Source of the DNA: an uncultured bacterium
GTDB taxonomy: Bacteria; Acidobacteriota; JAQAZP01
Length of the DNA: 64,000 nt
NCBI GenBank assembly: GCA_965531145.1
Contig: CBESOE010000007.1
Span: 36 to 64,035, forward strand
Direction of reading: 5' to 3'
Part shown: in pieces, positions 1-64,000 of the stretch
How the letters are laid out: every line of letters starts with the position of its first letter
How positions within the stretch are numbered: the stretch's first letter is position 1
Position numbers and translations under genes: made by a program
The notes under the pieces: generated by a model
What the model was told of the DNA's origin: nothing
What the model saw: only the letters and a program-made list of their open reading frames with translations
The model's database searches: none

Positions 1-55
1 AAAAAGAAAAAGAAGGGTTTTAAAAAGAGACTCAAGGACATCTTCGGTTAGACCT

Positions 56-1063
56 TTGGCGGTGGCCCTGCTGGCACCGGCCCTGATCCTCCTGTCGCTC
101 TCGTCCTGCGCCGGCTCTCCGGATGCCGCTACGGCCGAACCGGTGGCCACCACCGGGGCTGCTGTCCACGAGACGGCCTGGCTGCAGCCGGCACTGGTGA
201 TCGAGCATCCCGATTTCTCGGTTCTCGACGGGGTCTGTGTTGGTCCCGACGGCAATATCTACGTTGCGGACAAGGGAACCCATGCCCTTTTTGTTTTTGA
301 TGACAGGGGGCGGTTTCTGCGGCGGTTCGGTGAGCTGGGCAGTGGTGACGGCCAGCTGCACGAACCCACCGGCATCGCCTTTGACCGGGCCGGCCACCTG
401 GTGGTGGTGGATCAGGGCAACGGCAGGGTCCAGCTTTTCGACAGCGGGGGGCGGTTTGTCCGTTCCTTCGGCATCAAGGGCAGCGGGCCGGGCGAGTTCA
501 TCGAACCCCAGGGGATCGCCGTGGACGGCGAGGGCCGCATCCTGATCACCGACGCCACCAGCAACCGGGTCCAGGTCTTCGACAGCGAAGGCCGCTTCCT
601 CCATGGCTTCGGCATGCCCGGTACGGGAGACGGAGAGTTTGACGAACCGGAGTCCATCGTCGTGGACGCCCGGGGCCGGATCCTGGTGGCCGACGAAGGC
701 AACCATCGTGTCCAGGTCTTCGATGCCGCCGGAAAGTTCCTCTTCAGCTTCGGTGGGACGGGCGAGGGGGCGGGCCAGTTCATCAAGGATGTGGAAGGCC
801 TGGTGGTGGATGGCGACGGCCTGATCTACGCCCTTGACGAGCGGGGCGGTGAGATCGAAATCTTCGACGGCGAGGGGCGGTTCCGGGGCAGCTTTGGCGG
901 CGGTCCGGGAGTGGAGCCGGGACAGTTTAACAGTCCCGACGGTATGACGCTGAACGAGGATCTGGGCGTTTTGCTGGTGGCCGACCAGGGCAACCGCCGC
1001 GTCCAATTGTTCCGCCTGGACGATATTCGCCGGGCGGTGGGCAGAGCGGCCACCGCCGGGTAA
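56..1063 (+). CDS. NHL-repeat (six-bladed beta-propeller) lipoprotein
   Basis: Repeated ~40-aa units with the NHL-like consensus (e.g. GNGRVQLFD, SNRVQVFD, GNHRVQVFD). The N-terminus has the lipobox LSLSSC. Start is uncertain: TTG at 56 or GTG at 62, and the frame is open to the window edge. Confidence 0.7.
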   Translation: MAVALLAPALILLSLSSCAGSPDAATAEPVATTGAAVHETAWLQPALVIEHPDFSVLDGVCVGPDGNIYVADKGTHALFVFDDRGRFLRRFGELGSGDGQLHEPTGIAFDRAGHLVVVDQGNGRVQLFDSGGRFVRSFGIKGSGPGEFIEPQGIAVDGEGRILITDATSNRVQVFDSEGRFLHGFGMPGTGDGEFDEPESIVVDARGRILVADEGNHRVQVFDAAGKFLFSFGGTGEGAGQFIKDVEGLVVDGDGLIYALDERGGEIEIFDGEGRFRGSFGGGPGVEPGQFNSPDGMTLNEDLGVLLVADQGNRRVQLFRLDDIRRAVGRAATAG

Positions 1064-1098
1064 CCGGGTGGGGCATTCACCGCGGAAAGGATATCCCA

Positions 1099-1680
1099 AT
1101 GTTCACTGCACTGAACAACAGCAGCCGCAGGGCCTGCTTCATTGCTTGCTGGGCCGTGGTTCTCCTGACCCTCCTGCTCGCCGGCGGCGGTTGCGGTGAG
1201 AGCAAGGTGGAACAATACGCCACCCAGTTGCGGAAGGATTTCGACGCCGACGAACGTGAGGAAGCGGCGGAGAAGCTGGGGGAAATTGGTGACCCGGCGG
1301 CCCTCCCCGCGCTCCGTGCCGCCACCCGGGACCCGGACGACAAGGTGCGGGAAGCCGTGGCCGAGGCCCTGGGTCTGCTGGCTGATCCGGCCGCCGGCAC
1401 CGACCTGGCAGCCCTGCTGCGCGACCCGGAAAAGAAGGTGCGTCGCGAGGCGGTCAAGGCACTGGGCTTGATCGGGGATGCCGAGCGGGTGGTTGATCTC
1501 CTGCCCCTGCTGGGAGACCGTTCCAGTGACATCCGGGAAGAGACCGCCGAAGCCCTGGGCCGGATCGGCTCGCCGCTGGCCCTGCCGGCGCTGCAGCGCC
1601 TGGCCACCGAAGACAGCGACGGGGATGTGCGTCGGATGGCCGGGTTTGCCGCGAGGCGGATCGAGGAGCAGGACCGGTAG
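1099..1680 (+). CDS. HEAT/PBS-lyase-like repeat protein, probable lipoprotein
   Basis: Tandem DP(A/D)..VR..A..ALG..GD repeats typical of HEAT_2/PBS-lyase repeats. Signal peptide with Cys (LLAGGGC). Sits 36 nt downstream of the NHL gene and is probably co-transcribed. Confidence 0.65.
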   Translation: MFTALNNSSRRACFIACWAVVLLTLLLAGGGCGESKVEQYATQLRKDFDADEREEAAEKLGEIGDPAALPALRAATRDPDDKVREAVAEALGLLADPAAGTDLAALLRDPEKKVRREAVKALGLIGDAERVVDLLPLLGDRSSDIREETAEALGRIGSPLALPALQRLATEDSDGDVRRMAGFAARRIEEQDR

Positions 1681-4600
1681 TCACAACACCTTCAGCGCCA
1701 CCGCGGTGATGTCGTCGTGCTGCGGCGCCCCGGCGGTGAACCGCCGGACATCGGCGATGATCGCATCGAGGATCTCTCCGGCGCTCATCCCGCCGGTTTC
1801 CATCCCCTCCAGCAGGATGCGCAGGGATTCCATCTCGTAGAAGCGGTGCGCCTGGTCCTGGCTTTCCGGGATGCCGTCGGTGAGCAGCAGCAGCAGGTCA
1901 CCGGCCTCGAGCTGCACGGCGGTTTCCTCATACTCCCCGTCAGGGATGATTCCCAGCGGCAGTTTCGATCCCTCGGACTTCAGCAATTCAATTTCACCGC
2001 TTGCTCTCTTGAGCAGCGGCTCCATCAGGCCAGCATTGGTGAAGGCCAGTTTCCGTGCGGAGAGGTCGAGCCGGGCAAAGCAGAGGGCGGCAAAGGTGGA
2101 GCGGGAGGTTTTGGTGTAGACCGGCAGGTTGGCTGCCGCCACCACCTCGGCCGCGGAGTGGCTCCGGCGGGCTTCGGCCTGGACCACCCCGGTGGTCAAC
2201 ACGGCGGTGAGGGCCGCATCCATTGATTTGCCGGCCACGTCGGCCACGGCGATGCCGAGGACCGAGCGGTCATCGTCGAGCCAGATGAAATCGTAGAAAT
2301 CACCGCCCACCGTGTTGGCCGGGATGCAGGTGCCGGCGATGTCGTAGCCTTCAGCCCGGGGTGATGCCTGGGGCAGGATGGATACCTGGGTGTCGCGGGC
2401 GGTCTGCAGTTCGCCCCGCAGACCCAGCACCCGCACCCGGTGGCGGTAGGCTGCGGTGACCCCAGCGGCCAGCGCCAGGGCCGCCAGGACCAGGAACCAG
2501 CCCCGCTGCCAGAAGGGCGGGGTGACCGTGATCACCAGCACTGCCTCCTCTTCGCTCCAGACGCCGTCGTTGTTCGAGGCCCGGACCCGCAGGGTGTAAT
2601 GCCCCGGGTCGAGGTTGGTGTAGGTGGCGCGGCGCTGGTTGTCGGCTTCGCTCCACCCCTCGTCCAGTCCTTCCAGCATGTGGGAATACCGGTTCTTCTC
2701 CGGCTGGCGGTAGTTCAGTGCTGAAAACTGGACGTGGATGTTGTTGAAGCGGTGGGGCAGGGTCACCGAGGCCCTGGAGGAATTGGGCCGGCTGTCGGGC
2801 AGCTCCAGCCCGGGAACCGTGATCCTGGTGAGCACCACCGGCGGCACGATGCGGTTCTCGGCGATCTCGTCCGGGTGGAAGCTGCTGTAGCCGTTGATCC
2901 CACCGAAGAACATGGTTCCGTCGGGGCTCTTCCAGGACGACCCGGAGTTGAACTCGTTGCTCTGCAGGCCGTCGCTCATGTCGTAGGTGCGCACAAAGGG
3001 CACATCGCCGGCGGCCGGCGGCCGGAACCGGGCGAGGCCGTTGTTGGTGCTGATCCAGAGATCGCCCGTCTCATCCTCGAGGATGGAATAGATCACGTTG
3101 TTCGGCAGTCCGTCCCCGGCGTAGTAGCGGCGGAATGTCCCAACCGCCGGGTCGAAATGGTTGAGGCCCAGCCCGGTGCCGACCCACAGGGTTCCATCGT
3201 CGGCGGGGTACAGGGAGAGGACCCGGTCGTCGCTGATGGTGGTGGGGTCGTTCGGGTCGTGGCGGAAGCGGTGAAAGGTGCCGGTCTCTTCGTCGTAGCG
3301 GTTGAGCCCGCCGCCGTTGGTCGCCACCCAGATGGTGCCGTCCGTCTGCTGGGCGATGCAGTAGACGCCGTTGGCACTCAGGCTGGCCGGGTCACCGGGG
3401 TCGTTCATGAACCGGGTGAAGGTGCCCGTCCCGGTGTCCATCAGGTTCACGCCGCCGCCGCCGGTGCCGATCCAGAGCCGGCCCGACCGGTCCTCGAAAA
3501 GATACTGCAGGTTGTTGACGCCTATGCTGGTGGGATCATCCGGATCGTTGCGGTAGCTGACAAAATCGTCGCTCTCCGGCCGGTAGCGATTCAAACCGCC
3601 GCCCGCCGTACCGGCCCAGAGGGTGCCCCGGCTGTCCACCAGGGCATACCAGATCGATCTGGCGCTGAGACTGTGGGGGTCTCCGGCCACCGGGAGATAC
3701 TGGCGGTGCTCTCCGGTGACGGCGTCGATACGGGTCAGGCCGCCGGCGACCGTGCCGACCCAGCGATTGCCCCGGCGGTCGCCGGTGATGGTGCGGACCA
3801 CCAGGTGCTGGATGCTGTCCGGATTGCCGGGTATGTGGGTGTGGAGAATGAACGGCTTTCGATCCCGGTCAAAGATGTCCAGCCCGGATCCGGCGCTGCC
3901 GATCCAGACCAGGCCCGAACGGTCCTCCATTGTGGACAGGTTGGAATCGAAGCTGAGAGTGGTCGGATCGCCCGGGACGTGGCGGTATTGACGCCAGCAG
4001 CCGCCCGCGGTATCGAGAGTGCATACCCCGGCCGCCAGCGTGCCGGCCCAGATCACCCCCCGGCTGTCGATGAGCAGTGAGATGATCGGTTGGAGGGCCA
4101 GGTTCACCGTGGACAGGTCCGCCGTGATCCGGGTCACTCGGCCCGACTGCGGGTCGATACTGTTCAGGCCGGACGCCGTGCCGACCCAGATGTGGCCCGA
4201 CGGTGCCTGGCAGAGACTGAGCACCACTGGGGCGCTCAGGGTGGCAGGATCGTCGGGGTCGGAGCGCCAGGCCCTGATCTCACCGCTCTCCGGGTCGAAC
4301 CGTTCCACCCCCCGATTGGTGCCGAGCCACAGCATCCCCTCGTTGTCCTCCAGGATCCTCCGCACCAGCAGGGTGCCGTCCGCCACCACTCCGTTACGTG
4401 ACTGGTTGTGGTGGGTGAAATCGTTTGTCGAGGGCTCGTAGCGGTCGAGGCCGGCCGCGGTCCCGACCCAGATCCGTCCAGCGGCATCACTGTGCACGGC
4501 GATGGTGCGGTCGTGGGACAGGCTGGTTTCCACGTCGCTGACGGCGTGGAAGTGGGTGAAACTGTCGGTGGAGCGATCCAGCCGGTCGAGCCCCTGGATG

Positions 4601-4949
4601 GTGGCCACCCAGATGCTGCCGTCAGCCCCTTCGCAGAGGTCGTTGATGGTGTCGTAACCGAGGCTGTTCGGGTCTTCCGGGTCGTGGCGGTAGACGGTGA
4701 AGGTGTAGCCGTCGTAGCGGTTCAACCCGTCCTCGGTGCCGAACCAGAGAAATCCGGCCTCGTCCTGCATCATGCAGCGGATGCTGCTCTGGGAGAGCCC
4801 GTGTTCCACGGAGAGGTGCTGGAATCCCACCTCGTTCGGTGTCACCGTCCCGCCCTGCACCGGTACCGCCACCAGGGCGATGATGAAGAGGAGCAGGATG
4901 AGGAAACAGTGCTGCTTTCGCAATGACACACGTTGTTCAGGTCTTTTCA
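1681..4949 (-). CDS. Sensor protein with a periplasmic two-component-regulator-propeller/Y_Y_Y domain fused to a PP2C/SpoIIE serine phosphatase
   Basis: Signal/TM segment, then many WxGT..GL.R(Y/F)D propeller repeats. A Y_Y_Y-like segment (YTLRVRASNNDGVWSE) follows, then a TM helix (GWFLVLAALALAAGV). The C-terminus carries the SpoIIE/PP2C motifs GGDFYDF, DVAGKS and TDGIPE. The ORF track extends to 5106, but the likely start is the ATG at 4949 (MKRPEQ...) because the upstream part overlaps the neighbouring kinase. Confidence 0.7.
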
Positions 4950-5017
4950 TAATACTAGTATACGTGGAAACAGCAGTGGAAGGTTCCCCGGCAGGAGAGG
5001 TGGGGGCCGGGGGCAGG

Positions 5018-6928
5018 TTACTTGTCGCGGGCCCGGCGCAGGGTCTCCTCGGTGACGGAAACCACCTGGCGCATCTGCATCGGTTTGGCCAGCACTTTCT
5101 GAACACCGGTGCCCTTCACCTTGGCCTCTTCCACCTGGGCACCCCAGCCGGTCATCACGATCACCGGTATCGACTTGTCGGAGGCCTTGATCCTGCTGGC
5201 CACCTCCCAGCCCGAGATCCCGGGCATGCCGAGGTCGGTGAACACCAGGTCGTACTGGTGCTTGTTGAACAGCGCCATGCCGTCGATGCCGTCCACCGCC
5301 ACATCCACCTGGTGGCCCACCGAGAGGAGAATCTCGCTCACCACTTCGCGGATATACTTGTCATCGTCGATGACCAGGATGCGGCCCTTGTTGCAGCTCT
5401 CACCCGGTGCCTCGCGGGGCGCCTCCTCCCTGGGCTTACCGTTGGCCACCGGCAGGTAGATGGTGAATGTCGACCCCTGGCCCTTCTCGCTGTCCACCAT
5501 GATTTCACCTTCGTGACGTTCGATGATACCGCAGGAGATGCTCAATCCCAGGCCGCTGCCCCGTTTGCCCTTGGTGGTGTAGAAAGGCTGGAAGACCTTC
5601 TCTCGCACTTCGGGGGGAATGCCGATGCCGTCGTCGCTGACCGAAGCGAACACCCGGCCGCTTTTCATCCCGGTGCGCACGGTGATGGTGCCGCTTTCCC
5701 GGATGGCATCCACGGCATTGAAGACCAGGTTGGTCAGCACCTCGCGCAGTTCGTTGCCCCGTCCCAGCACGTGGCGCACGGTGCCGTAGTCCTCGATCAC
5801 GCGGATCTCCACGCTTTCCACCTGGGCCTCGTCCTTCCAGCGGGATCTGGTGATGGCCAGGGTCTCCCGGACCAGGTTGTTCAGGTCGAGCAGTTCCACT
5901 TCGCGTTCGCCGCTGATCCGGCTGAAGCGCAGGATCCGACTCACCGTCTCGGCCCCGTCCAGGGCTGCGCGCTCAACCACCTGCAGCCGTTTTTTCACAT
6001 CGTCCCAGGTCGGGGGTTTCTTGTCCCCCTTGGTGATCAGCAGCTGCACGTGTCCGAGAATGGCGCTGAGCAGGTTGTTGAAGTCGTGGGCCACGCCGCA
6101 GGACATTTCGCCGAGGGTGTGCAGGTTGTTCATCTTCATCACCTGCGTCTCCATCTCCTTGACCGCGGAGAGGTCGCGGATGCCGGCGGCGAGATAGCGG
6201 ATCCGTTCCGGGGTCTTTCCCGGCTGGCTGGTGCGGCGGCCGGTGAAGGGCAGCAGCTTGAAGCTGACCTCGCAGGGGAAGCTGCGGCCGTCGCGGCGCT
6301 GGGCGGTGACGTCTTCGTAGGACAGTTCCTCACCCTCGGGCAGGGCCCGGATACCGGCCAGCAGCTTGTCGCCGTCCACATCGGGGAAGATGTTCTGCAG
6401 GGTGGAGTTGACCAGGTTCTCCGGATCGGCGCAGAGCATCTCCGCGGCCCGGTTGTTGGCCGCGGCCAGCAGGCCGCTCTCGGCCCGGAAGAGCAGCAGC
6501 GGTTCCAGGGCCACCGCCACCAGGCCGGCGGGGTTGATCACCGCCCCGTGCTTTTTCCGCCTGGCCCGGGTCAGTGTGCCCTGGGAGCAGACAAACTTGT
6601 GGTCCTTGCTGTAGACACCGATACTGTGCAGGTCGAACTTGAAGGAGTTGCCGTTGCGGCTGTTGAGGGTCAACGGGTAGCCGCTGGTGGCCCGGTTCCC
6701 GGTGCGCCGTTCGTTGAACAGCCGTCCGGCCAGCGGGCTGCGGTTGATGTCGACGATTCTCGAGTAGTGTTCACCCAGCAGCTCGTCCTGGCTGTAGCCG
6801 AGCATCCGGCTCAGCTTCTCGTCGAGGTAGAGGATGCTGCCGGTGGGATTGACCACATAGGTGGTCTGGGGAAATGCCAACGCCGCTGTACCCTCAGAAC
6901 CTTTGCCGGCTGATTGTGCCCCGCGCAT
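5018..6928 (-). CDS. PAS-domain hybrid sensor histidine kinase/response regulator
   Basis: PAS-like N-terminus. HisKA H-box (CGVAHDFNNLLSAILG). HATPase_c motifs (DDGIGIP; GSGLGLSI). C-terminal receiver (ILVIDDD...DLVFTDLGMPGISGWE). Confidence 0.75.
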   Translation of the reverse strand: MRGAQSAGKGSEGTAALAFPQTTYVVNPTGSILYLDEKLSRMLGYSQDELLGEHYSRIVDINRSPLAGRLFNERRTGNRATSGYPLTLNSRNGNSFKFDLHSIGVYSKDHKFVCSQGTLTRARRKKHGAVINPAGLVAVALEPLLLFRAESGLLAAANNRAAEMLCADPENLVNSTLQNIFPDVDGDKLLAGIRALPEGEELSYEDVTAQRRDGRSFPCEVSFKLLPFTGRRTSQPGKTPERIRYLAAGIRDLSAVKEMETQVMKMNNLHTLGEMSCGVAHDFNNLLSAILGHVQLLITKGDKKPPTWDDVKKRLQVVERAALDGAETVSRILRFSRISGEREVELLDLNNLVRETLAITRSRWKDEAQVESVEIRVIEDYGTVRHVLGRGNELREVLTNLVFNAVDAIRESGTITVRTGMKSGRVFASVSDDGIGIPPEVREKVFQPFYTTKGKRGSGLGLSISCGIIERHEGEIMVDSEKGQGSTFTIYLPVANGKPREEAPREAPGESCNKGRILVIDDDKYIREVVSEILLSVGHQVDVAVDGIDGMALFNKHQYDLVFTDLGMPGISGWEVASRIKASDKSIPVIVMTGWGAQVEEAKVKGTGVQKVLAKPMQMRQVVSVTEETLRRARDK

Positions 6929-7207
6929 TCCTCATCCCTTCCCTGGATCAAGGGCGGCCTGAATGTATTGCATGTTCTAGAAAGAGCCAGCCTTCATCCT
7001 TCTAAAGCGTGATGAGAACCCGGCCCAAGTAGGGGTGCATCGATAGTAGCAGGTTACAGGTAATTATTCAAATGGGAAATTCACCTGTCGTGAGGTCGCC
7101 AACAGACTGAACTGAGGCTGGGAATCATTGATTTTCGTTATATTTTCGTGTAGGGTTGATGCTGAGGATTTTGGCCGGATCCTGGTAACCACACCCGGTG
7201 GTGCAGC

Positions 7208-8422
7208 ATGCAGCAGATACTTCACGTTGACATGGATGCCTTCTTCGTTTCGGTGGAGGAACTGGGCGACCCATCGCTCATCGGGTTACCGGTGGTGGTG
7301 GGCGGCCCGGCGGAGACCCGGGGCGTGGTGGCCGCCGCCTCCTATGAAGCACGAAAGTATGGTATCCACTCCGCCATGTCCATGGCCCGGGCGCAGCAGC
7401 TCTGCCCCTCGCTGGTCCGGGTCTCCAATCGTGGCAGCGACTACTCGGCCTGGTCCCGCTCGGTCTTCGACATCTTCCGGCGCTACACGCCGTGGGTCGA
7501 GCAGACTTCCATCGACGAGGGCTATCTCGATCTCACCGGTTTCGAATCCCTCTATGGCAACCTGGTGCCCGTCTGTGCCAGGATCCGTCAGGCCGTGTTC
7601 GACGAGCTGGGCCTGCAGTGCTCCCTGGGGCTCTCCACCTCCCGCATGGTCTCCAAGGTCGCTTCCGAGCTGGGCAAGCCACGGGGGATGGTGGTGGTGC
7701 TCCCCGGTCAGGAAGCCGCCTTTCTCCGGCCGCTGGACGTGGGACGGATCCCCGGTATCGGGCCGAAGATGCAGGAGCAGCTGCAGCTGATGGGCATTCG
7801 AACCGTGGGTGACCTGCAGGGCCTCGACCCGAAGACGCTCGAGGAACGGTTCGGCAGCCACGGCCCGTCCCTGCTGCGCCGGGCCCGGGGTGAGGACCGG
7901 TCCCCGGTGCGGATCGAACGGCGGCAGCCGAAGTCCATCGGCGCCGAGACCACCTTTCCCACCGACCTCACCGACCGGGACCAGGTGCGGGCAGCCCTGC
8001 GGCGGCTGGTGGAAAAATCGGCCCGTCGCATGCGGCGCAAGGGGTTCGGCTGTAGCTGTGTGACGGTGAAGCTGCGTTCGGACAAGTTCAAGACCACCAC
8101 CGCCGCCTTCACCACCGATGAGCCCACCTGGGTTGACCAGCGATTGTTCGACACCGCCACCGGGCTGCTGGACAAGCTGTGGGGCGGAAGGTTCCCGGTG
8201 CGCCTGGTGGGGGTGCGCTTCACTCATTTCAAACCAATGGAAAATTCCCAGCAGTCCCTGTTCGACGAACCCGACCGTGGAGAACAGCTGGTGACCAGCA
8301 TTGACATGGTACGGGACCGCTTCGGTTTCGACGCGGTGCGAACCGGCCTGGAGTCGCGTACAGGTCAGAAGAAGTCGGAGAAATACTGGGGCGGATTTCA
8401 GAAGGAACAAGACAAGAGCTAA
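7208..8422 (+). CDS. dinB: DNA polymerase IV (Y-family translesion polymerase)
   Basis: N-terminal ILHVDMDAFFVSVE with catalytic DMD. Y-family palm, thumb and little-finger signatures (SIDEGYLD, SKVASELGKP). Length 404 aa. Confidence 0.9.
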   Translation: MQQILHVDMDAFFVSVEELGDPSLIGLPVVVGGPAETRGVVAAASYEARKYGIHSAMSMARAQQLCPSLVRVSNRGSDYSAWSRSVFDIFRRYTPWVEQTSIDEGYLDLTGFESLYGNLVPVCARIRQAVFDELGLQCSLGLSTSRMVSKVASELGKPRGMVVVLPGQEAAFLRPLDVGRIPGIGPKMQEQLQLMGIRTVGDLQGLDPKTLEERFGSHGPSLLRRARGEDRSPVRIERRQPKSIGAETTFPTDLTDRDQVRAALRRLVEKSARRMRRKGFGCSCVTVKLRSDKFKTTTAAFTTDEPTWVDQRLFDTATGLLDKLWGGRFPVRLVGVRFTHFKPMENSQQSLFDEPDRGEQLVTSIDMVRDRFGFDAVRTGLESRTGQKKSEKYWGGFQKEQDKS

Positions 8423-8555
8423 AGGCACAATCAAAACCTTGTCAGCAGGTCGAGAGCAAGGCGACGGCCGACGAGAAAGCGCAGCATACTCTTTTGTATG
8501 TGAGCATTTCGAGGAGACCGTTAACGCTGCTATCGGGCTGCTGCTGAGGTTTTGA

Positions 8556-9476
8556 TCAGAACAATCCCGGCTGACTGCCGGGGGGATACTCGCGGATTTC
8601 CTCAAGCCGCGGGTGCCGGGCGGCCAGGGCATCGGGCACCACCACCTTCTTCCCACTGACCATCTGCATCAACTCGAGACCGTTGACCACGGCCTGGCCG
8701 AGGAAGTGGTTGTTGGTCACCACAAAGGTCTGCCCGGCCCGTTTGGCGATTCGTTTGATCCGATCCCTCCAGGAGACCAGTTCCTTGCGGTTGTAGAGGT
8801 AATCGTAGCGCTGGTTGCGGTCGGCATCCTTGCTGAACCAGTTGTCCCGGTTGCGGCCGTGGAAGCGGACGTAGCCCACTCCGCCGCTGGCCTGTTCCGT
8901 GGCACCGAGGGAGTCGCCCACCTGCGGCTGGTCGATGCTGCACCAGCCGATGTCGAGGCCGGTGAAAAAGTGTGCCGCGCTCTTCACGTCCCAGGAGCCG
9001 TGACGCACCTCCACCACCGGACGGTAGCGCCGGAACCGCTGGGCCAGATCCACGATCAGCTCGCGGTTCTGCGGCAGGTCGCGGAAGGACCAGGGGAACT
9101 GCACCAGCATTGCTCCCAGCCGGCCGGCATCCTGCAGCGGGTCGAGGGCGGCGGCAAACCGGGCGGCCTCCTCCGGGCCGGCCTGGCCCGGGCGGTGGGT
9201 GAAGTCCTGGAAGAGCTTGACGGTGAAACGGAAGTCGGGCCACTCTTCCACGGTGTGCACCCATTTCTCGGTGGTGCGCTGCTCGGGGATGGAATAGAAC
9301 GAGCTGTTCACCTCCACCATGGGGAAGTGCCGGGCGATGAATCCGAGCCTGTCCCTTGTTCCCCTGGGGTAGACCCGGCCTTCCCAGTCCGGGTAGGACC
9401 AGCCCGCCGTCCCCACCCGGATCTGATCCGCCGTCACCCGGCTGCTTTGCTGCTGCTCCACCAGTAGTTCCTCCAT
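8556..9476 (-). CDS. DUF72 family protein
   Basis: Hallmark GTAGWSYPDWEGRVYP N-terminal motif. About 300 aa. Confidence 0.7.
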   Translation of the reverse strand: MEELLVEQQQSSRVTADQIRVGTAGWSYPDWEGRVYPRGTRDRLGFIARHFPMVEVNSSFYSIPEQRTTEKWVHTVEEWPDFRFTVKLFQDFTHRPGQAGPEEAARFAAALDPLQDAGRLGAMLVQFPWSFRDLPQNRELIVDLAQRFRRYRPVVEVRHGSWDVKSAAHFFTGLDIGWCSIDQPQVGDSLGATEQASGGVGYVRFHGRNRDNWFSKDADRNQRYDYLYNRKELVSWRDRIKRIAKRAGQTFVVTNNHFLGQAVVNGLELMQMVSGKKVVVPDALAARHPRLEEIREYPPGSQPGLF

Positions 9477-9501
9477 GGGGTTGTCACAACTGTAGCCCGT
9501 C

Positions 9502-11127
9502 TTGATTCAACATGGCAATTCTGCTAGCGTCTTTTTCATGGGTAACATCCAAGGGATAAGCGATTTTCTCTCCTGGCTCCTTGCTCGACGTCACGACCCG
9601 CCCGGCTGGGATCAGCTGGTCCAGGGATTCGTGGAACGGGCCGGGGCCTGTCTGGGCAACGGCCGGACCGTCTGCCTGCTGGATCAGCCTGCCCGGGGTG
9701 CGTTGCGCCTGGTGGGCCCGCAGGTGGCCACGGAGGAGGCGGGGAGGATTGTGCAGGCCTGGCAGGCCCTCGGACCCGGGCAGCGGGAAGCGGGGGTGGA
9801 GGGCTGGCAGCAGGTTTACCGTGGCGGGACCTTCACCGTGCTGCTCAAGGGGCAGGTGGATCCGGCGCAGGACGACGGGGCCGAGAGCTGGCTCCCCCTG
9901 GCCGGCCGGTCGCTGGAGGCCGTGGTGGAGGCTGTTTCCCTGGGTGAGACCATCGAGGCGGCACGGATGGAAGTCCGCGGCCTGCTCCAGGGCAAGGAGC
10001 GGGCCATGCAGAGCCAGAAACTCGAAGCGGTGGGGCAGCTGGTGGTGGGGTTGACCCACGAGATCAACAACAAGCTGGGCCCGATCCTGATTTACGCCCA
10101 GCTGGCCCAGATGGACGCCACCGATGAAAAGCTCGGCCACCAGCTGGAGGTGATCGAGTCGAATACCATGGCCATCAAGGAGATCATCGAGTCCCTGGCC
10201 AACTTCGCCCACCCCCAGCAACCCTCCATGAGCCGATTCTCGATCAACCAGTCGCTGTTCAACACGGTGAAGCTGCTCAAGTATCGCTTCGAAAGCGAGG
10301 GAGCCGACTTCCGCTTCGACCTCGACAAGGAGCTCCCGTCGGTGTATGCCGACCGGGGACAACTGGAACTGGTCATTCTCAACCTGGCCAGCAACGCCCT
10401 GGATGCCCTCAGGGACCGGCCGGACGCGGAAATGGTGGTGAGCAGCACGCTGGAACAGGGCCAGGTGGTGCTGCGGTTCAGCGACAACGGCCCCGGTGTT
10501 TCCGACGAGATGAAGGCCCGGCTGTTCGAGCCCTTCTTCTCCACCAAGGAACTGGGCCACGGCACCGGTCTGGGTCTGAGCTCGGCCTACGGGATCGTCC
10601 GGGCTCACGGCGGTGAGGTGCGGGTGGAAAACCGGGAGAGCGGGGTCGGGGTCACCTTCACCGTGGAACTGCCCATCGTCGCCAGACCCGGGGAGGATGG
10701 GGAAGCGGTGCGCCCGTCGCTGCAGCTGGATCCCGAAAGGACCTGCCGCATCCTGCTGGTGGACGATGACCAGCCGACCCTGAACATGATCCAGGCCATT
10801 TTCTCCGGGGTGCCCCAGCTGGAGTTCACCTCCGCTCCGGATGGGGTGATGGCCCGGCGGCTGCTGGAGGAGACCGGTTTCGACCTGGTGCTCTGCGACC
10901 TGAAGATGCCCCGTCTGGGCGGCCGCGATCTTTACCACCTGCTGCTGCAGCGCGACCCGGAGGCCGCCGGCCGGATCATCTTCATGACCGGGAACCAGAT
11001 CGGCCCGGACACCACCCGGTTTCTCCAGGAGACCGGAGTCTCCTGTCTCACCAAGCCATTTGGCGTGGAAGAGATTTCCAGCATGATCATCGCCGGCCTC
11101 GGCCTGAAGCGGGCAGGGGAGCCGTGA
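9502..11127 (+). CDS. Hybrid sensor histidine kinase with C-terminal receiver domain
   Basis: H-box LTHEINNKLGPI. N-box and G-boxes (LNLASNALDA; DNGPGV; GTGLGLS). Receiver ILLVDDD..DLVLCDLKMP. Overlaps the gatC start by 4 nt. Confidence 0.75.
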   Translation: MIQHGNSASVFFMGNIQGISDFLSWLLARRHDPPGWDQLVQGFVERAGACLGNGRTVCLLDQPARGALRLVGPQVATEEAGRIVQAWQALGPGQREAGVEGWQQVYRGGTFTVLLKGQVDPAQDDGAESWLPLAGRSLEAVVEAVSLGETIEAARMEVRGLLQGKERAMQSQKLEAVGQLVVGLTHEINNKLGPILIYAQLAQMDATDEKLGHQLEVIESNTMAIKEIIESLANFAHPQQPSMSRFSINQSLFNTVKLLKYRFESEGADFRFDLDKELPSVYADRGQLELVILNLASNALDALRDRPDAEMVVSSTLEQGQVVLRFSDNGPGVSDEMKARLFEPFFSTKELGHGTGLGLSSAYGIVRAHGGEVRVENRESGVGVTFTVELPIVARPGEDGEAVRPSLQLDPERTCRILLVDDDQPTLNMIQAIFSGVPQLEFTSAPDGVMARRLLEETGFDLVLCDLKMPRLGGRDLYHLLLQRDPEAAGRIIFMTGNQIGPDTTRFLQETGVSCLTKPFGVEEISSMIIAGLGLKRAGEP

Positions 11128-11408
11128 TGCCCATGGATCCGGAGACCTGTGACCCAGTGGAACTGGCCCGGCTGGCCCGGCTCGGTCTTGACGAAGAAGA
11201 GCGGGCTCTCTTCCAGGTGCAGTTGCGCCGGATGGTCGAGGCCTTTCAGCAGATTGGCGACCTGCCCACCGTCGGCGTCGAACCCTTTGCCCACCCCGCT
11301 GACCCGCTGCTGACCATCAGAGAAGATGAGCCGACCCCCGGGCAGGGCAGTGGCAGCCACCTCACCGTGCCCCGGCTCCCCGGGCCGCGGCCGGGAGGGA
11401 AGCGGTGA
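11124..11408 (+). CDS. gatC: Asp/Glu-tRNA(Asn/Gln) amidotransferase subunit C
   Basis: 94 aa. The LARLARLGLDEEE..F...L motif is characteristic of GatC. Lies immediately upstream of gatA with a 4-nt overlap. Confidence 0.8.
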   Translation: MMPMDPETCDPVELARLARLGLDEEERALFQVQLRRMVEAFQQIGDLPTVGVEPFAHPADPLLTIREDEPTPGQGSGSHLTVPRLPGPRPGGKR

Positions 11409-12889
11409 GCGAAGAACTTCACCGACTGGAGGCGGGGCAGGCCGGCGACCTTGTTCGTCGGCGCGACGTGTCGGCGGCCGAGCTGACCGCTGCGGTGATC
11501 TCGCGGATCGAGGAGACCGAGCCGGCGCTGTCAGCCTACACCGGGCTCTGTCTGGAGCGGGCCATGGACGATGCCCGCGCCGTTGACCGGGCCCTGGATC
11601 GCGGCGCAGACGCCGGCCCGCTGGCCGGGGTGCCCATGGCGGTGAAGGACAACATCTGCCTGGCCGGCCTCCCCACCACCTGCGGCTCCCGGCATCTGGC
11701 CGCATACCATCCGCCGGAGGACGCCACGGTGGTGCAGCGTTTGCGGCGGGCCGGTGCGGTGCTGCTGGGCAAGACCAACCTCGACGAGTTCGCCATGGGG
11801 TCGTCCACCGAGCACTCGGCCTTCGGCCCCACCCGCAGCCCCTGGGACCGGGACCGTGTGCCCGGCGGTTCCAGCGGCGGGTCCGCCGCGGCGGTGGCCG
11901 CGGGCAGCGCCCTGGGGGCCCTGGGTTCCGACACCGGCGGGTCGGTGCGGCAGCCCGCTGCCTTCTGCGGCGTGGTGGGGTTGCGGCCCACCTACGGCAC
12001 GGTGTCCCGTTACGGGCTGGTTTCCCTTGCCTCGTCACTGGACCAGGTGGGGCCCATTGCCCGCTCGGTGGCTGACTGCGCCCTGATCAACGGGGTGATC
12101 CGGGGGCGCGACCCCCGGGACAGCAGTTCGCTTGATCTGTCGGAGCACACTTCTCCGGAGGTGGACACCGGGGATCTCCAGGGGCTGCGGGTGGGCATTC
12201 CCCGGGATCCGGATACCCCGGGGCCGGACCCCGAGGTGAACCGCCTGTTTGGCGAGTCGCTGGATCTGCTCCGTTCCCTGGGCGCCGATCTGGAGGAACT
12301 GCACCTGCCGCACCGGCGATACGGGGTGGCGGTTTACGCCTTCAGTGCCGCGGCCGAGGCCGCATCGAACCTCGGACGTTTTGACGGGATACGGTTCGGT
12401 GAACGCCGCGGTGAGTCAGCGGGGCTGGAAGGCCTGTATGTGCAAACGCGGTCCCAGGGCTTTGGCCCCGAGGTCAAGCGGCGGATCCTGCTGGGGACCC
12501 ACGCCCTGCGGGCAGGCTATTACGAGGAGTGTTACCTCCAGGCGCAGAAGGTCCGCACGCTGATTCTCGACGACTACGCTCAGGCATTCCGGACGGTGGA
12601 CGTGATATGCTGTCCCACCACCATGACACCAGCCTTTTGTCTGGGAGAGAGAACGGAGAACCCGCTCGAGATGTACCAGAGCGATGTGAACACCGTCTGC
12701 AGCAGTCTGGCCGGATTGCCCGCCATTTCCATCCCGTGCGGTTTTTCCGACGGACGGTTGCCGGTGGGACTGCAGTTCACCGGCCCGGCCCACGGCGAAC
12801 ACCTTCTCTTCCGGGCGGCGCAGGCTTTCGAGAAACGGTCGGGGTTCCGCAATATGGCGGCGCCCGTTGCCGGGGGCGGTGAGGCGTAA
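11405..12889 (+). CDS. gatA: Asp/Glu-tRNA(Asn/Gln) amidotransferase subunit A (amidase signature family)
   Basis: Amidase signature GGSSGGSAAAVAAG...GSDTGGSVRQPA. Length 494 aa. Follows gatC. gatB is not in this window. Confidence 0.85.
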   Translation: MSEELHRLEAGQAGDLVRRRDVSAAELTAAVISRIEETEPALSAYTGLCLERAMDDARAVDRALDRGADAGPLAGVPMAVKDNICLAGLPTTCGSRHLAAYHPPEDATVVQRLRRAGAVLLGKTNLDEFAMGSSTEHSAFGPTRSPWDRDRVPGGSSGGSAAAVAAGSALGALGSDTGGSVRQPAAFCGVVGLRPTYGTVSRYGLVSLASSLDQVGPIARSVADCALINGVIRGRDPRDSSSLDLSEHTSPEVDTGDLQGLRVGIPRDPDTPGPDPEVNRLFGESLDLLRSLGADLEELHLPHRRYGVAVYAFSAAAEAASNLGRFDGIRFGERRGESAGLEGLYVQTRSQGFGPEVKRRILLGTHALRAGYYEECYLQAQKVRTLILDDYAQAFRTVDVICCPTTMTPAFCLGERTENPLEMYQSDVNTVCSSLAGLPAISIPCGFSDGRLPVGLQFTGPAHGEHLLFRAAQAFEKRSGFRNMAAPVAGGGEA

Positions 12890-14637
12890 TGAGCGGCAGG
12901 GAGCGGACAATCCGGGCGATGGTGCTGCTGGCCGTGCTGGCCTGCTTCCCCCTGTCTGCCCGAGCCGCCGAGGACTGCAGTCGCACAGTGGTCATCGCCG
13001 AAGGTATCCGCATCCGCGTGGAGCAGGGCAACCGGATCGAGCTGGAGGCCACGCCCGAACCGGGGGAGGGCTATTACCGGCTCACCGAACGGTTCACCGG
13101 CTCCCGGTCAGAGTGGGACCAGGTGCAACTGCTCAACGGAACGCGATCGCTGATCGAGGGTCGCTGGTACCGCATCCCCTTTGACCTCCTCTCACCGCCA
13201 TACCGTATGGCGGCGCTGCTGGCCTCCTTTCCCCACAACCGGGTGGAGGGCAACCAGTTCATCCACCGGGTGGTGTGCGGCCGGTCGGGGGATGCGGGGG
13301 AGAGTTTCAAGGTCATCGCCGACTGGTACACCGGTGATAAAGACCGGGGAGCGGAACTGGCCGGCCTGGTGGGTCAGGCGGAGTGGGATCTGCGGGTGGG
13401 CGAGGAGGTGGCCATCCCGGTGGAGTGGTTGCTGCCCCAGATGCGGGTCTGGGCCGAGGAGGAGTCGGCGCGGGACGTCCCGCTGGAATACGGCCGGGAC
13501 GATCAGGGTGAATATGCCCTCTACCGGCTGAAGCAGGGGGAAGCGCTCTACTCTGCGGTGGTGATCCGCTTCACCGGCCTGATGCTGGCCGACGAGGTCA
13601 ACGAACTGGCGGCGCTGATTGCCCGGCGCTCCGGGATCGAGGACGTGACCGACATCCCCACCGGCTACGGCATCCGCATCCCGGTGGAATACCTCTCCGA
13701 CGAACTGCTGCCCCCCGGCCATCCCGACCGGCTGGCCTACGAGCTGAACCGTTCCCTCTCCAGCGGGTTCGAGAAGGCGGGCCGCGGCCTGGGCCTGGAC
13801 GGGATCACGGTGATTCTCGACCCGGGCCATGGCGGCCGTGATCCGGGGGCCATCCACAACGGCGTGTGGGAGGACGAACACGTCTACGACATCGCCTGCC
13901 GGATCAAGAAGGTGATCGAGACCCGCAGCTCCGGCCGGGTGATCATGACGGTCAAGGACCGCAGCAACGGCTACGCGCCTTCTGACCGCACTCCGCTGGT
14001 TCGTGACCAGGACGAGGAGGTGACGGTGAGCCCGGCCTACCGGCTCACCGAATCGGGGGCCACCCGGGAGGGGGTCAACCTGCGCTGGGCGCTGGCCAAC
14101 TACCACTACAAGGAACTGGTGTCCCGGGGCGCCGACGAGCACAGCGTGGTCTTCACCAGCCTCCACGCCGATGCCCTGCACCCCGCACTCAGCGGGACCA
14201 TGATTTACATCCTCGGGGCGCGCTATGGCAGTTCGCGGGTCTCGCTCTCCGGCTCGACCTATCACAAGCGCACCGAGGTGCGTGCCTATCCCACAATCGA
14301 CTACTACAAGTCGGACCGCTCGCGCAGCGAGGGCCTCTCCCGCGGTCTGGCCGAGGAGATTCTGGCCAGCTTCCGCCGCAACGACCTCCCGGTCCATGGC
14401 TACAAGCCGATCCGCAACCACCTGGTCCGCCGGCGGCGGTCCTACGCTCCGGCGGTGCTGCGCAACAACATCATCCCGCTGAAGATGCTGGTCGAGGTCT
14501 GCAACCTGCGCAACGAGCACGACAGCCGGCGGATGGTGGACCCGGCTTACCGCCAGGCGGTGGCCGAGGCCTACGTGGAAGCGCTGAGCAGTTACTTCGA
14601 TGGCAAGAACGGCAAGGGCAACGGGAGGGCCTCATGA
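12889..14637 (+). CDS. N-acetylmuramoyl-L-alanine amidase (Amidase_3) with N-terminal targeting/binding domains
   Basis: Signal peptide. Central zinc-amidase motif ILDPGHGGRDPGAIHNG...E. C-terminal Amidase_3-like region (VVFTSLHADAL; LVEVCNLRNEHD). Confidence 0.7.
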   Translation: MSGRERTIRAMVLLAVLACFPLSARAAEDCSRTVVIAEGIRIRVEQGNRIELEATPEPGEGYYRLTERFTGSRSEWDQVQLLNGTRSLIEGRWYRIPFDLLSPPYRMAALLASFPHNRVEGNQFIHRVVCGRSGDAGESFKVIADWYTGDKDRGAELAGLVGQAEWDLRVGEEVAIPVEWLLPQMRVWAEEESARDVPLEYGRDDQGEYALYRLKQGEALYSAVVIRFTGLMLADEVNELAALIARRSGIEDVTDIPTGYGIRIPVEYLSDELLPPGHPDRLAYELNRSLSSGFEKAGRGLGLDGITVILDPGHGGRDPGAIHNGVWEDEHVYDIACRIKKVIETRSSGRVIMTVKDRSNGYAPSDRTPLVRDQDEEVTVSPAYRLTESGATREGVNLRWALANYHYKELVSRGADEHSVVFTSLHADALHPALSGTMIYILGARYGSSRVSLSGSTYHKRTEVRAYPTIDYYKSDRSRSEGLSRGLAEEILASFRRNDLPVHGYKPIRNHLVRRRRSYAPAVLRNNIIPLKMLVEVCNLRNEHDSRRMVDPAYRQAVAEAYVEALSSYFDGKNGKGNGRAS

Positions 14638-15311
14638 CCGTGGAGCGGCCCGAGGTCAGCCTGATCATTCCGGCGAACAACGAGGCGGAAACCCTGGCCG
14701 CGGTGGTGGCCGGGGCCCTGCCCCTGGTGGACCGGGTGCTGGTGGTGGACGACGGTTCCGACGACGACACCTCAGCCGTGGCCCGCGCTGCCGGCGCCGA
14801 GCTGCTGGCCCATCCGCGGCGGCTGGGCAAGGGGACGGCCCTGCGCAGCGGACTGGACGCTCTGCTGCCGGAGGTCTCCGGCTACCTGCTGTTCATGGAC
14901 GGCGACGGCCAGCACGATCCGGCGGACATCCCGGCCATGCTCGCCCGGCTGGATGACCGGCCGCAGCCCGACGTGGTGCTGGGCTGTCGGCTGCGGCCGG
15001 AAACCCGGGACGATATCCCCCGGTTGCGGTACACCACCAACCTCTTCGGCAAATTCGTCCTCTCCCGGGTCACCGGCCTCGATGTGGGTGACAGCCAGAC
15101 CGGATTCCGCTTGATCCGGGTGGACCGCCTGCGGGAGATCGAACTGGATTCCACCGGCTTCGAGATCGAGACCGAGATCCTGCTCAAGCTCAGTGCCCGC
15201 AACATTCACCTGGTCAACGTGCCGGTGTCGATCCAGTACCACCCCGGTCGCAGCCACTACCGCACCGTGCCCGACACCTACCGGGTCTGTATGGCCACCC
15301 TGCGGTATTGA
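14634..15311 (+). CDS. Glycosyltransferase family 2 (Dpm1/polyprenyl-phosphate sugar transferase-like)
   Basis: VSLIIPANNEAETL...VVDDGSDDDT...DGDGQHDP. These are the GT-A DxD/DXDD signatures. Confidence 0.75.
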   Translation: MTVERPEVSLIIPANNEAETLAAVVAGALPLVDRVLVVDDGSDDDTSAVARAAGAELLAHPRRLGKGTALRSGLDALLPEVSGYLLFMDGDGQHDPADIPAMLARLDDRPQPDVVLGCRLRPETRDDIPRLRYTTNLFGKFVLSRVTGLDVGDSQTGFRLIRVDRLREIELDSTGFEIETEILLKLSARNIHLVNVPVSIQYHPGRSHYRTVPDTYRVCMATLRY

Positions 15312-15324
15312 TGGGTGACAGCGA

Positions 15325-15996
15325 ATGAACCAGCCCATCATCTCCCTGCAGCAGGTCTCGCGTGAATACCGCGAAATGCGGGTCACTGCTCTGGCGGGCC
15401 TGTCCCTCGACATCCATCGCCGGGAATACGTGGCCGTCCAGGGCCCCAGCGGCAGCGGCAAGTCCACCCTGCTGCACCTGATGTGCGGGTTGGACCGGCC
15501 CAGCAGCGGACGCGTTCTTTTTGAGGGCGTGGAGCCATGTTCCGCCGGCGAATGGACCAGGCTTCGCGCTGGCCGCATCGGTATTGTCTTCCAGGCCTTC
15601 CACCTCATTTTCTCCCTGACGGCAAGGGAGAATGTGGAGCTTCCCATGATCGGTGTGATCAGGGATTCCGCCGAGAGGCGGCGGCGTACCGCTGATGTGC
15701 TCGGACGCGTCGGGCTGGCGAAACGCGGGCACCACCGGGTCAACGAACTCTCCGGGGGTGAGCGGCAACGGGTGGCCATCGCCCGGAGCCTCGCCAATTC
15801 TCCGGACGTGATTCTTGCCGATGAACCCACAGGAAATCTCGACTCGCAGTCATCGGCGGTGGTGCTCGATCTGCTGCTCGATATCCACCGCAGCGAGCAG
15901 GCCACCCTTGTGGTGGTGACCCATGATGCGGACGTTTCCCGGCAGGCGAGCCGGGTGCTCCACATTCTCGACGGGCGGCTTCAATCAGCCGGGTAA
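15325..15996 (+). CDS. ABC transporter ATP-binding protein (LolD/MacB-type)
   Basis: Walker [13 protein letters not shown] signature LSGGERQRVAIAR. Walker B ILADEPTGNLD. Confidence 0.85.
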   Translation: MNQPIISLQQVSREYREMRVTALAGLSLDIHRREYVAVQGPSGSGKSTLLHLMCGLDRPSSGRVLFEGVEPCSAGEWTRLRAGRIGIVFQAFHLIFSLTARENVELPMIGVIRDSAERRRRTADVLGRVGLAKRGHHRVNELSGGERQRVAIARSLANSPDVILADEPTGNLDSQSSAVVLDLLLDIHRSEQATLVVVTHDADVSRQASRVLHILDGRLQSAG

Positions 15997-16014
15997 CGGA
16001 GGGCTTTTCCGCAC

Positions 16015-17136
16015 ATGCGCTTTCTGACAATGCCGATCCGCAACCTGCGGCGCCATCCGGCGCGTACCTACCTCACCTGCGCGATTATCGCGGCCGCGGT
16101 GGCCAGCTTCATCGCCCTGGTGGGCATTTCCCGCGGCCTGGAGCGCGCCTGGATCACCTCTCTGGAGGAGAAAGGCACCCACATCCTGGCGGTGCGCAAG
16201 GGGGCCATCGAGATTCTGACGGCTTCCATTGACGAAGCAGTTGCCGACACCCTGCGAAGCATCGACGGTGTTGCCGGGGTTTCGGGTGAGCTCCTGGACC
16301 TGGTGGAGCTGGAAACCGGCGATGTGGCGCTGCTCAGCGGCTGGCCCTCCGGCAGCTACTTCTGGCAATCACTCCATATCCTCGAAGGGAAACTCCCCGA
16401 TCCGGACGATGCGCGCGACGCCATTGTGGGGCAAACCCTGGCCGCGCAATTGGGCTGCAGCGTGAACGACACGATTCTGCTCCAGGGCCGGGAGTTTCGC
16501 ATCTGCGGGATTTCCCGTCATTCCAGTGTCATCTCCAACGGCAGCATCGTTCTCCCCCTGCCGGCCATGCAGGAGCTCATGGAGCGCACCGGCAAGGTGA
16601 CCAGCTTTAACATACGTGTGGACCACCCCGGCAACATGGCAGCGGTTTCCACGATCCGCGGCCGTCTCGCCGCCGCCTGTCCGGAACTCAGCTTCAACGA
16701 GACAGGGGAAATCGCGGAAAACAACCATGTGCTGCGTCTGCTGCGCGCCACCGCCTGGAGCACCTCATTCGTGGCGCTGGCCATGGCCCTCATCGTGGTG
16801 GTGAACACGCTGCTGATGACCATCACCGAAAGGACCTATGAGATCGGTGTGCTTTCGGCAGTGGGGTGGCGCTCCACCCGGATCATGGCCATGGTGGTCC
16901 TGGAAGGTTTGCTGATGGCGGCGCTGGGAACGCTCTGCGGGGCGCTGCTGGGGATCGGGACCCTGCACTGGCTGGTGGCGCGCCCGGAAGTTTACGGCCT
17001 GCTGGAACCGCGGGTCACCCCGGCGATGATTGTCGAAATCGCTGCCGCCGCGCTGCTGCTCGGTTTCCTCGGCAGTATCTATCCGGCCTGGCGTGCCGTA
17101 CGCCTCAATCCCGTGGAGGCCCTGAGGCGCGACTAG
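16015..17136 (+). CDS. ABC transporter permease, FtsX/MacB/LolE family (4-TM with periplasmic domain)
   Basis: N-terminal TM helix, a large periplasmic domain, then three C-terminal TM helices with an FtsX-type signature (LAMALIVVVNTLLMTITERTYEIGVL). Confidence 0.8.
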   Translation: MRFLTMPIRNLRRHPARTYLTCAIIAAAVASFIALVGISRGLERAWITSLEEKGTHILAVRKGAIEILTASIDEAVADTLRSIDGVAGVSGELLDLVELETGDVALLSGWPSGSYFWQSLHILEGKLPDPDDARDAIVGQTLAAQLGCSVNDTILLQGREFRICGISRHSSVISNGSIVLPLPAMQELMERTGKVTSFNIRVDHPGNMAAVSTIRGRLAAACPELSFNETGEIAENNHVLRLLRATAWSTSFVALAMALIVVVNTLLMTITERTYEIGVLSAVGWRSTRIMAMVVLEGLLMAALGTLCGALLGIGTLHWLVARPEVYGLLEPRVTPAMIVEIAAAALLLGFLGSIYPAWRAVRLNPVEALRRD

Positions 17137-18055
17137 ACCGGCGGAAGAACAGGCGCGGCAGGCCGGGCACCATGGAGATTCCGCAGCGGAAGGCGGTCTG
17201 GCCGATGTTGAACTTCCACCCGCCGCCGAGATCTCCGGAATCGTAGAAGCGCAGCGAGTCCTTCAAGTGGATCTCCCAGGCCTGCAGCAGCAGCCCGGGG
17301 ATTGTTCCCTCATGCCGTGGAAGCCTCCGGAGCGCATCATCGATGAGGTTCCGGTCGGTCTTCCGGATCAGCTTGAGCGATGCCAGGGTGGCCTGCCCGA
17401 GTTCGACATCCTCCTCCCGGTCATAGATGTCGTCGGCGATTTGTGAGGCGGCGCCGAAATCGTAGGCGGCCTGGCAGAGATCGGAACTCAGTTCGGGGTC
17501 CTCGCTGATGGAAAACAGGGCGAAGGATAGCCCTCCCTTGTCATAGGTCGAGGCCCGCAGCCGGTCTTCATCCACAGTTTCAACGGTGGCCTGCCGGAAA
17601 CAGTCCATGGTTGCCGTGCTGATCCCCTTGAACAGAGGCAGTGCCCTGGCCCAGCATCCGGGATTGAGCCGGCGGAAGACGTTCAGGGAATTCCTGGCGG
17701 CGCCGATGGCGTCTGGCCAGCCGTTGCGATCGGCCTCCCACGGGCCGGTATCCAGTACCCTGTCCAGGCGGGGCCAATCCCGGAAATGTTCCTCGTCCAC
17801 GGCATTGTCGTAGGCCGCAGCGATACAGGCCAGCAGGAACGCTGTCTCATAGTCCCGGCCCGGGCGGCCATACAGCACCTGGTGCCACGATTCGATTCCC
17901 ATCAGGTTGCCGATGACCTTGTTGCGGATCGCCGGGCGGGAAAAATAGCTGATCCCGCCATTGGCACCCAGAAGCGATTTCAGGAAATGCCGGTAATGGG
18001 ATTTGTGAAAGAGGATCCTCGAGAGCACGTACTTTGCAATGGGCAGTCGGGTCAT
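17105..18055 (-). CDS. Squalene/phytoene synthase-like (head-to-head isoprenoid synthase fold) protein
   Basis: GAASQIADDIYDREEDVELGQ resembles the second Asp-rich motif of squalene/phytoene synthases (G.A.Q..NI.RD..ED...GR). An upstream ETVDED is first-motif-like. The match is divergent. Confidence 0.4.
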   Translation of the reverse strand: MTRLPIAKYVLSRILFHKSHYRHFLKSLLGANGGISYFSRPAIRNKVIGNLMGIESWHQVLYGRPGRDYETAFLLACIAAAYDNAVDEEHFRDWPRLDRVLDTGPWEADRNGWPDAIGAARNSLNVFRRLNPGCWARALPLFKGISTATMDCFRQATVETVDEDRLRASTYDKGGLSFALFSISEDPELSSDLCQAAYDFGAASQIADDIYDREEDVELGQATLASLKLIRKTDRNLIDDALRRLPRHEGTIPGLLLQAWEIHLKDSLRFYDSGDLGGGWKFNIGQTAFRCGISMVPGLPRLFFRRSSRASGPPRD

Positions 18056-18074
18056 GTGGAACCGGTGAGTAGAC

Positions 18075-18875
18075 TCAGTTTCGTGAGAGGCCTTTGCCTG
18101 CTTCCTTCAGATTCGCCGAGGCCGTCAGGTCCCGGGGGCTGAAATTCCCCCTCGCCGGAACGGCAGCGGGACTGTCGCTGTGGAGCTTGAACCCCAGGAT
18201 GTAGCCCATGGCGCAGGGGTGGACAGCCCCGTAGAGGAATGCCCACGCCAACTCTTCCAACGGGACGCCGAAGCCGTGGTAACCGGTCAGGTTCTGGATG
18301 TTCCATTGCTGCAGCCAGTGGGGCCACAGGGTAAATCCAGCTTTTATCAGAATAAAATAGGCCAGCGAAAAGCTGATGGCCCCGACGGCCGAAGCGGGCC
18401 AGATGTCCTTCATGGGTTTCTTCAGCACCAGTGCGATGCCCAGCATGCCGAACAGTGCCGCCGCCATGACCGGCATCCCCATCTGGCGAAGAACCAGCAG
18501 GCCGGCGAGAAAAGGCAGGAAGACCAGTGCATACCGTCTCATCATCGACGGCAGGTTGATGGTCCAACTGTAAGACCCCCGGAAGGGGGCATAGGCCAGG
18601 GTGCAGGCGATGATCCCCACTGAAAAAGAAAACAGAATGTCTTCCACACCGATGATGAAGGTGCTGAGCCTCACCGGATGCCAGTAGTCCGGAACAAAGA
18701 AGATTTCCAGCACCGCCGCCGGGGCGGCCAGCACTCCGCAGAGCAGGGTGGGCTTGCGATGGTTGTCGACCAGGACCAGGCAGGTGAGGGCCGCACAAAA
18801 CAGCATCAGGCTGAAAAATAAATAGGGGTAAGTCTGCAGGAAATTCACAAACAGGTCTTTCGCAGAGGCAACCAC
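18075..18875 (-). CDS. Lycopene cyclase domain-containing membrane protein (CrtYcd-like, two repeats)
   Basis: Polytopic membrane protein with two copies of the h-P-x-E-E-h motif (GVEDILFSF; GVPLEELAWAF), typical of heterodimeric-type lycopene cyclase domains. Confidence 0.4.
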   Translation of the reverse strand: MVASAKDLFVNFLQTYPYLFFSLMLFCAALTCLVLVDNHRKPTLLCGVLAAPAAVLEIFFVPDYWHPVRLSTFIIGVEDILFSFSVGIIACTLAYAPFRGSYSWTINLPSMMRRYALVFLPFLAGLLVLRQMGMPVMAAALFGMLGIALVLKKPMKDIWPASAVGAISFSLAYFILIKAGFTLWPHWLQQWNIQNLTGYHGFGVPLEELAWAFLYGAVHPCAMGYILGFKLHSDSPAAVPARGNFSPRDLTASANLKEAGKGLSRN

Positions 18876-19026
18876 CGAGGTCTATCAGGATGTGGTACCA
18901 TAAAATACGTTCGCGCCCGCTTCCGGGGCCCCGCTTCCGGGGCCCGGCAAATCATTCTAGCCGATGGGGTGACGGGGTCGCAACAAAACGCGGTTCCCGA
19001 CTATCGTGCGGCTACCGAGGGAGGGA

Positions 19027-19902
19027 ATGAGCCAGATCCGTTGCCAGGCAATCGAGCCGCTGGACGGAACGGGGCCCACAGTGCTCACCGTGGACGTGGA
19101 GGAGTGGTTCCACGTCTGCGGCGTGCCGGGTCTCGAGGGCCCTGAGCAGTGGGCTTCGCTTCCGAGCCGGGTGGACGCCGACGTGGACCGGCTGTTGGAA
19201 CTCTTCCAGCGGTCCGGCGCCCGGGCCACCTTTTTCGTTCTGGGCTGGCTGGCTGAAACCCGGCCAGGCCTGGTGTCCCGCATCGCAGAGGCCGGTCACG
19301 AGATCGCCAGCCACGGCCACCTGCACCAGCCGGTGAACCTCCTGGATCCGGAGACGTTCGAGGAGGATCTCGTCCGCTCGCTGGCCGTGCTGCACACCCG
19401 GACCGGGGCGGTGGTATCGGGATACCGGGCGCCCATGTGGTCCATCGGGGTGGGAGCAACGCCCTGGGCCTTCGAGATCATGGCCCGGCACGGCATCACC
19501 AGGGATTCGAGCCTCATCCGCGCCCCGGTTATCGGGGAGCCGGGTCACCCGCGGGAGGCCTGCAAACTTCTCCTGGACACCGGGGGCTGCCTGCGGGAAT
19601 TCCCGCCGCTGGCCGGTCGGCTCTTCGGGGTGGACGGTGTCTTTCTCGGTGGGGCCTGGCCGCTGCGTCTCTTTGGTCCCCGCCGGGCGATACGGGCGGC
19701 CCGGAAACTGACCGCCCGCGGCCTGCCCGCGGTCTTTTTCCTCCACCCCTGGGAACTGGACCCCGACCCACCGCGTTTTCCCATGCCCCGGGCCCAGCGG
19801 TTCGTCCACTATGCCGGTCTGAAACGTGGCCGGAATGTGTGGGAAACCATGCTCCGCGAACTGCCGTTCGTTTCCCTCGGTGAGGCGGCCAGATCTGCTT
19901 GA
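19027..19902 (+). CDS. Polysaccharide deacetylase family protein of the XrtA/PEP-CTERM-associated type (DUF3473-like)
   Basis: VLTVDVEEWFHV N-terminus and an NodB-type His/Asp set (EIASHGHLH). Strong RBS GGAGGGA at 19014-19024 ahead of the ATG at 19027. The family assignment is recalled from the TIGR03006-like family. Confidence 0.65.
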   Translation: MSQIRCQAIEPLDGTGPTVLTVDVEEWFHVCGVPGLEGPEQWASLPSRVDADVDRLLELFQRSGARATFFVLGWLAETRPGLVSRIAEAGHEIASHGHLHQPVNLLDPETFEEDLVRSLAVLHTRTGAVVSGYRAPMWSIGVGATPWAFEIMARHGITRDSSLIRAPVIGEPGHPREACKLLLDTGGCLREFPPLAGRLFGVDGVFLGGAWPLRLFGPRRAIRAARKLTARGLPAVFFLHPWELDPDPPRFPMPRAQRFVHYAGLKRGRNVWETMLRELPFVSLGEAARSA

Positions 19903-19932
19903 CCGTTAAGACCTTGTGCCATAAGGGATTTC

Positions 19933-19961
19933 TTGACACTCCGCCGGGTGGAACCTACAAT
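19933..19961 (+). promoter_or_regulatory. Sigma-70-like promoter for the fab-like operon (-35 TTGACA, 17-nt spacer, -10 TACAAT)
   Basis: TTGACA at 19933-19938 and TACAAT at 19956-19961, lying 80 nt upstream of the fabD-like start. Confidence 0.45.
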
Positions 19962-20040
19962 GCCCGGTGGACCGAAACAGGATATCCGGGGTGTCCGGCG
20001 GGGCTCTCCCGGTGACGATTGGCAGGTCACAGGAGTGGCG

Positions 20041-20946
20041 ATGAGGGCTTTTTTTTTCCCCGGCCAGATGTCCGAACACCCGGAGATGTGGCACAACCTG
20101 AAGGGCCGGGTGCCCGGGGCCGAGATGTGGCTCCAGCGTGCTCAAACGGCCTCCGGTCTGCCGTTGGCCGATTCCCTGGGTCGGGGGAGCGCCAAAAACG
20201 TCGACGACCTCACCGCCCAGGTGGCGGTGCTGGCGGTCAACGCAGCCTATGCCGCCTACCTGCGCCTCCGTGGTGTGGAACCGGCGGCCGTGGCCGGGCA
20301 CAGCCTCGGTTGCTACTCCGCCCTTGAGGCGGCCGGTGTGCTCCGCTTCGAGGATGCGGTGGGCATCGCGGTCAAGGTGCAGCAACTGGCAGAGCACGAG
20401 CTTGCCGGGTTTGATGGGGCCATGGGCGTGCTGATCGGCCACGGGCCGGAGAAGGTTGACCATGCCTGCGCTGCCGCGGGGAACGACGAGGCCATGGTGG
20501 CCAACGTCAACACGGCGAAGCAAGTGGTGATCTCGGGGCACGCGGCGGCGGTTGATGCGGTGCTCGCGGCTCTGGCTGAAAACTCCATGCGGGCGGAACG
20601 GTTGCATACGCGGATCCCGTTTCACAGCCGCTGGATGCAGCCGGTGGTGGACCGGCTGCTGGTCGAGGTGGACCCGGCGCTGTTCAGCCAGCCGCGGCTG
20701 ACGGTCTATTCGCATCTTGACGGCAGCCGTGTGGACACAGCTGCCGCGGCGCACCGGCTGATCTGCACCCAGATTGCCCGGCCGCTCTACTGGCCCCGGG
20801 CGCTGGAAGCCATGCGGGACGGTGGCTGCCGCCGTTTTGTCGAGGTGGGGCCCGGCGAGGTGCTGAGCCGCATGACCCGCTGGGTACTGCGTGACGTCGA
20901 GGTACAGACGGCGGAGAAGAACTTTGAGGATTTGCTCGGGGGCTGA
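20041..20946 (+). CDS. fabD: Malonyl-CoA:ACP transacylase
   Basis: FFFPGQMSEHPEM N-terminus. Active-site GHSLGCYSALEAAG. RBS AGGAG upstream of the ATG at 20041. The ORF track starts earlier at 19933, which is probably spurious. Confidence 0.85.
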   Translation: MRAFFFPGQMSEHPEMWHNLKGRVPGAEMWLQRAQTASGLPLADSLGRGSAKNVDDLTAQVAVLAVNAAYAAYLRLRGVEPAAVAGHSLGCYSALEAAGVLRFEDAVGIAVKVQQLAEHELAGFDGAMGVLIGHGPEKVDHACAAAGNDEAMVANVNTAKQVVISGHAAAVDAVLAALAENSMRAERLHTRIPFHSRWMQPVVDRLLVEVDPALFSQPRLTVYSHLDGSRVDTAAAAHRLICTQIARPLYWPRALEAMRDGGCRRFVEVGPGEVLSRMTRWVLRDVEVQTAEKNFEDLLGG

Positions 20947-21011
20947 ACAGCTCCCGATAACGATGTATCGTGCGCGGCCGGCGGGCCGGCCCGAGAGGAG
21001 TGGATCACACG

Positions 21012-21284
21012 ATGAGCGAGGATGACAAGTCGCTTTCCCTGAAAATGAAGAACCTGATCGTCAACCGGCTGAAGCTGGAGATCGAACCCGAAGAGATCGA
21101 GAATGACCAGACCCTGTTCGGTGAAGGGCTGGGCCTCGATTCCATCGATGCCCTCGAACTGGTGCTTGGCCTGGAACAGGAGTTCGGGGTCAAGATCGAG
21201 GACGAGGAGGTGGGGGTCAAGGCCTTTGCCTCCATCGATGCCCTGGTCGCCTTTGTCAAGGAGAAGGGTGTTCAATCCGCATGA
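21012..21284 (+). CDS. acpP: Acyl carrier protein
   Basis: About 90 aa and acidic. Phosphopantetheine attachment motif GLDSIDALEL. RBS GAGGAG upstream. Confidence 0.85.
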   Translation: MSEDDKSLSLKMKNLIVNRLKLEIEPEEIENDQTLFGEGLGLDSIDALELVLGLEQEFGVKIEDEEVGVKAFASIDALVAFVKEKGVQSA

Positions 21285-21763
21285 GCACAACCACCGGCGA
21301 CCTGGAGATACTGGACGCTCTGCCCCACCGCAGCCCGTTCCTGATGGTCGACCGGATCGTGGAACGCCGCGGAGGACACTCCTGCCTGGCACTGAAAAGG
21401 GTTTCTTTCGGTGATCCCTTCCTCCGCATCGGTTCCGGGGTGGTGCCGCCGGAACTGAATCCCTTTTTTCTGGTGGAGGCCATGTCGCAGACCGCGGCCC
21501 TGGCCGCCGTGGACCCGGACAACGGTTCGGCCCTGCCTGCCGGTGCGGGGCCCGGGCCTCCGCTGGTGGGCTTCCTCGCAGCCATACGGAATTTTCGGAC
21601 CCTGCGGCCGGCGGTACCCGGCGATACACTGGAGATCCGGGCCGAGGTGGTGGGCCGCTTCGGCGGGCTGGTCAAGGTGGTGGGTACGGTGGAGGTGGAC
21701 GGTGAGCTGATCGGTGAAGCCGAGCTGACACTCAGCGTTCCCCGAGAGGTGGAGAACGGGTGA
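21281..21763 (+). CDS. Hotdog-fold 3-hydroxyacyl-ACP dehydratase (FabZ/FabA-like)
   Basis: LPHRSPFLMVDRIVE matches the FabZ N-terminal motif (LPHRYPFLLVD). 160 aa. Its start overlaps the ACP stop (ATGA). Confidence 0.7.
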   Translation: MSTTTGDLEILDALPHRSPFLMVDRIVERRGGHSCLALKRVSFGDPFLRIGSGVVPPELNPFFLVEAMSQTAALAAVDPDNGSALPAGAGPGPPLVGFLAAIRNFRTLRPAVPGDTLEIRAEVVGRFGGLVKVVGTVEVDGELIGEAELTLSVPREVENG

Positions 21764-23022
21764 CCAACGAGGTGACCAACGAGAAGACGGCAGTTGCTTC
21801 CCGCCGGGTGGTGATCACCGGGTTGGGGGCGGTTTCCGCGCTGGGCCCCGATGTGCCGTCCCTGCTTGCCGGGGTTGTGGAGGGCCGCTGCGGTATCCGG
21901 CCGGTGACCCTCTTCGACACCTCACCATTTCGCACACACACCGGTGGGGAACTGCTTGGATTTGATGCCGGGGCCCACTTCAGCCGGCGCGAACAGCGGC
22001 GGCTCTCCCGGGCCGACATGGCCGGGCTGGTGGCGGCCGCGGAAGCCCTGGGCGGCGCCCGGGCCGGCTCCGGGCCGATCTGCGATCCGGACCGGGTGGG
22101 CGTTATTCTCGGCGGCGGCGTTGGGGGGCTTTTCGACAGCGAGGCCTATTACCGCACAGTGCTGGGCCGGGGTTGGAAATCGGTGCCCGCCACCCGGGCC
22201 CTGGGACATTTCCCCTGCGCCACGGCCGACCGCATCGCCGAGCGCTGGGGCTTCGGCGGTCTGCGCACCACCGTGGTCACCGCCTGCTCGTCCAGCACGC
22301 TGGCCATCGGCCAGGCATTCGACGCCATCCGCACCGGGGCGGTGGAGATGGCGGTCACCGGCGGCAGCGATACCCTGAGCCGCCTGACCTACAGCGGGTT
22401 CAATTCCCTCCGCTCGGTGGACCCCGATGTCTGCCGGCCCTTCGACGCCGGCCGCAAGGGACTCTCCCTGGGCGAGGGGGCGGCCATCCTGGTCCTCGAG
22501 CCGCTGGACGTGGCCCTGGATCGCGGTGCCCCGATCCACGGGGAGGTGCTGGGCTGTGGCATGTCCTCGGACGCCCACCACATGACCGCACCGCACCCGC
22601 AGGGGGAGGGGGCAGCCCTGGCCATGGAGCGGGCCATCAGCCAGGCCGGGCTGGTTCCCGGGCAGGTGGACTACATCAATGCCCACGGCACCGGGACCCC
22701 GCACAACGACCTCGCCGAAACCAGGGCGATCCACCGCACCTTCGGCGAGAATGGGAAATCGATCCCGGTGAGCTCCACCAAGTCGATGCTGGGCCACTGT
22801 CTCGGTTCCGCCGGCGCCATGGAGGCCCTGGTCACCATCCTCGCCCTGCGGGACCGGTTCATTCCGCCCACGGCCAACCTGGAGCAGCCCGACCCGGAGT
22901 GCGACCTGGCCCATGTGCCACTGGTCAGCCGGCCGGGGACTCCCGAGGTGGGGATATCCAACTCCTTTGCTTTTGGCGGCAACAACGGCTGTCTGGTCCT
23001 GAGGAGATACCATGAGCTCTGA
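21760..23022 (+). CDS. fabF: Beta-ketoacyl-ACP synthase (KAS I/II type, catalytically complete)
   Basis: Active-site Cys in VVTACSSSTLAIG. His-His in NAHGTGTPHND and KSMLGHCLGSAG. GTG start overlapping the upstream stop (GTGA). Confidence 0.85.
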   Translation: MTNEVTNEKTAVASRRVVITGLGAVSALGPDVPSLLAGVVEGRCGIRPVTLFDTSPFRTHTGGELLGFDAGAHFSRREQRRLSRADMAGLVAAAEALGGARAGSGPICDPDRVGVILGGGVGGLFDSEAYYRTVLGRGWKSVPATRALGHFPCATADRIAERWGFGGLRTTVVTACSSSTLAIGQAFDAIRTGAVEMAVTGGSDTLSRLTYSGFNSLRSVDPDVCRPFDAGRKGLSLGEGAAILVLEPLDVALDRGAPIHGEVLGCGMSSDAHHMTAPHPQGEGAALAMERAISQAGLVPGQVDYINAHGTGTPHNDLAETRAIHRTFGENGKSIPVSSTKSMLGHCLGSAGAMEALVTILALRDRFIPPTANLEQPDPECDLAHVPLVSRPGTPEVGISNSFAFGGNNGCLVLRRYHEL

Positions 23023-24265
23023 GACCCGGCCGGCCGAAACTGGAGTGGTGGTTACCGGCATGTCCGCCGTGTCGCCCATGGGAACCGGCAGTGAGCCGCT
23101 GCTCCGGGGGCTCTGGTCGGGGGAAAACGCCTGGCGTCCGGTCCCGGAGGGGCCCCTGGCGGGGCAGCGGGCCCGGCTGGCGGCCCTGGTCCAGGACTTC
23201 GAACCACGGGCGCACATCCCGGTGATGAAACTGCGCCGGATGGACAACTGCACCCGGTTCTCGGTGGTGGCCGCCCAGCTGGCTTTCGAGCACGCCGGCC
23301 TGGCGGAGGAGGACCTCTCCTCCTGCGGGGTCGTCTTCGGCACCGGCACCGCCGGCTCCACCTCGGTGGCCGAGTATCTTCAGGGACTGCTGGTGGACTC
23401 GGCGGAGGGGCAGTTCCCCATGCTCTTTCCCAACACCGTGCCCAATGCACCGGCCGGCCAGGTGGCCATCCGTTTCGGCATCCGCGGGCCCAACGCCACG
23501 GTGAGTCAGCGGGAGAGTTCCGGCCTGCACGCCCTGGCCCGGGCCGCGGAGTTCATCCGTCTCGGCCGATGCCACTGCGTGCTGGTGGCCGGGGTGGACG
23601 AGTATTCCACCGAGTTGCTGGCCTTCTACGACCGGATGGGCTTTCTCTCCCCGGGCCGCTCCGGAGGTGAGGAGTCCTGCCGGCCCTTTTCCGCACGCCG
23701 CAACGGCTGGATGGTGGGGGAGGGGGCCTATGCCCTGGTGCTGGAATCGGCCGATCACGCCCACCGGCGTGGTGCGCCGCTGCTGGGCCGCCTCCTCGGC
23801 ACCGGTTGGAGCGGCAGCACCTGCTCCACCTACCGCTGGCCCGAGGAGCACGACGCCTATGTCCGCTGCATGGGGGGGGCGCTCCGCAGCAGCGGCCTGG
23901 ACGCCGGTGCGCTGGGGGCGGTGATGGCGTCGGCCAACGGCAACCAGGTGCTGGACCGGATGGAGGCCCTGGCCCTGGGCGAACTGTTCGCTGACGGCGG
24001 CGGTATGCCGCCGGTCACCGCGGTGAAATCAATACTTGGCGAGTCGGGAGCCTGCGGTGTGGCCCAGGCCCTGGCGGCGCTGGGTGTGCTGGAGCGGGGC
24101 ACGGTGCCCCCCACCACCGGCGGCGAGGCCGGTGACGCCGGCGGCCCGCAGGTGAACCTGGTGACCGGTGAGGCGCTGCACCCGCCACGGGCTCCCGAAG
24201 CGGTGCTGGTGAACAGTTTCGCGTCCGGCGGCAGCAATGTCAGTATGGTGATCGCCCGCGGGTGA
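23012..24265 (+). CDS. Ketosynthase-like protein lacking the catalytic triad (chain-length-factor / KS-beta-like)
   Basis: Thiolase fold of KAS length. Where the catalytic Cys should be, the sequence reads TVSQRESSG (Gln/Glu instead of Cys). The two His motifs are also absent (ANGNQ; ILGESGACG). Overlaps the KS stop by 11 nt. Confidence 0.7.
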   Translation: MSSETRPAETGVVVTGMSAVSPMGTGSEPLLRGLWSGENAWRPVPEGPLAGQRARLAALVQDFEPRAHIPVMKLRRMDNCTRFSVVAAQLAFEHAGLAEEDLSSCGVVFGTGTAGSTSVAEYLQGLLVDSAEGQFPMLFPNTVPNAPAGQVAIRFGIRGPNATVSQRESSGLHALARAAEFIRLGRCHCVLVAGVDEYSTELLAFYDRMGFLSPGRSGGEESCRPFSARRNGWMVGEGAYALVLESADHAHRRGAPLLGRLLGTGWSGSTCSTYRWPEEHDAYVRCMGGALRSSGLDAGALGAVMASANGNQVLDRMEALALGELFADGGGMPPVTAVKSILGESGACGVAQALAALGVLERGTVPPTTGGEAGDAGGPQVNLVTGEALHPPRAPEAVLVNSFASGGSNVSMVIARG

Positions 24266-24296
24266 ATGGCCGCACCGGCGGCGGCGGAGGAGAGCG

Positions 24297-24779
24297 GTGG
24301 GAACCGAGAACAGCCCCCTGGGACGGCGCAACGCGGATGGCTGGTGGGAACTGAGGCTCCGTGTCCGCTTCTCCGAGGTCGATTCTTACGGGGTGGTCTG
24401 GCACGGTCGCTACCTCGCCTGGTTCGAGGAGGCGCGCAACGACCTGGCCCGCGGCTACGGGTTTACCCCGTCGGTGCTGGCCCGGAGCGGATACCAGCTG
24501 CCGGTGCGGGATGTTTCCCTGACCTTCAAATCACCGGCCGGCCTCGACGACGAGGTGCTGGTGGGCATTCTCTTCCATCCCACGGAAACCGCACTGATCG
24601 AGTTTGAATACCGGGTGGTGGATGCGGAATCCGGGCGGCTGATGGTCACCGGTAAGACCCGGCAGGTGGTCACGCGGGTTGATCACGAATTGTTGCTGAC
24701 CTACCCCCGGCCGATCCGGGAGGCCCTGGACCGTCTCAGGCAGGACCAGTCCGCATCGGGGGGCAACCATGAGCGGTGA
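24297..24779 (+). CDS. 4HBT/YbgC-type hotdog acyl-CoA/acyl-ACP thioesterase
   Basis: RFSEVDSYGVVWHGRYLAWFEEAR is the YbgC/4HBT catalytic-region signature. 160 aa. Confidence 0.65.
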   Translation: MGTENSPLGRRNADGWWELRLRVRFSEVDSYGVVWHGRYLAWFEEARNDLARGYGFTPSVLARSGYQLPVRDVSLTFKSPAGLDDEVLVGILFHPTETALIEFEYRVVDAESGRLMVTGKTRQVVTRVDHELLLTYPRPIREALDRLRQDQSASGGNHER

Positions 24780-25728
24780 ACGGAACGGCGATGCAGACCG
24801 TGCCCGCGTCCGCCCGGTCTGTCCCTCCTGCCGCAATTCCCTGGCGGCGGAGAGTGACGGGCCTTCCACCTGTTCGTCCTGCGGCGCCGTCTATTCCCGC
24901 ATCCCCTCCGGCCATCTGCGGCTTCTGCCCGGGGATGCCGGTGGCTTTCGGGACTGGTGGCTCGACGATGAGCAGAAACGGGCCCGGTTCATGGGCCAGT
25001 ATGTTGAACGCGAGGAAGCGGGGGAGCGGCGGCTGGCCCGGGAGTTCCTGCTCCCCCTGACCCGGCAGCTGGCCGGCCAGGGGCCGCTGCGGCGGGTGCT
25101 CTCCGTGGGCTGCGGTTCCGGTGAGGATCTGGAACTGCTGCGTGGAGCCGGCCTGGACACCTGCGGTGTGGACAGCGGCGGGCGCACCCTGCGCTGGGGG
25201 GACAAGGAACGTTCTCCGGACCGTTACTTCATGGCCGACGCGCTGCAGCTGCCGTTCACCGACGGCGAATTTGACCTGGCCTATTCCCTCGGGGTCATCG
25301 AGCACGTGGGCACGGTGGGGGACAGCCTGGAACTGGCCGCGGATGCCGGTGAACTGCGCCGGCGGTTTGCCGCTTCGGTGGCCCGGGTGGTTCGGCCCGG
25401 GGGCTGGATCTTCATCAGTTGCCCCAATCGCACCTTTCCCTTTGACTTCGCCCACGGCGCCGGACGTTTCGGGTTCCGCTTTCACGGTCCCGGAGACTTC
25501 CTCCTTTCCTACGGTGACGTGAAGCGGCTGTTCATCGACCATGCGGGCTGCCAGTCGATCCGGCCGCTCTCCATGAAGGGCTATCTCGACCTGGCCCAGG
25601 CCGCTGCCGGCGGGGGGATGCTGATGCGGATGGCCGCGCCGCTCTTCGGCCTTTACTTGCATGCATTGCCGCGGCCTCTTTATACTTCTCCGCTATACCC
25701 GGCTGTATTGGCCCTTATCAAACGCTGA
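24769..25728 (+). CDS. Class I SAM-dependent methyltransferase with N-terminal Cys4 zinc-ribbon
   Basis: CPSCRN...CSSCG ribbon. Motif I VLSVGCGSGEDL. Methyltransf_11-like post-I region (ADALQLPFTDGEFDLAYS). Confidence 0.7.
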   Translation: MSGERNGDADRARVRPVCPSCRNSLAAESDGPSTCSSCGAVYSRIPSGHLRLLPGDAGGFRDWWLDDEQKRARFMGQYVEREEAGERRLAREFLLPLTRQLAGQGPLRRVLSVGCGSGEDLELLRGAGLDTCGVDSGGRTLRWGDKERSPDRYFMADALQLPFTDGEFDLAYSLGVIEHVGTVGDSLELAADAGELRRRFAASVARVVRPGGWIFISCPNRTFPFDFAHGAGRFGFRFHGPGDFLLSYGDVKRLFIDHAGCQSIRPLSMKGYLDLAQAAAGGGMLMRMAAPLFGLYLHALPRPLYTSPLYPAVLALIKR

Positions 25729-25742
25729 ACAGCGGAGCGACG

Positions 25743-26798
25743 ATGATCAAGCGAAACATCTGTGTGGTCACCTCCCACGTGCCGATGGTGTTCGGCGGGC
25801 ACCTGATCATCGCCCGTTCACTGGTCAGCGCCCTCAAGGACATGGGCTACAACTCGGATGTGATCTACACCCCCCAGAACCGTTTCGGGCGCCAGCTCTC
25901 GGCCTACCTGGCCAACCGGCTCACCGATGTGGGCCGTACCGGCGGCGACGAGGTGGTGGACCAGATCATCTCCCTGCGCTACCCCAGCTATGCGGTCAAG
26001 CACCCGCTCCACGTCTGCTGGCTGAACCACCGCATGCGCGAATACTACGATCTCTGGGAAGATTTCCTCGGGGTGATCCCCACCGGCAAGGGCAAACTCA
26101 AGGAGCGCTTCCGCCGCCGGCTGATCCAGCGGCTGGACAACCACCTGCTGAAGCGCAACGTGAAGAACCTCTACGTGATTTCGGGGACGATCAGGAAACG
26201 GCTGGAAACCTGGGGCGGGATCCCGGCCCAGGTGCTGCTGCCGCCGCCGCCCCTGGGCCGGGACTACCACACCGACAGTTACGAGAACTTCATCTTCACC
26301 GTGTCCCGCCTGCACAAGCTGAAGCGGATCAACCTGCTGCTGGACGCCTTCATGCTGGTGCGCGACACCGACGTCAAGTGCCTGATCGCCGGCGAGGGCG
26401 ACGAATACGACCGGCTGGCCAAGCGGATCAAGGACAACGATCTGGAGGGGCGGGCCATTCTCCTCGGCCGGGTGAGCGACCAGGAACTGGCCGACTACTA
26501 CGCCCGCTGCCGGGCGGTTTTCTTCGGGCCGCGGAACGAGGACTTCGGCTTCGTCACCATCGAGGCCTTCCGCAGCCGCAAGTGCGTCATCACCTGCCAT
26601 GACAGTGGCGGCCCGCTGGACCTGGTGGAAGACGGTGTTTCGGGTTTTATCACCCGGCCCGATCCCACCAGGATCGCCGAGCGGATCGACCAGCTGGTGG
26701 CCGATCCGGGCCTGGCCGAACGGATGGGCCAGGCGGGGTACGAGGCGAGTCTGCCGGTCACCTGGGAGAACGTGGTGCGGACACTGGTGAAGATATGA
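25743..26798 (+). CDS. Glycosyltransferase family 1 (GT4, GT-B fold)
   Basis: The C-terminal half carries the GT1 EX7E-type region (GFVTIEAFRSRKCVITCHDSGGPLDLVEDGVSGF). Confidence 0.75.
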   Translation: MIKRNICVVTSHVPMVFGGHLIIARSLVSALKDMGYNSDVIYTPQNRFGRQLSAYLANRLTDVGRTGGDEVVDQIISLRYPSYAVKHPLHVCWLNHRMREYYDLWEDFLGVIPTGKGKLKERFRRRLIQRLDNHLLKRNVKNLYVISGTIRKRLETWGGIPAQVLLPPPPLGRDYHTDSYENFIFTVSRLHKLKRINLLLDAFMLVRDTDVKCLIAGEGDEYDRLAKRIKDNDLEGRAILLGRVSDQELADYYARCRAVFFGPRNEDFGFVTIEAFRSRKCVITCHDSGGPLDLVEDGVSGFITRPDPTRIAERIDQLVADPGLAERMGQAGYEASLPVTWENVVRTLVKI

Positions 26799-27577
26799 TG
26801 ATCTCCGCGGGGCAACCGGCCCATCTCACGGTGGTGATCCCGGCCTACAACGAGGAGAAGCGGATCGGACCGACCCTGGAACGGATCTGCGGCTACCTGG
26901 AGAAGCGTTCCTATCCCTGGGAGATCGTGGTGGTCAATGACGGCAGCAGGGACGGGACGGTCCAGATCGCCAGGGAACTGCTGGCCGGCTGTGAACACCA
27001 CACGGTGATCGACCGCAAGTTCAACCGGGGCAAGGGCTACTCGGTGCGGCAGGGAATGCTGGCCGGCCGCGGGCGCTTCCTCCTCTTTTCCGACGCCGAT
27101 CTCTCCACGCCCATCGAGGACGTGGAGCGACTGCTGCCCCCCCTGGAGTCCAGGGAGGTGCAGGTGAGCATCGGTTCCCGGGCACTGCGTGACTCCCGGG
27201 TGGAGGTACACCAGCCCTGGTGGCGTGAGACCATGGGCAAGAGCTTCAACCTCTTCGTGCGGCTGATCGCCCTCGGCGGCCTCCACGACACCCAGTGCGG
27301 GTTCAAGTGCTTTACCCGCGAGGCGGCAAAGGCCATCTTCAGCGTGGCCCGCATCGACGGCTTCGGTTTTGACGTGGAAGCCCTGTACCTGGCCCGCAAG
27401 TTCGGCTACGGGGTCAAGGAGATCGGTGTGCGCTGGGTCAACTCGCCCGATTCGAAGGTCCACCCGCTCTCCGATTCGTCGCGGATGCTGGCCGATCTGC
27501 TGCGCATCCGTTTCACCGACCTCCGGGGAGGATACCGGTCCGGAAACGGCCTGGATCGCCGGGGGCGGCAAGGTTGA
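26795..27577 (+). CDS. Glycosyltransferase family 2 (polyprenyl-phosphate beta-glucosyltransferase-like)
   Basis: VVIPAYNEEKRI...VVVNDGSRDGT...FSDADLSTP are the GT-A signatures. Overlaps the GT1 stop (ATGA). Confidence 0.8.
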   Translation: MMISAGQPAHLTVVIPAYNEEKRIGPTLERICGYLEKRSYPWEIVVVNDGSRDGTVQIARELLAGCEHHTVIDRKFNRGKGYSVRQGMLAGRGRFLLFSDADLSTPIEDVERLLPPLESREVQVSIGSRALRDSRVEVHQPWWRETMGKSFNLFVRLIALGGLHDTQCGFKCFTREAAKAIFSVARIDGFGFDVEALYLARKFGYGVKEIGVRWVNSPDSKVHPLSDSSRMLADLLRIRFTDLRGGYRSGNGLDRRGRQG

Positions 27578-27605
27578 TGATTTCCGGGAAAGGGAGGATG
27601 GCACC

Positions 27606-29291
27606 ATGCTCAGATGCACGGGATCCGGCAACAACTCCTGGCGGCTGTTCTGTCTCCTGCTGACCGTCCTGCTGCCGGCCTGGGGCTGGCTTGCCGGCTG
27701 CGGTACCCCGCCCGCTGAACAACCGGCGGTGGAGGGCCCGGTGCGTGGCGGGACCATGGTGGTGGGCTGGACCAACGACGCCGACGCGCTGAACCCGGTG
27801 GTCCAGCAGACCATGCTCGCCTCCCACGTCGATACCCTGATCTATCCCAACCCCACCACCGAGGTCTTCGAGGACTGCCGCCTCACCGTACAGCCCCTGC
27901 TGGCCGAGAGCTGGACCTTCGGCGAGGACGGCCTGTCGCTGACCATGAAACTGCGCACGGACGTGACCTGGGATGACGGTACGCCGGTCACCGCGGACGA
28001 CGTGATCCTGACCAACCAGCTGATGGCCGATCCGGATTCGGCCAGCCCGCGTTTCAACCAGACCGAGCGCATCGCCGCGGTGGAGAAGATCGACCAGCAA
28101 ACGGTGCTCTTCCGTTTCACCGAGCCCTACGACCAGGAAACCCAGCTCTACCACGCATCCCAGGACCTGCTGCCGGCGCACCTCTTCCGCGATGCCGACC
28201 GGAAGAACCTGCGCCGCCACCCGCTTAACGAAAACCCGGTGGGCGCCGGACCCTACCGGCTGGAACGCTGGGAGCGCAACCAGGAACTGGTGCTTTCCGC
28301 CAATGCCGAAGCCACCCTCACCGACCCGCCCTACATCGAGCGGGTGGTTTTCCGTGTTATCCCCGAGTACACCACCCGTCTCACCGAGTTGATCGTCGGG
28401 CGGTTGGACGTGATGGACGGACTGCAGCCGGAGGATGTGGATCGGCTGAAGCGGGAAAACCCCGAGATCCGCATCCTGCCCCGGGGCTGGCGTTTCATGG
28501 AATACGTGGCCTGGAACAACCTCGACCCGCTTTTCTCCGACCCGCGGGTGCGTCGGGCGCTGACCATGTGCATCGACCGTGACCTGCTGATCCAGGTGCT
28601 GCTCACCGGTGGCGGGGAGTGCTTTGGCCGGCCCTGCACCGGTACCATAACCCCGGAGCTCTGCGGGGCCTGCAACGAAAATATCGAGCCGCTGCCCCAC
28701 GACCCGAAAGCGGCCCGGGCCATGCTCAACGACCTCGGTTGGAAGGACCGTGACGGCGATGGTGTGCTGGACAAGGACGGCCAGCCGTTCGCCTTCACCC
28801 TCAGGACCAGCGCCGGCAACCCGCGCCGCGAACAGGCCAGCGTATTGATCCAGGCCCAGCTCAGGGAAGCCGGCCTGGATGTGGAGCTGGAGCAGCTGGA
28901 GGGGGTGGTGTTGCACGAAAAGATGCGGAACAAGGACTTCCAGGCCGTGCTGAGCGGCTGGTCCGTGGGACTCTATGTCGAGCCGCGGTCCTTCTGGCAC
29001 AGTGGCGACGAGTATGTCTACAACTTCACCTCCTACAGCAATGCCTCGGTGGACCGGCTGATCGAGGCCGGGGAGGGGGAGACCGACATCGAGGCGGCCA
29101 ACGCCATCTGGCACGAGGTGCAGGAAATGATTTACGAAGATCAGCCTTACACCTTCCTCTACTGGGTGAACAATCTGATGGCGATCCACCAGCGGTTCGA
29201 AGGGGTGGAGGCCAACCTGCTCACTCCGCTCTACCACCTGGAGCGATGGTGGGAGAACCCCGACTGGGAGCGTGAGTTGGACGGCAGTTAG
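27606..29291 (+). CDS. ABC transporter substrate-binding lipoprotein, family 5 (Opp/Dpp/Nik-like)
   Basis: Lipoprotein signal LAGCGTPP. SBP_bac_5-like length and conserved stretches. RBS AAGGGAGGA before the ATG at 27606. The ORF track start at 27369 overlaps the GT2 gene and is rejected. Confidence 0.8.
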   Translation: MLRCTGSGNNSWRLFCLLLTVLLPAWGWLAGCGTPPAEQPAVEGPVRGGTMVVGWTNDADALNPVVQQTMLASHVDTLIYPNPTTEVFEDCRLTVQPLLAESWTFGEDGLSLTMKLRTDVTWDDGTPVTADDVILTNQLMADPDSASPRFNQTERIAAVEKIDQQTVLFRFTEPYDQETQLYHASQDLLPAHLFRDADRKNLRRHPLNENPVGAGPYRLERWERNQELVLSANAEATLTDPPYIERVVFRVIPEYTTRLTELIVGRLDVMDGLQPEDVDRLKRENPEIRILPRGWRFMEYVAWNNLDPLFSDPRVRRALTMCIDRDLLIQVLLTGGGECFGRPCTGTITPELCGACNENIEPLPHDPKAARAMLNDLGWKDRDGDGVLDKDGQPFAFTLRTSAGNPRREQASVLIQAQLREAGLDVELEQLEGVVLHEKMRNKDFQAVLSGWSVGLYVEPRSFWHSGDEYVYNFTSYSNASVDRLIEAGEGETDIEAANAIWHEVQEMIYEDQPYTFLYWVNNLMAIHQRFEGVEANLLTPLYHLERWWENPDWERELDGS

Positions 29292-29317
29292 GGCCCGGGT
29301 AACTTGACGGAGGACGG

Positions 29318-30286
29318 ATGGTCCGCTTCATCCTCAAGAGACTGCTCCATGCCGTGCCGATTCTGCTCGGTGTCTCGATCCTTCTCTTTTTTGTCCTGCA
29401 CCTCGCCCCCGGAGACCCGTCCAGCTACTACTTCAACCCCGACAGTTCACCGGAGACCCAGGCCCGGATGGCGAAGAACCTCGGGCTGGACCAGCCGTTG
29501 GGTGTGCAGTTCCTGCGCTGGATCTCGGCCTTTGCCCGCTTTGACTTTCAATACTCGCTGATCCACCACCGGCCGGTGACCGGGCTGATCCTCGAGGCGC
29601 TGCCCCGGACCCTGGTCCTCTCTTCCGCCGCACTGCTGCTGATGTTCGGCGGCGGTATCCTGCTGGGTGTGTTCTCCGCGGCCCGGCGCAACTCCCTGGC
29701 CGACCACGTGGTGAGCGTGGTTTCGCTCTTCTTCTACTCCATGCCTACCTTCTGGCTGGCCCTGATGCTGGTGCTGCTTTTTGCCCTGCTGCTGCCCATC
29801 ATGCCCCCGTCCGGCCTCAGTTCGCCCAATGCCGACCTCTTGCCGCCCCTGCAGCGGCTGCTGGACCGCTTGTGGCACCTGGTGCTGCCGGCGCTGACCC
29901 TTGGCCTCTCCGGCGCGGCGGGTATCGCCCGTTACGCCCGGGGCAGCCTGCTGGAGGTCGCCGGCCAGGACTACATCCGCACGGCCCGGGCCAAAGGCCT
30001 CTCCGAACGCCAGGTACTTTTCAAGCACTCGCTGCGCAACGGGCTGATCCCGGTGATCACCCTCTTCGGGCTCTCGCTGCCCTTCCTCTTCGGCGGCTCG
30101 GTGCTGGTGGAGTGGATCTTTGCCTGGCACGGCATGGGGTGGCTGATGGTCAGCGCCATCGGCCAGCGGGATTACCCCCTGGTCATCGGCTGTACCTTCT
30201 TCTACAGCCTGATCGTGGTGCTGGGAAACCTGGTGGCTGACCTGCTGTACCGCGCGGCCGACCCGCGGATCAGGAGGCAGTCATGA
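29318..30286 (+). CDS. ABC transporter permease (DppB/OppB-like)
   Basis: N-terminal MVRFILKRLL...GDP motif typical of DppB/OppB. Six TM helices. BPD_transp_1 EAA-like loop. Confidence 0.85.
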   Translation: MVRFILKRLLHAVPILLGVSILLFFVLHLAPGDPSSYYFNPDSSPETQARMAKNLGLDQPLGVQFLRWISAFARFDFQYSLIHHRPVTGLILEALPRTLVLSSAALLLMFGGGILLGVFSAARRNSLADHVVSVVSLFFYSMPTFWLALMLVLLFALLLPIMPPSGLSSPNADLLPPLQRLLDRLWHLVLPALTLGLSGAAGIARYARGSLLEVAGQDYIRTARAKGLSERQVLFKHSLRNGLIPVITLFGLSLPFLFGGSVLVEWIFAWHGMGWLMVSAIGQRDYPLVIGCTFFYSLIVVLGNLVADLLYRAADPRIRRQS

Positions 30287-31131
30287 ACGGCCCATTTGCC
30301 CGGTTCAGGCAAAATCGAGTGGCCCTGGCCGGGCTGTGCCTGATCGTCACTATGTATCTCGCTGCGCTGATGGCCCCGGTGCTGGCGCCCTACGCCCCCG
30401 ACGAATCCATCGACCTGCTCAGCAACCGGAACTCGGCCCCTTCGGGCAGGCACATCCTGGGCACCGACCGCTACGCCCGGGACATCTTCAGCCGGCTGCT
30501 CTACGGTGCGCGGATCTCGCTCACCGTGGGGCTGGCGGCGGTGGGCCTCTCGCTGGTCATCGGTACCCTGGTGGGGCTGCTGGCCGGCCAGTTCGGCGGC
30601 TGGGTGGACAGCCTGCTGATGCGCCTGGTGGACCTGCTGATCTCCTTCCCCCGGCTGGTGCTGCTGCTGGCCGTGGCGGCGTTCTTCAATCGTTCGATCC
30701 TGCTGATCATGGTTCTGCTGGGCCTCACCGGCTGGATGACCACCGCCCGGGTGATCCGCGGCGAGATCCTCGCCCTGCGCGAGCGGGAGTTCGTCCTCGC
30801 CGCCGGCGCCCTGGGCGCTTCACCGTTCCGGGTGGCCTTCCGCCACCTGCTGCCAAACTGCCTGGCGCCGCTGGTGGTCACCGCCACTCTGGGCCTGGGC
30901 CAGACCATCCTGGTGGAGGCGGGACTCAGCTTCCTTGGCCTGGGCGTGCCGCCGCCCACCGCCAGCTGGGGGGCGATGGTCAACGAGGGGCGGCACCTGC
31001 TGCTGGAAGCGCCCTGGATCACCACCTTCCCCGGTCTGGCCATCGTTGGGGCCGTGCTCTGCTTCAACCTGGTGGGCGACGCCCTGCGGGATGCCTTCGA
31101 TCCCCGCCTGGACGGGGTGAAGGAGGGATAG
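30283..31131 (+). CDS. ABC transporter permease (DppC/OppC-like)
   Basis: OppC-type N-terminal domain and a BPD_transp_1 region (LGASPFRVAFRHLLPN). Overlaps the upstream stop (ATGA). Confidence 0.85.
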   Translation: MNGPFARFRQNRVALAGLCLIVTMYLAALMAPVLAPYAPDESIDLLSNRNSAPSGRHILGTDRYARDIFSRLLYGARISLTVGLAAVGLSLVIGTLVGLLAGQFGGWVDSLLMRLVDLLISFPRLVLLLAVAAFFNRSILLIMVLLGLTGWMTTARVIRGEILALREREFVLAAGALGASPFRVAFRHLLPNCLAPLVVTATLGLGQTILVEAGLSFLGLGVPPPTASWGAMVNEGRHLLLEAPWITTFPGLAIVGAVLCFNLVGDALRDAFDPRLDGVKEG

Positions 31132-31139
31132 GCGGGGCG

Positions 31140-32243
31140 ATGAACGTTCTCTGCTACGTCTCGGGGCACGGTTACGGGCACCTCACCCGGACCATCGCGT
31201 TGATCAACGCGATGGCCAGGCTTGACCCGGAAACCGGTTTCTTTGTCCGCACCACCGCACCCCGCTGGCTGCTGGAGGCCTGTGTCGCCGTCCCGGTGGA
31301 ATACCGGGAGGTGACCATCGACGCCGGGGTGCTGGAACGGGGGTCCCTGCACCAGGACTGCGAGGGGACCTTGGCCCACTGTGCGGAGATCCTCGGACAG
31401 CGAGACCGGATCATCGAACGGGAAGCCTCCTGGTGCTCCGCCCATCACATCTCGGTGATCGTCAGCGACATCCCGCCCCTGGCCTCGGAGATCGGTGACC
31501 GGGCCGGCATTCCGGTGGTGGCCATGGGCAACTTTTCCTGGGACTACATCTACCAGCCCTGGGAGACGGCCAACCCACAGTACGCCGGACTGGTGGATGA
31601 GATCCGCGGGGCGTATGACAAAACCAGCCTGCTGCTGCGACTGCCCCTGGCCCACGAAATGGACGCCTTTCCCCGTCAGCGGGACATACCCTTCATCGCC
31701 CGGCGTCGCCGTTGGGCGGCAGGAGAGGGGAGAGGCCGGCTGGGAATTCCCGACCACGAGTCACGGCCGCTGGCCCTGGTGGCCATGCGCATGGGTCACC
31801 ACCTGGCGGACGCCACCAACCGGCTGGCCGCCGGTGGCGAGTTCGTGGTATTGACCTTTGATCACCGGGGCCTTCCACCGGCCGAAAACCTCAGGGTGGT
31901 GCCCCGGGAACTGCAGAACAGGTTTCCCGATGTGCTGGCCACGGCGGATGTCCTGATCTCCAAGCTGGGATACAGCATGTGCGCCGAGACCGTGGCCGGC
32001 CGAACCCCGATTCTCTATGCCCCGCGGTTCGACTACCGCGAGCACGATGTGCTGGCCGCCGGTATCGGCCGCTACGTGCCGGCGTTGCCCATGCCCGAGG
32101 CCGATGACGGTGGCCGCAGCTGGCCCGAACTGCTGCACCGGTTGCTGGCCACGCCCATGCCATCGGCCCCGCCGGTGGACGGCGCCGACACCGCCGCCCG
32201 CCTCGTCCTCCAGATGGGGACAGCTACCTGCTTGGCTAAGTGA
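31140..32243 (+). CDS. Glycosyltransferase, GT-B fold (MurG/MGT GT28-like family)
   Basis: N-terminal Gly-rich loop VSGHGYGHLTR and a C-terminal nucleotide-sugar-binding-like half. The ORF track fuses 268 out-of-frame codons upstream. The ATG at 31140 follows the DppC-like stop. Confidence 0.5.
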   Translation: MNVLCYVSGHGYGHLTRTIALINAMARLDPETGFFVRTTAPRWLLEACVAVPVEYREVTIDAGVLERGSLHQDCEGTLAHCAEILGQRDRIIEREASWCSAHHISVIVSDIPPLASEIGDRAGIPVVAMGNFSWDYIYQPWETANPQYAGLVDEIRGAYDKTSLLLRLPLAHEMDAFPRQRDIPFIARRRRWAAGEGRGRLGIPDHESRPLALVAMRMGHHLADATNRLAAGGEFVVLTFDHRGLPPAENLRVVPRELQNRFPDVLATADVLISKLGYSMCAETVAGRTPILYAPRFDYREHDVLAAGIGRYVPALPMPEADDGGRSWPELLHRLLATPMPSAPPVDGADTAARLVLQMGTATCLAK

Positions 32244-32268
32244 TTGAAGCATAAGGACAAAGGAAAAC

Positions 32269-32407
32269 CGGGGACAGTTACCTCTTTAAGTGACATTCTG
32301 ATAGGATGAGCTTCAATCGAATTGAATCGAATTGGTAACTGTCCCCCGTTTTTTTAAGCTGTTGATATAATGATACTTAACGTTTCAGGTAGCTGTCCCC
32401 ATTTTTT
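32269..32407. promoter_or_regulatory. Structured intergenic element: terminator hairpin, promoter with extended -10, and a repeated GGTA(A/G)CTGTCCCC motif
   Basis: There is a 13-nt inverted repeat, GGGGACAGTTACC (32270-32282) against GGTAACTGTCCCC (32334-32346). It is followed by T8. The loop carries a nested TTCAATcgaATTGAA palindrome and an AATCGAATTG tandem. A third direct copy, GGTAGCTGTCCCC (32388-32400), is followed by T6. TGATATAAT (extended -10) lies at 32363-32371. Confidence 0.45.
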
Positions 32408-32475
32408 CTGAAACACTGAAATCAGACTTGCGTATTGTATTATGACATAGGTACAATTCACCGGAGGCTGATCTG

Positions 32476-33207
32476 ATGAGCGGAACGCAGGCGGGGCAGG
32501 AAAACGGCCTGATTTTCGACGCCCGGGGCCTGACCAAGGTCTACCACATGGGCGAGGTGGAGGTTCACGCCCTGCGTGGCGTGGATTTTCAGCTGCGTCA
32601 GTCGGAGTTCTCCGTGCTGCTGGGGCCCTCGGGCAGCGGCAAATCCACCCTGCTCAACATCCTCGGCGGGTTGGATACCCCCACTGCCGGCCAGGTCTTT
32701 TACCGCGGCAAAGAGATCACCCTGGTGGGCGACGCCGAGCTGACTCAGTATCGCCGGCACCATGTCGGTTTTGTCTTCCAGTTCTACAACCTGATTCCCA
32801 GTCTCACCGCCCGGGAGAACGTGGCCCTGGTCACCGAGATCGTGCCCGAACCGCTGACCCCGGTGGCGGCGCTGGAACTGGTGGGGTTGGGAGACCGGGT
32901 GGATCACTTCCCGTCCCAGCTCTCGGGCGGCGAGCAGCAGCGGGTGGCCATTGCCCGGGCCATCGCCAAACAGCCCGACGTGCTGCTCTGCGACGAGCCC
33001 ACCGGCGCCCTGGACGTCTCTACCGGCATCGTGGTGCTGGAGGCCATCGAGACGGTGAACCGCGAGCTGGGCACCACCACCGCGGTGATCACCCACAACG
33101 CGGCCATTTCCGAGATGGCCGATACGGTGTTGCGGCTCTCCAACGGCAAGATCGCTTCGGTGGAGCACAACACGACCAAGATCCACCCCCGAGAGCTTCA
33201 CTGGTGA
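32476..33207 (+). CDS. ABC transporter ATP-binding protein (MacB/DevA-type)
   Basis: Walker [13 protein letters not shown] signature [14 protein letters not shown]. Walker [20 protein letters not shown] upstream. Confidence 0.85.
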
Positions 33208-33211
33208 CACC

Positions 33212-35575
33212 ATGCGACCGCTGAATCTCAAGCTGTTTCGCGACCTGTGGCAGATCAAGGGCCAGGCCCTGGCCATCAGCATGGTCATCGCCGCCGGGGT
33301 GGCGATGTTCGTGGCCTACATCAGCACCTTCCAGTCGCTGGACCTGACCCAGAACACCTACTACGAGCGCTACCGCTTCGGCGACGTGTTCGCCTCGCTG
33401 AAGCGGGCCCCCCTGCGGCTCCGCGAGCGGATCGAGGAGATCCCAGGCGTGGCCCGGGTGGAGACCCGGGTCGTGGTGGGGGTGAACCTCGATGTGGAGG
33501 GATCCGAGGAGCCGCTCACCGGCCGGCTGATCTCGATTCCCGAGCTGGACCGGGCGACGCTGAACGACGTCTTTCTGCGCAAGGGCCGCTACATCGAGCC
33601 CGACCGGCAGGACGAGGTGCTGGTCACCGAGGGGTTCGCCCTGGCCCACGGCCTGGAGCCGGGGGACAGCGTGGCCGCGGTGATCAACGGCCGCCGGCGC
33701 GAGCTGGAGATCGTCGGCATCGCCCTCTCACCGGAGTATGTCTACAACATTGCGCCCGGGGCGATGATGCCCGACGACAGCCGCTTCGGCATCTTCTGGA
33801 TGGAGCAGAAAGCCCTATCCGCCGCCTTTGACATGGAGGGCGGTTTCAACGACGTCGCCCTCTCCTTGATGCCCGGGGCCCAGGAGGACGAGGTGATCAC
33901 CCGCCTCGACCGCCTGCTGGAACCGTACGGCGGGCTGGGAGCCATTCCCCGCGCGCTCCAGCCGTCCCACTTCTACCTCGATGCCGAGCTGGCCGGCCTC
34001 AAGGGCGCCGGGCTGATGATCCCGGTAATCTTCTTTGCCGTGGCCGCTTTCCTGCTCAACGTGGTGTTGCTGCGCATCGTGGCCGTCCAGCGGCCGCAGA
34101 TCGCCGCGCTCAAGGCGCTGGGCTACACCAACGTCGAGATCGGCATGCACTACACCGGCTGGAGCCTGGTGGTCTCGCTGGTGGGCGCCGTCATCGGGGT
34201 GGCCAGCGGCGCCTGGCTCGGTTCGGCCATGACCACGCTCTACGGCGATTTTTTCCGCTTCCCGATCCTCGACTACCGGCTGGCCCCCGCCGTGCTGGTG
34301 GGGGCGGTGGTGGTGAGCGTCATCGCCGCTGTGCTGGGCGCTTTCGGCTCGGTGAAGCGGGCGGTGAAGCTGCCCCCGGCCGAGGCCATGCGCCCCGAAC
34401 CACCGTCGGGCTACGGTGTGAGCTGGGTCGAACGGCTGGGCCTCAAGCGGTTCTTCAGCCAGCCGGCTCGGATGATCATGCGCAACATCCAGCGGCGCCC
34501 CTGGCGCACCTTTGCTTCCATCACCGGCATCTCGTTCGGTGCGGCGATGATGGTGGTGGGGATGTTCTGGATCGACGCCATGGACCTGATGATGGACGTG
34601 CAGTACAACGTGGCCCAGCGCCAGGACATCACGGTCACCTTTGTGGAGCCGGCCTCTTCTCGCTCGCTGCACGAGATCGAGCGGATGCCCGGCGTGGTCT
34701 ACGCCGAGACGCTCCGTTCGGTGCCGGTGCGGCTGCGCTACGGCCACCGCTCGCGCATGGCTTCCATCACCGGCCTTGAAGCCGGGGCGCGTCTGAGCCG
34801 GGTGGTGAACACCGACTTCCGCCCGGTGACCATCCAGCCCCAGGGCCTGGTGCTCTCCTCCAAGATGGGTGAGATCCTGGGCGTGAAAGCCGGCGACGAA
34901 CTGATCGTCGAGGTGCTGGAGGGCCGGCGGCCCAAACGCACGGTGCTGGTCACCGAGCTTGTGGACGAGTTCCTTGGCACCTCGGCCTACATGGAGAACT
35001 CGGCGCTCCATGCCATGTTGCGCGAGGGGCCAAGCCTCTCCGGAGCCTTTATCCAGGTCGATTCGATCCACGCCGATGAGCTCTACCGGCGGCTCAAGCT
35101 GGTGCCCTTTGTCGCCGGGGTGGCACTCAAGTCGGCGGCGGTGGACAGTTTCTACGACACCATCGGCGAGAGCCTGGGCATCATGATCTTCTTCAATGTC
35201 CTCTTTGCCGGGATCATCGCCTTTGGCGTGGTCTACAACGCGGCACGGATCTCGCTTTCCGAGCGGGGCCGCGAGCTGGCCAGCCTGCGAGTGATGGGCT
35301 TCACGCGGGGGGAGATCTCCTTTATCCTGCTGGGGGAACTGGCCCTGGTGACCCTGGTCTCCCTGCCCGTGGGCATGGCGCTGGGTTACTGGCTGTCGGC
35401 GCTGGTGGTCACCGCTTACGACACCGAAGTGTACCGTTTTCCGCTGGTGGTCTCATCGAAAACATACGCCTACGCAGCGCTCACCGTGGGCGTGGCGGCG
35501 CTGATCTCCGGGGTGGTGGTCAAGCGTAAACTGAATAACCTCGATCTCGTTGAAGTTCTGAAGACCAGGGAGTGA
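33212..35575 (+). CDS. Large ABC transporter permease with two FtsX domains (DevC/YbbP-like, about 10 TM)
   Basis: 787 aa built as two repeated modules. Each has a TM helix, a periplasmic MacB-PCD-like domain and an FtsX 3-TM bundle (e.g. [15 protein letters not shown]; [18 protein letters not shown]). Confidence 0.8.
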
Positions 35576-36777
35576 TCAATCAAATGAAACCGAAGCGTAA
35601 AACCGTCATCATCTGGTCCATTGTCATCCTGCTGGTCCTGCTCCTGGCCTGGGCCATGCGCCCCAAGCCGGTGGAAGCCGACTTTGCTTCCATCACGCGC
35701 GGTTCAATCCAGGTGACCATCGACGAGGAAGGGGAGACCCGGGTGCGCGACCGCTTCACCGTGTCGGCGCCCATGGCCGGCCGTGTGCTGCGTATCGAGC
35801 TGGAGCCCGGTGAGCCGGTGGTGGGCGGCGAGACCGTGGTGGCCACCTTCAGGCCCACCGATCCGGTGCTGCTGGATGCCCGCACCAGGGCCCAGAATGA
35901 GGCCCGGGTGGGGTCGGCCAAGGCCGCCCTGGGCACGGCCGAAGCCGAGGTCGAGCAGGCCCGGGCCGAACTGAATTATGCCCTTGGCGAGGAGAAGCGC
36001 TACCGCCGGCTGGCCGAGGACGGGTTCGTTTCCAGCGAGCGGCTGGAGAAGGCGGAGCTGGATGCGCGGACCAGGGAAAAGGGCCTCTCCGCCGCGGAGT
36101 TTTCAGTTCGTTCGGCCGAGCAGGAACTGGCCGTTGCCCGGGCATCGCTGGTGGAAGCCCCCAGGGCCGGCGACAAGCGGAACATCATCATCCGCGCCCC
36201 GGTGGACGGGGTGGTGCTGCAGCGCTTTCACTGGAGCGAGGGGGTGGTGCCGGTGGGCGAACCGCTGATCGAGATCGCCGACCCCGCCGACCTGGAGATC
36301 GTTTCCGACCTGCTCTCCTCCGATGCGGTGAAGGTCCGCCATGGCCAGAAGGTGCTCATCGAGCGCTGGGGCGGGGAAAAGAACCTGGAGGGTGTGATCC
36401 GCCGCGTAGAGCCATACGGCTTCACCAAGTACTCCGCCCTGGGCGTGGAAGAGCAGCGGGTCAATGTCATCGTCGATTTCACCAATCCCCGGGAGGCATG
36501 GGCCGCCCTGGGGGATGGCTATCGGGTGGAACTGCGCATCGTGATCCAGGAGGCCGATGACGTCCTGCTTGTGCCCACCAGCAGCCTCTTCCGCGTGGAC
36601 GAGGACCAGGCCGTGTTTGCCGTGCGCGACGGCAAGGCCACGCTCACCACCGTGGAGATCGGCAAGCGCAACGGCCTTCACGGCGAACTGCTCTCAGGCC
36701 TGGAGGAAGGCGCTACGGTTCTCGTGCATCCCGGTGATGCCATCGAGGACGGGGTGAAGGTGGCGGAGCGGTCGTGA
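35572..36777 (+). CDS. HlyD-family membrane fusion protein (MacA/DevB-like periplasmic adaptor)
   Basis: N-terminal TM anchor. Long coiled-coil region (AEAEVEQARAELNYA...). Beta-barrel/lipoyl-like RAPVDGVVLQ motif. Confidence 0.8.
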   Translation: MINQMKPKRKTVIIWSIVILLVLLLAWAMRPKPVEADFASITRGSIQVTIDEEGETRVRDRFTVSAPMAGRVLRIELEPGEPVVGGETVVATFRPTDPVLLDARTRAQNEARVGSAKAALGTAEAEVEQARAELNYALGEEKRYRRLAEDGFVSSERLEKAELDARTREKGLSAAEFSVRSAEQELAVARASLVEAPRAGDKRNIIIRAPVDGVVLQRFHWSEGVVPVGEPLIEIADPADLEIVSDLLSSDAVKVRHGQKVLIERWGGEKNLEGVIRRVEPYGFTKYSALGVEEQRVNVIVDFTNPREAWAALGDGYRVELRIVIQEADDVLLVPTSSLFRVDEDQAVFAVRDGKATLTTVEIGKRNGLHGELLSGLEEGATVLVHPGDAIEDGVKVAERS

Positions 36778-36853
36778 CCCCGGACCACATCAAGGAGTAT
36801 TTGAGAGGGTTCATCAACGCCGTGATTAGATCCGTGCGTAGCTTTTCCTATCC

Positions 36854-37096
36854 TTAACGATCCCTGCCGATTTTTCTACGCAGTCCATACAGACCGGCAA
36901 TGCCACTGCCCAGGAGAATCATCGTCGCCGGTTCGGGGACCGGGGTCGGTGATGCATGGGTAGGCCGCTTTGAGCCGCCAGGGCCGGTCTGGTTGCCGAA
37001 TCCGTCATAACTGTCTGCCATCACCACTGTTTGACCGATCAGGAGAATCCCCAGAACCAGTAACAGCACCATCATGAGTTGATGCGAATGACTCAT
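36854..37096 (-). CDS. PEP-CTERM sorting-domain micro-protein (80 aa; mature region about 27 aa)
   Basis: Signal peptide MSHSHQLMMVLLLVLGILLIGQTVVMA, then DSYDGFGNQTGPGGSKRPTHASPTPV. The C-terminus is VPEPATMILLGSGIAGLYGLRRKIGRDR: PEP motif, TM helix and an Arg/Lys cluster. RBS GGAGGACAGAG lies immediately upstream of the ATG at 37096. The longer 164-codon ORF in the track starts at a GTG and is rejected. Confidence 0.7.
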   Translation of the reverse strand: MSHSHQLMMVLLLVLGILLIGQTVVMADSYDGFGNQTGPGGSKRPTHASPTPVPEPATMILLGSGIAGLYGLRRKIGRDR

Positions 37097-37174
37097 CTCT
37101 GTCCTCCCCGTGGTCCGCTTTTGATGAGTGATTGCGGACTCGTCGAGATCGATCAATACCCGCTCAGTCAACAC

Positions 37175-37190
37175 TGCAACCCTCGTGCCA
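37175..37190 (-). promoter_or_regulatory. Sigma-54 (RpoN) -24/-12 promoter TGGCACGagggTTGCA upstream of the PEP-CTERM micro-protein
   Basis: The minus strand reads TGGCACG-N4-TTGCA, a full match to the sigma-54 consensus (TGGCACG-N4-TTGCW). It lies about 80 nt upstream of the ATG at 37096. Confidence 0.55.
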
Positions 37191-37344
37191 ATTGATCTAC
37201 CAATGTAATCTATTGCAAGAAAGTGGCTTGTTGACTTCGGGCAATTCCGTTCCACCCGGATTCGCTTCCCAGCAGGAAAAGATTTTCCATCGGGAGTTGG
37301 AAAAATAGTTCCGTCGATGAATCGTCGTTGTCCCACCTGATTGT

Positions 37345-38102
37345 TCACGGCGAGGTGCTGTCGGGGCTCGAGGAGGGGGACACGGTGATCGTGCAGCCGG
37401 TGATCAGGGCATCGGAGCCGTCCGAACAGGAGATGCCGCCGGCACCATGCGGGGAACCGTATTCCGGCCTGGTGCCGCGGATGGTGCAGCCGATGATTTC
37501 CGGGGAGGAATCATTGCAGAAGATGGCACCGGCGTATGAAGTTTGAAAAAGAGCGATGTTGTCCTCGATCACGCAGTTTTCGATCAGCGCATCGGCGTTG
37601 TAATAGCAGAGAATAGCCAAACCAGGGCCCCTGGCGCTGCAGTCCGTGATGACGCAATCTTTGATAGTGGGCGACGCCACGTAACAATTGATGCCGCCCC
37701 CACCGCCATTTGTCCACAGGTGTGCGAAATCGTCAACCAGGCCGTTTTTATGGTGAATCCCTCAACCACCGAATCCCGGCCTTCGCCGTTGTGGAAGTAA
37801 AATCCCCGGTGCTGATCTGAAACAGTGCCGTCGCAGTCGATGATGCAGGTTTCCGCGCCGTTCCCGGAGCGGACCGTGATCGCCCTGCCCTGGAAATCGA
37901 GGTCCCGGTTGCCCGGGCCTTCGTATACACCGTCAGCCACCAGCACGGTGTCTCCATTCACCGCAGCGTCAATGCCGGCCTGGATGGTGGACTGATCGGC
38001 CGGGACACGGATCTCGGCGGCCAGGGTGGCGGGGGAGTGAAGGAGGAGAAGAGTGAGTGAATAAAATGCGGCCCATTTCATGCGCTGCGCACACATTGTC
38101 AA
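37345..38102 (-). pseudogene. Secreted right-handed parallel beta-helix repeat protein interrupted by a -1 frameshift in an A5/T5 homopolymer (or a sequencing error)
   Basis: The N-terminal part (38102 down to about 37750) and the C-terminal part (37761 down to 37345) are in different frames. Both carry beta-helix repeats (GFTIK..; ASPTIKDCVITDC; ALIENCVIEDN; IIGCTIRG; ALITGCTIT). The frames rejoin if one A is added to the cataaaaacggc tract (plus-strand T5 at 37745-37749). Signal peptide MKWAAFYSLTLLLLHSPATLAAE. Confidence 0.55.
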
Positions 38103-38346
38103 AACCTCCCTGATTTTCGTCTATTCCTGCCAGGAAATCTATTGTCAGCCATTGTACATGAATCAATCAGATCCGTTGAAGAGGAAATTTATGACAATTA
38201 TCTGAAGAATAAATTTCTGGTTCGGTGGCGGGCAAGTGATGATATAATTCCCGTTCACGCCGTGGTTGCCCATCTGTGACCGAGCGTTGCCGGGGAATGG
38301 TCCGGGCAGCGCCTTGGCCCGATTTCTATTTCACTGGAGTTTTGTC

Positions 38347-41300
38347 ATGCGTAACAGCTTTGTCCAGCGGTTGGCCCTCGGCCTGCTGCTCATCCCCATC
38401 CTGGCCTGTCTGGTGGTCGTCTTCGTCAACGAGAGCGGAGGCGCTGAGCCGGAAATCGTGTCTGCCACCGCTCCGGCGGTTCCCATGCTCGGCAAAAACC
38501 CCTCGCCCACGGAGATCGTCCAGTGGAAGCAGGACCGCAAGGAGTTCAAGCGGGAGCGGGAAGAGTGGCTGGAAAGCCTGCACTATGCCGCGCCGGGCAC
38601 CGACTGGAAGGCCATCGAGGCAAGCAACCGGCTGAACAACATCCAGCGCCGGCAGGAACTGGACGCAGCGCAGAGCCGGGGAGCAGCGCCGGTACGGGGA
38701 ACCCAGTGGAACGAGGTGGGCAGCAACAACCAGGCTGGCCGCACCCGCTGGTCGGCCTGGAGCCCGGATGACGACATCCTCTACGTCGGTTCGGACAACG
38801 GCGGTGTCTGGAAGGGAAACCTCAACGGCAGCAGCTGGCAGCCGATCAGCGACGACATCGGCTACGGCGCCAACCAGGTCTATGTCACCCCGGGCAGCCC
38901 CAAGGTGATTACCTACTGCGGCTACAACGGTGAGATCTATTTCAGCACCAATGAGGGCAACACCTGGACCGAGCCCGGCGGCTTCGAAAGCGAAGACCTC
39001 TGGGAGATCGTCCGCATCGTTCTCGATCAGGGCAGCCCGAGAACGCTCTACCTGATGGCCCGGGGCGACCACGAGACCCACGGCACCGGTTTCCACCTCT
39101 ACCGCTCCACCGACGGCGGCCTGAATTACAGCTATGTTTACGACGCGGGCAACTGGCCCCGCGCCGACATCTGGATCGACCGGGTGGCCCCCGGCCCGCT
39201 CTACATGATGGTGGGCCCCACCATGTTCGTCTCCGACAACGGGGGCAGCAGTTTCACCGAACTGGGCACCGCCCCGGTGCAGGCGGCCTACGTGGAGCTG
39301 GCCGGCTCCGAGGCCGGGGCGCCCACCTTCTACGCGGCCCTGCGAACCAACAGCGGCAGCTGGCGGATGTACCGCTCCACCGACGGCGGGATGAACTGGC
39401 AGGACCGGCACGCGATCAACGATTTCTGGGAGAACGTCGGCGCCTCGATCACTGATCCAGACCTGGTTCTCTTTGCCGGGGTGGAGGTCTGGCGTTCCAC
39501 CGACGGCGCCGGCAACTTCTCCATCGTCAATGGCTGGGGTGAGTATTACGGCGACCCGGAGAACAAGCTGCACGCCGACAACCCCAGCATGCAGACCCTC
39601 TGGATCGACGGCCAGGAGGTCTTCCTGATCAACACCGACGGTGGCTCCTACAAGTCATACGACGGTGTGGAGACGGTACAGAACATCTCGCTCTCGGGCC
39701 TGGGCATCAGCCAGTACTACGACATCTTCACCAGCGCCACCGACCCCTACCTGGTGGCCGCCGGCGCCCAGGACCAGGGCTACCAGGTCTCCAACCCGGA
39801 CGAGACCAGGGATCCCTTCCTCAACTTCGACCAGATCATCAGCGGCGACTACGGCCACCTGACCTCCACCAACCGCAACCACAACTTCCTCTTCAGCGTC
39901 TACCCGGGGTTCATCCTGGTTCAGGTCACCGAGGAATACCGGAACACCTGGGGTCTGGACTTTCCTTCCGGCGCCACCTACAACGCCTGGATGCCCCCGC
40001 TGCTGGCCGATCCGCTGGACGAGTACAACTTCTACTTCTGTGCCGACCACCTCTGGTACTACGACCGGATCGACCAGTCCAGAGACTACAGCATGACCGA
40101 ACTGCCCTACGATTTCGCCGCCGACGGCGGCTCGTTCGTCTCCGGGCTGGCCATCTCCCCGGCAGACAACAACCGCTGGTATACGGTGGGCAATGCCGGT
40201 AACTTCTGGTATTCCAGTGACGGTGGTGTCAACTGGACAATGTCCGAGGACACCGGCCCGGGAAACAGCTACCTCTACGGCACCTCGATCATCGCCTCGC
40301 CCACCGACCCGCTCACCTGCTGGGCCGGGGGCAGCGGCTACGACAACCCGGCGGTCTACCGCACCATCGACGGCGGGGTGACCTGGGAGGCCATGGGTGC
40401 GGGGCTGCCCTCCACCCTGGTCTACATGCTGGCCTTTGACAACGAACGGGACCAGCGGATCTTTGCCGCCACCGAGGCCGGGCCCTACGAGTTCGACACC
40501 TACACCCGGACCTGGTCCAGCATTCTCGGCACCGAGGCACCACTCACCACCTACTGGGCGGTTGAAGGGGTGCCCGAGCTGGGCGTGGTCCGTTTCGGCA
40601 CCTACGGCCGGGGCATCTGGGACTACACGCCCGAACCGACGATCAACACCGGTGTCCTCACCGGCGCCGGGCCGGCCTATGACAACCCGCCCCGGGTGCA
40701 CCTCTTCCCGCCGGAGGACGGTGCCGAGCCGGCCTACTCATTCACGGCGTACGGTGCTGACCATTACGGCGCCAATGTGGCCGCCGGTGATGTGACCGGC
40801 GATGGTTTCGACGAAGTTATCACCGGCGCTGGGCCGGGGGACATTTTCGGTCCCCATGTCCGCGGATTCACCGTGGCCGGGGCCCCGATCCCCGGGCTCA
40901 GTTTCCTCGCCTACGGCACCAACAAATACGGGGTGAACGTGGCGGCCGGGGATATCGACGCCGATGGCTATGACGAGGTGATCACCGGCGCCGGTCCGGG
41001 CGCCGTCTTCGGCCCCCACGTGCGGGCCTTCGACTACGATGGGACTCCCGGTGTCACCTCGGTCTCCGGGGTGAGTTACTTTGCCTACGGGACGCTCAAA
41101 TATGGCGTCAACGTGGCTGCCGGCGACCTGGACGGTGACGGCTATGACGAGATCGTCACCGGCGCCGGCCCGGGCGCGGTGTTCGGACCCCACGTGCGCG
41201 GCTGGAATGTGGACGGCGGGCCGGCAACCTCCATGTCCGGGGTCAGCTACTTCGCCTACGGGACACTGAAGTACGGTGTCAACGTGGCCTGCGGCGATGT

Positions 41301-41652
41301 GGATGGCGACGGCATCGACGAGATTATCACTGCGCCCGGCCCCTCGGGGTACTTTGCGGCGCACATCCGCGGCTGGAATGTGGACGGTGGGGCGGTAACC
41401 CCACTACCCGGCTTCAACCTCTTTGCCTGGCCGGCCGAGGAAGCGCTGTTCGGAGCCAACGTGGCTTCGGGTACCGACCTGGATGGCGACGGCCGCCATG
41501 AAGTGGTGGTGGGCGCCGGCCCGGACCTCAACGCCGGGTCACCGGTGCGGGTGTTCCGCTACAGCGGTTCCGAGTTGGAGCAGCTGTTCGATCTCCAGGC
41601 CTTCGCCGATGGCTGGACCGCCGGTGCCACCGTGGCAACCGGTCGGTTCTGA
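38347..41652 (+). CDS. Large secreted BNR/Asp-box repeat plus FG-GAP repeat protein
   Basis: Signal/TM N-terminus. At least six Asp-box-like S-x-D-G-G-x-(N/T)-W motifs (YRSTDGGLNY, YRSTDGGMNW, WRSTDGAGNF, YSSDGGVNW, YRTIDGGVTW, FSTNEGNTW). The C-terminus has six tandem FG-GAP-like repeats (YG(A/V)NVAAGD(V/I/L)DGDG.DE(V/I)(I/V)TGAGPG..FGPHVR). The start is taken at the ATG at 38347. Confidence 0.75.
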   Translation: MRNSFVQRLALGLLLIPILACLVVVFVNESGGAEPEIVSATAPAVPMLGKNPSPTEIVQWKQDRKEFKREREEWLESLHYAAPGTDWKAIEASNRLNNIQRRQELDAAQSRGAAPVRGTQWNEVGSNNQAGRTRWSAWSPDDDILYVGSDNGGVWKGNLNGSSWQPISDDIGYGANQVYVTPGSPKVITYCGYNGEIYFSTNEGNTWTEPGGFESEDLWEIVRIVLDQGSPRTLYLMARGDHETHGTGFHLYRSTDGGLNYSYVYDAGNWPRADIWIDRVAPGPLYMMVGPTMFVSDNGGSSFTELGTAPVQAAYVELAGSEAGAPTFYAALRTNSGSWRMYRSTDGGMNWQDRHAINDFWENVGASITDPDLVLFAGVEVWRSTDGAGNFSIVNGWGEYYGDPENKLHADNPSMQTLWIDGQEVFLINTDGGSYKSYDGVETVQNISLSGLGISQYYDIFTSATDPYLVAAGAQDQGYQVSNPDETRDPFLNFDQIISGDYGHLTSTNRNHNFLFSVYPGFILVQVTEEYRNTWGLDFPSGATYNAWMPPLLADPLDEYNFYFCADHLWYYDRIDQSRDYSMTELPYDFAADGGSFVSGLAISPADNNRWYTVGNAGNFWYSSDGGVNWTMSEDTGPGNSYLYGTSIIASPTDPLTCWAGGSGYDNPAVYRTIDGGVTWEAMGAGLPSTLVYMLAFDNERDQRIFAATEAGPYEFDTYTRTWSSILGTEAPLTTYWAVEGVPELGVVRFGTYGRGIWDYTPEPTINTGVLTGAGPAYDNPPRVHLFPPEDGAEPAYSFTAYGADHYGANVAAGDVTGDGFDEVITGAGPGDIFGPHVRGFTVAGAPIPGLSFLAYGTNKYGVNVAAGDIDADGYDEVITGAGPGAVFGPHVRAFDYDGTPGVTSVSGVSYFAYGTLKYGVNVAAGDLDGDGYDEIVTGAGPGAVFGPHVRGWNVDGGPATSMSGVSYFAYGTLKYGVNVACGDVDGDGIDEIITAPGPSGYFAAHIRGWNVDGGAVTPLPGFNLFAWPAEEALFGANVASGTDLDGDGRHEVVVGAGPDLNAGSPVRVFRYSGSELEQLFDLQAFADGWTAGATVATGRF

Positions 41653-42872
41653 TGTTCGCGCGGAAGGCGGGTGCCCCAGCCTGGCTACCGCTGTTCTTCC
41701 TGCTGGTGTTGAACACCGGCTGTTCGGAGGAAATTCCGTCCGTCCACTCCCCGGAGGCGTCCGGGGAACAGCCCTCAGCCCTTGCTCCGCCGGTCCGGGA
41801 GATGGGTGGGGACGGGGTGGAAATCCGCCATGCCTCCCAGTTCACCGTGACCAGCCACCCCTGCGGCAAGGAGGTGGCGGTGAGAGTCCCCTGGCGCCCG
41901 CCAGAGGATCCGCTGCACTACCTGCTGGTGCCCCGGGGTGGTGAAGTGCCCGAGCGGTTTGCCGGTCACCGGGTGGTGGAGGTGCCGGTGCGCCGGGTGG
42001 TGGCCCTCTCCACCACCTACCTCGCCCACATGGAAAGCCTCGGCCTGCTGGATACCCTGGTGGGTCTGGCCAATTTCAATCACGTCTGTTCACCGGCCAT
42101 GCGGCAGCGTATCGCCCAGGGCACCCTGGCCGAGGTGGGGGAGAACCTGGCGGTCAACGTGGAGCTGCTCATCGATCTGGACCCGGACCTGATCCTCGGC
42201 TACGGCATCGGGGTCGCCGAGGATGACAACCACCCGGCGCTGTTCGAGGCCGGTCTGGACGTGGTGCTGACCACCGAATTCCTCGAACCCACGCCCCTGG
42301 CCCGGGCCGAGTGGATCAAGTTCATCGCCCTCTTCTTCGATCGGGAGGCCGAGGCGGAAACGCGGTTCGACTATCTTGAACAGAGTTACCTGGAACTTCA
42401 GGGCCTGGCCAGCGAAGCCGGATCCCGTCCCAGCGTTCTGCTCAACGCCGATTTCCAGGGGGTCTGGTACATGCCCGGAGGCCGGTCATACATGGCCACC
42501 CTGCTGCACCATGCCGGGGCCAGCTACATCTGGGATGACGACACCACCAGCACCACCACGGCCTACGACGCCGAATCGGTGTTCGAACGGGGGGCCAATG
42601 CCGAGTTCTGGCTCAACCCGGGGCAGGCGCGTTCTCTTGACGAGCTGCTCTCCCTGGACCAGCGCTATTCCTTCTTCGATGCGGTGAAGCAGTGCCGGAT
42701 CTACAACTGCACCGCCCGCCTGGGCCCCGGAGGCGGCAATGACATCTGGGAGACCGGGGTGGCCAATCCCCACCTGGTGCTGGCCGATCTGGTACGGATC
42801 TTCCATCCTGACCTGTTGCCGGATCATGAATTGATCTGGTACCATCACCTCGAATGTCCCGATACCAATTGA
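41652..42872 (+). CDS. ABC transporter periplasmic binding lipoprotein, class III (FecB/BtuF/heme-type)
   Basis: Lipoprotein signal LNTGCSEE. Peripla_BP_2-like RVVALSTTYLAHMESLGLLDTLVG motif. Confidence 0.7.
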   Translation: MFARKAGAPAWLPLFFLLVLNTGCSEEIPSVHSPEASGEQPSALAPPVREMGGDGVEIRHASQFTVTSHPCGKEVAVRVPWRPPEDPLHYLLVPRGGEVPERFAGHRVVEVPVRRVVALSTTYLAHMESLGLLDTLVGLANFNHVCSPAMRQRIAQGTLAEVGENLAVNVELLIDLDPDLILGYGIGVAEDDNHPALFEAGLDVVLTTEFLEPTPLARAEWIKFIALFFDREAEAETRFDYLEQSYLELQGLASEAGSRPSVLLNADFQGVWYMPGGRSYMATLLHHAGASYIWDDDTTSTTTAYDAESVFERGANAEFWLNPGQARSLDELLSLDQRYSFFDAVKQCRIYNCTARLGPGGGNDIWETGVANPHLVLADLVRIFHPDLLPDHELIWYHHLECPDTN

Positions 42873-42890
42873 CCAGACAGAGGTGACCCA

Positions 42891-43970
42891 GTGTCCGAGC
42901 CCGGTGCCGTCAGTGCCCCTGCCCCCTCCCGTCGCGGATGGCCGGTGCTCGGTATGCTCTTCGGCGCGCTCTGCCTGGTGTTTGCCCTCGACCTGGCGCT
43001 GGGGTCCGTTCGTATTCCCCTGGGCGACATCATCTCCGTTCTTTGTGGCGGCGGAGCGGGCAAGGAGAGCTGGGAGCAGATCGTCCTGGCCTACCGGCTG
43101 CCGCGGGCGATCACCGCCATGCTGAGTGGTGCCGGTCTCGCCGTGGCCGGCCTGCAGATGCAGACCCTGTTCCGCAACCCGCTGGCCGGACCCTTCGTTC
43201 TCGGCATCAATGCCGGGGCCAGCCTCGGTGTGGCTGCGGCGGTGCTGGCCGCCGGGGGCCTCGCCGGTGCGGGGTTGATCTCCGGTCTGAGCCTGTTCGG
43301 CTCTCTGGGGGCGGTGGTTTCGGCCACCCTCGGATCGGCACTGGTCTTCGGTATGATCGTCCTGGTTTCCCGCCGGGTGGAGAGCAACATGACCCTGTTG
43401 ATTCTGGGGCTGATGTTTGGCCACACCACCGGAGCGGCGGTGAGCGTACTGCTGCACTTCAGCGCTGCCGAGCAGATCCGGGTCTACGTGGCCTGGACTT
43501 TCGGCAGCTTTGCCGGAGTGGGGTGGGAGCAGCTGCAGGTGCTGTCCCCGGCGGTGCTGGCCGGCCTGGCCGCCGCCTTTCTGCTGGTCAAACCGCTCAA
43601 CGCCCTGCTCCTCGGCGAGGCCTATGCCCGGAGCATGGGACTCACCGTGAGCCGGGCGCGACTGGCCGTGCTGGCCGGCACCTCGTTGCTGGCCGGATCG
43701 ATCACCGCTTTTTGCGGGCCCATCGCTTTTCTCGGTGTGGCCGTGCCACACCTCTGCCGGGGGTTGCTCGATACATCGGACCACCGGCTGCTGGTGCCCG
43801 CGGTGACCCTGGCCGGGGCAACACTGGCCCTCACCGCCGACCTGGTGGCCCAGCTGCCCGGCAGCCAGGCCGTGTTGCCGCTCAACGCCGTGACGTCGCT
43901 GATCGGTGCCCCGGTGATCATCTGGGTCATCCTTCAGCGGGCCAACCTGAGGTCGACGTTCGCCTCATGA
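42891..43970 (+). CDS. FecCD-family ABC permease (BtuC/FhuB-like)
   Basis: 9-10 TM helices with FecCD signature regions (RNPLAGPFVLGINAGASLG; ...PIAFLGVAVPHL). Confidence 0.85.
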   Translation: MSEPGAVSAPAPSRRGWPVLGMLFGALCLVFALDLALGSVRIPLGDIISVLCGGGAGKESWEQIVLAYRLPRAITAMLSGAGLAVAGLQMQTLFRNPLAGPFVLGINAGASLGVAAAVLAAGGLAGAGLISGLSLFGSLGAVVSATLGSALVFGMIVLVSRRVESNMTLLILGLMFGHTTGAAVSVLLHFSAAEQIRVYVAWTFGSFAGVGWEQLQVLSPAVLAGLAAAFLLVKPLNALLLGEAYARSMGLTVSRARLAVLAGTSLLAGSITAFCGPIAFLGVAVPHLCRGLLDTSDHRLLVPAVTLAGATLALTADLVAQLPGSQAVLPLNAVTSLIGAPVIIWVILQRANLRSTFAS

Positions 43971-45025
43971 GCCAACCCATACTTCAGACTGAAAACCTGG
44001 ACATCGGCTACCGCCGTCGGCGGGGACCGGTGTTCACCGTGGCCGCGGGGATAAACGTCTCCCTGGAGGCGGGGGAGTGTGTCTGCCTGGTGGGGCCTAA
44101 CGGAGCGGGCAAATCGACGCTGCTCAAGACCCTGTCCGGCATGCTGCGGCCATTGGGCGGCCGGGTGCTGGCCGGCGGTGACCCGGTGCACAATCTGCGG
44201 CCGCTGGAACTGGCCCGGCGTCTCAGTGTGGTGCTCACCGACCGGGTCCAGGCAGGGACGCTCTCCGCCTACGGCCTGGTGGCCCTGGGCCGTTATCCCT
44301 ACACCGGCTGGACCGGCAGGCTCAGCGCCCACGACGAGGAACGGGTGCGCACCGCCATGTCGGCGGTGGGCGCCGCTGAACTGGCACCGCGCAGCGTGCT
44401 GGAACTGTCCGACGGTGAACGGCAGAAGGTGATGATCGCCCGGGCCCTGGCCCAGGACCCGGAAGTGATGATCCTCGATGAGCCCACCGCCTTTCTCGAT
44501 CTTCCCCGGCGGGTGGAGGTGCTGCGCCTGCTCCGTGACCTGGCACACCGGAAATCCCGGGCGATCCTTCTTTCCACCCACGACCTCGACCTGGCTCTGC
44601 GCACCGCCGACCACATCTGGGTCCTCTCCCGGGGGGGCCTGCTCCGCTGCGGTGTACCGGAGGACCTGGTACTGGACGGTGCCTTCGAGACGGCCTTCCA
44701 GAGCGAGGGCGTCGAGTTCAACCGCGAGACCGGCAGTTTCCAGGTCAGCGGCGAGGCGGAGACCACGGTGGCGGTGTGCGGGGATGGGGCGGTCCGGCGC
44801 TGGACCGTGCGCGGCCTGGAGCGGGCCGGACTGCGGGCGGTGAGCGGGGAAGAGGCTGCCACGGCCGTGTTCAGGGTCGAGGTGACTCCGGAGGAAAACA
44901 CGGTGGCCTGGCGGCTGACCCATGATGGCCAGGTGGCCGAGGGCCGCACTGTGGAAGCCCTGCTGATCGAGGTGCGCCAGGTCAGGTGGGCTGTCCCTCC
45001 TTCAGAAGAGCGCTCATCGCCTTGA
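43967..45025 (+). CDS. ABC transporter ATP-binding protein (FecE/BtuD-like) with a C-terminal extension of about 100 aa
   Basis: Walker A GPNGAGKSTLL. Signature LSDGERQKVMIARAL. Walker B ILDEPTAFLD. The ATG at 43967 overlaps the permease stop (ATGA). The ORF track fuses it to an upstream out-of-frame stretch. Confidence 0.8.
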   Translation: MSQPILQTENLDIGYRRRRGPVFTVAAGINVSLEAGECVCLVGPNGAGKSTLLKTLSGMLRPLGGRVLAGGDPVHNLRPLELARRLSVVLTDRVQAGTLSAYGLVALGRYPYTGWTGRLSAHDEERVRTAMSAVGAAELAPRSVLELSDGERQKVMIARALAQDPEVMILDEPTAFLDLPRRVEVLRLLRDLAHRKSRAILLSTHDLDLALRTADHIWVLSRGGLLRCGVPEDLVLDGAFETAFQSEGVEFNRETGSFQVSGEAETTVAVCGDGAVRRWTVRGLERAGLRAVSGEEAATAVFRVEVTPEENTVAWRLTHDGQVAEGRTVEALLIEVRQVRWAVPPSEERSSP

Positions 45026-45575
45026 ACCCCGGGTGACTGGTGTCACGGGCCCACTCGAATCCCACCGACTCGTGGTTGGTCAGCACCGCCCCGGCCTGCT
45101 GCATCCGGTCCAGGGCGTGGCGGCGGTATTCCTCACCGCGGCCACTGATACACTCCCAGCAGAGATGCACCTGGTTCCCCGCACGCAGCAGTTCGATCAC
45201 CGTCTGCATCACGCAGACATGGGCCTCGATGCCGGCCACCACGATTTGCCGCTGCTCCACCGGCACACCGGGGCGTAACTGCTGGAGAAGCTTTTCGAAA
45301 TTATCGTCGCCACAGCAGCCAAAGGCGGTCTTGTCCAAATAGCGGTGCTCGGTCTCAAGTCGGTCAAAGACCGCCTGCACCTCGGGGTGGGTTGGTCCCA
45401 GCCCCCGGGGATACTGTTCGGTGAGCAGTACCGGCACGCGGTAGATGTCGGCAAAGCTGAGCAGCCTGTTGGTCGCTTCGATCACCAGTGCTGGTCGGTG
45501 GATCATATCCATCAGTTTGCCCTGCAGGTCGATGACCAGCACGATGCTTCGTTTGAGGTCGAGTAGATCGGACAT
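44982..45575 (-). CDS. Isochorismatase-family (cysteine) hydrolase
   Basis: VLVIDLQ N-terminal motif and the catalytic Cys region (IVVAGIEAHVCVMQT). RBS AGGAGA before the ATG at 45575. Confidence 0.7.
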   Translation of the reverse strand: MSDLLDLKRSIVLVIDLQGKLMDMIHRPALVIEATNRLLSFADIYRVPVLLTEQYPRGLGPTHPEVQAVFDRLETEHRYLDKTAFGCCGDDNFEKLLQQLRPGVPVEQRQIVVAGIEAHVCVMQTVIELLRAGNQVHLCWECISGRGEEYRRHALDRMQQAGAVLTNHESVGFEWARDTSHPGFKAMSALLKEGQPT

Positions 45576-45769
45576 TGTTATCAATCTCCTGGATTGCAGA
45601 ATGACAGAGTCAGGGGTGGCTGCTGCACGGTCGGCTGCACCCGTGCCGTCGAAAGTGGAGTACATTGTACACACCCCTCCACTCCGGTGGAACAGACTGT
45701 GCTTTGTATAGAGGGGGATGTCCGGCGGCGGACGGCTCGGTGCCCTCCGCCGCTGGTTGACTTTCCGGG

Positions 45770-46390
45770 TCAGGGGGCGATGCCCACCACCGAGCAGACA
45801 TCGCTGGCCACGTCCCCCGAAGCGGGATAGGGGGGCTGGTTGTATGGCGCCGGGGTGACGTCGGCGGCACTGAGGGTGAACATGTTGGTGCCGATCAGCG
45901 TGGCCAGCGCCGGGATGCTCTGGTTCCAGTTGGTGGGGTTGGCATACTCCAGGGTGATCATGATGTTCTGTCCGGCGGTCACCGGCACGCTGAGCGGGAT
46001 GGTCATGTTGTCGTCGAGATATCTGAACTCGTTGAGCCAGCCGTCCTCCAGCACCGGGGCCACCACTGTTTCAAGCTCCGTTCCCGGCGTGGGGAAGGTG
46101 CTGCCGTCGTAGATGTGGATCGCGTTCTCGATGCTGTACCCCGATACGCCGTTGCCCGAACGCCAGAAGATCTGGACGCCAACGATGGTGCCGTTCTGGG
46201 GCATGGTCAGCACGGCGCCGGCCTCTTCACCGGCCACGAAGTCGCCGACGATCACAGCGGTACCGAAGTCGCTGACCGAGTCGTTCTTGACGATCACCTC
46301 CTGGGCTGAGAGAGATCCGGGGGCCAGCAGGGCGATGAACAGGGCGGTGGCGAGCAGCGGCAGCAGGTTTTGAGCCGGGACTCTTCTCAT
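45770..46390 (-). CDS. Secreted hypothetical protein
   Basis: Signal peptide (LLPLLATALFIALLAPGSLSAQE). No motif recognised. RBS GGAGG before the ATG at 46390. Confidence 0.45.
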   Translation of the reverse strand: MRRVPAQNLLPLLATALFIALLAPGSLSAQEVIVKNDSVSDFGTAVIVGDFVAGEEAGAVLTMPQNGTIVGVQIFWRSGNGVSGYSIENAIHIYDGSTFPTPGTELETVVAPVLEDGWLNEFRYLDDNMTIPLSVPVTAGQNIMITLEYANPTNWNQSIPALATLIGTNMFTLSAADVTPAPYNQPPYPASGDVASDVCSVVGIAP

Positions 46391-46617
46391 GGGATAATCC
46401 TCCGTCAACGAGATATTGGGGCAGCTATGCTGGTGAGTAGGTGCAGGTGGCGCCCTGGTTCAACCGGGAGCTGGCGGGGCGAGCGCCGATGGGGTACAAC
46501 CTTTTCGATCCAACCTCTTCCCTGTAATATACTGCCTCCGGGCCGTAAACGTCACTGGTGACGCGGACCGGCGGAGTGTCCCGGCCGCGGGTGACCGCCA
46601 TTCTGGAGACCGTTTTG

Positions 46618-47592
46618 GTGAGTGCAAAGAAGAAAAAAAAGAGTGAACCGGACACCGTCACGGACAGCACGGCGGCGGAGGATGACCTCGAACTGCTGGT
46701 GCCCGAACTGGTGGAGGGAGAACCGGAAGGGCAGGGGTTGGTCCCTGCCGACCCGGTCCGCCGCTACCTGGCGGAGATCTCGCGTTTCAAGCCGCTCTCC
46801 CGCGAGGAGGAGCACGAACTGGCCATGCGCTATCGCGAGGAGGGCGACCTGGAGGCGGCCAGGATCCTGGTCAGCGCCAACCTCAAACAGGTGGTACGTC
46901 TGGCCTTCATGTTCAGCCGGTTCTACCAGAACGTGATGGACCTGGTCCAGGAGGGCAATGTCGGCCTGATGCAGGCGGTGCAGCGTTTCGATCCATTCCG
47001 CGGTACCCGGCTTTCCACCTACGCCACGTTCTGGATCCGGGCCTACATGATCAAGTTCCTCACCGACAACTGGCGCCTGGTGCGGGTGGGGACCACCAAC
47101 GCGCGGCGCAAGCTGCTGTTCAACCTGCAAAAGGAGAAGGCACGGCTGGAATCCATGGGGATCGGTTACGGCCCCAAGCTGCTGGCCGAAAAGTTCGGCG
47201 CTTCAGAGCAGGACATCCGTGATATCGAGGAGAGCATCGGTTCATCGGATCTCTCCCTGGATCAGCCGCTGGGGTTTGACAGCGACCGCAGCTTCGGCGA
47301 TGTACTGGCCGACGGCGACGAACCGCTGGAAGATGTGCTGGCCAACGAGGACTTCCTCCGGGTCTTCCGTGAGAAGGTTGCCATATTCTCCGAAGAACTG
47401 GACGATCGTGACCGTTTCATCCTGGAGAACCGTCTGATCGCCGAGGAGCCGGTGACCCTGCAGCAGATCGGCGACCGTTATGGCATCACCAGGGAGGGCA
47501 GCCGGCAGGTGGAACGCAAGCTGCTCGGCCGGCTGAAGGAATTCATCCGGACGGAAATGGGAAATCAAACCGGCCCGCAGGACGGCCTTTGA
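46618..47592 (+). CDS. rpoH: RNA polymerase sigma-32 factor (heat-shock sigma)
   Basis: Sigma-70 region 2 (RYLAEISRFKPLSREEEHELA). RpoH box NARRKLLFNLQKEK, matching Q(R/K)KLFFNLR. Region 4 helix-turn-helix. GTG at 46618 with RBS GGAGA. The N-terminus is Lys-rich (VSAKKKKKSE). Confidence 0.8.
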   Translation: MSAKKKKKSEPDTVTDSTAAEDDLELLVPELVEGEPEGQGLVPADPVRRYLAEISRFKPLSREEEHELAMRYREEGDLEAARILVSANLKQVVRLAFMFSRFYQNVMDLVQEGNVGLMQAVQRFDPFRGTRLSTYATFWIRAYMIKFLTDNWRLVRVGTTNARRKLLFNLQKEKARLESMGIGYGPKLLAEKFGASEQDIRDIEESIGSSDLSLDQPLGFDSDRSFGDVLADGDEPLEDVLANEDFLRVFREKVAIFSEELDDRDRFILENRLIAEEPVTLQQIGDRYGITREGSRQVERKLLGRLKEFIRTEMGNQTGPQDGL

Positions 47593-47610
47593 GCCGCTGG
47601 AGGAGACGTG

Positions 47611-48060
47611 ATGAACGAGAAGAAAAAGATCGAATACAAGGGCCCCGGGACGCCGCCAACGGAAATGGGGACCGTCACGCTGACCCCGGAGGGTGTGGTG
47701 ATCCTCTCCCCGCTGGTGATGAACACCTGCGTCAGGGAACGCAGGGTCTGCCGGCTCTGGTTCGAGGAACAGGCCCGGCACGTGGGGGTCAAGATGGGCG
47801 CCGAGGGTCGCCAGGACGCCGTGCCCATCGAAGTTCAGGGCGAGGGGGATACCCGTACCGGACAGATCGACCTCAACCGGATGCTGGCGGCCTACAAGGT
47901 GGCCCTTCCCGGGGAACCGGTGGAACTGGCGGTGCTCTGGAAGCAGAAAATGGATTTCTTCGAGATCAGCCTCACCGGCGAGGCCGAGGCCATTGTCCCC
48001 ATGGCCGATCTCGACCGCTCGAAAATCAAGAGTATCCTCGACGATTATGAACCGCTGTAG
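47611..48060 (+). CDS. Hypothetical protein (149 aa)
   Basis: RBS GGAGGAG before the ATG at 47611. Lies 19 nt after the rpoH stop. Coding-like codon bias. No motif recognised. Confidence 0.45.
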   Translation: MNEKKKIEYKGPGTPPTEMGTVTLTPEGVVILSPLVMNTCVRERRVCRLWFEEQARHVGVKMGAEGRQDAVPIEVQGEGDTRTGQIDLNRMLAAYKVALPGEPVELAVLWKQKMDFFEISLTGEAEAIVPMADLDRSKIKSILDDYEPL

Positions 48061-48213
48061 GCCGTGAGCAAATGGGGCCAGGCTGCACCCGCGGTGGCCA
48101 GCGGGGTGGCTAGGTAACTTGTCCCTCTTGTAATATAATCGCTTCTTTCATTGCCCCTCGGGGGTGGTCCGGGGTGCCGGGCAGGCCCGGGGCCAGGGGA
48201 GGTCAGCGGTCGG

Positions 48214-49257
48214 ATGCACGTGCTGGTTACAGGCGGAGCCGGGTTCATCGGCAGCCACGTGGCAGCGTTCTATGCCGGGCGGGGAGACCGGGTATCCGTC
48301 CTGGACAACCTCAGCCGACAGAAACTGCTGGGCAAGTCGGAAGCCCACTCCCTGTGCAACTGGAACTACCTCGATGAGCTCGGGGGCGTCACCCTGGTCC
48401 GGGGAGACGTCTGTGACGCCGATGTGCTGGACCAGGTCTGCCCCGGGGTCGGCTTGATCGTCCACTGTGCGGCCCAGACCGCGGTGACCACCTCCATCGT
48501 CCGCCCGGACGATGATTTCTCCTCCAACGCCCGGGGCACCTTCAGCCTGCTGGAAGCCGCGCGGCGCCACCAGGTGCCGGCGGTGATCTACTGCTCCACA
48601 AACAAGGTCTACGGGGACCGGGTGAATCGGGTCCCGGTTGAGGAGGGGGAACACCGGTACCGCTTTGGCGGCGAGCACACTTACGGCATCACCGAGGAGT
48701 TCGGGGTGGACCTCTGCGAGCACACCCCGTACGGCTGCTCCAAGCTGACCGGCGACCTCTACATGCAGGATTACGCGCACATCCACGGTATTCGCACCGG
48801 TGTTTTTCGCATGTCCTGCATTTACGGCGAACGGCAGATGGGGGTGGAGGACCAGGGCTGGCTGGCCTGGTTCACCATCGCCGCCATGACCGGGCGGCCG
48901 ATCACCCTTTTCGGCGACGGCAAGCAGGTCCGCGACGTGCTCTATGTCGGTGACCTGGTGCAGCTGTTCAATCGATTTGCCGAATCCGGCGTGCCGCACA
49001 CCGTCTGCAATGCCGGTGGTGGTCCGCAGAACACGCTCTCCCTGCTGGAACTGATCGGGCTGCTGGAGCAGGAGACCGGGAAACGAAGCCCCGTCTCCTT
49101 CGCACCCTGGCGGCCCTCGGACCAGAAAGTCTACGTTTCCGACATCGGCAAGGCCGCCCGGACCTTTGACTGGGCGCCGGCCACCGCTCCCCGGGAAGGG
49201 GTACGGCGGCTGGTCCGCTGGGTCGGTGAGAATCTCGACCTCTTCGATGAAATCTGA
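48214..49257 (+). CDS. NAD-dependent nucleotide-sugar epimerase/dehydratase (extended SDR)
   Basis: Rossmann motif VLVTGGAGFIGSH. Catalytic YxxxK region (YGCSKLTGDLY). 347 aa. Confidence 0.8.
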   Translation: MHVLVTGGAGFIGSHVAAFYAGRGDRVSVLDNLSRQKLLGKSEAHSLCNWNYLDELGGVTLVRGDVCDADVLDQVCPGVGLIVHCAAQTAVTTSIVRPDDDFSSNARGTFSLLEAARRHQVPAVIYCSTNKVYGDRVNRVPVEEGEHRYRFGGEHTYGITEEFGVDLCEHTPYGCSKLTGDLYMQDYAHIHGIRTGVFRMSCIYGERQMGVEDQGWLAWFTIAAMTGRPITLFGDGKQVRDVLYVGDLVQLFNRFAESGVPHTVCNAGGGPQNTLSLLELIGLLEQETGKRSPVSFAPWRPSDQKVYVSDIGKAARTFDWAPATAPREGVRRLVRWVGENLDLFDEI

Positions 49258-49305
49258 TGCCGCCGGCGCTGAAACGGCGGCCGCGCTCCAGGGGATGAAC
49301 CAGGA

Positions 49306-50547
49306 ATGAAAGTTGGAGTGATCAGTGAAAGCCCGTTGTTGACCACCGGCTACGGGGTGCCCACCAGGCACCTCTGCCAGCGTTTCCACCAGAACGGGCT
49401 GGACGTGGCCTGTCTGGGAATCCACCAGGTGGCCTTCGGTTACCACGAGCACACGCTGCCCTACCGGGTGTGGCCCACCTGTCCGCACGATCCCAACGGG
49501 CTGGAACTGATGGAGTATTTCCTGCGGTCCGAGCAGCCGGATGTGCTGCTGCTGCTCAACACGCTGCCGGTGTGCAACGAGTGGGCCGCCCTGCTGCGGC
49601 GGAAATTCAAGGTGCTGACCCCGGCGCTGGCCTATTTTTCCGCCGAAGGCGCTCCGCTGAGCCCCGACTGGTTCACCACCTTCCGCTTCATGCAGAAGAC
49701 CGTGGCCTGGACTAATTTCACCAGGCAGTCGGCCATCGATGCCTACAACGTTTCTCCCGAAGCGGTTTACATGGGGGTGGACCACGAGGCGTTCCAGCCC
49801 TACGACGAGGAGCGACGGAAGACCCTGCGCCAGGCGGTGGGCTGGGACGACAAGTTTGTGGTGCTTTTTGTCGGACGGAACATGTTCGCCAAGCAGCAGG
49901 ACAAAGTTGTGGAGGCGGCTTCTCTACTGCGGAAGGATGGGCACGAGGACATCCTGATCCACCTGCAGTGCAAGCCCTTCGAGAACTACACCAACGGCGG
50001 GTGGGATCTGCCCTCGCTCTGCCGGCAATGGGACGTGCGGGAAATGATCTCCTTCCCGCCCGATCTCCGGAACCAGCATTACGCCACACCCCACTCCCGC
50101 GATCCGGAGACGGTCAACCTCTCCGGTGATGTGCTGGCCAACCTCGCCTCGCTCAGCCTCGCCGACCGCTACAACTGTGCCGATCTCTACATCCACCCCT
50201 CCATGGTGGAGGGCTTCAGTTTCCCCTGCGCCGAGGCCATGGCCTGTGGTGTTCCCATTGCCCACACCGATGACAGCGGCGTGATGAACGAGGTGTGTGG
50301 TGAGGCCGGATACCGCATTCCCCGGGTCGCCGAAACCACTGCTTCCTGGGGTTCGCGCTACAGCGTACTCTCGGCCCGGGACATCGCCGACACCATTCTC
50401 CACTTTCGCGACATGTTGCGGGAGAAGCCTGAGGAGCGGAAACGTCTCGGCGATCTCGGTGTCAAACAGTCCATGCGTTACAATTGGGACAAGACCGCTG
50501 CGTCGATCATGGAAATGCTGGAACAGACGGCCGCGATCAAGCTGTGA
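49306..50547 (+). CDS. Glycosyltransferase family 1 (GT4)
   Basis: C-terminal GT1 signature region (IHPSMVEGFSFPCAEAMACGVPIAHTDDSGVMNEV). Confidence 0.75.
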   Translation: MKVGVISESPLLTTGYGVPTRHLCQRFHQNGLDVACLGIHQVAFGYHEHTLPYRVWPTCPHDPNGLELMEYFLRSEQPDVLLLLNTLPVCNEWAALLRRKFKVLTPALAYFSAEGAPLSPDWFTTFRFMQKTVAWTNFTRQSAIDAYNVSPEAVYMGVDHEAFQPYDEERRKTLRQAVGWDDKFVVLFVGRNMFAKQQDKVVEAASLLRKDGHEDILIHLQCKPFENYTNGGWDLPSLCRQWDVREMISFPPDLRNQHYATPHSRDPETVNLSGDVLANLASLSLADRYNCADLYIHPSMVEGFSFPCAEAMACGVPIAHTDDSGVMNEVCGEAGYRIPRVAETTASWGSRYSVLSARDIADTILHFRDMLREKPEERKRLGDLGVKQSMRYNWDKTAASIMEMLEQTAAIKL

Positions 50548-50576
50548 CGCTGACCCGTCACGGCGGGGAGGAAACC

Positions 50577-51005
50577 ATGAACCGTCATCGTCTCCTGGTG
50601 GGTCTGCCGGTGGTGTTGCTGATCACGGGGGTGCTGCTTCTCGGGGGCTGCGGTACGGAGAAGGAATACGCCGGCAGCCTGGTGGATACCTACGACAAGG
50701 CCAAGGAGACTGGCACGGCTGGGGACATGCGGGCCATCGGACAGGCGTTGACCAGCTACCAGTTGGACAATGGCGAGTTCCCCTCGGCCGGCGGGATCGA
50801 CACCCTCCTCGGGCAGCTGAACCCCGACTACCTGCGCATGGCGGCCAGCACTGACAAGTGGGGAAACCCGCTGATCTACAGCGCCACTCCCGGTGGCTAC
50901 CGCCTGCTATCCAAAGGTGATGACGGACGTGAAGGGACCGAGGACGACATCGTGCTGGAGAACGGCCAGCTGAGAACGCCATCCGGGACGGGGCTTTCCT
51001 TTTGA
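50577..51005 (+). CDS. Lipoprotein with a type II secretion GspG (major pseudopilin) C-terminal-like domain
   Basis: Lipobox LLLGGCGTE replaces the prepilin leader. The mature region aligns with the GspG globular domain. DMRAIGQALTSYQLDNGEFPS matches DLVALEGALDMYKLDNSRYPT, and DKWGNPLIY...GYRLLSKGDDGREGTEDDI matches DPWGSDYQLLSPG..DIFSLGPDGVPESNDDI. Confidence 0.55.
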   Translation: MNRHRLLVGLPVVLLITGVLLLGGCGTEKEYAGSLVDTYDKAKETGTAGDMRAIGQALTSYQLDNGEFPSAGGIDTLLGQLNPDYLRMAASTDKWGNPLIYSATPGGYRLLSKGDDGREGTEDDIVLENGQLRTPSGTGLSF

Positions 51006-51021
51006 GCAGCGGGGCGAACTG

Positions 51022-51765
51022 ATGATGCATGTCTCATCTGCACGGTTACGGGCCGCCGCCCTTTTCCTCGCCTTGTGCGCCGGCCTGGCGCTGTCCACCG
51101 CCTGTTACCGTCCGCCCGACCACGTGGTGGATGCCATCATCGACTACATCGCTGCCGTCCAGGGGCAGGATATGGGCCGGCTCTACCATCTGCGCAGCGG
51201 CCGCCTGCCGCCGCCGGGTACCCGACCCGGCCTGCCTCACGTTCCCGCCATCTGGGAAGAGCGGCAGTTCACACCGTCCGGCAACCTGGCATTCGATCTG
51301 CTTCGCGAGCGGGCCCAGCTGAGCTACCACCTCTATGAACGGGGGCGCGAGCGGGGGCGGCTCCGCCTGTCGCCCCTGGGCATCGTGCTGATCAAGGGGC
51401 TGGTGCTGGGGCGGGGTGTGATGTACAGCGTGGCTGAACGCATCGACCATCCCGACGGGCGGGTCACCGCCATTCTCCAGGTCGACCTGAATTACGAGCA
51501 GATCAATTACCACCAGCTGCCCGACGGGACCATCGTCTATTTCATGGGCCACCCGCTGGGTGCCACCTACCCGGCCACGGTGGGCCAGCGGCTCAAGGGG
51601 GCGGTGCAGTTGCTCGACCGGCTGCGGGTCCGCGTCGATCTCGCACCCGCCGGACCGGAGTCGGCCCACGGGTGGCGGGTGCTCACCTTCACGCCCCAGC
51701 CGGGCAGCGATGAATACATCACGGTCACCGGCCAGATCGGCAACCGCAGCTGGCTGCGCGATTGA
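51022..51765 (+). CDS. Hypothetical lipoprotein
   Basis: Signal with Cys (LALSTAC). No motif recognised. Confidence 0.45.
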   Translation: MMHVSSARLRAAALFLALCAGLALSTACYRPPDHVVDAIIDYIAAVQGQDMGRLYHLRSGRLPPPGTRPGLPHVPAIWEERQFTPSGNLAFDLLRERAQLSYHLYERGRERGRLRLSPLGIVLIKGLVLGRGVMYSVAERIDHPDGRVTAILQVDLNYEQINYHQLPDGTIVYFMGHPLGATYPATVGQRLKGAVQLLDRLRVRVDLAPAGPESAHGWRVLTFTPQPGSDEYITVTGQIGNRSWLRD

Positions 51766-51885
51766 CCTGGCTGTTGGCGGTGCCCGAACGATTCGTTGAC
51801 ACGGTCTGATCCCTGTATTATATTTTTTTCACAGCAAGCGAGTTGTATCCATAGAACAGCGTTGTGCCCTGGTGGTGGAGTAGTG

Positions 51886-53001
51886 ATGGGTATCAATCAG
51901 GCAGCCGGTAAACCTGAACACGACGTGACCTCCTACCTGCAGTCTCTCGACTGGTCCGAACGCGAGGAACACTGGTGGAGTGTGCTGCGTCCCCTCGGTG
52001 CCGATCCCCAGGCCCTGGGCCGGGTGGACGAGGTCGGCCGTACCATCGATGATCTGCCCCGCTGGGCCATCGAGGTCCGGCAGCAGATACGTGATTTTTC
52101 GCCCTGCCACTACAGTTATCCCCATGCTCTGGAGCTGCTGCTGGAGGGCGTGGGCGACGAAGCCCCCGACCCGAGTTTTCGCGGCTGCCGCAGCGTCAGT
52201 GACAGCCGGCGGGACGAGGCCCGGCACCAGGCCGGCATCCTGCAGAAGTGGGTCAGTGCCAAGGGACGCCTCGACGTGCCCTCTTCCCGTGAAGAGCACT
52301 GTCCCGACGTCAATCCCCGGGAAATGCTGACCACCCTGGGCAAGGCCAGCCCGGGAAAATTGTCCCAGTTGAAACGGCTGCTGTCGGTTCTCAGCCGTGA
52401 GCGGAAAAAGGGCGGCGGGATGGAGAGTTTCTCGCTCAACGGCTGGAAGCTCAAGCAGCCGCTGCGCGAACCGCTGGTCTGCGACCAGGCCGGGTGCGGG
52501 TGCCTCGCGTCGGAGGGCGGGGACGAGCGGGTCTTTGCCAACAATCCCGTATGCCACTTCAAGTATTTCCTCTTCGTCAACTTTCACCTCACCGGCATCG
52601 GCACTGACGGGCGGAAGCTCGACGTGCTCTCCCGGCGCCGGATCGAGCGGGAATACAAGAAACGGGTGAGCCATATTCGGCACTACATCAAGGCGCTGGA
52701 CAGGTGGTTGGCCAGCGAGGGGTTCGCCCGGGCCGTGCAGAGCGGCGGCGAGAACGGCGAACAGGTGCGCCGGGTTTACTCGCTGCTGGGCAGCGCCACG
52801 CTGGTGAAGCGCTGGCTGGTCTCATCGATCAGGGAAACCCTGGCCGTGTTCGGAGATTACTTTGACAAGCAGATCGTCCCCCTGTGGGAGATGTCCTGCG
52901 CCGCTGCCAGCCCGGCGACAAGCGATTCCGCCACGCAGGATGACGCCGGGCATGGCGACGATTTCGCCGAAGAAGACAGCGACTTCGAGAATGACCACTG
53001 A
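51886..53001 (+). CDS. Hypothetical protein with Cys cluster and acidic C-terminal tail
   Basis: A sigma-70-like promoter lies upstream: TTGACA, 17 nt, TATATT at about 51804-51832. RBS GGTGGTGGAG before the ATG at 51886. Motif CDQAGCGC...NNPVCH. The protein ends DDFAEEDSDFENDH. Confidence 0.45.
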   Translation: MGINQAAGKPEHDVTSYLQSLDWSEREEHWWSVLRPLGADPQALGRVDEVGRTIDDLPRWAIEVRQQIRDFSPCHYSYPHALELLLEGVGDEAPDPSFRGCRSVSDSRRDEARHQAGILQKWVSAKGRLDVPSSREEHCPDVNPREMLTTLGKASPGKLSQLKRLLSVLSRERKKGGGMESFSLNGWKLKQPLREPLVCDQAGCGCLASEGGDERVFANNPVCHFKYFLFVNFHLTGIGTDGRKLDVLSRRRIEREYKKRVSHIRHYIKALDRWLASEGFARAVQSGGENGEQVRRVYSLLGSATLVKRWLVSSIRETLAVFGDYFDKQIVPLWEMSCAAASPATSDSATQDDAGHGDDFAEEDSDFENDH

Positions 53002-53037
53002 CCCGCCCTGGCCGCCGCGGCGGGTGATTGAAACTTC

Positions 53038-53853
53038 GTGACCACACTCACCATCAGCCTCTTTCAGCTCGACTACCGCCCTGGCGATTCCGCCGGCCGC
53101 CTCGAGCGCGTGCGTGCCGCGGCCGGCGAGGCCTCGTCCCGCGGTTCTTCGCTGCTGCTGCTGCCGGAGCTCTGGTATTCAGGCTATGATCTGGCCAACT
53201 CGGCGGCGCTGGCCGTGCCCATGGGCGAGGGGCATTTCAACCAGGTGGCTCAACTGGCCCGGGAGCAGCGGCTGCACATCTGCGGCAGCCTGCTCTGCCG
53301 GGAGGGGGACGGCACCGTGCGCAACCGGGCCGTACTGTATGGCCCGGGGGGCGAGCTGATCGGTTGGTATGACAAGCTGCACCTCTTCCCCAAGTTGCGC
53401 GAGGATCGCTATTTTCTCGCCGGGGATCGCCTGCCGCAGTTTGACCTCCCCTGGGGCCGGACGGCCATGGCCATCTGTTACGACCTGCGTTTCCCCGAGT
53501 TGTTCCGTCACTATGCGCTGAACGGCGATCCGCAACTGGTGCTGGTGCCCTCGGCCTGGCCTGAACCGCGGCTGAAGTATTTCACCTTGATGACCCGGGC
53601 CCGGGCCTGCGAGAACCAGTGTTTTGTCGCCTCCTGCAATCGCGCCGGCCAGGGCGGGGACGGCGAGCCGGCATTCGGTAAATCCCTGGCAGCTGATCCC
53701 TGGGGCGAGCTGCTGGCCGAGGCGGGTCGTGACGAAGAACTGCTCACCGTGGAGCTTCCCCTGGGCCGCATCGGCAAGTCCCGAGCCCAGCTGGACCTGC
53801 GCGGCGACCTGCGCCGCGACCTCTTCTACCCCCACCGGGAGCCATCCCGGTGA
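53038..53853 (+). CDS. Carbon-nitrogen hydrolase (nitrilase/omega-amidase family)
   Basis: LLLLPELW (catalytic Glu region). Catalytic Cys in MAICYDLRFPELF. 271 aa. Confidence 0.8.
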   Translation: MTTLTISLFQLDYRPGDSAGRLERVRAAAGEASSRGSSLLLLPELWYSGYDLANSAALAVPMGEGHFNQVAQLAREQRLHICGSLLCREGDGTVRNRAVLYGPGGELIGWYDKLHLFPKLREDRYFLAGDRLPQFDLPWGRTAMAICYDLRFPELFRHYALNGDPQLVLVPSAWPEPRLKYFTLMTRARACENQCFVASCNRAGQGGDGEPAFGKSLAADPWGELLAEAGRDEELLTVELPLGRIGKSRAQLDLRGDLRRDLFYPHREPSR

Positions 53854-55538
53854 GCCGCGGTGACGCCGCCACCTTCCGTCTGGACGGCCTCGAATTTTCT
53901 CTTGCCGACGACCCGGGCGGCGAAGACGCTCTGCGGGATTGGCTCTGCACCATGGCCGGTCCGGAGGCTGACCAGGTGGGGCCGCTGCGGATCCTCCGCC
54001 GCAGCCTTGATGCTCGCCGGAAGAATCGCCAGTTGTTCCTCTACTCGGTGCTGGTGGTGCTGGGCGCCGGTGCGCGGCACGCCCTGGATCGGGCATTTGA
54101 CGCAGCTGAACGGCCGCTGACCCAACCGGCGGATCAGGTGGTGGATGAGTTGTCCATGCCGTGGTCCGGTGAAGGCGCTCCGGCCGTGCACCCGGCGCAA
54201 CCTGGACCGGCGGCAGTGGTGGGGAGCGGGCCGGCCGGCCTCTTCGCCGCCCTGCGTCTGGCCGCCGCCGGGATAGCGGTGACACTCTTTGAACGTGGGG
54301 ACCCGGTGGAGCAGAGGGTCCACCGGGTGAATCGGATCCGCGAGGGAACGGAACTGGATCCGGAGAGCAATATCCAGTTCGGTGAGGGGGGAGCGGGAAC
54401 CTTCTCCGACGGCAAGCTCTACAGCGGGACCAGTGACGGGCGACGGCGGCTGGTGCTGCGGACGCTGGCCGAGTTCGGGGCGCCGCCGGACATCCTCTAC
54501 GAGTCTCGCCCCCACGTTGGCAGCGACCGTCTGCGTGGTGTTCTGCTGCAGTTTCGCCAGCGTCTACAGGAACTGGGGTGCGAGTTCCGTTTCCGCACCC
54601 GGGTCAGCGGCCTGCGCATAACCCCGGAATCCACCGACGGAGATACGAGACAGCTGGAGGGACTGGAACTGGAAACCGGGGAGTTCTTCCCCTGCCGGCG
54701 GGCGGTGCTGGCCCTCGGCCACAGCGCCCGGGACAGTTTTCGCATGCTGGCCGCCGCCGGCCTCGATCTGCGGTTGAAGCCTTTTGCCGCCGGGTTTCGC
54801 GTGGAGCACCCCCAGGAACTGATCGACACCATCCAGTACGGTTCGGCGGGCCGGGTGGCCGGGCTGCCTCCGGCGGAATACCGGGTGGCGGTAAAGACCG
54901 TTGCCGGCCGCGGGGTGTACAGCTTCTGCATGTGCCCCGGCGGGGAGGTGGTGGCCGCCGCTTCCGGCCCTGGCCAGTCGGTGACCAACGGGATGAGCCT
55001 GCGGGCCCGCGGCACCCGCTGGGCCAACAGCGGTATCGTCACCGGCATCGACAGCGCTGCAGTCGGGTGCCCGGCAGGGGACGAGCCGCTGGCCGGGCTG
55101 CGCTGGCAGGAGGAGATGGAGCAGAAGGCCTGGTGCCTGGGCGGCAGCGGAGGGTTGGCCCCGGCCCAGCGGGTCACCTCGTTTCTCCAGGGCCGGCTGG
55201 ACAACGACCTGCCTGAGTCGAGCTACCGGCCCGGCCTGCTGGCCGCCCGGCTGGACCACTGTTTCGGTGAAGAGGTGACCGCTTCCCTCCGTGAAGGCCT
55301 GCGGCTCATCGACCGCCGGATGCGCGGGTTCGTCACCGATGACGCCCTGCTCATCGGGGTGGAAACCCGCACCTCGTCCCCCCTGCGCTGCCAGCGGGAC
55401 GAGCAGGGGCGGGCTACGGGGATCGACGGCCTGTACCCCGCCGGGGAGGGGGCGGGCCATGCCGGGGGGATCATCAGTTCCGCCGTGGACGGCCTGAAAA
55501 CCGCTGAAAGCATCCTTGAAAAGATCACCTCTCGCTGA
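53850..55538 (+). CDS. FAD-dependent dehydrogenase (COG2509-like, uncharacterised family)
   Basis: Dinucleotide-binding VVGSGPAGLFAALRLAAAGIAVTLFERG. FSDGKLYS and GEGAGHAGGIISSAVDG regions. GTGA overlap with the upstream stop. Confidence 0.65.
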   Translation: MSRGDAATFRLDGLEFSLADDPGGEDALRDWLCTMAGPEADQVGPLRILRRSLDARRKNRQLFLYSVLVVLGAGARHALDRAFDAAERPLTQPADQVVDELSMPWSGEGAPAVHPAQPGPAAVVGSGPAGLFAALRLAAAGIAVTLFERGDPVEQRVHRVNRIREGTELDPESNIQFGEGGAGTFSDGKLYSGTSDGRRRLVLRTLAEFGAPPDILYESRPHVGSDRLRGVLLQFRQRLQELGCEFRFRTRVSGLRITPESTDGDTRQLEGLELETGEFFPCRRAVLALGHSARDSFRMLAAAGLDLRLKPFAAGFRVEHPQELIDTIQYGSAGRVAGLPPAEYRVAVKTVAGRGVYSFCMCPGGEVVAAASGPGQSVTNGMSLRARGTRWANSGIVTGIDSAAVGCPAGDEPLAGLRWQEEMEQKAWCLGGSGGLAPAQRVTSFLQGRLDNDLPESSYRPGLLAARLDHCFGEEVTASLREGLRLIDRRMRGFVTDDALLIGVETRTSSPLRCQRDEQGRATGIDGLYPAGEGAGHAGGIISSAVDGLKTAESILEKITSR

Positions 55539-55572
55539 ACAAGCGGTAAATAGGAGGAACTCCCATCTGTCA

Positions 55573-55697
55573 CTGCGAAGAGCCCGTTCTTGTCATTGCG
55601 AGAAGCCGCAGGCGACGAAGCAATCTCTTCTGCGTCAGTGCCATTGTCGGAGAGATTGCTGTGCTGCGCTCGCAATGACAGGTGCGGGCTCCTCGCG
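55573..55697. repeat. Nested imperfect palindrome of about 125 nt (three concentric inverted-repeat arm pairs)
   Basis: Three arm pairs are nested. Outer: GCGAAGAGCCCG against CGGGCTCCTCGC. Middle: CTTGTCATTGCGAG against CTCGCAATGACAGG. Inner: GAAGCAATCTCT against AGAGATTGCT. The element lies between the convergent FAD-dehydrogenase and TonB-receptor genes. Confidence 0.45.
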
Positions 55698-55720
55698 AAG
55701 ACACGTATATAAAAAGGCCC

Positions 55721-55790
55721 TCCCGTTGGGGAGGGCCTTTTTTGTGCCGAGCCCCGCTTCCCCGGTTGCCCGGGAAAGCGGGGAGGGAAT
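55721..55790. terminator. Two adjacent Rho-independent terminator hairpins serving the convergent genes
   Basis: The first is AAAAAGGCCCTCCCgttgGGGAGGGCCTTTTTTG (55721-55752). The second is GAGCCCCGCTTCCCCGGttgCCCGGGAAAGCGGGG (about 55750-55785); its minus strand carries the T/A-rich flank. Confidence 0.6.
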
Positions 55791-55795
55791 CCAGG

Positions 55796-58558
55796 TTAGA
55801 AGGTGAACCGCAGACCGAACCGCCAGGAGCGCGGGGTCTGACGATACTTCGGCCGACCGAAGGGGTTGCCGCCCGTGGCTTCGGGGTCGTCCCACTCCCA
55901 GACGGTCATGATCTGGTCGTCGCCAAGCAGGTTGAGCACGTCGAGGAACGCGCCGATGGCATAACGGCTGCCGAAGGGGAAGGTCTTCTCCAGATGGAGA
56001 TCGAACCAGGAGGCGGCCGGCAGGGTGTAGGTGCCGCGGCCCTCGGGGAAGGCCATGTAGTCGTTGTAGCCGCCGCCAACGTATCCCCTTCTGGAATACG
56101 CCAGGCCTGAGCTGTACTCAAAGGCGAGGCCCACATCCACATCCCACGGTGCACGGTAGAGACCGTTCAGCTTCAGGTGGTGGGTGATGTCATCGGGCAG
56201 CAAGCCGTACCAGCCGGCGTCATCGTAGATGTTGCCCAGGCCATACCAGGTGTCATCCGGGGGCGCGTTGGGATCGGCATCCATGAACACACCGATGGTG
56301 TCCGAGCTGCCGCCGCTGTCTCCCCACTCACCCTGGCCGGGGTTGGTGCCCTTTGACTCGCCCCAGGTGTAGGAGCCGAAGACCATGAAGTTGTTCGACA
56401 TCGCCTTGTGGTAGGTCAGTTCCACACCTTCGTAGTCACGCCGCTTCAGACTGGGGTTGGTCACCAGCCAGTCGCCCGACTCAAGCACCACGTCCTCGAT
56501 GAGGTCGCGGGTCTTACCGTTGATGTAACGAAGGCCCATGGCCTGGGTGTCGGTGAGTTTGCGTTCGTAGCCGATGATGAACTTGTCCTGGTGGTGCGGT
56601 TTGAGGTTGGGGTCAAAGCCGTCCAGCGGGAAGAGGGGCTCGCCCTCGTTGCCGCCCTGGGTGAAGTTGTAGTCCCAGGTGCCGTTGTAGGTGGTGCCGT
56701 CGACGTCGGTCCACTGGCCGGTGCCATCGGGGTTCCAAAGGTAGTTGTGGTAGGAACTGGTGGAGGATGAGTTCATCACCCAGCTCATGTTCAGGCCGGT
56801 GAAGTCGTAGAAACGGCCCCAGAAGACCTTGGCCACGTTCACCGAGTCCTTGGTGATGTCCCAGATCGCGCCGATCCGCGGGGCATGGGAATCGATGTCA
56901 AAATAGGTCACGCCCTCGTTGTTCTGCATCTCCAACTGCTCGTAGCGGTAACCGAGGTTGAGGGTCACGTTTTCCGCCACGTCCCAGGTGTCCTGAAGGA
57001 AGGCCACTGTCCCTTCGTTGGTGTTGCTATCGCCTTCCACCTGGAAGCGGACGTCGAGGCTCTCCGGCGCGCCTTCATAGTAGGTGTAGTCGTAGCCGTT
57101 GCCGGGCAGCAGGTTGACTTCAAACTTGTCGGCTTCCAGGTATTCCAGACCGACCTTCAGCGAGTGGTCGCCCAGGACGTCATCGATGTAGTGGGTGTAG
57201 TGCAGTTTGTAGTCGTACTGGGTGGTGTCGTAACCGTAGGTTGAGGCGCCGCCCCAGGTCGCGCTGGTGCCGCGGTCGAAATACTGGGCGTTGGTGGTGT
57301 CGCCGTAGGGAACGATATTCCGGTCCACCGTGGTGCTGCCGAACTTGAACTCGATAAAGGAGTCGGGGGTCAGGATGCCGCGGTAGATGGCCCCGAAGTG
57401 GTCCAGGTCCCGGGTGTCGTAGCGCTGGGACTCGGGAGCCGTGTCGAAATCGTCACGGAACGAGCGGTCAAAGCGCTGGCCGATCCAGGAGGCGTTTATC
57501 GAGTGGTTTTCGGTGATGGACCAGGTCATCTTGAGGAAGGGGGCGATGTTCTCGTCCTCGCGCTCATACTCGTAGCCGTAGTTGGCAAACTGGCTGGATT
57601 CTTTCCAGGTCTGGTCGAGATACTCGAGGGAACCGAAATACCACAGCTTGTCCTGGACGATGGGCCCGCCGATGTTGAACACCGGGATGAAGTATTCCTG
57701 CTCCACCGCACCCACCGCCGAACCGTCGACGTTCTGCTCCGGGTTGCCATCGCCGGGGATGAGCCAGGAAGTGATCAAGCTGCCTTCGAGGCTGTTACCA
57801 CCACTCTTGGTGATCACGTTGGCCACCAGGCCGGTGGCCCGGCCATACTCGGCGGCGAAGCCGTCGGTGAGGATCTGGATCTCCTCGATGGCGTCGAAGT
57901 TGATGTTGTGGCCGTAGCCGTTGGTTTCCGGGTTGCGGGCCGAGATGCCGTCAATGAGGAAGTTGTTCCCCACCTGGCCCTCACCGCGGGTGCTCGGGTT
58001 ACCGTCGCCCGCACCGCCATACTGGGTGTCGGTGCGGCCCTGGACGCCGGGGACGAAATTGAACAGATCCTGGTAACTGCGGGTGGTGGGCAGCCGCGCC
58101 ATCGCGTCCGATTCGAAGGATGTTCCCACCGCGGTGGTGGTGACGTCGATCACCGGCGCCTGGGCGATTACGGTGACTTCTTCGGAGACCTGGGCCGGGG
58201 GCAGCTCGATATCGACCATGGTTTCGGTGCCCAGCTGAACTCTGATCTCGGTCTGGATGACGGTGTGGTAACCGTCCATTTGGGCCTTGACGGTGTAGCG
58301 CCCGGGTGGGACCTGGACAAAGCGGTAGTTGCCTTCGGCGTCGGTAACTGCCTTCCTTGTGCCCTGGAGATTGTCAGATTCAATACTTACCGTTGCACCG
58401 GGAAGCGGGAGTCCTTCGGCGTCCATGATCACGCCTTCAATGGTTCCCACCTCGGCTGCCATTGCTTCCTGAACTGGAAGCGCCCACATGAACAGGAGAA
58501 TGAGCGCCACTCCCAGAGCAGCGTGCATCGAGGTTCTCGCGAACTTCAGTTTGCTCAT
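55796..58558 (-). CDS. TonB-dependent outer-membrane receptor with N-terminal carboxypeptidase-regulatory-like (CarbopepD_reg_2) domain
   Basis: Signal peptide. Ig-like region GVIMDAEGLPLPGATV...YTVKA. Plug and beta-barrel length. C-terminus ...WRFGLRFTF with terminal Phe. RBS GGAGGAG before the ATG at 58558. Confidence 0.8.
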   Translation of the reverse strand: MSKLKFARTSMHAALGVALILLFMWALPVQEAMAAEVGTIEGVIMDAEGLPLPGATVSIESDNLQGTRKAVTDAEGNYRFVQVPPGRYTVKAQMDGYHTVIQTEIRVQLGTETMVDIELPPAQVSEEVTVIAQAPVIDVTTTAVGTSFESDAMARLPTTRSYQDLFNFVPGVQGRTDTQYGGAGDGNPSTRGEGQVGNNFLIDGISARNPETNGYGHNINFDAIEEIQILTDGFAAEYGRATGLVANVITKSGGNSLEGSLITSWLIPGDGNPEQNVDGSAVGAVEQEYFIPVFNIGGPIVQDKLWYFGSLEYLDQTWKESSQFANYGYEYEREDENIAPFLKMTWSITENHSINASWIGQRFDRSFRDDFDTAPESQRYDTRDLDHFGAIYRGILTPDSFIEFKFGSTTVDRNIVPYGDTTNAQYFDRGTSATWGGASTYGYDTTQYDYKLHYTHYIDDVLGDHSLKVGLEYLEADKFEVNLLPGNGYDYTYYEGAPESLDVRFQVEGDSNTNEGTVAFLQDTWDVAENVTLNLGYRYEQLEMQNNEGVTYFDIDSHAPRIGAIWDITKDSVNVAKVFWGRFYDFTGLNMSWVMNSSSTSSYHNYLWNPDGTGQWTDVDGTTYNGTWDYNFTQGGNEGEPLFPLDGFDPNLKPHHQDKFIIGYERKLTDTQAMGLRYINGKTRDLIEDVVLESGDWLVTNPSLKRRDYEGVELTYHKAMSNNFMVFGSYTWGESKGTNPGQGEWGDSGGSSDTIGVFMDADPNAPPDDTWYGLGNIYDDAGWYGLLPDDITHHLKLNGLYRAPWDVDVGLAFEYSSGLAYSRRGYVGGGYNDYMAFPEGRGTYTLPAASWFDLHLEKTFPFGSRYAIGAFLDVLNLLGDDQIMTVWEWDDPEATGGNPFGRPKYRQTPRSWRFGLRFTF

Positions 58559-59113
58559 TCCGATCACTCCTCCTTTCGGCCGGTACGGGGGAGCACTGGC
58601 TCCGCCGCTGGCGGGCCGATCTGTTTTTTTTCTTTTTTCTTGTTGTTATGTATTGCTTGTTCCGCCGCGTTGTTCACCGGTTACGGTGCGGCCTGTCAGG
58701 CATTCACCTCCTTTCTTCCTCCACCGGCCCGCAAGGCCGGACGTTGACCGATGTCACGGCCGGATTCGTACCTACTCAACCGCTTGCACACCAAGGGTAT
58801 CGGCAACAGGGCCCGCCCTGTTGAATGGCATCGGATCGATTCTCCGAACCCCATTGCCTGCAGAGTGCGGTTGTTCCGGTCATTGAAACCAGTCCAGAAC
58901 ACATGAGTTGCAATTTTACTGCCATGATTAGTTGGTTAAACTCTTATGGCCCGTTTATACCAAATTGGTGAAAACTTTACAAGTTACCTCCGGTCGGACC
59001 GTGGGTGGCTGTTTGGGAAGCTCCTTTTCTATCCATTTTCTTGGAGATTGGTTCAAGATTTTGAAGTGTGGCGCAAGGAGGGAGCCGGGTGATGATCCCG
59101 GCATCCCTGCATA

Positions 59114-59142
59114 TGATTGACATGGAAAGGGGTTGAAGGTAT
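59114..59142 (+). promoter_or_regulatory. Sigma-70-like promoter (-35 TTGACA, 17-nt spacer, -10 TATTCT)
   Basis: ttgacatggaaaggggttgaaggtattct lies upstream of the permease gene. Confidence 0.35.
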
Positions 59143-59237
59143 TCTGCCAAGGTTGTGCGCGAAACGTTCATGAGCCATGGATTTCCTCGGGGATCGTGGG
59201 ATTTGACCCTCCTTCCCCATTCCGGATACGGAGTGAC

Positions 59238-60887
59238 GTGGTGGGTGACCTGAAGAATTTTCCCCGGATATGGTTGATTCCAGGCGTGGTGGCTGCTGTG
59301 GTGCTGATCATCGCCGGGGCTGCAGGCTCAGCGGCCCACGGGTCCCCCACTCTGCTCAACGAGCAGGACGGTGCCAGCGAAACGCTGACCGTAAACGGTA
59401 TGAGCGATGACGAGCCGCTGCGTTCAGCCGTTGACCAGGGTGCATCCGGCGGGGGAGGGGTGGTCCTCGCCTCCGATCCGGGGGAAGCTCACCAGGAGGG
59501 AGAGCCCGGTCATGACGCCGGTAACGGTGACCACGGGCCGGGACTGGGGCAGCAACTGCCGTTGTGGAGCGTGATCCCCTTTGCCGGAATCCTGCTCTCC
59601 ATCGCCCTCTTCCCGCTGGTGGCGCCGAAATTCTGGCATCACCACTTCCCGAAAATCTCTGCGGCCTGGGCGGTACTCTTTGCCGTTCCCTTCCTCCTCG
59701 CCTTCCGCGGCGAGGCGTGGTACGAAATTCTGCATATCTATTTTATTGACTACATCCCGTTCATCATCCTGCTCTGGGCGCTTTACACCGTCTCCGGGGG
59801 TATCCGGGTCAAGGGGTCTCTGCGCGGTACGCCGGCAGTGAACTGCCTGCTGCTGCTCATCGGCACGGCCATCGCTTCCTGGGTGGGCACCACCGGGGCG
59901 GCCATGCTGCTGATCCGGCCTCTGTTGCGGGCCAACCAGGATCGCCGGAACAAGGTGCACACGGTGGTCTTCTTCATCTTCCTCGTGGCCAATGTGGGCG
60001 GTTCGCTCACCCCGCTGGGTGATCCGCCGCTGTTTCTCGGGTTCCTCCACGGCGTCCCCTTCTTCTGGACCCTGAAACTGCTTCCAGAGATGCTCTTCGT
60101 GGTGGTCTGCCTCATTTCCATCTACTTCGCCCTGGACAGCTACCACTACCGGCGGGAGGTCCGCGACGGTGGCGGTATCCCCGAAGGTGGTGAACGGGAA
60201 GCCATCGGGTTCGAGGGGCTGCACAACCTGCTTTTCCTCGGCGGAGTTCTCGGTGCGGTGATCGTCAGCGGTTTCTGGAGGCCCGGGTCCTACAACCTGC
60301 TGGGCGTCCATATGGAGATCCAGAACAGTTTCCGTGACGTCATGCTGGTCGGCCTGGGGCTGCTCTCCCTCTGGACCACGAAGAAGGCGGTGCGCAAGGC
60401 CAATGAGTTCAGTTGGTTTCCCATCACCGAGGTGGCCTACCTCTTTGCCGGCATCTTCATGACCATCATTCCCGCCCTGGCCATCCTCAAGGCGGGGAGC
60501 GAGGGGGCGTTGGCCCCGATGCTGAGCCTGATCAAGGAGCCGGTGCACTACTTCTGGGTGGTGGGGACGCTTTCCAGCTTCCTCGACAACGCCCCCACCT
60601 ACCTGACGTTCCTCAACTCGGCGCTGGGACAGTTCCATGCCGGCATGCCCGAGCTGCAGGCGGTGCATGCGCTGATCCGCGACCAGGAGATCTATCTCAA
60701 GGCCATTGCCACCGGGGCTGTTTTCATGGGGGCGAACACCTATATCGGCAACGCGCCCAATTTCATGGTCAAGTCCATTGCCGAGGAGTCGGGGGTGGCC
60801 ATGCCGAGCTTTTTCGGCTACATGATTCGCTACTCCTTGATTTTCCTGGTCCCGGTGTTCGTGCTGGTCACCATCATATTCTTTTAA
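59238..60887 (+). CDS. ArsB/NhaD-superfamily permease (putative Na+/H+ antiporter or anion permease) with His/Asp-rich N-terminal periplasmic segment
   Basis: About 12 TM helices. Motifs VANVGGSLTPLGDPP and GANTYIGNAPNFM fit the CitMHS/ArsB/NhaD superfamily. N-terminal His-rich stretch GEAHQEGEPGHDAGNGDHGPG. GTG at 59238 with RBS GGAG. The ORF-track start at 59133 overlaps the promoter. Confidence 0.5.
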   Translation: MVGDLKNFPRIWLIPGVVAAVVLIIAGAAGSAAHGSPTLLNEQDGASETLTVNGMSDDEPLRSAVDQGASGGGGVVLASDPGEAHQEGEPGHDAGNGDHGPGLGQQLPLWSVIPFAGILLSIALFPLVAPKFWHHHFPKISAAWAVLFAVPFLLAFRGEAWYEILHIYFIDYIPFIILLWALYTVSGGIRVKGSLRGTPAVNCLLLLIGTAIASWVGTTGAAMLLIRPLLRANQDRRNKVHTVVFFIFLVANVGGSLTPLGDPPLFLGFLHGVPFFWTLKLLPEMLFVVVCLISIYFALDSYHYRREVRDGGGIPEGGEREAIGFEGLHNLLFLGGVLGAVIVSGFWRPGSYNLLGVHMEIQNSFRDVMLVGLGLLSLWTTKKAVRKANEFSWFPITEVAYLFAGIFMTIIPALAILKAGSEGALAPMLSLIKEPVHYFWVVGTLSSFLDNAPTYLTFLNSALGQFHAGMPELQAVHALIRDQEIYLKAIATGAVFMGANTYIGNAPNFMVKSIAEESGVAMPSFFGYMIRYSLIFLVPVFVLVTIIFF

Positions 60888-60980
60888 TTAATGCTGTAAC
60901 GTTTTGAGCCCTGATCCATCTAATAGGTGTAAGAGGTGGTCTGCTGAATAGCCGGTAGCCACGGTGAGGATGATTTGAAG

Positions 60981-61118
60981 ATGGACAACGGGACAACTGA
61001 TACAAAACCGGAAAAGAAGGGGAAAAAGATGAGTGAAGTTCTGATCATCGTTCTTTTCCTGGTGGGCTGGTATGTGCTCAATGCCTTTATCCTGCCCTGG
61101 TGCGGCGTCTCCACGTGA
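60981..61118 (+). CDS. Possible small membrane protein (45 aa)
   Basis: MDNGTTDTKPEKKGKKMSEVLIIVLFLVGWYVLNAFILPWCGVST: a Lys-rich N-terminus and one TM helix. RBS GAGGA 10 nt upstream. Below the ORF-track size threshold. Confidence 0.25.
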   Translation: MDNGTTDTKPEKKGKKMSEVLIIVLFLVGWYVLNAFILPWCGVST

Positions 61119-61227
61119 ATGAGCCGCAGTTGCGCGGTCGAGGATCGACCGGTCCAGGCGATGAGCGGGAATGAAGACGGCACTTTGAAACAGGCACCGG
61201 AACAGAAACCCAGCGGAGAATAGTGGT

Positions 61228-61458
61228 ATGCCGATCTACGAATACAAGTGTCGTGAGTGTGATCTGGTTTTTGAAGTGCTGAAGCGCTCCAGGCTGTCAG
61301 AGAGTGATGCGGAGCGTTGCCCCGGCTGCGGCGGGGAGGAGACAGACAAACTCTACTCTTCCTTTGCTGGAATGGTGCCGGTGGCCGCCGGTGGTGGCGG
61401 CTGCCCCAGTGCCGGGAGTGGCGGCGCCTGCGGCGGTGGTCAGGGAGGTTTTTCCTGA
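61228..61458 (+). CDS. FmdB-family zinc-ribbon protein (CxxC-CxxC, Gly-rich tail)
   Basis: MPIYEYKCRECDLVFE...CPGCGG matches the FmdB/CxxC_CxxC_SSSS family N-terminus. Confidence 0.7.
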   Translation: MPIYEYKCRECDLVFEVLKRSRLSESDAERCPGCGGEETDKLYSSFAGMVPVAAGGGGCPSAGSGGACGGGQGGFS

Positions 61459-61561
61459 GGATAGAACGGCCCGGCGGTGCGCCGGGAACACCCGCAGCGG
61501 AATACAGGGCCCCGGAACCGGGCACGCATCCGGCCGGGGTCTTGTCATGTACCACATCTCG

Positions 61562-61864
61562 TCAGGGGAGCTTTTTCCCCAGTTTCTCTTCCACCGCCTG
61601 GAGTTTGCGCTGGATGGCCCCTTCGGCGCCGTCCCGGTCGTCGATCTTCACCACCGTGGAGACCCGCGAGGAAAAGTCCCGCATACGGAGGTGGCAGCGG
61701 CGGATCAGGTCGAAGACCTCGTCGCAGGTCCCTTCCACCACCGTACCCATGGGATTGACCCGGTAGTCGAGGCCGCTCTCCTCCACAAGTTTCAGGATCT
61801 CGGCCACCGGCCCCGACATGCCGCTGGCCCGGTCCACCGGGGCCACGCTGAATTCGGCAAGCAT
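61562..61864 (-). CDS. YkoF/MTH1187-family (DUF77) thiamine-binding-like protein
   Basis: MLAEFSVAPVD N-terminus typical of the family. About 100 aa. RBS GGAGAGGAG before the ATG at 61864. Confidence 0.6.
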   Translation of the reverse strand: MLAEFSVAPVDRASGMSGPVAEILKLVEESGLDYRVNPMGTVVEGTCDEVFDLIRRCHLRMRDFSSRVSTVVKIDDRDGAEGAIQRKLQAVEEKLGKKLP

Positions 61865-61935
61865 GATGTATCTCCTCTCCAAAAGAAGACCGGTGGAAAG
61901 TAGTAACTGTCCCTACTTTCCACAAATTCCTCGTC

Positions 61936-62676
61936 TTAATACAAACCCCCGTCCACGGTGAGCACCTGGCCGGTGATGTAGGCCGCGTCGTCAGACAGCA
62001 GGAAGAGCGCGGCGGCCGCGGCTTCGTCCACCGTGGCCATGCGGTTCATCGGCGTCATGGCCAGCAGCCGCTGGCGGGCCAGTTCGGGCAGGGTGGCGGT
62101 CATGTCGGTCTCCACCAGACCCAGGGCCAGGCTGTTTACCCGCAGGCCCAGCTTGCCCACCTCCCGGGCCAGTGACTTGGAAAAGGCGATGGCGCCGGCC
62201 TTGGAGGCGGCGTAGTTGGTCTGGCCCTCGGTGCCCATCAGGCCGCTGATGGAGGCGATGTTGAGAACCACCCCGGACTTGCGTTTCATCATCGAGACGA
62301 TCACCGACCGGGTGAAGTTGTAGACGCCCTTCAGATTGACGTCCACCACCCGGTCCCAGGTCTCCTCGTCCATCATGAACAGTGCCCGGTCGGACCGGAT
62401 GCCGGCATTGTTCACCAGGAAATCCACCTTGTCGTCGAACGCCGTGCGGAATTTCTTTACCGCCGCGGTCACCGCTCCGCTGTCCGAGGCGTCCACCTGG
62501 GCGGAGTAGGCCCGCACTCCCCGGGATTCCAGCTGGCTGGTCAGCCAGGCGGCCTCGTCCTCGCGGTTGTGGTAGGTGAAGGCCACGTGGCAGCCCCGAT
62601 CGCCCAGGGCCAGGGCGATGGCCCGGCCGATTCCTCTCGAAGCGCCGCTGACGATGGCGGTCTTGTCCTTGAACAT
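61936..62676 (-). CDS. fabG: SDR-family 3-oxoacyl-ACP reductase
   Basis: TGASRGIGRAIA cofactor motif. NNAG. Catalytic S...YAASKAG triad region. 246 aa. Confidence 0.8.
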   Translation of the reverse strand: MFKDKTAIVSGASRGIGRAIALALGDRGCHVAFTYHNREDEAAWLTSQLESRGVRAYSAQVDASDSGAVTAAVKKFRTAFDDKVDFLVNNAGIRSDRALFMMDEETWDRVVDVNLKGVYNFTRSVIVSMMKRKSGVVLNIASISGLMGTEGQTNYAASKAGAIAFSKSLAREVGKLGLRVNSLALGLVETDMTATLPELARQRLLAMTPMNRMATVDEAAAAALFLLSDDAAYITGQVLTVDGGLY

Positions 62677-62756
62677 CGTTCTCCCTGTACTTCCAGTTCC
62701 GGTCCCGGTTCGTTGGCGATTCGTCTAGTGACTCCATGGTATCACGCGTATTGCGG

Positions 62757-64000
62757 TCATCGGGGCGGCAAGGTGGAGTGGTAGATCTCGAAGTTGCCGT
62801 CCCGGTGGTCGTCCCAGACCACGTGCAGCGTGCCGTCGGGCGCCGGGTAGATCGAGGCATCCATGGAAACGGCACCATCCCGGGTGATCCGGGTGGTTGG
62901 CGACCACCCTTCCGGCCCCCGGGTTTTGCTGTAGACCTCGAAGTTGCCCACTGCCGAGTCGGTCCAGACCATCAGCACCGGTCCCTCCGCCCCCTGGGCC
63001 ACCGAGGGGTGCCTGATCTCGTAGGCCCGTCCCCGCGGGTGGTGCCAGGTGACCCGCTCCCCGCGGCCGCCATCGGTGCCGAGCAGGTGAGAATAGTAGA
63101 TCTCCGGCTGGCCATGGCGGCTGTCCACCCAGACCAGGTGCACGCCGCCCCCGGCTGCCGGCCAGGCCGCCGGCTGCCCGGCCGCGGTATCCACCGGGGT
63201 CAGGCGGTTTACCGGTCCCCACTCACCGTCGGCCAGCCTGCGGTGGTAGATGCCCGGCGCGCCTTGTTGCGGAGTCATTTTCCAGACCAGGTGCAGGGAG
63301 CCGTCAACCGTATCGGGCACCAGTCCGGGGAAGAAACAACGGCCGCCGGCACGTGTCTCGCCCACCGGCTGCAACCCGTCGGGCGCGCCGTCCAACGGGC
63401 CAAAAAAGATCTCCCGCCGGTCTTCCAGCTGGCCGGGAAAGGCGAGGTGGAACCGGCCAGCGCCATCGGTGCAGAAGGAGGCCTTGTAGGCCTGCAGGCC
63501 CGGCGGTGAGACACGGCGGTCCGGGCTCCACCCGTCGGCGGTGAGTGAGCGGCTGTAGATGCCCATGGTCCCGGTGCGATCGTCGGTGTAGATCAGGGAG
63601 AGGTTCCCCTGGTGATCGGCCAGCAGGTCCGGGGTGCGCGAGGTCCGGCCGTCACGGGGGGAGAGGCGTTGCGGCGTTGACCACTGCCCGCTTTCCAGCA
63701 CCGCATGGTAGACCTCGTAGGTGCGGCCCGACTTTTCATCGTCCGGGCCGGTGCTTGAGGCTTCACCCTCATGGTAGTCGCTGGCGTCGAACCAGACCAG
63801 GTGGGCCCGCCCCTTGCGGTCGAAGGCCACGCTGCGGTTGTGAAGGGCGGCGGTGTGCGAGTTTCCCGGGGTGCGGGTGACCCGGCGTGGTTCGCCCCAG
63901 CCGTCCCGGCTGCCCGGGGGCAGCGGCAGTAGACCCTCGCGATCCAGGCCCTCGGTGATCAGTTCGGCAAAACGCTGGTGTCCTTCCGGGGACGGGTGCG
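62757..64000 (-). CDS. Beta-propeller repeat protein (BNR/sialidase-fold-like repeats), 5' end beyond the window
   Basis: Repeats of the form (L/V)H(L/V)VW.D.R.G..EIY(Y/H) and SP(D/R)GW.P..R(V/L)(S/T). The frame stays open upstream of the GTG at 63830 and continues to the window end with the same repeat pattern. Confidence 0.5.
   Translation of the reverse strand, partial: HPSPEGHQRFAELITEGLDREGLLPLPPGSRDGWGEPRRVTRTPGNSHTAALHNRSVAFDRKGRAHLVWFDASDYHEGEASSTGPDDEKSGRTYEVYHAVLESGQWSTPQRLSPRDGRTSRTPDLLADHQGNLSLIYTDDRTGTMGIYSRSLTADGWSPDRRVSPPGLQAYKASFCTDGAGRFHLAFPGQLEDRREIFFGPLDGAPDGLQPVGETRAGGRCFFPGLVPDTVDGSLHLVWKMTPQQGAPGIYHRRLADGEWGPVNRLTPVDTAAGQPAAWPAAGGGVHLVWVDSRHGQPEIYYSHLLGTDGGRGERVTWHHPRGRAYEIRHPSVAQGAEGPVLMVWTDSAVGNFEVYSKTRGPEGWSPTTRITRDGAVSMDASIYPAPDGTLHVVWDDHRDGNFEIYHSTLPPR

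Follow-up and report, generated by a model that had tools for sequence, protein, structure and literature searches.

Does a compact group of fatty-acid-synthase-like genes in an uncultured Acidobacteriota bacterium serve ordinary fatty-acid synthesis, or does it build a chain of its own? The group lies on the plus strand of a 64,000-nucleotide stretch of DNA, called here the window. A preliminary description had proposed a dedicated, non-housekeeping chain-building cassette, and this central idea is upheld by an intact ketosynthase (KS), a full-length triad-less KS and a private acyl carrier protein (ACP). Rather than serving ordinary fatty-acid synthesis, the cassette represents an orphan variant of aryl-polyene (APE) and "ladderane-type" clusters, and it belongs with none of four reference groups: housekeeping FAS-II, canonical APE, aromatic type II PKS and anammox Cluster I. 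The reading favored here, with moderate confidence, is a dedicated type II, FAS-derived chain-building system whose product is attached to an aminosugar lipid head group.

A conserved operon and its promoter

The six-gene cassette is a conserved operon, and the gene order originally proposed is borne out by Pfam and NCBIfam profile searches:

19933..19961, +, sigma-70-type promoter, TTGACA-17-TACAAT (11/12 positions match)
20003..20040, +, conserved hairpin in the 5'UTR; its 3' arm spans the probable Shine-Dalgarno sequence (RNAalifold)
20041..20946, +, FabD-fold acyltransferase (AT) without the malonyl-binding Arg117 (Pfam Acyl_transf_1, 9.8e-26)
21012..21284, +, dedicated ACP with a DSI serine motif (PP-binding, 6.8e-12)
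21281..21763, +, FabZ/ApeP-like hotdog protein (DH; Pfam FabA, 7.9e-6)
21760..23022, +, KS1, active beta-ketoacyl-ACP synthase with Cys-His-Lys-His intact (Pfam ketoacyl-synt N and C domains)
23012..24265, +, KS2, full-length triad-less KS partner (Glu-Ser-Lys-Glu), chain-length-factor-like (alignments to FabF structures)
24297..24779, +, YbgC/4HBT-type hotdog thioesterase (TE), ApeK-like (4HBT_2 and 4HBT)

The promoter ahead of AT, already pointed out in the preliminary description, is strong. Markov simulations predict 0.03 sites of its quality for the 64-kb window, which contains two, and three relatives (L001, L002 and L059; 69–84% protein identity) share an unchanged -35 box and a conserved -10 box. 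Position 19933, given earlier as the start of the cassette, is the promoter and not the start of a gene: the mechanical TTG open reading frame there is an artefact, and the conserved start is ATG 20041. The consensus stem of the 5'UTR hairpin is retained in four sequences with little covariation and matches no Rfam family.

The six genes had been described as overlapping by 1–11 nt. This holds for three of the five internal junctions, namely ACP/DH (4 nt, ATGA), DH/KS1 (4 nt, GTGA) and KS1/KS2 (11 nt), and fails for the other two, where gaps separate AT from ACP (65 nt, or 23 nt if ACP starts at GTG 20970) and KS2 from TE (31 nt). The gene order is kept in the same three relatives, and all six genes, including KS2, DH and AT, are under purifying selection (dN/dS 0.14–0.29). 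The family is restricted to about 11 sequence clusters.

An intact ketosynthase and a triad-less partner

KS1 carries the full triad attributed to it (ACSSS, HGTGT and GHCLG), and alignment shows its Cys-His-Lys-His residues in place. In KS2, alignments show Cys163 replaced by Glu, His303 by Ser and His340 by Glu, with Lys335 retained; all three triad residues are therefore gone, as first described, and the E-S-K-E signature is conserved across the family. What did not survive is the kinship of KS2 with actinorhodin-type or ApeC-type chain-length factors (CLFs). The actinorhodin CLF is not among the 60 best PDB matches of KS2, which has Glu where CLFs typically have Gln, and BLASTP detects no resemblance between the full-length KS2 and the half-size ApeC (PMC8358021). 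Judged by sequence, KS2 has its kin in a distinct family derived from FabF, one of whose members is the probable anammox amxFabFmut.

The two proteins do not both branch within housekeeping FabF/FabB. KS2 sits in a triad-less, FabF-derived partner clade that includes PDB 9s5h_C (100% bootstrap), and KS1 clusters with the partner KSs encoded in L060, L062 and L087 (94–98% bootstrap). KS1 falls outside the housekeeping FabF reference group, a deep division supported at only about 51%. Eleven natural KS-KSβ fusion proteins, each about 800 aa long, carry their halves in the same order as the KS1 and KS2 genes, with an N-terminal half that is KS1-like (37–45% identity) and a C-terminal half that is KS2-like (26–34% identity). 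Together with the dN/dS values of the six genes (0.26 for KS2), these fusions argue for KS1 and KS2 acting as a working heterodimer.

Accessory enzymes with altered active sites

The assignment of AT as "FabD" is correct for the fold and for Gln11, Ser92 and His201, which are retained in alignments to PDB FabD structures. The loss of Arg117 throughout the clade sets AT apart from canonical malonyl transferases: position 117 is Val in all 12 clade members, whereas it is Arg in E. coli FabD and in 109/109 ordinary FabD homologues. A basic residue at position 116, found in 11 of the 12 clade ATs, might partly stand in for it. The dN/dS of AT is 0.18–0.21. Genes for an AMP-ligase are present in APE and in the L149, L060 and L074-type clusters and are absent from window-type loci, which have AT.

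The "hotdog dehydratase" keeps the hotdog fold and the catalytic Glu; alignments to FabZ structures show the catalytic His replaced by Ser, which leaves an ApeP-like half-enzyme. The His is also missing in three DH orthologues, in L060 and in E. coli ApeP, with no common residue in its place, and the gene remains constrained (dN/dS about 0.2). TE belongs to the 4HBT/YbgC family as proposed (68.4 bits against TIGR00051, cutoff 68.7) and keeps the conserved Asp in PDB alignments. Simple release was an over-reading for an enzyme that is 32% identical to E. coli ApeK, since published work on ApeK favors proofreading or assistance (PMC8253772).

These features bear on whether the cassette could be the primary fatty-acid synthase of the organism or a minimal aromatic type II PKS. 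All six proteins do fall in FAS-II or PKS-II superfamilies, and KS1 exceeds the PRK07314 subfamily cutoff (399.5 against 387). Conversely, every housekeeping equivalog cutoff in NCBIfam is missed: fabF by KS1 (410.8 bits, cutoff 493.75), fabD (TIGR00128) by AT (168, cutoff 260.9), acpP by ACP (47.4, cutoff 70.45) and fabZ by DH (78.5, cutoff 113). The best NCBIfam match of ACP, NF006617, also stays below its cutoff (66.5, cutoff 70). KS2 is dead, AT lacks Arg117 and DH lacks its His, and with a family limited to so few clusters, ordinary FabDs, those of Acidobacteriota included, are just 34–39% identical to AT. The cluster is without FabH, FabG and FabI, and the earlier remark on a missing FabH and adjacent FabG is confirmed, the lone FabG-like SDR lying 37 kb away (61936–62676). 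An aromatic product is further contradicted by the lack of any cyclase or aromatase and by the features that set KS2 apart from actinorhodin-type CLFs. Either role is highly improbable.

Neighboring sugar and methyl genes

The span first proposed, 19933–24779, takes in the cassette only. The likely start of the unit is upstream, at a glycosyltransferase and a deacetylase, and further genes follow TE:

14634..15311, +, small GT2 glycosyltransferase GT2a, 225 aa (Pfam Glycos_transf_2, 1.2e-22)
19006..19902, +, polysaccharide deacetylase with a DUF3473 domain (Pfam Polysacc_deac_1 and DUF3473)
24769..25728, +, SAM-dependent methyltransferase with an N-terminal Cys4 motif (Methyltransf_11 and Methyltransf_23)
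25743..26798, +, GT4 (group 1) glycosyltransferase (Glycos_transf_1, 1.9e-32)
26795..27577, +, second small GT2 glycosyltransferase GT2b (Glycos_transf_2, 6.3e-30; 4-nt overlap with GT4)

GT2a resembles polyprenyl-phosphate HexNAc/hexose synthases in sequence, with best NCBIfam matches (AglJ and PpgS) far under their cutoffs; AglJ, PpgS and ArnC are likewise matched by GT2b far under cutoff. These sugar genes could be mere neighbors, with KS/KSβ making an unusual fatty or polyene acid that TE sets free and the GT2, deacetylase, GT4 and GT2 genes serving an unrelated envelope polysaccharide. For instance, the deacetylase is most like the XrtA/PEP-CTERM polysaccharide type (205 bits against TIGR03006, cutoff 276), the promoter between deacetylase and AT makes the upstream genes a separate transcription unit, and unrelated insertions are tolerated in the slot between GT2a and the deacetylase. 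Close relatives are too alike for a linkage test, being so highly syntenic that operon neighbors (Opp-like genes included) are inseparable from true cluster members.

More distant clusters diverge in much of their gene content (LPLAT, LolA, KR and PHP genes included), which counts against the preferred reading. Homologues of GT2a (31–45% identity) recur in the distant KS/KSβ clusters L060, L149 and L074-type, and a 45%-identical homologue of the deacetylase lies within the distant L062 cluster, with relatives of the L062 protein (61–65% identical to it) in L074-type soil loci. The KS/KSβ clusters concerned share just 35–49% KS identity and otherwise differ in gene content. GT2a directly adjoins the deacetylase in L059. 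Downstream, TE and the methyltransferase, whose position is conserved in L001, L002 and L059, overlap by 11 nt, and GT4 follows within 14 nt. The mere-neighbor explanation is accordingly rather unlikely. GT2a and the DUF3473 deacetylase are each probable cluster members, and because their homologues recur in the clusters of distant relatives, the functional unit is probably GT2-deacetylase-AT-ACP-DH-KS-KSβ-TE-MT-GT4-GT2.

Comparison with aryl-polyene and ladderane-type clusters

A canonical pigment cluster (APE, xanthomonadin or flexirubin) would extend a 4-hydroxybenzoate-type starter into an outer-membrane-anchored polyene. The end product of APE synthesis is an acylated GalNAc-phosphate-glycerol lipid made by ApeJ and ApeD (10.1101/2020.12.19.423268), and GT2a is 28% identical to the N-terminal domain of E. 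coli ApeJ (E=6e-18). ACP is closer to E. coli ApeE (42%) than to AcpP (36.5%), TE resembles ApeK, DH is His-less like ApeP, with its L059 orthologue matching PF22817 ApeP-like, and the lack of an enoyl reductase in the cluster is compatible with a polyene. However, at E<=0.01 the window holds no homologue of ApeH (starter adenylation), ApeR, ApeI, ApeD or ApeM/L/N, and ApeQ (KR) is matched only by the distant FabG-like SDR. KS1 is nearer FabF (39%) than ApeO (34%), KS2 is unlike ApeC, and the methyltransferase has no BLASTP similarity to ApeB. A canonical pigment cluster is therefore improbable.

The anammox FabF2/FabFmut pair is a functional KS/CLF-like heterodimer that decarboxylates malonyl-ACP (10.64898/2026.05.19.726425). 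PDB 9s5h_C is probably amxFabFmut, judging from its residues and the molecule names, as the preprint does not say so. A ladderane-type pathway like anammox Cluster I draws on several likenesses: the best PDB match of KS1 is 9s5h_B (328.6 bits), KS2 shares its clade and a SAN/GE signature with 9s5h_C, and ACP, a FabZ-like protein and two FabF homologues form the Cluster I core (10.64898/2026.05.19.726425). Yet identity to the 9s5h chains is just 39% for KS1 and 28% for KS2, which occupy a separate subclade, the true amx-type relative in the KS tree being the Omnitrophota locus L063. Neither the operon nor the conserved loci contain a B12-radical-SAM enzyme or a phytoene-desaturase homologue, and no ladderane product is known for the clusters that antiSMASH labels 'ladderane' in non-anammox phyla (PMC7298704). 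Ladderane synthesis here has very little likelihood.

A possible route to the product

In the preferred reading, a chain built for an aminosugar lipid, the specialised chain made by the cassette, fatty or polyene, would probably end up in an envelope lipid that bears sugar. Elongation would proceed on the private ACP with malonyl units. The Arg117-less FabD paralogue would most likely load a non-carboxylated starter acyl group, substituting for the AMP-ligase of relatives, or, less likely, off-load the finished chain. Profile and homology searches of the cluster turned up neither KR nor ER, nor an ApeI-like partner to donate the His, and the scheme has to assume a reductive cycle: housekeeping FabG and FabI would be borrowed for keto-reduction and, if it occurs, enoyl reduction, and housekeeping FabD for malonylation. 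The His-less hotdog protein may supply half a dehydratase site or otherwise handle a 3-hydroxy/enoyl intermediate, and the ApeK-like thioesterase may edit or release the chain.

The chain would then be joined onto the aminosugar lipid head group, for which GT2a may add HexNAc to a lipid phosphate before the DUF3473 enzyme deacetylates it. The expectation that downstream enzymes tailor the product fits this scheme, as the co-transcribed methyltransferase and glycosyltransferases probably act on it, with GT4, GT2b and the methyltransferase decorating the head group. GT4 itself is 93–95% identical to its orthologues, with a dN/dS of about 0.1.

Gene Organization and Promoter Region

The six genes of the cassette lie consecutively on the plus strand, and profile HMMs (Pfam and NCBIfam) bear out the assignments that had been made from the sequence:

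20041–20946, plus strand, acyltransferase (AT); Acyl_transf_1
21012–21284, plus strand, acyl carrier protein (ACP); PP-binding
21281–21763, plus strand, FabZ/FabA-like hotdog protein (DH); FabA
21760–23022, plus strand, ketosynthase KS1; ketoacyl-synt N and C
23012–24265, plus strand, ketosynthase-like partner KS2 (KSβ); ketoacyl-synt N and C
24297–24779, plus strand, thioesterase (TE); 4HBT/YbgC

The preliminary description had all six genes overlapping. This holds for ACP/DH and DH/KS1 (4 nt each) and for KS1/KS2 (11 nt), but gaps of 65 nt and 31 nt separate AT from ACP and KS2 from TE. The 11-nt overlap suggests that KS1 and KS2 may be translationally coupled. TE in turn overlaps a methyltransferase gene (MT, 24769–25728) by 11 nt, which is followed after 14 nt by a GT4 glycosyltransferase gene (25743–26798) and then, with a 4-nt overlap, by a small GT2 gene (GT2b, 26795–27577). 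Two Acidobacteriota MAG contigs, L001 and L002, are the nearest genomic relatives; their gene order agrees with that of the window over ~21 kb, and their proteins are 74–96% identical to its own. In the metagenome locus L059 the order is unchanged and KS2 is 69% identical. These relatives place the window in an uncultured lineage of Acidobacteriota. G+C content in the window ranges from 59 to 71%.

The sigma-70-like promoter reported at 19933–19961 (TTGACA-17-TACAAT) stands, with a match at 11 of 12 positions; two sites this good are observed, against 0.03 expected per window. Across L001, L002, and L059 its −35 box does not vary and the −10 box is conserved; a conserved GTTAAGACCTTGTG box lies immediately upstream of the −35 hexamer. 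Coordinate 19933 thus marks the promoter and not a start codon; the conserved start of AT is the ATG at 20041. The 5′UTR of AT contains a hairpin at 20003–20040 (plus strand), CTCCCGGTGAC...GTCNCNGGAG, which is kept in L001, L002, and L059, and whose 3′ arm covers the probable Shine-Dalgarno sequence ~8 nt before the ATG. No Rfam family matched this hairpin, which may be a translational control element. The second 11/12 sigma-70 match is at 51796–51824 (plus strand, TTGACA-17-TATATT). As at 19933, the TTG of its −35 box had been taken as a start codon in a mechanical ORF list, here for ORF 51796–53001.

An Intact Ketosynthase and Its Triad-Less Partner

KS1 carries the full Cys-His-His triad (ACSSS, HGTGT, and GHCLG), and the loss of the triad from KS2, both as first described, is confirmed by alignment to solved FabF structures, where Cys163, His303, and His340 correspond to Glu, Ser, and Glu in KS2 and Lys335 is retained. 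At 417 aa it is a full-length, FabF-derived protein that aligns with FabF over residues 12–413. In a neighbor-joining tree of 41 sequences (200 bootstraps), which includes E. coli FabF, FabB, ApeO, and ApeR, T. thermophilus FabF, and both chains of PDB entry 9s5h (9s5h_B and the triad-less 9s5h_C) and leaves out act, Iga, and xanthomonadin references, the 19 triad-less sequences form one clade with 100% bootstrap support. This clade holds KS2 and its orthologues, the partners encoded in the distant loci L060, L062, L087, and L063, the database relatives P0012–P0034, and 9s5h_C, and its members read 'SAN' where the first His would stand and 'K...GE' in place of the second. Within it, KS2 falls in a Glu-type subclade (76% support). 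KS1 lies outside the FabF reference group, which agrees with the earlier proposal that the pair is not a housekeeping one, but the deep split is supported at only about 51%. It groups with the partner KSs of L060, L062, and L087 at 94–98% bootstrap and only weakly with ApeO (52–64%). The KS and KSβ families form partly parallel, co-evolving clades.

The best solved relative of KS1 is 9s5h_B (328.6 bits), and an Omnitrophota partner, L063_KSb, matches 9s5h_C at 389.5 bits. The triad positions of 9s5h_C are Val/Asn/Glu, which match the description of amxFabFmut in a preprint that prints no PDB codes (10.64898/2026.05.19.726425); 9s5h and 9s5i are therefore probably the anammox pair amxFabF2/amxFabFmut. 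Further support for a physical KS1–KS2 pair comes from 11 natural proteins of ~800–830 aa (P0245, P0264, P0268, P0270, P0318, P0326, P0327, P0331, P0334, P0342, and P0360) in which a KS1-like half (37–45% identity) is fused to a KS2-like half (26–34%) in the order of the two genes. The KS half is intact in these fusions, and the C-terminal domain of P0245, the one examined, has lost the triad. Fusions of this kind are Rosetta-stone evidence for joint action of the pairs. They came, with four further Glu-type singletons, from a KS2-family profile search of 1.84 billion representatives that was otherwise uninformative on family size, because giant modular PKSs, in which several KS domains sum, lead the list. 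With an intact KS adjacent to a full-length partner that lacks Cys-His-His, and with that partner in the same clade as a structurally characterized triad-less subunit (of probable anammox origin), KS1/KS2 is, at the level of sequence, a pair of the known FabF-derived KS/triad-less-partner family. The two proteins would form a heterodimer with one active site, for which the fusions, the parallel clades, and the 11-nt gene overlap give indirect support.

Altered Active Sites in the Acyltransferase and Hotdog Protein

The acyltransferase had been called FabD, and Gln11, Ser92, and His201 are indeed kept, but Arg117, which binds the malonyl carboxylate, is replaced by Val. Val occupies this position in all 12 members of the AT clade, whereas Arg is found in E. 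coli FabD and in 109/109 other homologues retrieved. In addition, GQGSQ is altered to GQMSE, and identity jumps from ≥66% within the clade to ≤39% against ordinary FabDs (34–39% for those of Acidobacteriota). Loss of this Arg in FabD and in FAS/PKS acyltransferases abolishes the preference for malonyl groups and favors acyl groups with a single carboxylate. Some doubt attaches to this reading of the Arg117 loss, since 11/12 clade sequences have a basic residue at the neighboring position 116.

The label of dehydratase is likewise borne out in part. The hotdog protein keeps the catalytic Glu (LVEAMSQ) but has Ser for the His of the GHFP motif. This His is also missing in three orthologues, in the homologue of L060, and in E. 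coli ApeP, and it is kept in ApeI and in ordinary FabZs; the L059 orthologue has the Pfam ApeP-like domain. A tblastn search of the window (E ≤ 0.01) found no ApeI-like His donor. The dN/dS ratios relative to L001 and L002 are low for AT (0.18–0.21), DH (0.19–0.22), and KS2 (0.26), and thus these genes are not decaying. The thioesterase belongs to the YbgC/4HBT class: it has 4HBT and 4HBT_2 domains, and its conserved N-terminal catalytic Asp aligns in 6fdg and 5v10, although its score against TIGR00051 is borderline (68.4 against a cutoff of 68.7).

Comparison with Fatty Acid and Aromatic Polyketide Synthesis

The earlier view that the cassette is not a housekeeping FAS-II is upheld by profile scores, catalytic residues, and companion genes alike. 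All four comparable proteins score below the equivalog cutoffs (FabF, 410.8 vs. 493.75; FabD, 168 vs. 260.9; AcpP, 47.4 vs. 70.45; FabZ, 78.5 vs. 113), and the canonical residues are changed in the acyltransferase (Arg117 to Val), the FabZ-like protein (His to Ser), and the second KS (E-S-K-E). As had been noted for FabH and an adjacent FabG, neither of these nor FabI is encoded between 14.6 and 32.2 kb, and the 64-kb window contains no housekeeping fab operon. The existence of ordinary FabDs in Acidobacteriota, at 34–39% identity, hints indirectly that the cassette is not the sole fab set of its genome. A lone FabG-like SDR (61936–62676, minus strand), 37 kb from the cassette and outside any fab operon, is 44% identical to E. 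coli FabG and scores 277 bits against TIGR01830 (cutoff 297.75). The window has no other candidate ketoreductase and no other tblastn match to ApeQ. The same search (E ≤ 0.01) gave no convincing match in the window to FabH, LPLAT, AMP-ligase, LolA, MMPL transporter, or PHP protein.

An aromatic type II PKS, which also pairs a KS with a dead partner, was rejected since KS2 has Glu and is not of the Gln-type CLF, and since the region holds no cyclase/aromatase domain. KS1 scores 223.7 bits against actinorhodin KSα compared with about 320 against FabFs, and KS2 is not close to the actinorhodin CLF.

Comparison with Aryl-Polyene, Anammox, and Nod Systems

The aryl-polyene (APE) clusters of E. coli CFT073 and Xenorhabdus (ApeA–S) resemble the window in their ApeE-like ACP, ApeK-like thioesterase, GT2 similar to the ApeJ N-terminus, and His-less ApeP-like protein. 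In BLASTP comparisons with E. coli, ACP is 42% identical to ApeE (36.5% to AcpP), TE 32% to ApeK, and the upstream small GT2 (GT2a, 14634–15311) 28% to the N-terminal half of ApeJ. KS1 is 39% identical to FabF, 34% to ApeO, and 33% to ApeR; KS2 has no match to ApeC, nor the methyltransferase to ApeB. The top models for GT2a are the lipid-phosphate sugar synthases AglJ and PpgS, at scores far below their cutoffs. The proposed logic is also alike, in that a KS works with a dead partner and the chain ends on a hexosamine-phosphate lipid: in the complete APE product, a polyene is ester-linked to a GalNAc-1-phosphate-glycerol lipid, with ApeJ adding both GalNAc and polyene (10.1101/2020.12.19.423268). 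Published work on ApeK points to proofreading or an assisting role more than to plain release of the chain (PMC8253772).

The APE core set comprises the KSs ApeO and ApeR, the CLF ApeC, the ACPs ApeE and ApeF, the dehydratases ApeI and ApeP, the KR ApeQ, and the transporter ApeM (Grammbitter et al.). Of these, the window has only ApeE-like, ApeP-like, and ApeO-like (34%) proteins; tblastn of the window found no ApeC, ApeI, ApeM, or ApeH and no second KS or ACP, and the cluster has no ApeQ-type KR. Unlike the full-length KS2, ApeC is a CLF of half size, with only one thiolase-fold half (PMC8358021). A canonical APE cluster was thus rejected on the absence of ApeC, ApeH, ApeI, ApeQ, ApeR, and ApeM. 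The cluster lacks ApeD and ApeGLMN as well, and has AT, a deacetylase, GT4, and a second GT2 instead.

In anammox bacteria, amxFabF2 and amxFabFmut form a KS/CLF-like heterodimer that decarboxylates malonyl-ACP (10.64898/2026.05.19.726425). In anammox Cluster I, as in the window, the gene for an intact FabF-like KS is adjacent to that for a triad-less FabF homologue of full length, and both systems have their own ACP and a FabZ-like protein. KS2 and 9s5h_C both retain the Lys, the Glu at the second His position ('K...GE'), and 'SAN' at the first. The Cys position, however, is Glu in KS2 and Val or Thr in anammox, and the gene order is reversed, with amxFabFmut just upstream of amxFabF2 (10.64898/2026.05.19.726425). 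Identity between the pairs is only 28–39%, the host phylum differs, and the window adds the Arg-less AT, a thioesterase, a methyltransferase, and glycosyltransferases. B12-radical-SAM and phytoene-desaturase-like genes are absent from the window operon and from L059; with neither a radical-SAM enzyme nor a desaturase, identity with Cluster I, the putative ladderane cluster, was rejected.

A third parallel is the rhizobial Nod-factor pathway, in which NodF/NodE provide a dedicated ACP and KS for an unusual acyl chain and the other FAS enzymes are borrowed. NodB, an enzyme of the polysaccharide-deacetylase family, frees the GlcNAc amine for N-acylation, and the pathway, to which NodC and NodS also belong, includes a GT2 and a SAM methyltransferase. 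The window encodes the same kinds of protein, and its deacetylase (19006–19902) matches the NodB model at 1.5e-9. The likeness is drawn as an analogy. The Nod pathway has no dead KS partner, its GT2s are chitin-oligomer synthases whereas those of the window are small and resemble lipid-phosphate-sugar synthases, and the window has no NodA-type acyltransferase.

Distant Relatives and Extent of the Cluster

Distant KS/KSβ loci were used to delimit the cluster because the close relatives are too syntenic. L060 encodes an LPLAT, an AMP-ligase, a PHP protein, a B12-radical-SAM enzyme, a GT2, an ACP, an ApeP-like DH, a KS, and a KSβ. L149, which holds the sister group of KS2, encodes an AMP-ligase, a halogenase-like flavoenzyme, an ACP, a 131-aa ORF, a KS, a KSβ, a 227-aa GT2, and a CDP-alcohol phosphatidyltransferase. 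A third type, from soil metagenomes, was the only family returned by a related-locus search with a narrower alignment, and is very abundant (381 tblastn-confirmed matches, from which 80 loci were kept: L062, L074, L087, L111, L135, and about 75 others). Its longer loci, pooled, encode an AMP-ligase, a His-bearing FabZ, an LPLAT, a small GT2, LolA, a KR, an ACP, a DUF3473 deacetylase, a 975-aa TP_0789-like protein, a PHP protein, a KS, and a full-length Glu-type KSβ. These soil loci are apparently an uncharacterized family of APE-like lipid clusters.

All three types resemble the window in KS (43–49% identity), KSβ (35–39%, with the Glu-Ser-Lys-Glu signature), and ACP (42–51%). Unlike the window, they carry an AMP-ligase and variously LPLAT, LolA, KR, PHP, TP_0789-like, and radical-SAM or halogenase-like proteins, and they lack its AT, thioesterase, methyltransferase, and GT4. 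Homologues of GT2a occur in L074-type loci, L060, and L149 (31–45% identity), L062 has a homologue of the DUF3473 deacetylase (45%), and in L059 the two genes are adjacent and directly before AT. In the window, GT2a and the deacetylase are separated by a slot (15325–18875) with genes for an ABC ATPase, a LolCE/MacB-like permease, a 316-aa protein of unknown function, and a Lycopene_cyc-like membrane protein. The same slot holds a MazF/PemK toxin gene in L002, a gene for a 1042-aa beta-helix/BACON protein in L001, and nothing in L059. Since its contents differ among relatives, the slot is a variable insertion site outside the cluster, and the ABC/LolCE-like and Lycopene_cyc-like genes were rejected as members. 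The functional unit probably consists of GT2a, the deacetylase, the promoter, AT, ACP, DH, KS1, KS2, TE, MT, GT4, and GT2b.

Proposed Pathway and Significance

Beside a private ACP, the cassette encodes, with apparent translational coupling, an intact KS and a triad-less partner that is conserved and under selection. In the proposed heterodimer, the partner would shape chain length. The Arg-less AT would load a non-carboxylated starter or, alternatively, off-load the product; the first role fits the complementary distribution of loaders, with AT in the window type and an AMP-ligase in all other types and in APE clusters. Housekeeping FabD, FabG, and possibly FabI would act in trans, and the His-less hotdog protein would either need a His-donating partner or act unlike a normal dehydratase. 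GT2a and the deacetylase could make a lipid-phosphate hexosamine that receives the chain, after which GT4, GT2b, and the methyltransferase would decorate it to yield an acylated aminosugar lipid similar to the APE lipid or to Nod factors.

In its most specific form, this scheme has the cassette making an undescribed class of Acidobacteriota envelope glycolipid, in which a chain built by the Glu-type KS/CLF heterodimer, primed or finally transferred by the Arg-less FabD paralogue, is joined through an amide bond to a hexosamine that has lost its N-acetyl group and sits on a lipid-phosphate carrier. We regard so detailed a reading as speculative and rather unlikely to hold in full. The FabD paralogue would then take the place of the adenylating loader, or of the LPLAT, in APE-type clusters, and the reading, if true, would give a first handle on the products of the many orphan 'ladderane/APE-like' KS–KSmut clusters outside anammox bacteria and Proteobacteria. 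Many KS/KSβ-type clusters in non-anammox soil phyla have already been flagged by genome-mining tools as 'ladderane' or 'arylpolyene', with no known product (PMC7298704). The biochemistry of active-KS/dead-partner pairs outside classical PKSs is recent, with one anammox preprint. In the present locus, such a cluster is found in compact form, with clear limits and a defined promoter, in Acidobacteriota, a phylum that dominates in soil but is poorly cultured. The very abundant soil-metagenome type belongs to the same family. Three active-site changes are fixed in their clades and testable: the Glu-Ser-Lys-Glu partner, the acyltransferase without Arg117, and the His-less hotdog protein. The recurrent link to genes for a lipid-phosphate-HexNAc synthase and a deacetylase suggests the destination of the chain.

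Neighboring Genes

Downstream of GT2b, co-directional genes at 27618–32243 (plus strand) encode an Opp/Dpp-like solute-binding protein, two permeases without adjacent ATPases, and a 371-aa protein with a faint Glyco_trans_1_3 match. Neighbors among them are at most 40 nt apart or share 4 nt, and the group is more conserved than the KS genes (92–96% amino-acid identity for OppB/C). Just beyond, at 32476–36777 (plus strand), an ABC ATPase, a 787-aa FtsX-type permease, and a HlyD/DevB-like adaptor make up a MacAB/DevBCA-like exporter, whose ATPase and permease are conserved in L001 and L002. It could conceivably export a lipid or glycolipid. Farther away, a 923-aa protein (55796–58567, minus strand) has a weak match (1.6e-10, far below cutoff) to the model of the anammox Kustd1514-type S-layer glycoprotein and also matches a TonB-receptor model.

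Follow-up and report, generated by a model that had tools for sequence, protein, structure and literature searches.

We find the second of two overlapping ketosynthase (KS) genes in an acidobacterial gene cluster, KS2, to encode what is most probably (we put it at roughly 80%) a catalytically inactive, chain-length factor (CLF)-like subunit of a heterodimeric ketosynthase, in which the product of the first gene, KS1, would hold the sole Cys-His-His site. Both genes lie in a 64,000-nt stretch of contig CBESOE010000007.1 (hereafter, the window; Table 1). We read KS2 as the inactive partner of KS1 because the pair is homologous to an experimentally shown KS/CLF-like heterodimer, because natural KS-CLF fusion proteins exist, and because the start/stop overlap of the two genes is conserved. 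Among the generic features of a KS/CLF system, two are present: a KS-fold partner without the triad, and its encoding by an apparently coupled gene that follows an intact-triad KS.

Table 1. Features of the KS1/KS2 locus, with positions counted from the first nucleotide of the window
Feature	Position	Strand	Remarks
Polysaccharide deacetylase, DUF3473 domain (XrtA-type)	19006-19902	+	Also beside a distant KS2-clade member (L009)
FabD-like malonyl-CoA:ACP acyltransferase (MAT)	19933-20946	+	
Acyl carrier protein (ACP)	20970-21284	+	Likely start ATG 21012; Pfam PP-binding; NCBIfam PRK09184, 67 bits
FabZ/ApeP-like 3-hydroxyacyl-ACP dehydratase	21281-21763	+	His16 (PHRSPF) and Glu66 motifs; orthologue annotated PF22817 ApeP-like
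KS1	21760-23022	+	C176/H309/K341/H346 set intact; gating Phe of AFGG motif kept
Putative coupling junction	23001-23022	+	GAGGAG ribosome-binding site (RBS) 23001-23006; KS2 ATG 23012-23014; KS1 TGA 23020-23022
KS2	23012-24265	+	Full-length FabF-fold protein with degenerate triad, E168/S307/K339/E344 (translation, Pfam, AF2, triad mapping, dN/dS)
R75, R76 codons of KS2	23234-23239	+	Align with E. coli FabF R68/K69 (ACP-docking region 1); invariant
F139-P-N-T-V143 motif of KS2	23426-23440	+	Helix-loop-helix interface region; aligned to 9s5h_C; F139, V143 invariant
Glu168 codon of KS2	23513-23515	+	Catalytic-Cys column; 29/29 clade members
Ser307 codon of KS2	23930-23932	+	First catalytic-His column; S/A/G/T within clade
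Lys339 through Glu344 codons of KS2	24026-24043	+	KS lysine kept; Glu344 (24041-24043) in second catalytic-His column; K339, G343, E344 invariant
4HBT (YbgC/FadM-type) thioesterase	24297-24779	+	
SAM-dependent methyltransferase	24769-25728	+	
Two glycosyltransferases	25743-27577	+	Group-1 (GT4-type) 25743-26798; GT2 26795-27577

Translation of the KS2 frame yields 417 codons plus a stop and zero internal stops, and the product matches both the N- and the C-terminal Pfam ketoacyl-synt domain, with both thiolase halves present. The motifs quoted in the initial annotation were all recovered where it had placed them: VVTACSSSTLAIG, INAHGTGT and MLGHCLG in KS1, and NATVSQRESSGLHALARA, ANGNQ and ILGESGACG in KS2. 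Three alignment methods (phmmer against Thermus and E. coli FabF, MAFFT with 80 homologues, and a family profile against the PDB) concur in placing Glu168, Ser307 and Glu344 in the triad columns of KS2. Accordingly, of the Gln/Glu first proposed for the catalytic-Cys position, the Glu stands and the Gln does not: Gln166 sits two residues before Glu168 in the pre-helix loop, out of register, and its position is variable in the family (Q/H/Y/E). With an in-register Glu and a Gln that is neither aligned nor conserved, the suggested analogy to the Gln of type II polyketide CLFs is lost as well. That both catalytic histidines are missing, in turn, was borne out, and an intact Cys-His-His triad, looked for by alignment, was not found in KS2, its columns reading Glu/Ser/Glu instead. 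The protein keeps Lys339, Asp315 and Glu318 and carries Ser405 in place of the gating Phe that belongs to the FGG motif. A Ser307-Lys339 catalytic dyad could be ruled out, since several family members, a 79%-identical orthologue among them, have A, G or T at position 307. These data support KS2 being a non-condensing KS paralogue.

Could this degenerate triad be fortuitous? Across a clade of 29 sequences with pairwise identities of 27–87%, E168, K339 and E344 never vary, and the E/K/E pattern is therefore not chance degeneration. Only 27 positions are invariant throughout the 29 members; besides these three, they include F139, V143, R75 and R76 as well as N309, D315, E318 and G343. Ten of the 27 sit in the vestigial active-site motifs (Fisher p about 9e-7). 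Such conservation of substituted residues exceeds the need of a merely dead pocket and leaves room for an added function.

Several searches bear on the extent of this E-x-K-E clade. A genome-collection scan with a 7-sequence alignment returned 3 loci, and a profile search of 1.84 billion representatives, which gives no family size as it was dominated by giant modular polyketide synthases (PKSs) summing several KS domains, added five further clade members along with natural single-chain KS-CLF fusions. In these fusions of about 800 aa, the N-terminal half carries the C/H/K/H set and the C-terminal half is degenerate. An active KS adjoins or is close to the E-clade gene in every locus in which a partner was called, even if a phosphatase gene intervenes in one distant locus (L006) and the two genes are several kb apart in another (L009). 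At a Vicinamibacterales locus, the partner KS looks frameshifted or fragmentary in the raw ORF list. In a neighbour-joining tree without bootstrap, all degenerate-triad proteins fall into one superclade, and KS1 groups with the anammox protein amxFabF2 and the N-terminal halves of the fusions. E-clade proteins are named 'beta-ketoacyl-ACP synthase II' at present and score under all NCBIfam cut-offs. They constitute an uncharacterised clade of CLF-like partners, within the known KS/CLF kind.

The two genes are also tightly linked at the nucleotide level. As first annotated, they overlap by 11 nt, the KS2 ATG lying inside KS1 ahead of its TGA, and a GAGGAG Shine-Dalgarno motif internal to KS1 ends 5 nt 5′ of this ATG. 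The ATGA.C.CTGA junction is kept in four orthologous loci (L001, L003, L004, L010). Translational coupling is frequent among KS-CLF pairs (PMC9006962), and the overlap and internal RBS seen here are compatible with it. They are not enough on their own, however, for the 1:1 co-translation that the overlap had been taken to imply.

The closest experimental counterpart comes from anammox bacteria. KS1 has its best PDB match in 9s5h_B (328.6 bits), and the KS2-family profile in 9s5h_C (313.8 bits). Chain C of this entry is 90–91% identical to Brocadia proteins, and the numbering of chain B matches Cys165/His298/His335/Phe394 of a 2026 preprint at a constant +5 offset; on account of this identity and numbering match, we identified from sequence chains B and C as the anammox amxFabF2/amxFabFmut heterodimer, 'amxFabFhet' (9s5h/9s5i). 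According to that preprint, amxFabF2/amxFabFmut is a KS/CLF-like complex whose subunits co-purify and are active only together, with crystal structures obtained for the heterodimer (bioRxiv 10.64898/2026.05.19.726425). Like the pair described here, it combines an active FabF-like KS with a full-length FabF-fold partner bearing a mutated triad, the two genes being adjacent and accompanied by genes for a FabZ-like dehydratase and a dedicated ACP. Both amxFabFmut and KS2 show the His2-to-Glu replacement, retain the Lys and carry the PM(D/L)FPNTV tunnel motif. However, identities are modest (39% between KS1 and amxFabF2, 28% between KS2 and amxFabFmut), the Cys column holds Val or Thr in the anammox protein as opposed to Glu in KS2, and the His1 column Asn as opposed to Ser. 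Gene order is reversed, with the mutant subunit upstream in anammox and KS2 downstream of KS1 here. Moreover, the anammox ladderane 'Cluster I' includes a phytoene-desaturase homologue as well as a B12-radical-SAM enzyme, neither of which was found by Pfam/NCBIfam scans of called ORFs in the window, and its host belongs to the Brocadiales, while relatives of the window are metagenome-assembled genomes of Acidobacteriota. KS2, placed in a different clade of the above tree (neighbour-joining, no bootstrap), is a relative of amxFabFmut and not its orthologue.

How might the two subunits cooperate? The AF2 monomer model of KS2 has a pLDDT of 84.8 and superposes on E. coli FabF with a TM score of about 0.88; all 50 matches listed by a Foldseek PDB search with this model were FabFs, and 9s5h was absent from them. 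The sole poorly predicted internal stretch of the monomer model, residues 133–144, falls in the helix-loop-helix region, which is reported to be disordered in the partner-less anammox mutant subunit (bioRxiv 10.64898/2026.05.19.726425). Residues F135/T138/V139 of amxFabFmut line the acyl tunnel (bioRxiv 10.64898/2026.05.19.726425) and align with F139/T142/V143 of KS2. We envisage that KS1 and KS2, produced from translationally coupled genes, would dimerise via the FabF-type helix-loop-helix interface, whereby KS2 may stabilise and activate KS1. F139 and V143 of KS2 would then form part of the KS1 acyl-tunnel wall and help to set the accepted chain lengths, and the cognate ACP—whose LGLDSI motif holds the phosphopantetheine-attachment serine—would dock on the basic R75/R76 patch of KS2 while delivering substrate to KS1 (for the corresponding docking region 1 at the FabF-AcpP interface, see PMC7138838). 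A plain net-charge count on the sequences of the interface segments gave a KS-positive/CLF-negative asymmetry in most E-clade pairs; the polarity that the preprint gives for the anammox pair was not reproduced by it.

The surrounding genes hint at a product class. Pfam and NCBIfam scans of this context covered the ORFs called between about 1.7 and 49 kb of the window. Together with the MAT, ACP, FabZ/ApeP-like dehydratase and thioesterase of the cluster, the KS1-KS2 pair could make an acyl or polyene-like chain, which the nearby deacetylase, methyltransferase and glycosyltransferases may incorporate into a glycolipid. The GT2 gene accompanies distant KS2-clade members, too. The methyltransferase hits BioC in NCBIfam with E = 1.4e-6, far below the cut-off. 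Genes for a ketoreductase (KR), an enoyl reductase (ER) or an aryl starter were not found among the scanned ORFs, nor were cyclases, aromatases or a C-9 ketoreductase, and Pfam scans returned no FabH-like primer KS in the cluster. Ketoreduction would have to be borrowed from the housekeeping fatty acid synthase.

This gene context resembles that of aryl-polyene (APE) clusters. Both encode a discrete KS with an inactive partner (ApeO-ApeC in the APE case), an ApeP-like dehydratase and an ACP near PRK09184, and they share thioesterase, methyltransferase and GT2 gene types, which presumably match the roles of ApeK, ApeB and ApeJ. APE biosynthesis yields a lipid containing sugar, similar to the glycolipid-type setting here, and LolA and KR genes sit beside one distant KS2-clade member in an APE-like manner. 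Yet, the APE core comprises KSs (apeO, apeR), ACPs, a CLF, dehydratases (apeI, apeP), a KR (apeQ) and a transporter (apeM) (bioRxiv 10.1101/2020.12.19.423268), and this set is incomplete in our cluster: one KS, one ACP, one ApeP-like dehydratase and the CLF-like partner are present, whereas window scans found no second KS (ApeR), KR, MMPL exporter, LolA or aryl-activating ligase. In addition, the ApeC CLF paired with ApeO is only about half the size of a KS (PMC8358021), as opposed to the full-length, 417-aa KS2 with both thiolase halves, and KS1 reaches just 183 bits against ApeO (6qsp_A), far under its FabF or amxFabF2 scores.

Other KS-CLF systems are more remote. The ishigamide pair Iga11-Iga12 (PDB 6kxd), a highly reducing polyene type II PKS, likewise joins a KS/CLF heterodimer with a dehydratase to make reduced or unsaturated chains, and actinobacterial Iga12 relatives share the broad degenerate-triad superclade with KS2 (neighbour-joining, without bootstrap). 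Iga12, however, is shorter (378 aa), shows Arg in the Cys column and Asp in that of His2, and belongs to another clade. The aromatic type II PKS CLF (ActI-ORF2, PDB 1tqy_B) resembles KS2 in being an inactive KS paralogue whose gene follows that of the KS; such CLFs are often translationally coupled to the KS and shape the tunnel at the interface (PMC9006962). Their hallmark Gln at the Cys position contrasts with Glu168, and the KS2-family profile scores 1tqy_B at 231 bits, while FabFs reach about 300 and 9s5h_C 314. Being nearer to FabF than to the actinorhodin CLF, and with no cyclases or aromatases in the scanned ORFs, KS2 was rejected as a member of the aromatic CLF (KS-beta) clade. The KS-alpha/KS-beta assignment of the initial annotation thus survives in its general sense, with the non-condensing KS2 a probable inactive partner, but not as membership in the aromatic clade. 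Affiliation with the cispentacin proteins AmcF/AmcG was likewise dismissed, as NCBIfam hits fell far short of the cut-offs and KS motifs are missing from AmcG.

Might KS2 do more than support KS1, or nothing at all? One could imagine that the vestigial pocket was repurposed, with Glu168, Glu344, Lys339 and Asn309 making up a new catalytic or ligand/metal-binding site, perhaps acting on an ACP-bound intermediate (isomerisation, cyclisation or hydrolysis). We consider this unlikely, despite several observations in its favour: the invariance of E168, N309, D315, E318, K339 and E344 and the above clustering of invariant positions in old active-site motifs; the exchange of the gating Phe for a small Ser/Thr/Ala, when the F400A mutation of FabF makes the pocket more accessible; the open tunnel that the anammox mutant subunit keeps to its dead triad; the lack of KR and ER among the scanned ORFs of the cluster; and the precedent of the AmcG 'cyclisation factor', a KS partner proposed to have a new role. 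For Lys339, Asp315 and Glu318 are structurally conserved throughout KS-fold proteins, the variation at position 307 excludes a Ser-Lys dyad, and His2-to-Glu is common to many unrelated CLF-like lineages, including amxFabFmut, its recurrence suggesting a generic structural solution. To our knowledge, activity of its own pocket has been demonstrated for no inactive KS partner, which also counts against repurposing. The preprint judges the mutant-subunit tunnel of the anammox pair to be non-catalytic. Similarly doubtful is that the acidic pair Glu168/Glu344, Lys339, Asn309 and the pocket ungated by the Phe-to-Ser exchange form a new functional site, be it for a metal or cation, for general acid/base chemistry, or as an electrostatic filter barring malonyl- or acyl-ACP from the wrong pocket. 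If true, this would make the E-x-K-E clade a mechanistically distinct class of KS partners, akin to the step from CLF to AmcG.

The pocket might alternatively act as a KSQ-like malonyl-ACP decarboxylase making an acetyl primer, a role that has been proposed both for loading KSQ domains and for the Gln found in aromatic-PKS CLFs. This idea draws on the analogy made in the initial annotation and on the cluster having a MAT yet no FabH-like primer KS; besides, FabF with a Cys-to-Gln exchange turns into a malonyl decarboxylase (PMC9006962), and the anammox heterodimer decarboxylates malonyl-ACP. We regard it as very improbable. KSQ-type enzymes replace Cys by Gln and keep both histidines, which decarboxylation requires, whereas KS2 has Glu in register (its Gln166 being misaligned and variable) and neither histidine, and with E344 as a second carboxylate, that of the malonyl group would be repelled. 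The anammox mutant subunit, too, is inactive alone, the preprint taking the intact-triad amxFabF2 as the decarboxylating subunit. At the other extreme, the loss of three catalytic residues and of the gating Phe could mark KS2 as a functionless, decaying duplicate and incipient pseudogene. Selection and conservation data effectively refute this: the 417-codon frame is intact and the predicted fold confident, dN/dS of KS2 (0.26–0.30) is on a par with that of the active KS1 (0.20–0.29), E168/K339/E344 are invariant in the 29 sequences, syntenic clusters hold orthologues of as little as 70% identity, the clade is conserved down to 27%, and RBS and overlap are kept. The dismissal of a pseudogene in the initial annotation was therefore justified.

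Heterodimeric ketosynthases with an inactive partner set chain length at the core of type II polyketide and aryl-polyene systems, to which an anammox ladderane-associated system was recently added. An inactive, CLF-like KS2 leaves the general picture of KS-CLF systems unchanged; the arrangement was already known and is found here in an unstudied lipid gene cluster of Acidobacteriota. What the locus brings out is a monophyletic and uncharacterised clade whose partner proteins are full-length and have Glu in the Cys column, hosted by Acidobacteriota and other little-studied lineages in conserved glycolipid-type operons. For annotation and genome mining, the E-x-K-E signature in combination with the FPNTV motif would flag such partners. 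The invariant acidic pair, finally, represents a target for mutagenesis that bears on whether 'dead' KS pockets act at all.

What has become of the active site in KS2, the degenerate-triad paralogue of the active ketosynthase KS1? Both ORFs show the GC3 bias typical of genuine genes (the window has ~65% G+C), and both products contain the N- and C-terminal ketoacyl-synthase domains of Pfam. Translation confirmed the strings VVTACSSSTLAIG, INAHGTGT and MLGHCLG in KS1, and NATVSQRESSGLHALARA, ANGNQ and ILGESGACG in KS2. The two genes overlap by 11 nt (KS2 ATG at 23012, KS1 TGA stop at 23020-23022), and a GAGGAG motif (23001-23006) lies 5 nt ahead of the KS2 start. This ATGA.C.CTGA overlap is retained in orthologous loci, and at a distant locus, L008, ketosynthase and partner are joined by a 4-nt overlap.

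The initial annotation had placed "Gln/Glu" at the catalytic-Cys position of KS2. Three independent alignments (phmmer against Thermus and E. coli FabF, including a C163Q mutant; MAFFT with 80 database homologues; the family profile against the PDB) all put Glu168 in that column. Gln166 precedes it by two residues, in the loop ahead of a helix that begins at residue 167 of the predicted model, and residue 166 is variable in the family (Q/H/Y/E). The ambiguity therefore resolves to Glu, and the proposed analogy with the glutamine of chain-length factors (CLFs) has to be dropped. That KS2 lacks both catalytic histidines was correct: Ser307 and Glu344 occupy their columns. Ser405 takes the gating-Phe position of the FGG motif, while Lys339, Asp315 and Glu318 are retained.

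The closest characterised system comes from anammox bacteria. The best PDB matches of KS1 and of the KS2-family profile were chains B (328.6 bits) and C (313.8 bits) of 9s5h; in 9s5h/9s5i both chains carry only the label "3-oxoacyl-ACP synthase". A text search found no text citing 9s5h, and the accession is also absent from the text of a May 2026 preprint on the anammox FabF pair (bioRxiv 10.64898/2026.05.19.726425). Since chain C is 90-91% identical to Brocadia/Brocadiaceae proteins (with conservation in Jettenia and Scalindua), and since the Cys/His/His/Phe of chain B match the preprint's Brocadia fulgida amxFabF2 positions at a constant offset of five, we take these entries, by sequence and residue numbering, to be the amxFabF2/amxFabFmut heterodimer. 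According to the preprint, the active and the mutated-triad subunit co-purify and are each inactive alone, and the pair decarboxylates malonyl-ACP and yields acetoacetyl-ACP. Its crystal structure is that of a KS/CLF-like heterodimer whose active subunit has F135, T138 and V139 of its mutant partner in the wall of the acyl tunnel; residues 110-140, which make up a helix-loop-helix segment, are disordered when the partner is missing (10.64898/2026.05.19.726425). KS2 shares the PM(L/D)FPNTV motif with amxFabFmut; its F139 and V143 are invariant in the E-clade (KS2 homologues with Glu in the catalytic-Cys column), and the helix-loop-helix segment with FPNTV is the sole poorly predicted internal part of the KS2 monomer model.

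KS2 R75 and R76, both invariant in the E-clade, align with FabF R68 and K69, which form part of ACP-docking region 1 (PMC7138838); a review places ACP docking chiefly on the non-catalytic subunit or the CLF (PMC9006962). Physical pairing gains further support from the retained gene overlap and from natural fusions: a representative-library search returned 11 fusion proteins of 784-834 aa (P0116, P0131, P0136, P0138, P0173, P0177, P0190, P0193, P0195, P0200 and P0217) with a C/H/K/H N-terminal half and a degenerate C-terminal half, whose triad-column residues are highly varied. As Rosetta-stone evidence, such single-chain KS-CLF fusions speak for the wider family rather than for the E-clade specifically. 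Net charge in the interface segments was KS-positive/CLF-negative in most E-clade pairs and 0/0 in the L006 helix, by a sequence-only count that, for the anammox pair, does not recover the polarity described in the preprint.

Relatives of the window all come from Acidobacteriota metagenome-assembled genomes: two at 84% and 79% identity, and one, a Vicinamibacterales genome, at 40%. KS2 orthologues form a tight group at 69-100% identity, followed in the database search by a drop to ≤40%. In the Vicinamibacterales locus (L005, ~7900-9900), the partner ketosynthase that precedes the KS2 homologue (40% identity) seems split over two frames in the raw ORFs, which may reflect either gene degradation or a frameshift introduced in assembly. 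A neighbour-joining tree, built without bootstrap support, splits in two, with all intact C/H/K/H proteins on one side and all degenerate-triad proteins on the other. Here, the Glu-bearing proteins form a single clade. In the proteins next to it the Cys column holds Q, Y, H, W, L, T or V, and most of them share the His2-to-Glu change. KS1 groups with the anammox active subunit and the N-terminal halves of the natural fusions, apart from other intact-triad, FabF-like proteins.

Could KS2 simply be decaying? Measured against the L003 and L004 orthologues (84% and 79-81% amino-acid identity), its dN/dS was 0.26-0.30, compared with 0.20-0.29 for KS1. An AlphaFold2 model with 17 homologues as input was confident, with pLDDT 84.8 and pTM 0.88, and superposed on E. 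coli FabF with a TM of ~0.88. An alignment of 29 E-clade proteins (pairwise identities of 27-87%, with a median of 37%) has just 27 invariant positions, and 10 of them sit within the 27 positions of the old active-site motifs (Fisher p ~9e-7), including E168, S170, N309, D315, E318, K339, G343 and E344. We conclude that KS2 is maintained and that its substitutions form a specific, conserved set; these selection and conservation data refute the reading as a pseudogene, to which we give practically no credence.

The lost gate and the very strongly conserved substituted residues favour a pocket repurposed for catalysis or binding. Against it stand the variability of position 307 (S/A/G/T), the wide spread of His2-to-Glu among partners that are not related, and the precedent from anammox bacteria; we consider this reading improbable. 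Lacking Gln and both histidines, KS2 is a still poorer candidate for a KSQ-like decarboxylase, which we regard as very unlikely.

Features of the KS1-KS2 region in the window
Feature	Position	Strand	Remark
Propeller-SpoIIE protein	1681-5106	-	1141 aa
Upstream GT2	14634-15311
ABC ATPase	15325-15996
FtsX/MacB-type permease	16015-17136
Gene without family match	17105-18055	-
Gene with weak lycopene-cyclase-domain match	18075-18875	-
DUF3473 polysaccharide deacetylase	19006-19902
FabD-like malonyl-CoA:ACP acyltransferase	19933-20946
ACP	20970-21284		LGLDSI motif
FabZ/ApeP-like dehydratase	21281-21763		His and Glu motifs intact
KS1	21760-23022	+	420-residue ketosynthase
KS2	23012-24265	+	417 residues, translation without stops
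4HBT thioesterase	24297-24779
Methyltransferase	24769-25728
Group-1 (GT4-type) glycosyltransferase	25743-26798
GT2 glycosyltransferase	26795-27577
SBP_bac_5 protein and two permeases	27369-31131
FG-GAP/sortilin-like protein	38266-41652	+	1128 aa

The operon (19006-27577) is syntenic throughout in relatives down to 70% identity and encodes a dehydratase without ketoreductase or enoyl reductase. Among the ORFs scanned (~1.7-49 kb of the window) we found no ketoreductase, enoyl reductase, cyclase or aromatase, and no aryl-activating ligase, LolA or MMPL gene. If the pair makes reduced or unsaturated chains, FabG, and possibly FabI, must be borrowed from primary metabolism; such crosstalk has been reported for cispentacin. 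In NCBIfam the methyltransferase weakly matches the DVU_1556 family (8.8e-11) and, at 1.4e-6, BioC malonyl-ACP O-methyltransferase, both far under cut-offs; if the enzyme capped a malonyl primer as BioC does, this would alter the predicted chemistry. The genes right after the GT2, for a solute-binding protein and a pair of Opp/Dpp-type permeases, may share a transcription unit with the lipid genes, because they are syntenic in relatives (L001 and L010 equivalents). Upstream, four genes (15325-18875) separate a GT2 from the deacetylase. In L010 the two adjoin directly and in L001 a NosD/beta-helix gene lies between them, so this slot is a variable insertion point within an otherwise syntenic region. 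Two very large proteins, one joining a SpoIIE (PP2C) phosphatase to Reg_prop/Y_Y_Y propeller repeats and the other carrying FG-GAP plus sortilin-like repeats, appear unrelated to the KS pair.

Distant E-clade loci hold related but differing clusters. L009 (1004-10091) encodes LolA, a ketoreductase, ACP, a PHP-domain protein and a DUF3473 deacetylase; its ketosynthase lies several kb from the CLF. L006 (9531-10004) combines a lipid-A-type acyltransferase, AMP ligase, B12-radical-SAM enzyme, GT2, ACP, ApeP-like dehydratase and ketosynthase, the latter separated from the CLF by a small low-molecular-weight phosphatase gene; L008 (3616-8112) has two halogenase-like flavoproteins, AMP ligase, ACP, ketosynthase, GT2 and a CDP-alcohol phosphatidyltransferase. 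Recurring genes are the DUF3473 deacetylase (window, L009), the PHP domain (L006, L009) and GT2 (window, L006, L008). These E-clade clusters are aryl-polyene-like lipid clusters, the end product of the aryl polyene pathway being a sugar-phosphate-glycerol lipid. However, the window cluster falls outside the aryl polyene core definition, and the aryl polyene CLF, ApeC, is only half a ketosynthase in size (PMC8358021).

Together, we infer that coupled production of KS1 and KS2 would lead to a heterodimer, wherein KS1 would perform transacylation and decarboxylative condensation, while KS2 would contribute F139 and V143 to the tunnel wall, R75 and R76 to an ACP-docking patch and probably also stability that KS1 needs. 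The simplest role for E168, K339 and E344 would be that of a charged plug filling the vestigial pocket, and they may keep malonyl- or acyl-ACP away from the wrong site as well. The chain would be processed by the cluster dehydratase and borrowed FabG, released or transferred with help of the thioesterase, and finally placed in a glycolipid.

Inactive ketosynthase partners are well known. KS-CLF pairs of Acidobacteria have already been catalogued at survey level, and a closely analogous FabF-type heterodimer was characterised very recently (10.64898/2026.05.19.726425). The novelty is modest and consists in full-length partners that make up an unnamed, monophyletic E-x-K-E clade and occur, in Acidobacteriota and other lineages, within conserved glycolipid-type operons.

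Follow-up and report, generated by a model that had tools for sequence, protein, structure and literature searches.

A predicted acidobacterial operon in which a putative aryl-polyene-family lipid cassette is followed by sugar enzymes and importer genes

Thirteen plus-strand genes of an uncultured Acidobacteriota lineage, all lying in the 64,000-nucleotide stretch of DNA analysed here (the window), are predicted from the sequence only to constitute one operon, which extends from a promoter at 19933-19961 to a terminator at 32270-32355. There is about an even chance that it is a mosaic operon, in which envelope sugar enzymes and an importer would share a transcript with a trimmed lipid cassette of the aryl-polyene (APE) family. 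The gene order is AT, ACP, DH, KSa, KSb (chain-length-factor-like, CLF-like), TE, MT, GT4, GT2b, SBP5, PermB, PermC and a GT1-fold glycosyltransferase (GTB). The interval under study comprises the 3′ two-thirds of the operon. GC3 frame analysis and Pfam searches supported plus-strand genes for MT, GT4 and GT2b. The predicted features, including those adjoining the operon, are as follows.

14634-15311, plus strand: GT2a, a 225-aa GT2 glycosyltransferase, ApeJ N-terminal-like and PpgS/AglJ-like (Pfam Glycos_transf_2, 81 bits)
19006-19902, plus strand: polysaccharide deacetylase (Pfam Polysacc_deac_1 and DUF3473; TIGR03006 205 bits, cut-off 276)
19933-19961, plus strand: predicted sigma-70-like promoter TTGACA-17-TACAAT upstream of AT, 11 of 12 consensus matches
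20041-20946, plus strand: FabD-like malonyl-CoA:ACP acyltransferase (AT; Pfam Acyl_transf_1; TIGR00128 168 bits, below cut-off)
21012-21284, plus strand: dedicated ACP, ApeE-like (PP-binding; NF006617 67.4 bits, cut-off 70; 42% identity to ApeE)
21281-21763, plus strand: FabZ/ApeP-like dehydratase (DH; FabA-like domain; FabZ 78.5 bits, below cut-off)
21760-23022, plus strand: ketosynthase KSa, catalytically intact by sequence (Pfam KS N- and C-terminal domains)
23012-24265, plus strand: KSb, full-length KS-like, chain-length-factor-like, Cys-His-His triad lost
24297-24779, plus strand: hot-dog thioesterase, ApeK/YbgC-like (TE; 4HBT, 4HBT_2; TIGR00051 68.4 bits, cut-off 68.7)
24769-25728, plus strand: class I SAM methyltransferase with an N-terminal RlmA-type Cys4 zinc ribbon (MT; Pfam, motifs and structure neighbours)
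25743-26798, plus strand: GT4-family retaining glycosyltransferase, REYYDLW subfamily (PF00534 Glycos_transf_1 112.6 bits, cut-off 26.4)
26795-27577, plus strand: GT2b, a DPM1/ArnC/GtrB-like GT2 of 260 aa (PF00535, 104.7 bits)
27606-29291, plus strand: SBP_bac_5 lipoprotein (SBP5), predicted substrate-binding protein of a PepT-type ABC importer (Pfam, 257 bits)
29318-30286, plus strand: OppB/NikB-type permease (PermB; BPD_transp_1; NCBIfam)
30283-31131, plus strand: OppC/NikC-type permease (PermC; BPD_transp_1; NCBIfam)
31140-32243, plus strand: GT-B-fold, GT1-like glycosyltransferase (GTB), last gene of the operon (PF13528 / 'L-arabinokinase N-terminal'-type family)
32270-32355, plus strand: terminator-like long hairpin 3′ of the last gene, made up of a perfect stem of 13 bp and, after it, a U7 run
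32476-36777, plus strand: separate downstream unit of a MacB/LolD/DevA-like ABC ATPase, a 787-aa FtsX permease and a membrane-fusion protein

The start of AT was moved from TTG 19933 to ATG 20041, which has AGGAG upstream of it; AT relatives are 308-314 aa long. The motif TTGACA-N16/17-TAnAAT is kept upstream of AT in the related loci L001, L011, L012 and L014. L012 has an extra gene between the deacetylase gene and AT, yet the promoter-like site remains with AT. A consensus scan, which is weak evidence, found no promoter-like sites within 19962-32243. The 13 genes overlap or are separated by gaps of at most 31 nt. Both overlaps on which the original prediction of contiguous same-strand genes was based were seen: an 11-nt overlap between the TE stop (24779) and the MT start (24769), and an ATGA shared by GT4 and GT2b at 26795-26798. 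It seems that TE and MT are translationally coupled via their overlap. Start/stop overlaps are also present between clearly unrelated upstream genes, namely GatA/Amidase_3 and Amidase_3/GT2a. The ABC unit downstream of the operon adjoins it in all clade members, and a functional tie between the two is speculative.

The cassette from AT to TE is predicted to be a member of the APE family of type II PKS-like lipid clusters. Like the canonical APE clusters of E. coli CFT073 (apeA-R) and Xenorhabdus doucetiae, it combines a type II PKS-like KS with a non-catalytic partner. KSa passes NF005589 (399.5 bits, cut-off 387) and retains the active-site Cys in TACSSS. In the alignment of KSb, Glu replaces the Cys of the triad, and Ser and Glu replace the two His residues, the same state being found in homologues. 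KSa and KSb would represent the ketosynthase and non-catalytic chain-length-factor partner of an APE cluster, and an ApeE/F-type dedicated ACP and an ApeI/P-type dehydratase can likewise be recognised. Matches of window proteins to ApeE, ApeR/O, ApeK and ApeJ were found, including 32% identity of TE to ApeK (E 4e-16) and 28% identity of GT2a to the ApeJ N-terminus (E 4e-18). The DH orthologues carry the precomputed annotation PF22817 (ApeP-like), whereas the window copy scores only as FabA/FabZ-like. Canonical APE clusters also carry a thioesterase, a methyltransferase and a GT2, as the window cluster does.

The window cluster differs from canonical APE clusters in lacking the aryl-starter AMP ligase/chorismatase, the ApeQ ketoreductase, the ApeD lysophospholipid acyltransferase and the ApeL/M/N (LolA/MMPL) export proteins; neither a cluster-encoded ApeQ, nor ApeM with ApeL/N, nor ApeH with ApeD was recognised in it. 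A tblastn search with proteins of L033, an APE-type locus of Vicinamibacteraceae, found no AMP ligase, chorismatase or LPLAT in the window or clade loci and no MMPL or LolA in the window or the eight clade loci. No SDR ketoreductase is encoded between 14.6 and 36.8 kb, and the only KR-like gene of the window is a stand-alone FabG-like SDR (61936-62676, minus strand). The cassette has no enoyl reductase, and no acyltransferase able to link an acyl chain to a sugar was found. KSb is full-length and KS-like, whereas the canonical APE partner is the short ApeC, to which KSb gave no BLASTP match. The FabD-like AT, GT4, a second GT2, the Opp/Nik-type importer and the GT1-fold enzyme are extra in comparison with canonical APE clusters.

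The original prediction had named neighbourhood conservation beforehand as a test, and the arrangement proved to be kept within one narrow clade and absent beyond it, an outcome that tells against the prediction outside that clade. The AT-to-PermC order is the same in six non-redundant related loci of one narrow clade (65-96% amino-acid identity). Sequence identity within the clade is 88-96% for GT4 and the permeases, compared with 65-87% for AT, DH and KSb. All clade rearrangements are at outer junctions (GatA|Ami3, GT2a|PDA, PDA|AT and PermC|GTB|ABC, where PDA is the deacetylase and Ami3 Amidase_3), and L012 has a 119-bp gap between MT and GT4. None of 80 distant loci with the same KS/CLF pair contains TE, MT, GT4, SBP5, the permeases or GTB; these comparisons used MAG and metagenome contigs with flanks of 7-10 kb, and genes lying farther out could escape notice. 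The recurring partners in the 80 loci are GT2a, the deacetylase and APE hallmark genes, and of the 60 distant loci with any match to an L033 query, 41 have at least three of five hallmark genes. In L033, the homologous KS/CLF pair is situated inside a canonical APE-type cluster. Such clusters of Vicinamibacteria/Acidobacteriota are homologous to the window locus in KSb (38-41%), KSa, ACP, GT2a (41-46%) and the deacetylase (39-49%). They differ in retaining the AMP ligase, FkbO/Hyg5 chorismatase, Lip_A_acyltrans, MMPL, LolA and KR and in being devoid of TE, MT, GT4, GT2b, SBP5, the permeases and the GT1-fold gene.

The genes of GT2a and the deacetylase are located upstream, outside the 13-gene operon. 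The NCBIfam scores of GT2a for AglJ (102 bits) and PpgS (98 bits) are both below the cut-off. GT2a homologues (34-46% identity) were found in 33 of the 80 distant loci, and deacetylase homologues (36-49% identity) in 41; with the eight close-clade loci counted in, the figures are 41 and 49 of 92 loci, respectively. Over evolutionary distance, the travelling sugar partners of the cassette are GT2a and the deacetylase, not the downstream block. Those homologues of MT, GT4 and GTB that lie beyond the clade are found in unrelated contexts.

The Cys4 ribbon predicted to precede Rossmann motif I of MT is evident in its sequence, where CPSC...CSSC is followed by VLSVGCGSGED, and the CxxC...CxxC pair is retained in eight of nine close homologues. 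The ribbon had been called unusual, but the architecture has a precedent. MT aligns with E. coli RlmA from the first CxxC onwards (BLASTP from C18/C5, 23% over 210 aa, E 2e-8), and its top Foldseek neighbour is RlmA(I) 1p91, a 23S rRNA m1G745 methyltransferase in which an N-terminal zinc ribbon likewise precedes a class I Rossmann domain. MT can be placed in the RlmA-type zinc-ribbon class, with metal binding as a prediction only; it differs from RlmA(I) in the low identity, the dissimilar C-terminal 100 residues and the genomic context. Its top structural neighbours also include the sugar O-methyltransferases AtmM and RebM. MT homologues at 44-50% identity have no ribbon and are located elsewhere. 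A counterpart of the APE O-methyltransferase ApeB was rejected, as BLASTP gave no match and ApeB is a Methyltransf_2 O-MT, whereas MT is a Methyltransf_11/23 protein with the ribbon. MT has the strongest tie to the cassette because of its predicted translational coupling to TE, and the chances for and against its acting on the cassette's product appear equal.

The first of the predicted glycosyltransferases, labelled GT1, is a real gene with another family assignment: Pfam 'group 1' corresponds to CAZy GT4, and with a Pfam score above the threshold and an invariant EX7E motif (E266...E274) the protein is a putative member of that family. It is 91-95% identical within the clade. None of 78 non-clade loci with a GT4 homologue (49-63% identity) contains MT, KS, SBP5 or GTB, and only one of them, L144, has a GT2 match, a weak one (26-28%). 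In more distant members of the family, the protein is joined to a Methyltransf_11 or GT2 domain, a hint that MT, GT4 and GT2 are able to act together as a module. The suggested likeness of GT2b to polyprenyl-phosphate sugar transferases was borne out by matches to DPMS (5mlz, E 4e-13) and ArnC (E 3e-11), and the DAD motif lies within LLFSDADL. DPM1/DPMS, ArnC, GtrB and PpgS share the GT-A catalytic domain and DxD with both GT2a and GT2b and are their best sequence matches. At 225-260 aa, however, GT2a and GT2b are shorter than ArnC/DPMS (322-374 aa), are without the C-terminal TM helices and reach none of the curated NCBIfam cut-offs for polyprenyl-phosphate glycosyltransferases. GT2b, with 260 aa, is too short for the C-terminal TM segments of 322-374-aa GtrB/ArnC/DPMS chains and scores far below the cut-offs (ArnC 47 against 529, PpgS 50.7 against 370). 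By its GT-A domain, DxD and similarity, GT2b may be regarded as polyprenyl-phosphate GT2-like while missing the curated equivalog cut-off. It is rather doubtful that GT4 acts on the cassette's product, and the same can be said of GT2b.

The stretch 24769-32243 had been described as a run of tailoring genes, but 47% of it (3504 of 7475 bp, within 27606-31131) consists of the SBP5 lipoprotein and two permease genes, which had gone unmentioned. SBP5 has the lipobox LAGC, and its best NCBIfam matches, Opp4A and NikA, are below the cut-off. A PepT-type (Opp/Dpp/Nik) importer consists of an SBP5 protein, two permeases and a pair of ATPases. The operon encodes the first three of these components; no OppD/F-type ATPase was found in the clade loci or among the scanned window genes, which include all but a few ORFs. 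The importer ATPases may be encoded elsewhere. The importer has no obvious role in lipid tailoring and almost certainly does not act on the cassette's product.

The start of GTB is an internal ATG within a long ORF (30336-32243). Its only Pfam match is PF13528 (18 bits, cut-off 25), a search of the PDB by sequence gave no significant match, and a profile match to OleD (E 0.012) is the sole sequence-level link to GT1 enzymes. The AlphaFold model (pLDDT 96) has a GT-B fold, and Foldseek matched it to GT1 macrolide and natural-product glycosyltransferases with a probability of 1.00, E of about 1e-10 to 1e-11 and TM of 0.55-0.65. The assignment of this third glycosyltransferase as MurG/MGT-like was upheld in its MGT-like part, as the modelled fold superimposable on GT1 enzymes points to a GT1-fold class. 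MurG (GT28) was rejected: Glyco_transf_28 and Glyco_tran_28_C are absent, the context is not that of dcw, and MurG is missing from the top 50 Foldseek hits, all of which are GT1 enzymes. GTB shares the two-Rossmann GT-B fold with OleD/OleI, GtfB, CalG and the elaiophylin GT at only 12-17% identity, and belongs to an uncharacterised PF13528 / MJ1255-like family (JGI label 'L-arabinokinase') of more than 885 proteins in unrelated contexts. GTB is missing from L012, and its action on the cassette's product is unlikely.

It seems that only co-transcription ties the downstream enzymes to the lipid genes, as suggested by the promoter, the lack of internal gaps, the single terminator and the TE/MT coupling. 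Three observations count against a mosaic operon: operon membership over six loci is a classic indicator of shared function, canonical APE clusters with a thioesterase, a methyltransferase and a GT2 set a precedent for tailoring logic, and the domain fusions of distant GT4 relatives hint at a joint MT, GT4 and GT2 module. The downstream block might tailor the acyl product. The original idea that an acyl or polyene product is O-methylated and glycosylated is reasonable in that APE products are glycolipids, but the block does not travel with the cassette. In the characterised APE product, a GalNAc-phosphate-glycerolipid carries the acyl chain in ester linkage (bioRxiv 10.1101/2020.12.19.423268). 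If all four enzymes tailored the cassette product, TE would free an unsaturated acid that is then methylated and glycosylated; a glycosyl ester or glycoside would arise through GT2 or the GT1-fold enzyme and be extended by GT4. The cell would thereby gain a new envelope glycolipid, for which the adjacent MacB/DevA-like pump might be the exporter. The single promoter-to-terminator unit with both overlaps, the unbroken AT-to-PermC order in the clade, the glycolipid nature of APE products and the MT, TE and GT2 genes of APE clusters are consistent with this scheme. So are the catalytic-type motifs of all three glycosyltransferases (EX7E, DAD and invariant His/Lys/Glu) and the natural-product glycosyltransferases among the GT1-fold structural neighbours. 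Nevertheless, block and cassette co-occur in one clade only, MT is unrelated to ApeB, the closest non-clade GT4 and GT1-fold homologues are stand-alone in unrelated and variable contexts, L012 dispenses with the GT1-fold gene, the importer lies mid-block and no acyltransferase was found; we consider this scheme less likely than not.

It is less likely still that the block is an independent lipid-linked glycan module that shares the transcript only through tight co-directional packing. Here GT2b would supply a polyprenyl-phosphate sugar, while a glycan or sugar conjugate would be built by GT4 together with the GT1-fold enzyme and then O-methylated by MT. The module would serve a cell-envelope polymer or protein glycosylation that has nothing to do with the acyl chain. 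The closeness of GT2b to DPMS, ArnC, GtrB and PpgS, the fusions of distant GT4 relatives with MT11 and GT2 domains, a pattern of polysaccharide pathways, the AtmM and RebM neighbours of MT and the overlaps between unrelated upstream genes argue for it. On the other hand, genes for a flippase, a polymerase, a ligase and an initiating phosphotransferase are all absent from the operon, the trio of MT, GT4 and GT2b does not occur together elsewhere either, and GT2b is without the TM segments of GtrB/ArnC-type enzymes. A chance juxtaposition, with the downstream genes having their own promoters and the apparent operon being an annotation artefact, is very improbable; the 119-bp gap in L012 and the weakness of consensus promoter scans would agree with it, but the window gaps are short, six related loci preserve the gene order and no internal promoter-like site was seen.

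As a mosaic operon, the locus would work as follows. The FabD-like AT would load malonate on the ApeE-like ACP, active KSa with triad-less KSb would elongate the chain, and its processing would fall to a borrowed FabG-type reductase together with the FabZ/ApeP-like dehydratase. As no enoyl reductase is present, an unsaturated or 3-hydroxylated chain is probable, and the ApeK-like TE would either release this chain or proof-read it. For the sugar head group, the cassette would have inherited the PpgS/ApeJ-like GT2a and the deacetylase as partners. The 3′ part, with enzymes whose nearest relatives are stand-alone and an ATPase-less Opp/Nik-type importer, is most likely an envelope module, and the window locus is a modest variation on a known cluster type.

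Third-position GC frame analysis combined with Pfam, in a window of about 65% G+C, placed seven plus-strand genes in the interval 24769-32243:

24769-25728 (+): class I SAM methyltransferase (MT), Methyltransf_11/23
25743-26798 (+): GT4 glycosyltransferase, Glycos_transf_1, 112.6 bits
26795-27577 (+): GT2 glycosyltransferase (GT2b), Glycos_transf_2, 104.7 bits
27606-29291 (+): SBP5 lipoprotein, SBP_bac_5, 257 bits, LAGC lipobox
29318-30286 (+): permease PermB, BPD_transp_1, OppB type
30283-31131 (+): permease PermC, BPD_transp_1, OppC type
31140-32243 (+): GT-B fold glycosyltransferase (GTB), an internal ATG of ORF 30336-32243

The original prediction described a block of four enzymes tailoring the product of a FAS-like cassette. 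The four enzyme genes are present, and motifs are intact in the methyltransferase and the three glycosyltransferases, but the run is not a tailoring block only, as transporter genes that had been missed occupy 3504 of its 7475 bp. The predicted overlaps were found in the sequence, both between the stop of the thioesterase gene (TE) at 24779 and the MT start at 24769 and between GT4 and GT2b, where the overlap is ATGA.

The seven genes end a run of 13, in the order AT, ACP, DH, KSa, KSb, TE, MT, GT4, GT2b, SBP5, PermB, PermC and GTB, which overlap or are separated by gaps of at most 31 nt. A sigma-70-like site, TTGACA-17-TACAAT (19933-19961, 11 of 12 consensus matches), overlaps the TTG mechanically opening the AT ORF; the true start codon of AT is an ATG at 20041, with AGGAG upstream. 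A TTGACA-N16/17-TAnAAT element also precedes AT in the related loci L001, L011, L012 and L014, and in L012 it remains with AT despite a gene inserted between AT and the deacetylase gene. A consensus scan found no promoter-like sites within the AT-GTB stretch. Downstream of GTB there is a hairpin (32270-32355) with a 13-bp perfect stem and U7, and then an AT-rich 232-bp spacer. This combination of promoter, terminator and short gaps, with no internal promoter-like site, makes it very probable that MT and the glycosyltransferases share a transcript with the lipid cassette and the importer. Four copies of a 13-bp motif, GGTAACTGTCCCC (or GGTAGCTGTCCCC), lie at 32216-32400, two on each strand and about 54-64 bp apart, as nested inverted repeats that cover the last GTB codons and the spacer upstream of the ABC exporter. 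The four-copy array is also present in L001 (17441-17616) and partly in L011; it may act as a nested terminator or else as an operator array.

The cassette comprises an active-type KS and a triad-less partner, a dedicated ACP, a malonyl transferase, a dehydratase and a hot-dog thioesterase. The catalytic Cys of KSa is intact, whereas in KSb a Glu occupies the Cys position and neither His is kept, and the two therefore form a KS/CLF-type pair. The aryl polyene (APE) reference, the ape cluster of E. coli CFT073, was compared by BLASTP and gave 42% for ACP with ApeE, 33-34% for KSa with ApeR/ApeO, 28% for KSb with ApeR and 32% (E 4e-16) for TE with ApeK. An ApeP-like assignment of the window copy of DH was rejected, since only FabA/FabZ-like scores were obtained even at E 0.1. 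The upstream GT2 protein (GT2a, 14634-15311) resembles the N-terminus of ApeJ (28%, E 4e-18), and its best scores are with AglJ and the polyprenyl-phospho-GalNAc synthase PpgS. In the published APE lipid, the polyene is esterified to a GalNAc-phosphate-glycerolipid (bioRxiv 10.1101/2020.12.19.423268), with ApeJ as the glycosyl/acyltransferase (bioRxiv 10.1101/2020.12.19.423268; PMC8253772); the best scores of GT2a fit this structure.

A Vicinamibacteraceae locus, L033, represents the canonical APE type, with AMP ligase, FkbO/Hyg5 chorismatase, Lip_A_acyltrans, GT2, MMPL, LolA and KR genes besides ACP, deacetylase and KS genes. Of 60 distant loci having any match to L033 queries, 41 contain at least three of five hallmark genes, and the same queries found none of these hallmarks in the window cluster or its clade. 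Because hallmarks recurrent elsewhere are absent here, the window cluster is a trimmed APE-family cassette: it has no starter ligase, no KR, no acyltransferase and no Lol/MMPL export. The sugar partners inherited with it, GT2a and the deacetylase, lie upstream of the operon and outside it. By the APE family's own criteria the locus is not a member, since KR and the ApeM transporter are absent, and it is a variant of the APE type. A literature search gave nothing specific on this variant in Acidobacteriota. To specialists in bacterial BGCs, the locus should come as no great surprise.

A genome scan with the KSb alignment placed the window in uncultured Acidobacteriota, its closest matches being the MAG contigs CAWIIB010000009.1 (3.5 Mb) and JAQAZP010000330.1. 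Within the narrow clade of uncultured Acidobacteriota (L001, L004, L011/L013, L012, L014 and duplicates), the order from AT through PermC is kept in six non-redundant loci at 65-96% protein identity, and GTB is missing from L012. All rearrangements are at outer junctions:

GT2a/deacetylase: 3.7-kb insertion in the window; beta-helix gene in L011
deacetylase/AT: rearranged in L012
PermC/GTB/ABC: rearranged in L012 and L004
GatA/amidase: rearranged in L012

The pattern speaks for a constrained unit from AT to PermC; operon polarity alone would produce it without shared function. The identity of GT4 (91-95%) and the permeases (88-96%; PermB 91-96%) is well above that of AT, DH and KSb (65-87%), which suggests a different selective regime. 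In L011/L013 (16490-18064, 3.5-Mb MAG), the permease genes are called short, at 242 and 201 aa, which points to frameshifts or to errors in long-read assembly and not to genuinely truncated genes. The window insertion of about 3.7 kb (15325-18875), absent from L001 and L004, carries genes for an ABC ATPase and a MacB/FtsX permease together with two genes on the minus strand, of which one has no family match and the other a weak lycopene-cyclase domain match (25 bits, sub-cut-off).

A homologous KS/CLF pair (33-41% identity) was found in 80 further loci, mostly from Vicinamibacteria and other Acidobacteriota, but also from NC10 and Thermodesulfobacteriota. Homologues of GT2a occur in 33 of them (34-46% identity) and of the polysaccharide deacetylase in 41 (36-49%), or in 41 and 49, respectively, of 92 loci including eight of the close clade; ACP, DH and KSa are likewise recurrent. 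By tblastn at E < 1e-5, TE, MT, GT4, the permeases and GTB were found in none of the 80, and SBP5 gave one weak match (25% identity, L031). The conservation of the neighbourhood thus holds within the clade (AT-PermC, six loci) but not in the distant KS/CLF loci. The same KS/CLF family is present in other phyla in L024 (NC10 MAG, 5505-18269) and L009, beside Lip_A_acyltrans, polysaccharide deacetylase, a B12-radical SAM enzyme, an FAD amine-oxidase-like protein, two HGD-D/DUF2229 proteins and fabD-fabG-acp-fabZ. With the KS/CLF and deacetylase core in common, such loci represent another type of lipid cluster.

GT4 belongs to a large and well-conserved subfamily of about 350-aa proteins (566 representative clusters at E < 1e-30) with an invariant REYYDLW motif; its EX7E motif (E266, E274) is invariant, and its PDB relatives are retaining GT4 enzymes, among them WbaZ, BshA, TarM and PimA. 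A metagenome scan with a seven-sequence GT4 alignment found 78 non-clade loci (49-63% identity), none with MT, KS, SBP5 or GTB near GT4 and a single one (L144) with a weak GT2 match. The contexts inspected, such as ACT protein, GT4, OPT and CstA, or PNP_UDP_1, GT4 and HhH-GPD, look variable and housekeeping in character. In L139 (7992-12846), a metagenome locus of unrelated lineage, OPT and CstA peptide transporter genes come after a GT4 orthologue of 55% identity; the arrangement is loosely reminiscent of the order GT4, GT2 and peptide importer of the window and may be coincidental. Of 44 long metagenome loci, 17 have a TE homologue no more than a few kb from GT4, a proximity dismissed because opposite-strand genes separate the two in both loci inspected, L139 and L103, where the gene order is identical. 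The predicted resemblance of GT2b to polyprenyl-phosphate sugar transferases was confirmed (DPMS 5mlz, E 4e-13; ArnC, E 3e-11; GtrB). GT2b carries a DAD motif and scores far under all curated NCBIfam cut-offs; it has 260 aa and lacks the TM segments of the ArnC and DPMS chains, which have 322-374 aa.

GTB has a sub-threshold PF13528 match as its only Pfam match and no sequence match in the PDB. Its AlphaFold model (pLDDT 96, 45 homologues) has a GT-B fold, and the best structural neighbours are all GT1 natural-product/macrolide glycosyltransferases (E ~1e-10 to 1e-11, TM 0.55-0.65). Of the proposed MurG/MGT-like nature, the MGT half stands at fold level and the MurG half does not. The search yielded more than 885 family members, which JGI often labels 'L-arabinokinase'. 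The inspected genomic contexts showed no recurrent partner: GTB homologues lie after a Lon protease gene in a Vicinamibacterales MAG, or alone beside an Amidase_2/UDPGT pair.

In MT, the predicted N-terminal Cys4 (CPSC...CSSC) does precede the VLSVGCGSGED motif and is kept in eight of nine close homologues, about all that exist. The architecture is not without precedent, as RlmA shows: the E. coli protein is alignable from the first CxxC on (23% over 210 residues, E 2e-8), and RlmA(I) 1p91 ranks first among the structural neighbours. Next come sugar O-methyltransferases (AtmM, RebM), MitM and phosphoethanolamine N-methyltransferases, from which the substrate is not deducible. MT was rejected as a cluster marker because its 44-50% identical homologues have no ribbon and lie in unrelated contexts, e.g. 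next to ribosomal protein genes, and so carry no cluster information. It was also rejected as a counterpart of ApeB, a Methyltransf_2 O-methyltransferase in E. coli CFT073 to which it shows no similarity and whose Pfam family is not its own.

The Opp/Nik-type importer (27606-31131), a binding protein and two permeases, is among the most conserved parts of the operon, and neither the scanned window genes nor the clade loci showed an OppD/F-type ATPase. Directly 3' of the operon in every clade member, even without GTB, lies a MacB-type exporter (32476-36777) made up of a LolD/DevA-like ATPase, a membrane-fusion protein and an unusual FtsX permease, of double length at 787 aa. As DevBCA-type pumps export heterocyst glycolipids, one may speculate by analogy that it replaces the LolA/MMPL export of APE clusters. 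A stand-alone gene for a FabG-like SDR (61936-62676, minus strand) lies about 30 kb from the cassette, outside any fab operon. The protein scores above the cut-off of NF009466 and below that of TIGR01830 (277 against 298 bits), and it shares 45% identity with the KR of the Vicinamibacteraceae APE-type locus. Elsewhere in the window are a second sugar-related pair (48151-50547; NAD-dependent epimerase/dehydratase and a 413-aa GT4), two surface-protein genes unrelated to the finding (56-1063, ScyF-like NHL-repeat protein, 180 bits, sub-cut-off; 38266-41652, 1128-aa FG-GAP/sortilin-like repeat protein) and no tRNAs.

It seems that the chain would be unsaturated or 3-hydroxylated, because there is no enoyl reductase, with the missing KR step supplied by a borrowed FabG-type reductase, for which 61936-62676 (-) is a candidate. 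By analogy with APE lipids, and considering the conserved GT2a/deacetylase pair, the chain may end on a sugar-phosphate lipid; no acyltransferase joining the two was found, and here the model has its main gap. The original prediction is partly confirmed in what it observed and partly supported in what it inferred: a glycolipid product is plausible, but the specific role assigned to the downstream block is unsupported.

The full tailoring model, in which the downstream enzymes modify the cassette product, is consistent with the shared transcript and the clade synteny and is at odds with the distant loci; it is possible but rather doubtful. For its parts, the chances differ. MT, translationally coupled to TE, has the strongest claim to being a true tailoring enzyme, at roughly even odds; such a role is questionable for GT4 and GT2b and unlikely for GTB, and action of the importer on the product is scarcely conceivable. 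Fusions to Methyltransf_11 or GT2 domains occur in more distant relatives of GT4 (35-37% identity), so MT, GT4 and GT2 can be one module, albeit one of a sugar-modifying kind. An independent lipid-linked glycan module agrees with these fusions and with the GT2b relatives and is improbable. A complete lack of co-regulation is very improbable in view of the operon structure.

A bolder version of the tailoring model is that the clade rebuilt an APE-type cluster into a new envelope glycolipid pathway. KSa/KSb would make an aryl-less unsaturated acid freed by the thioesterase; the co-transcribed MT, GT2, GT4 and GT1-fold enzymes would methylate and glycosyl-esterify or glycosylate it, with a logic as in staphyloxanthin, where a polyene acid is glucosylated by a GT2; and the neighbouring MacB/DevA-like ABC pump would export the product, replacing LolA/MMPL. 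Taken jointly, these steps are unlikely.

Should the downstream enzymes really use the cassette product as a substrate, the locus would specify a new class of acidobacterial envelope lipid and exemplify remodelling, with another head group and export route, in the very widespread APE family. If not, it would be a caution that tight co-directional packing and start/stop overlaps join unrelated genes in compact MAG genomes, and that single-clade synteny is no proof of pathway membership. Either way, attention shifts to the upstream GT2 and the deacetylase as the conserved sugar partners of KS/CLF cassettes in Acidobacteriota and other phyla.
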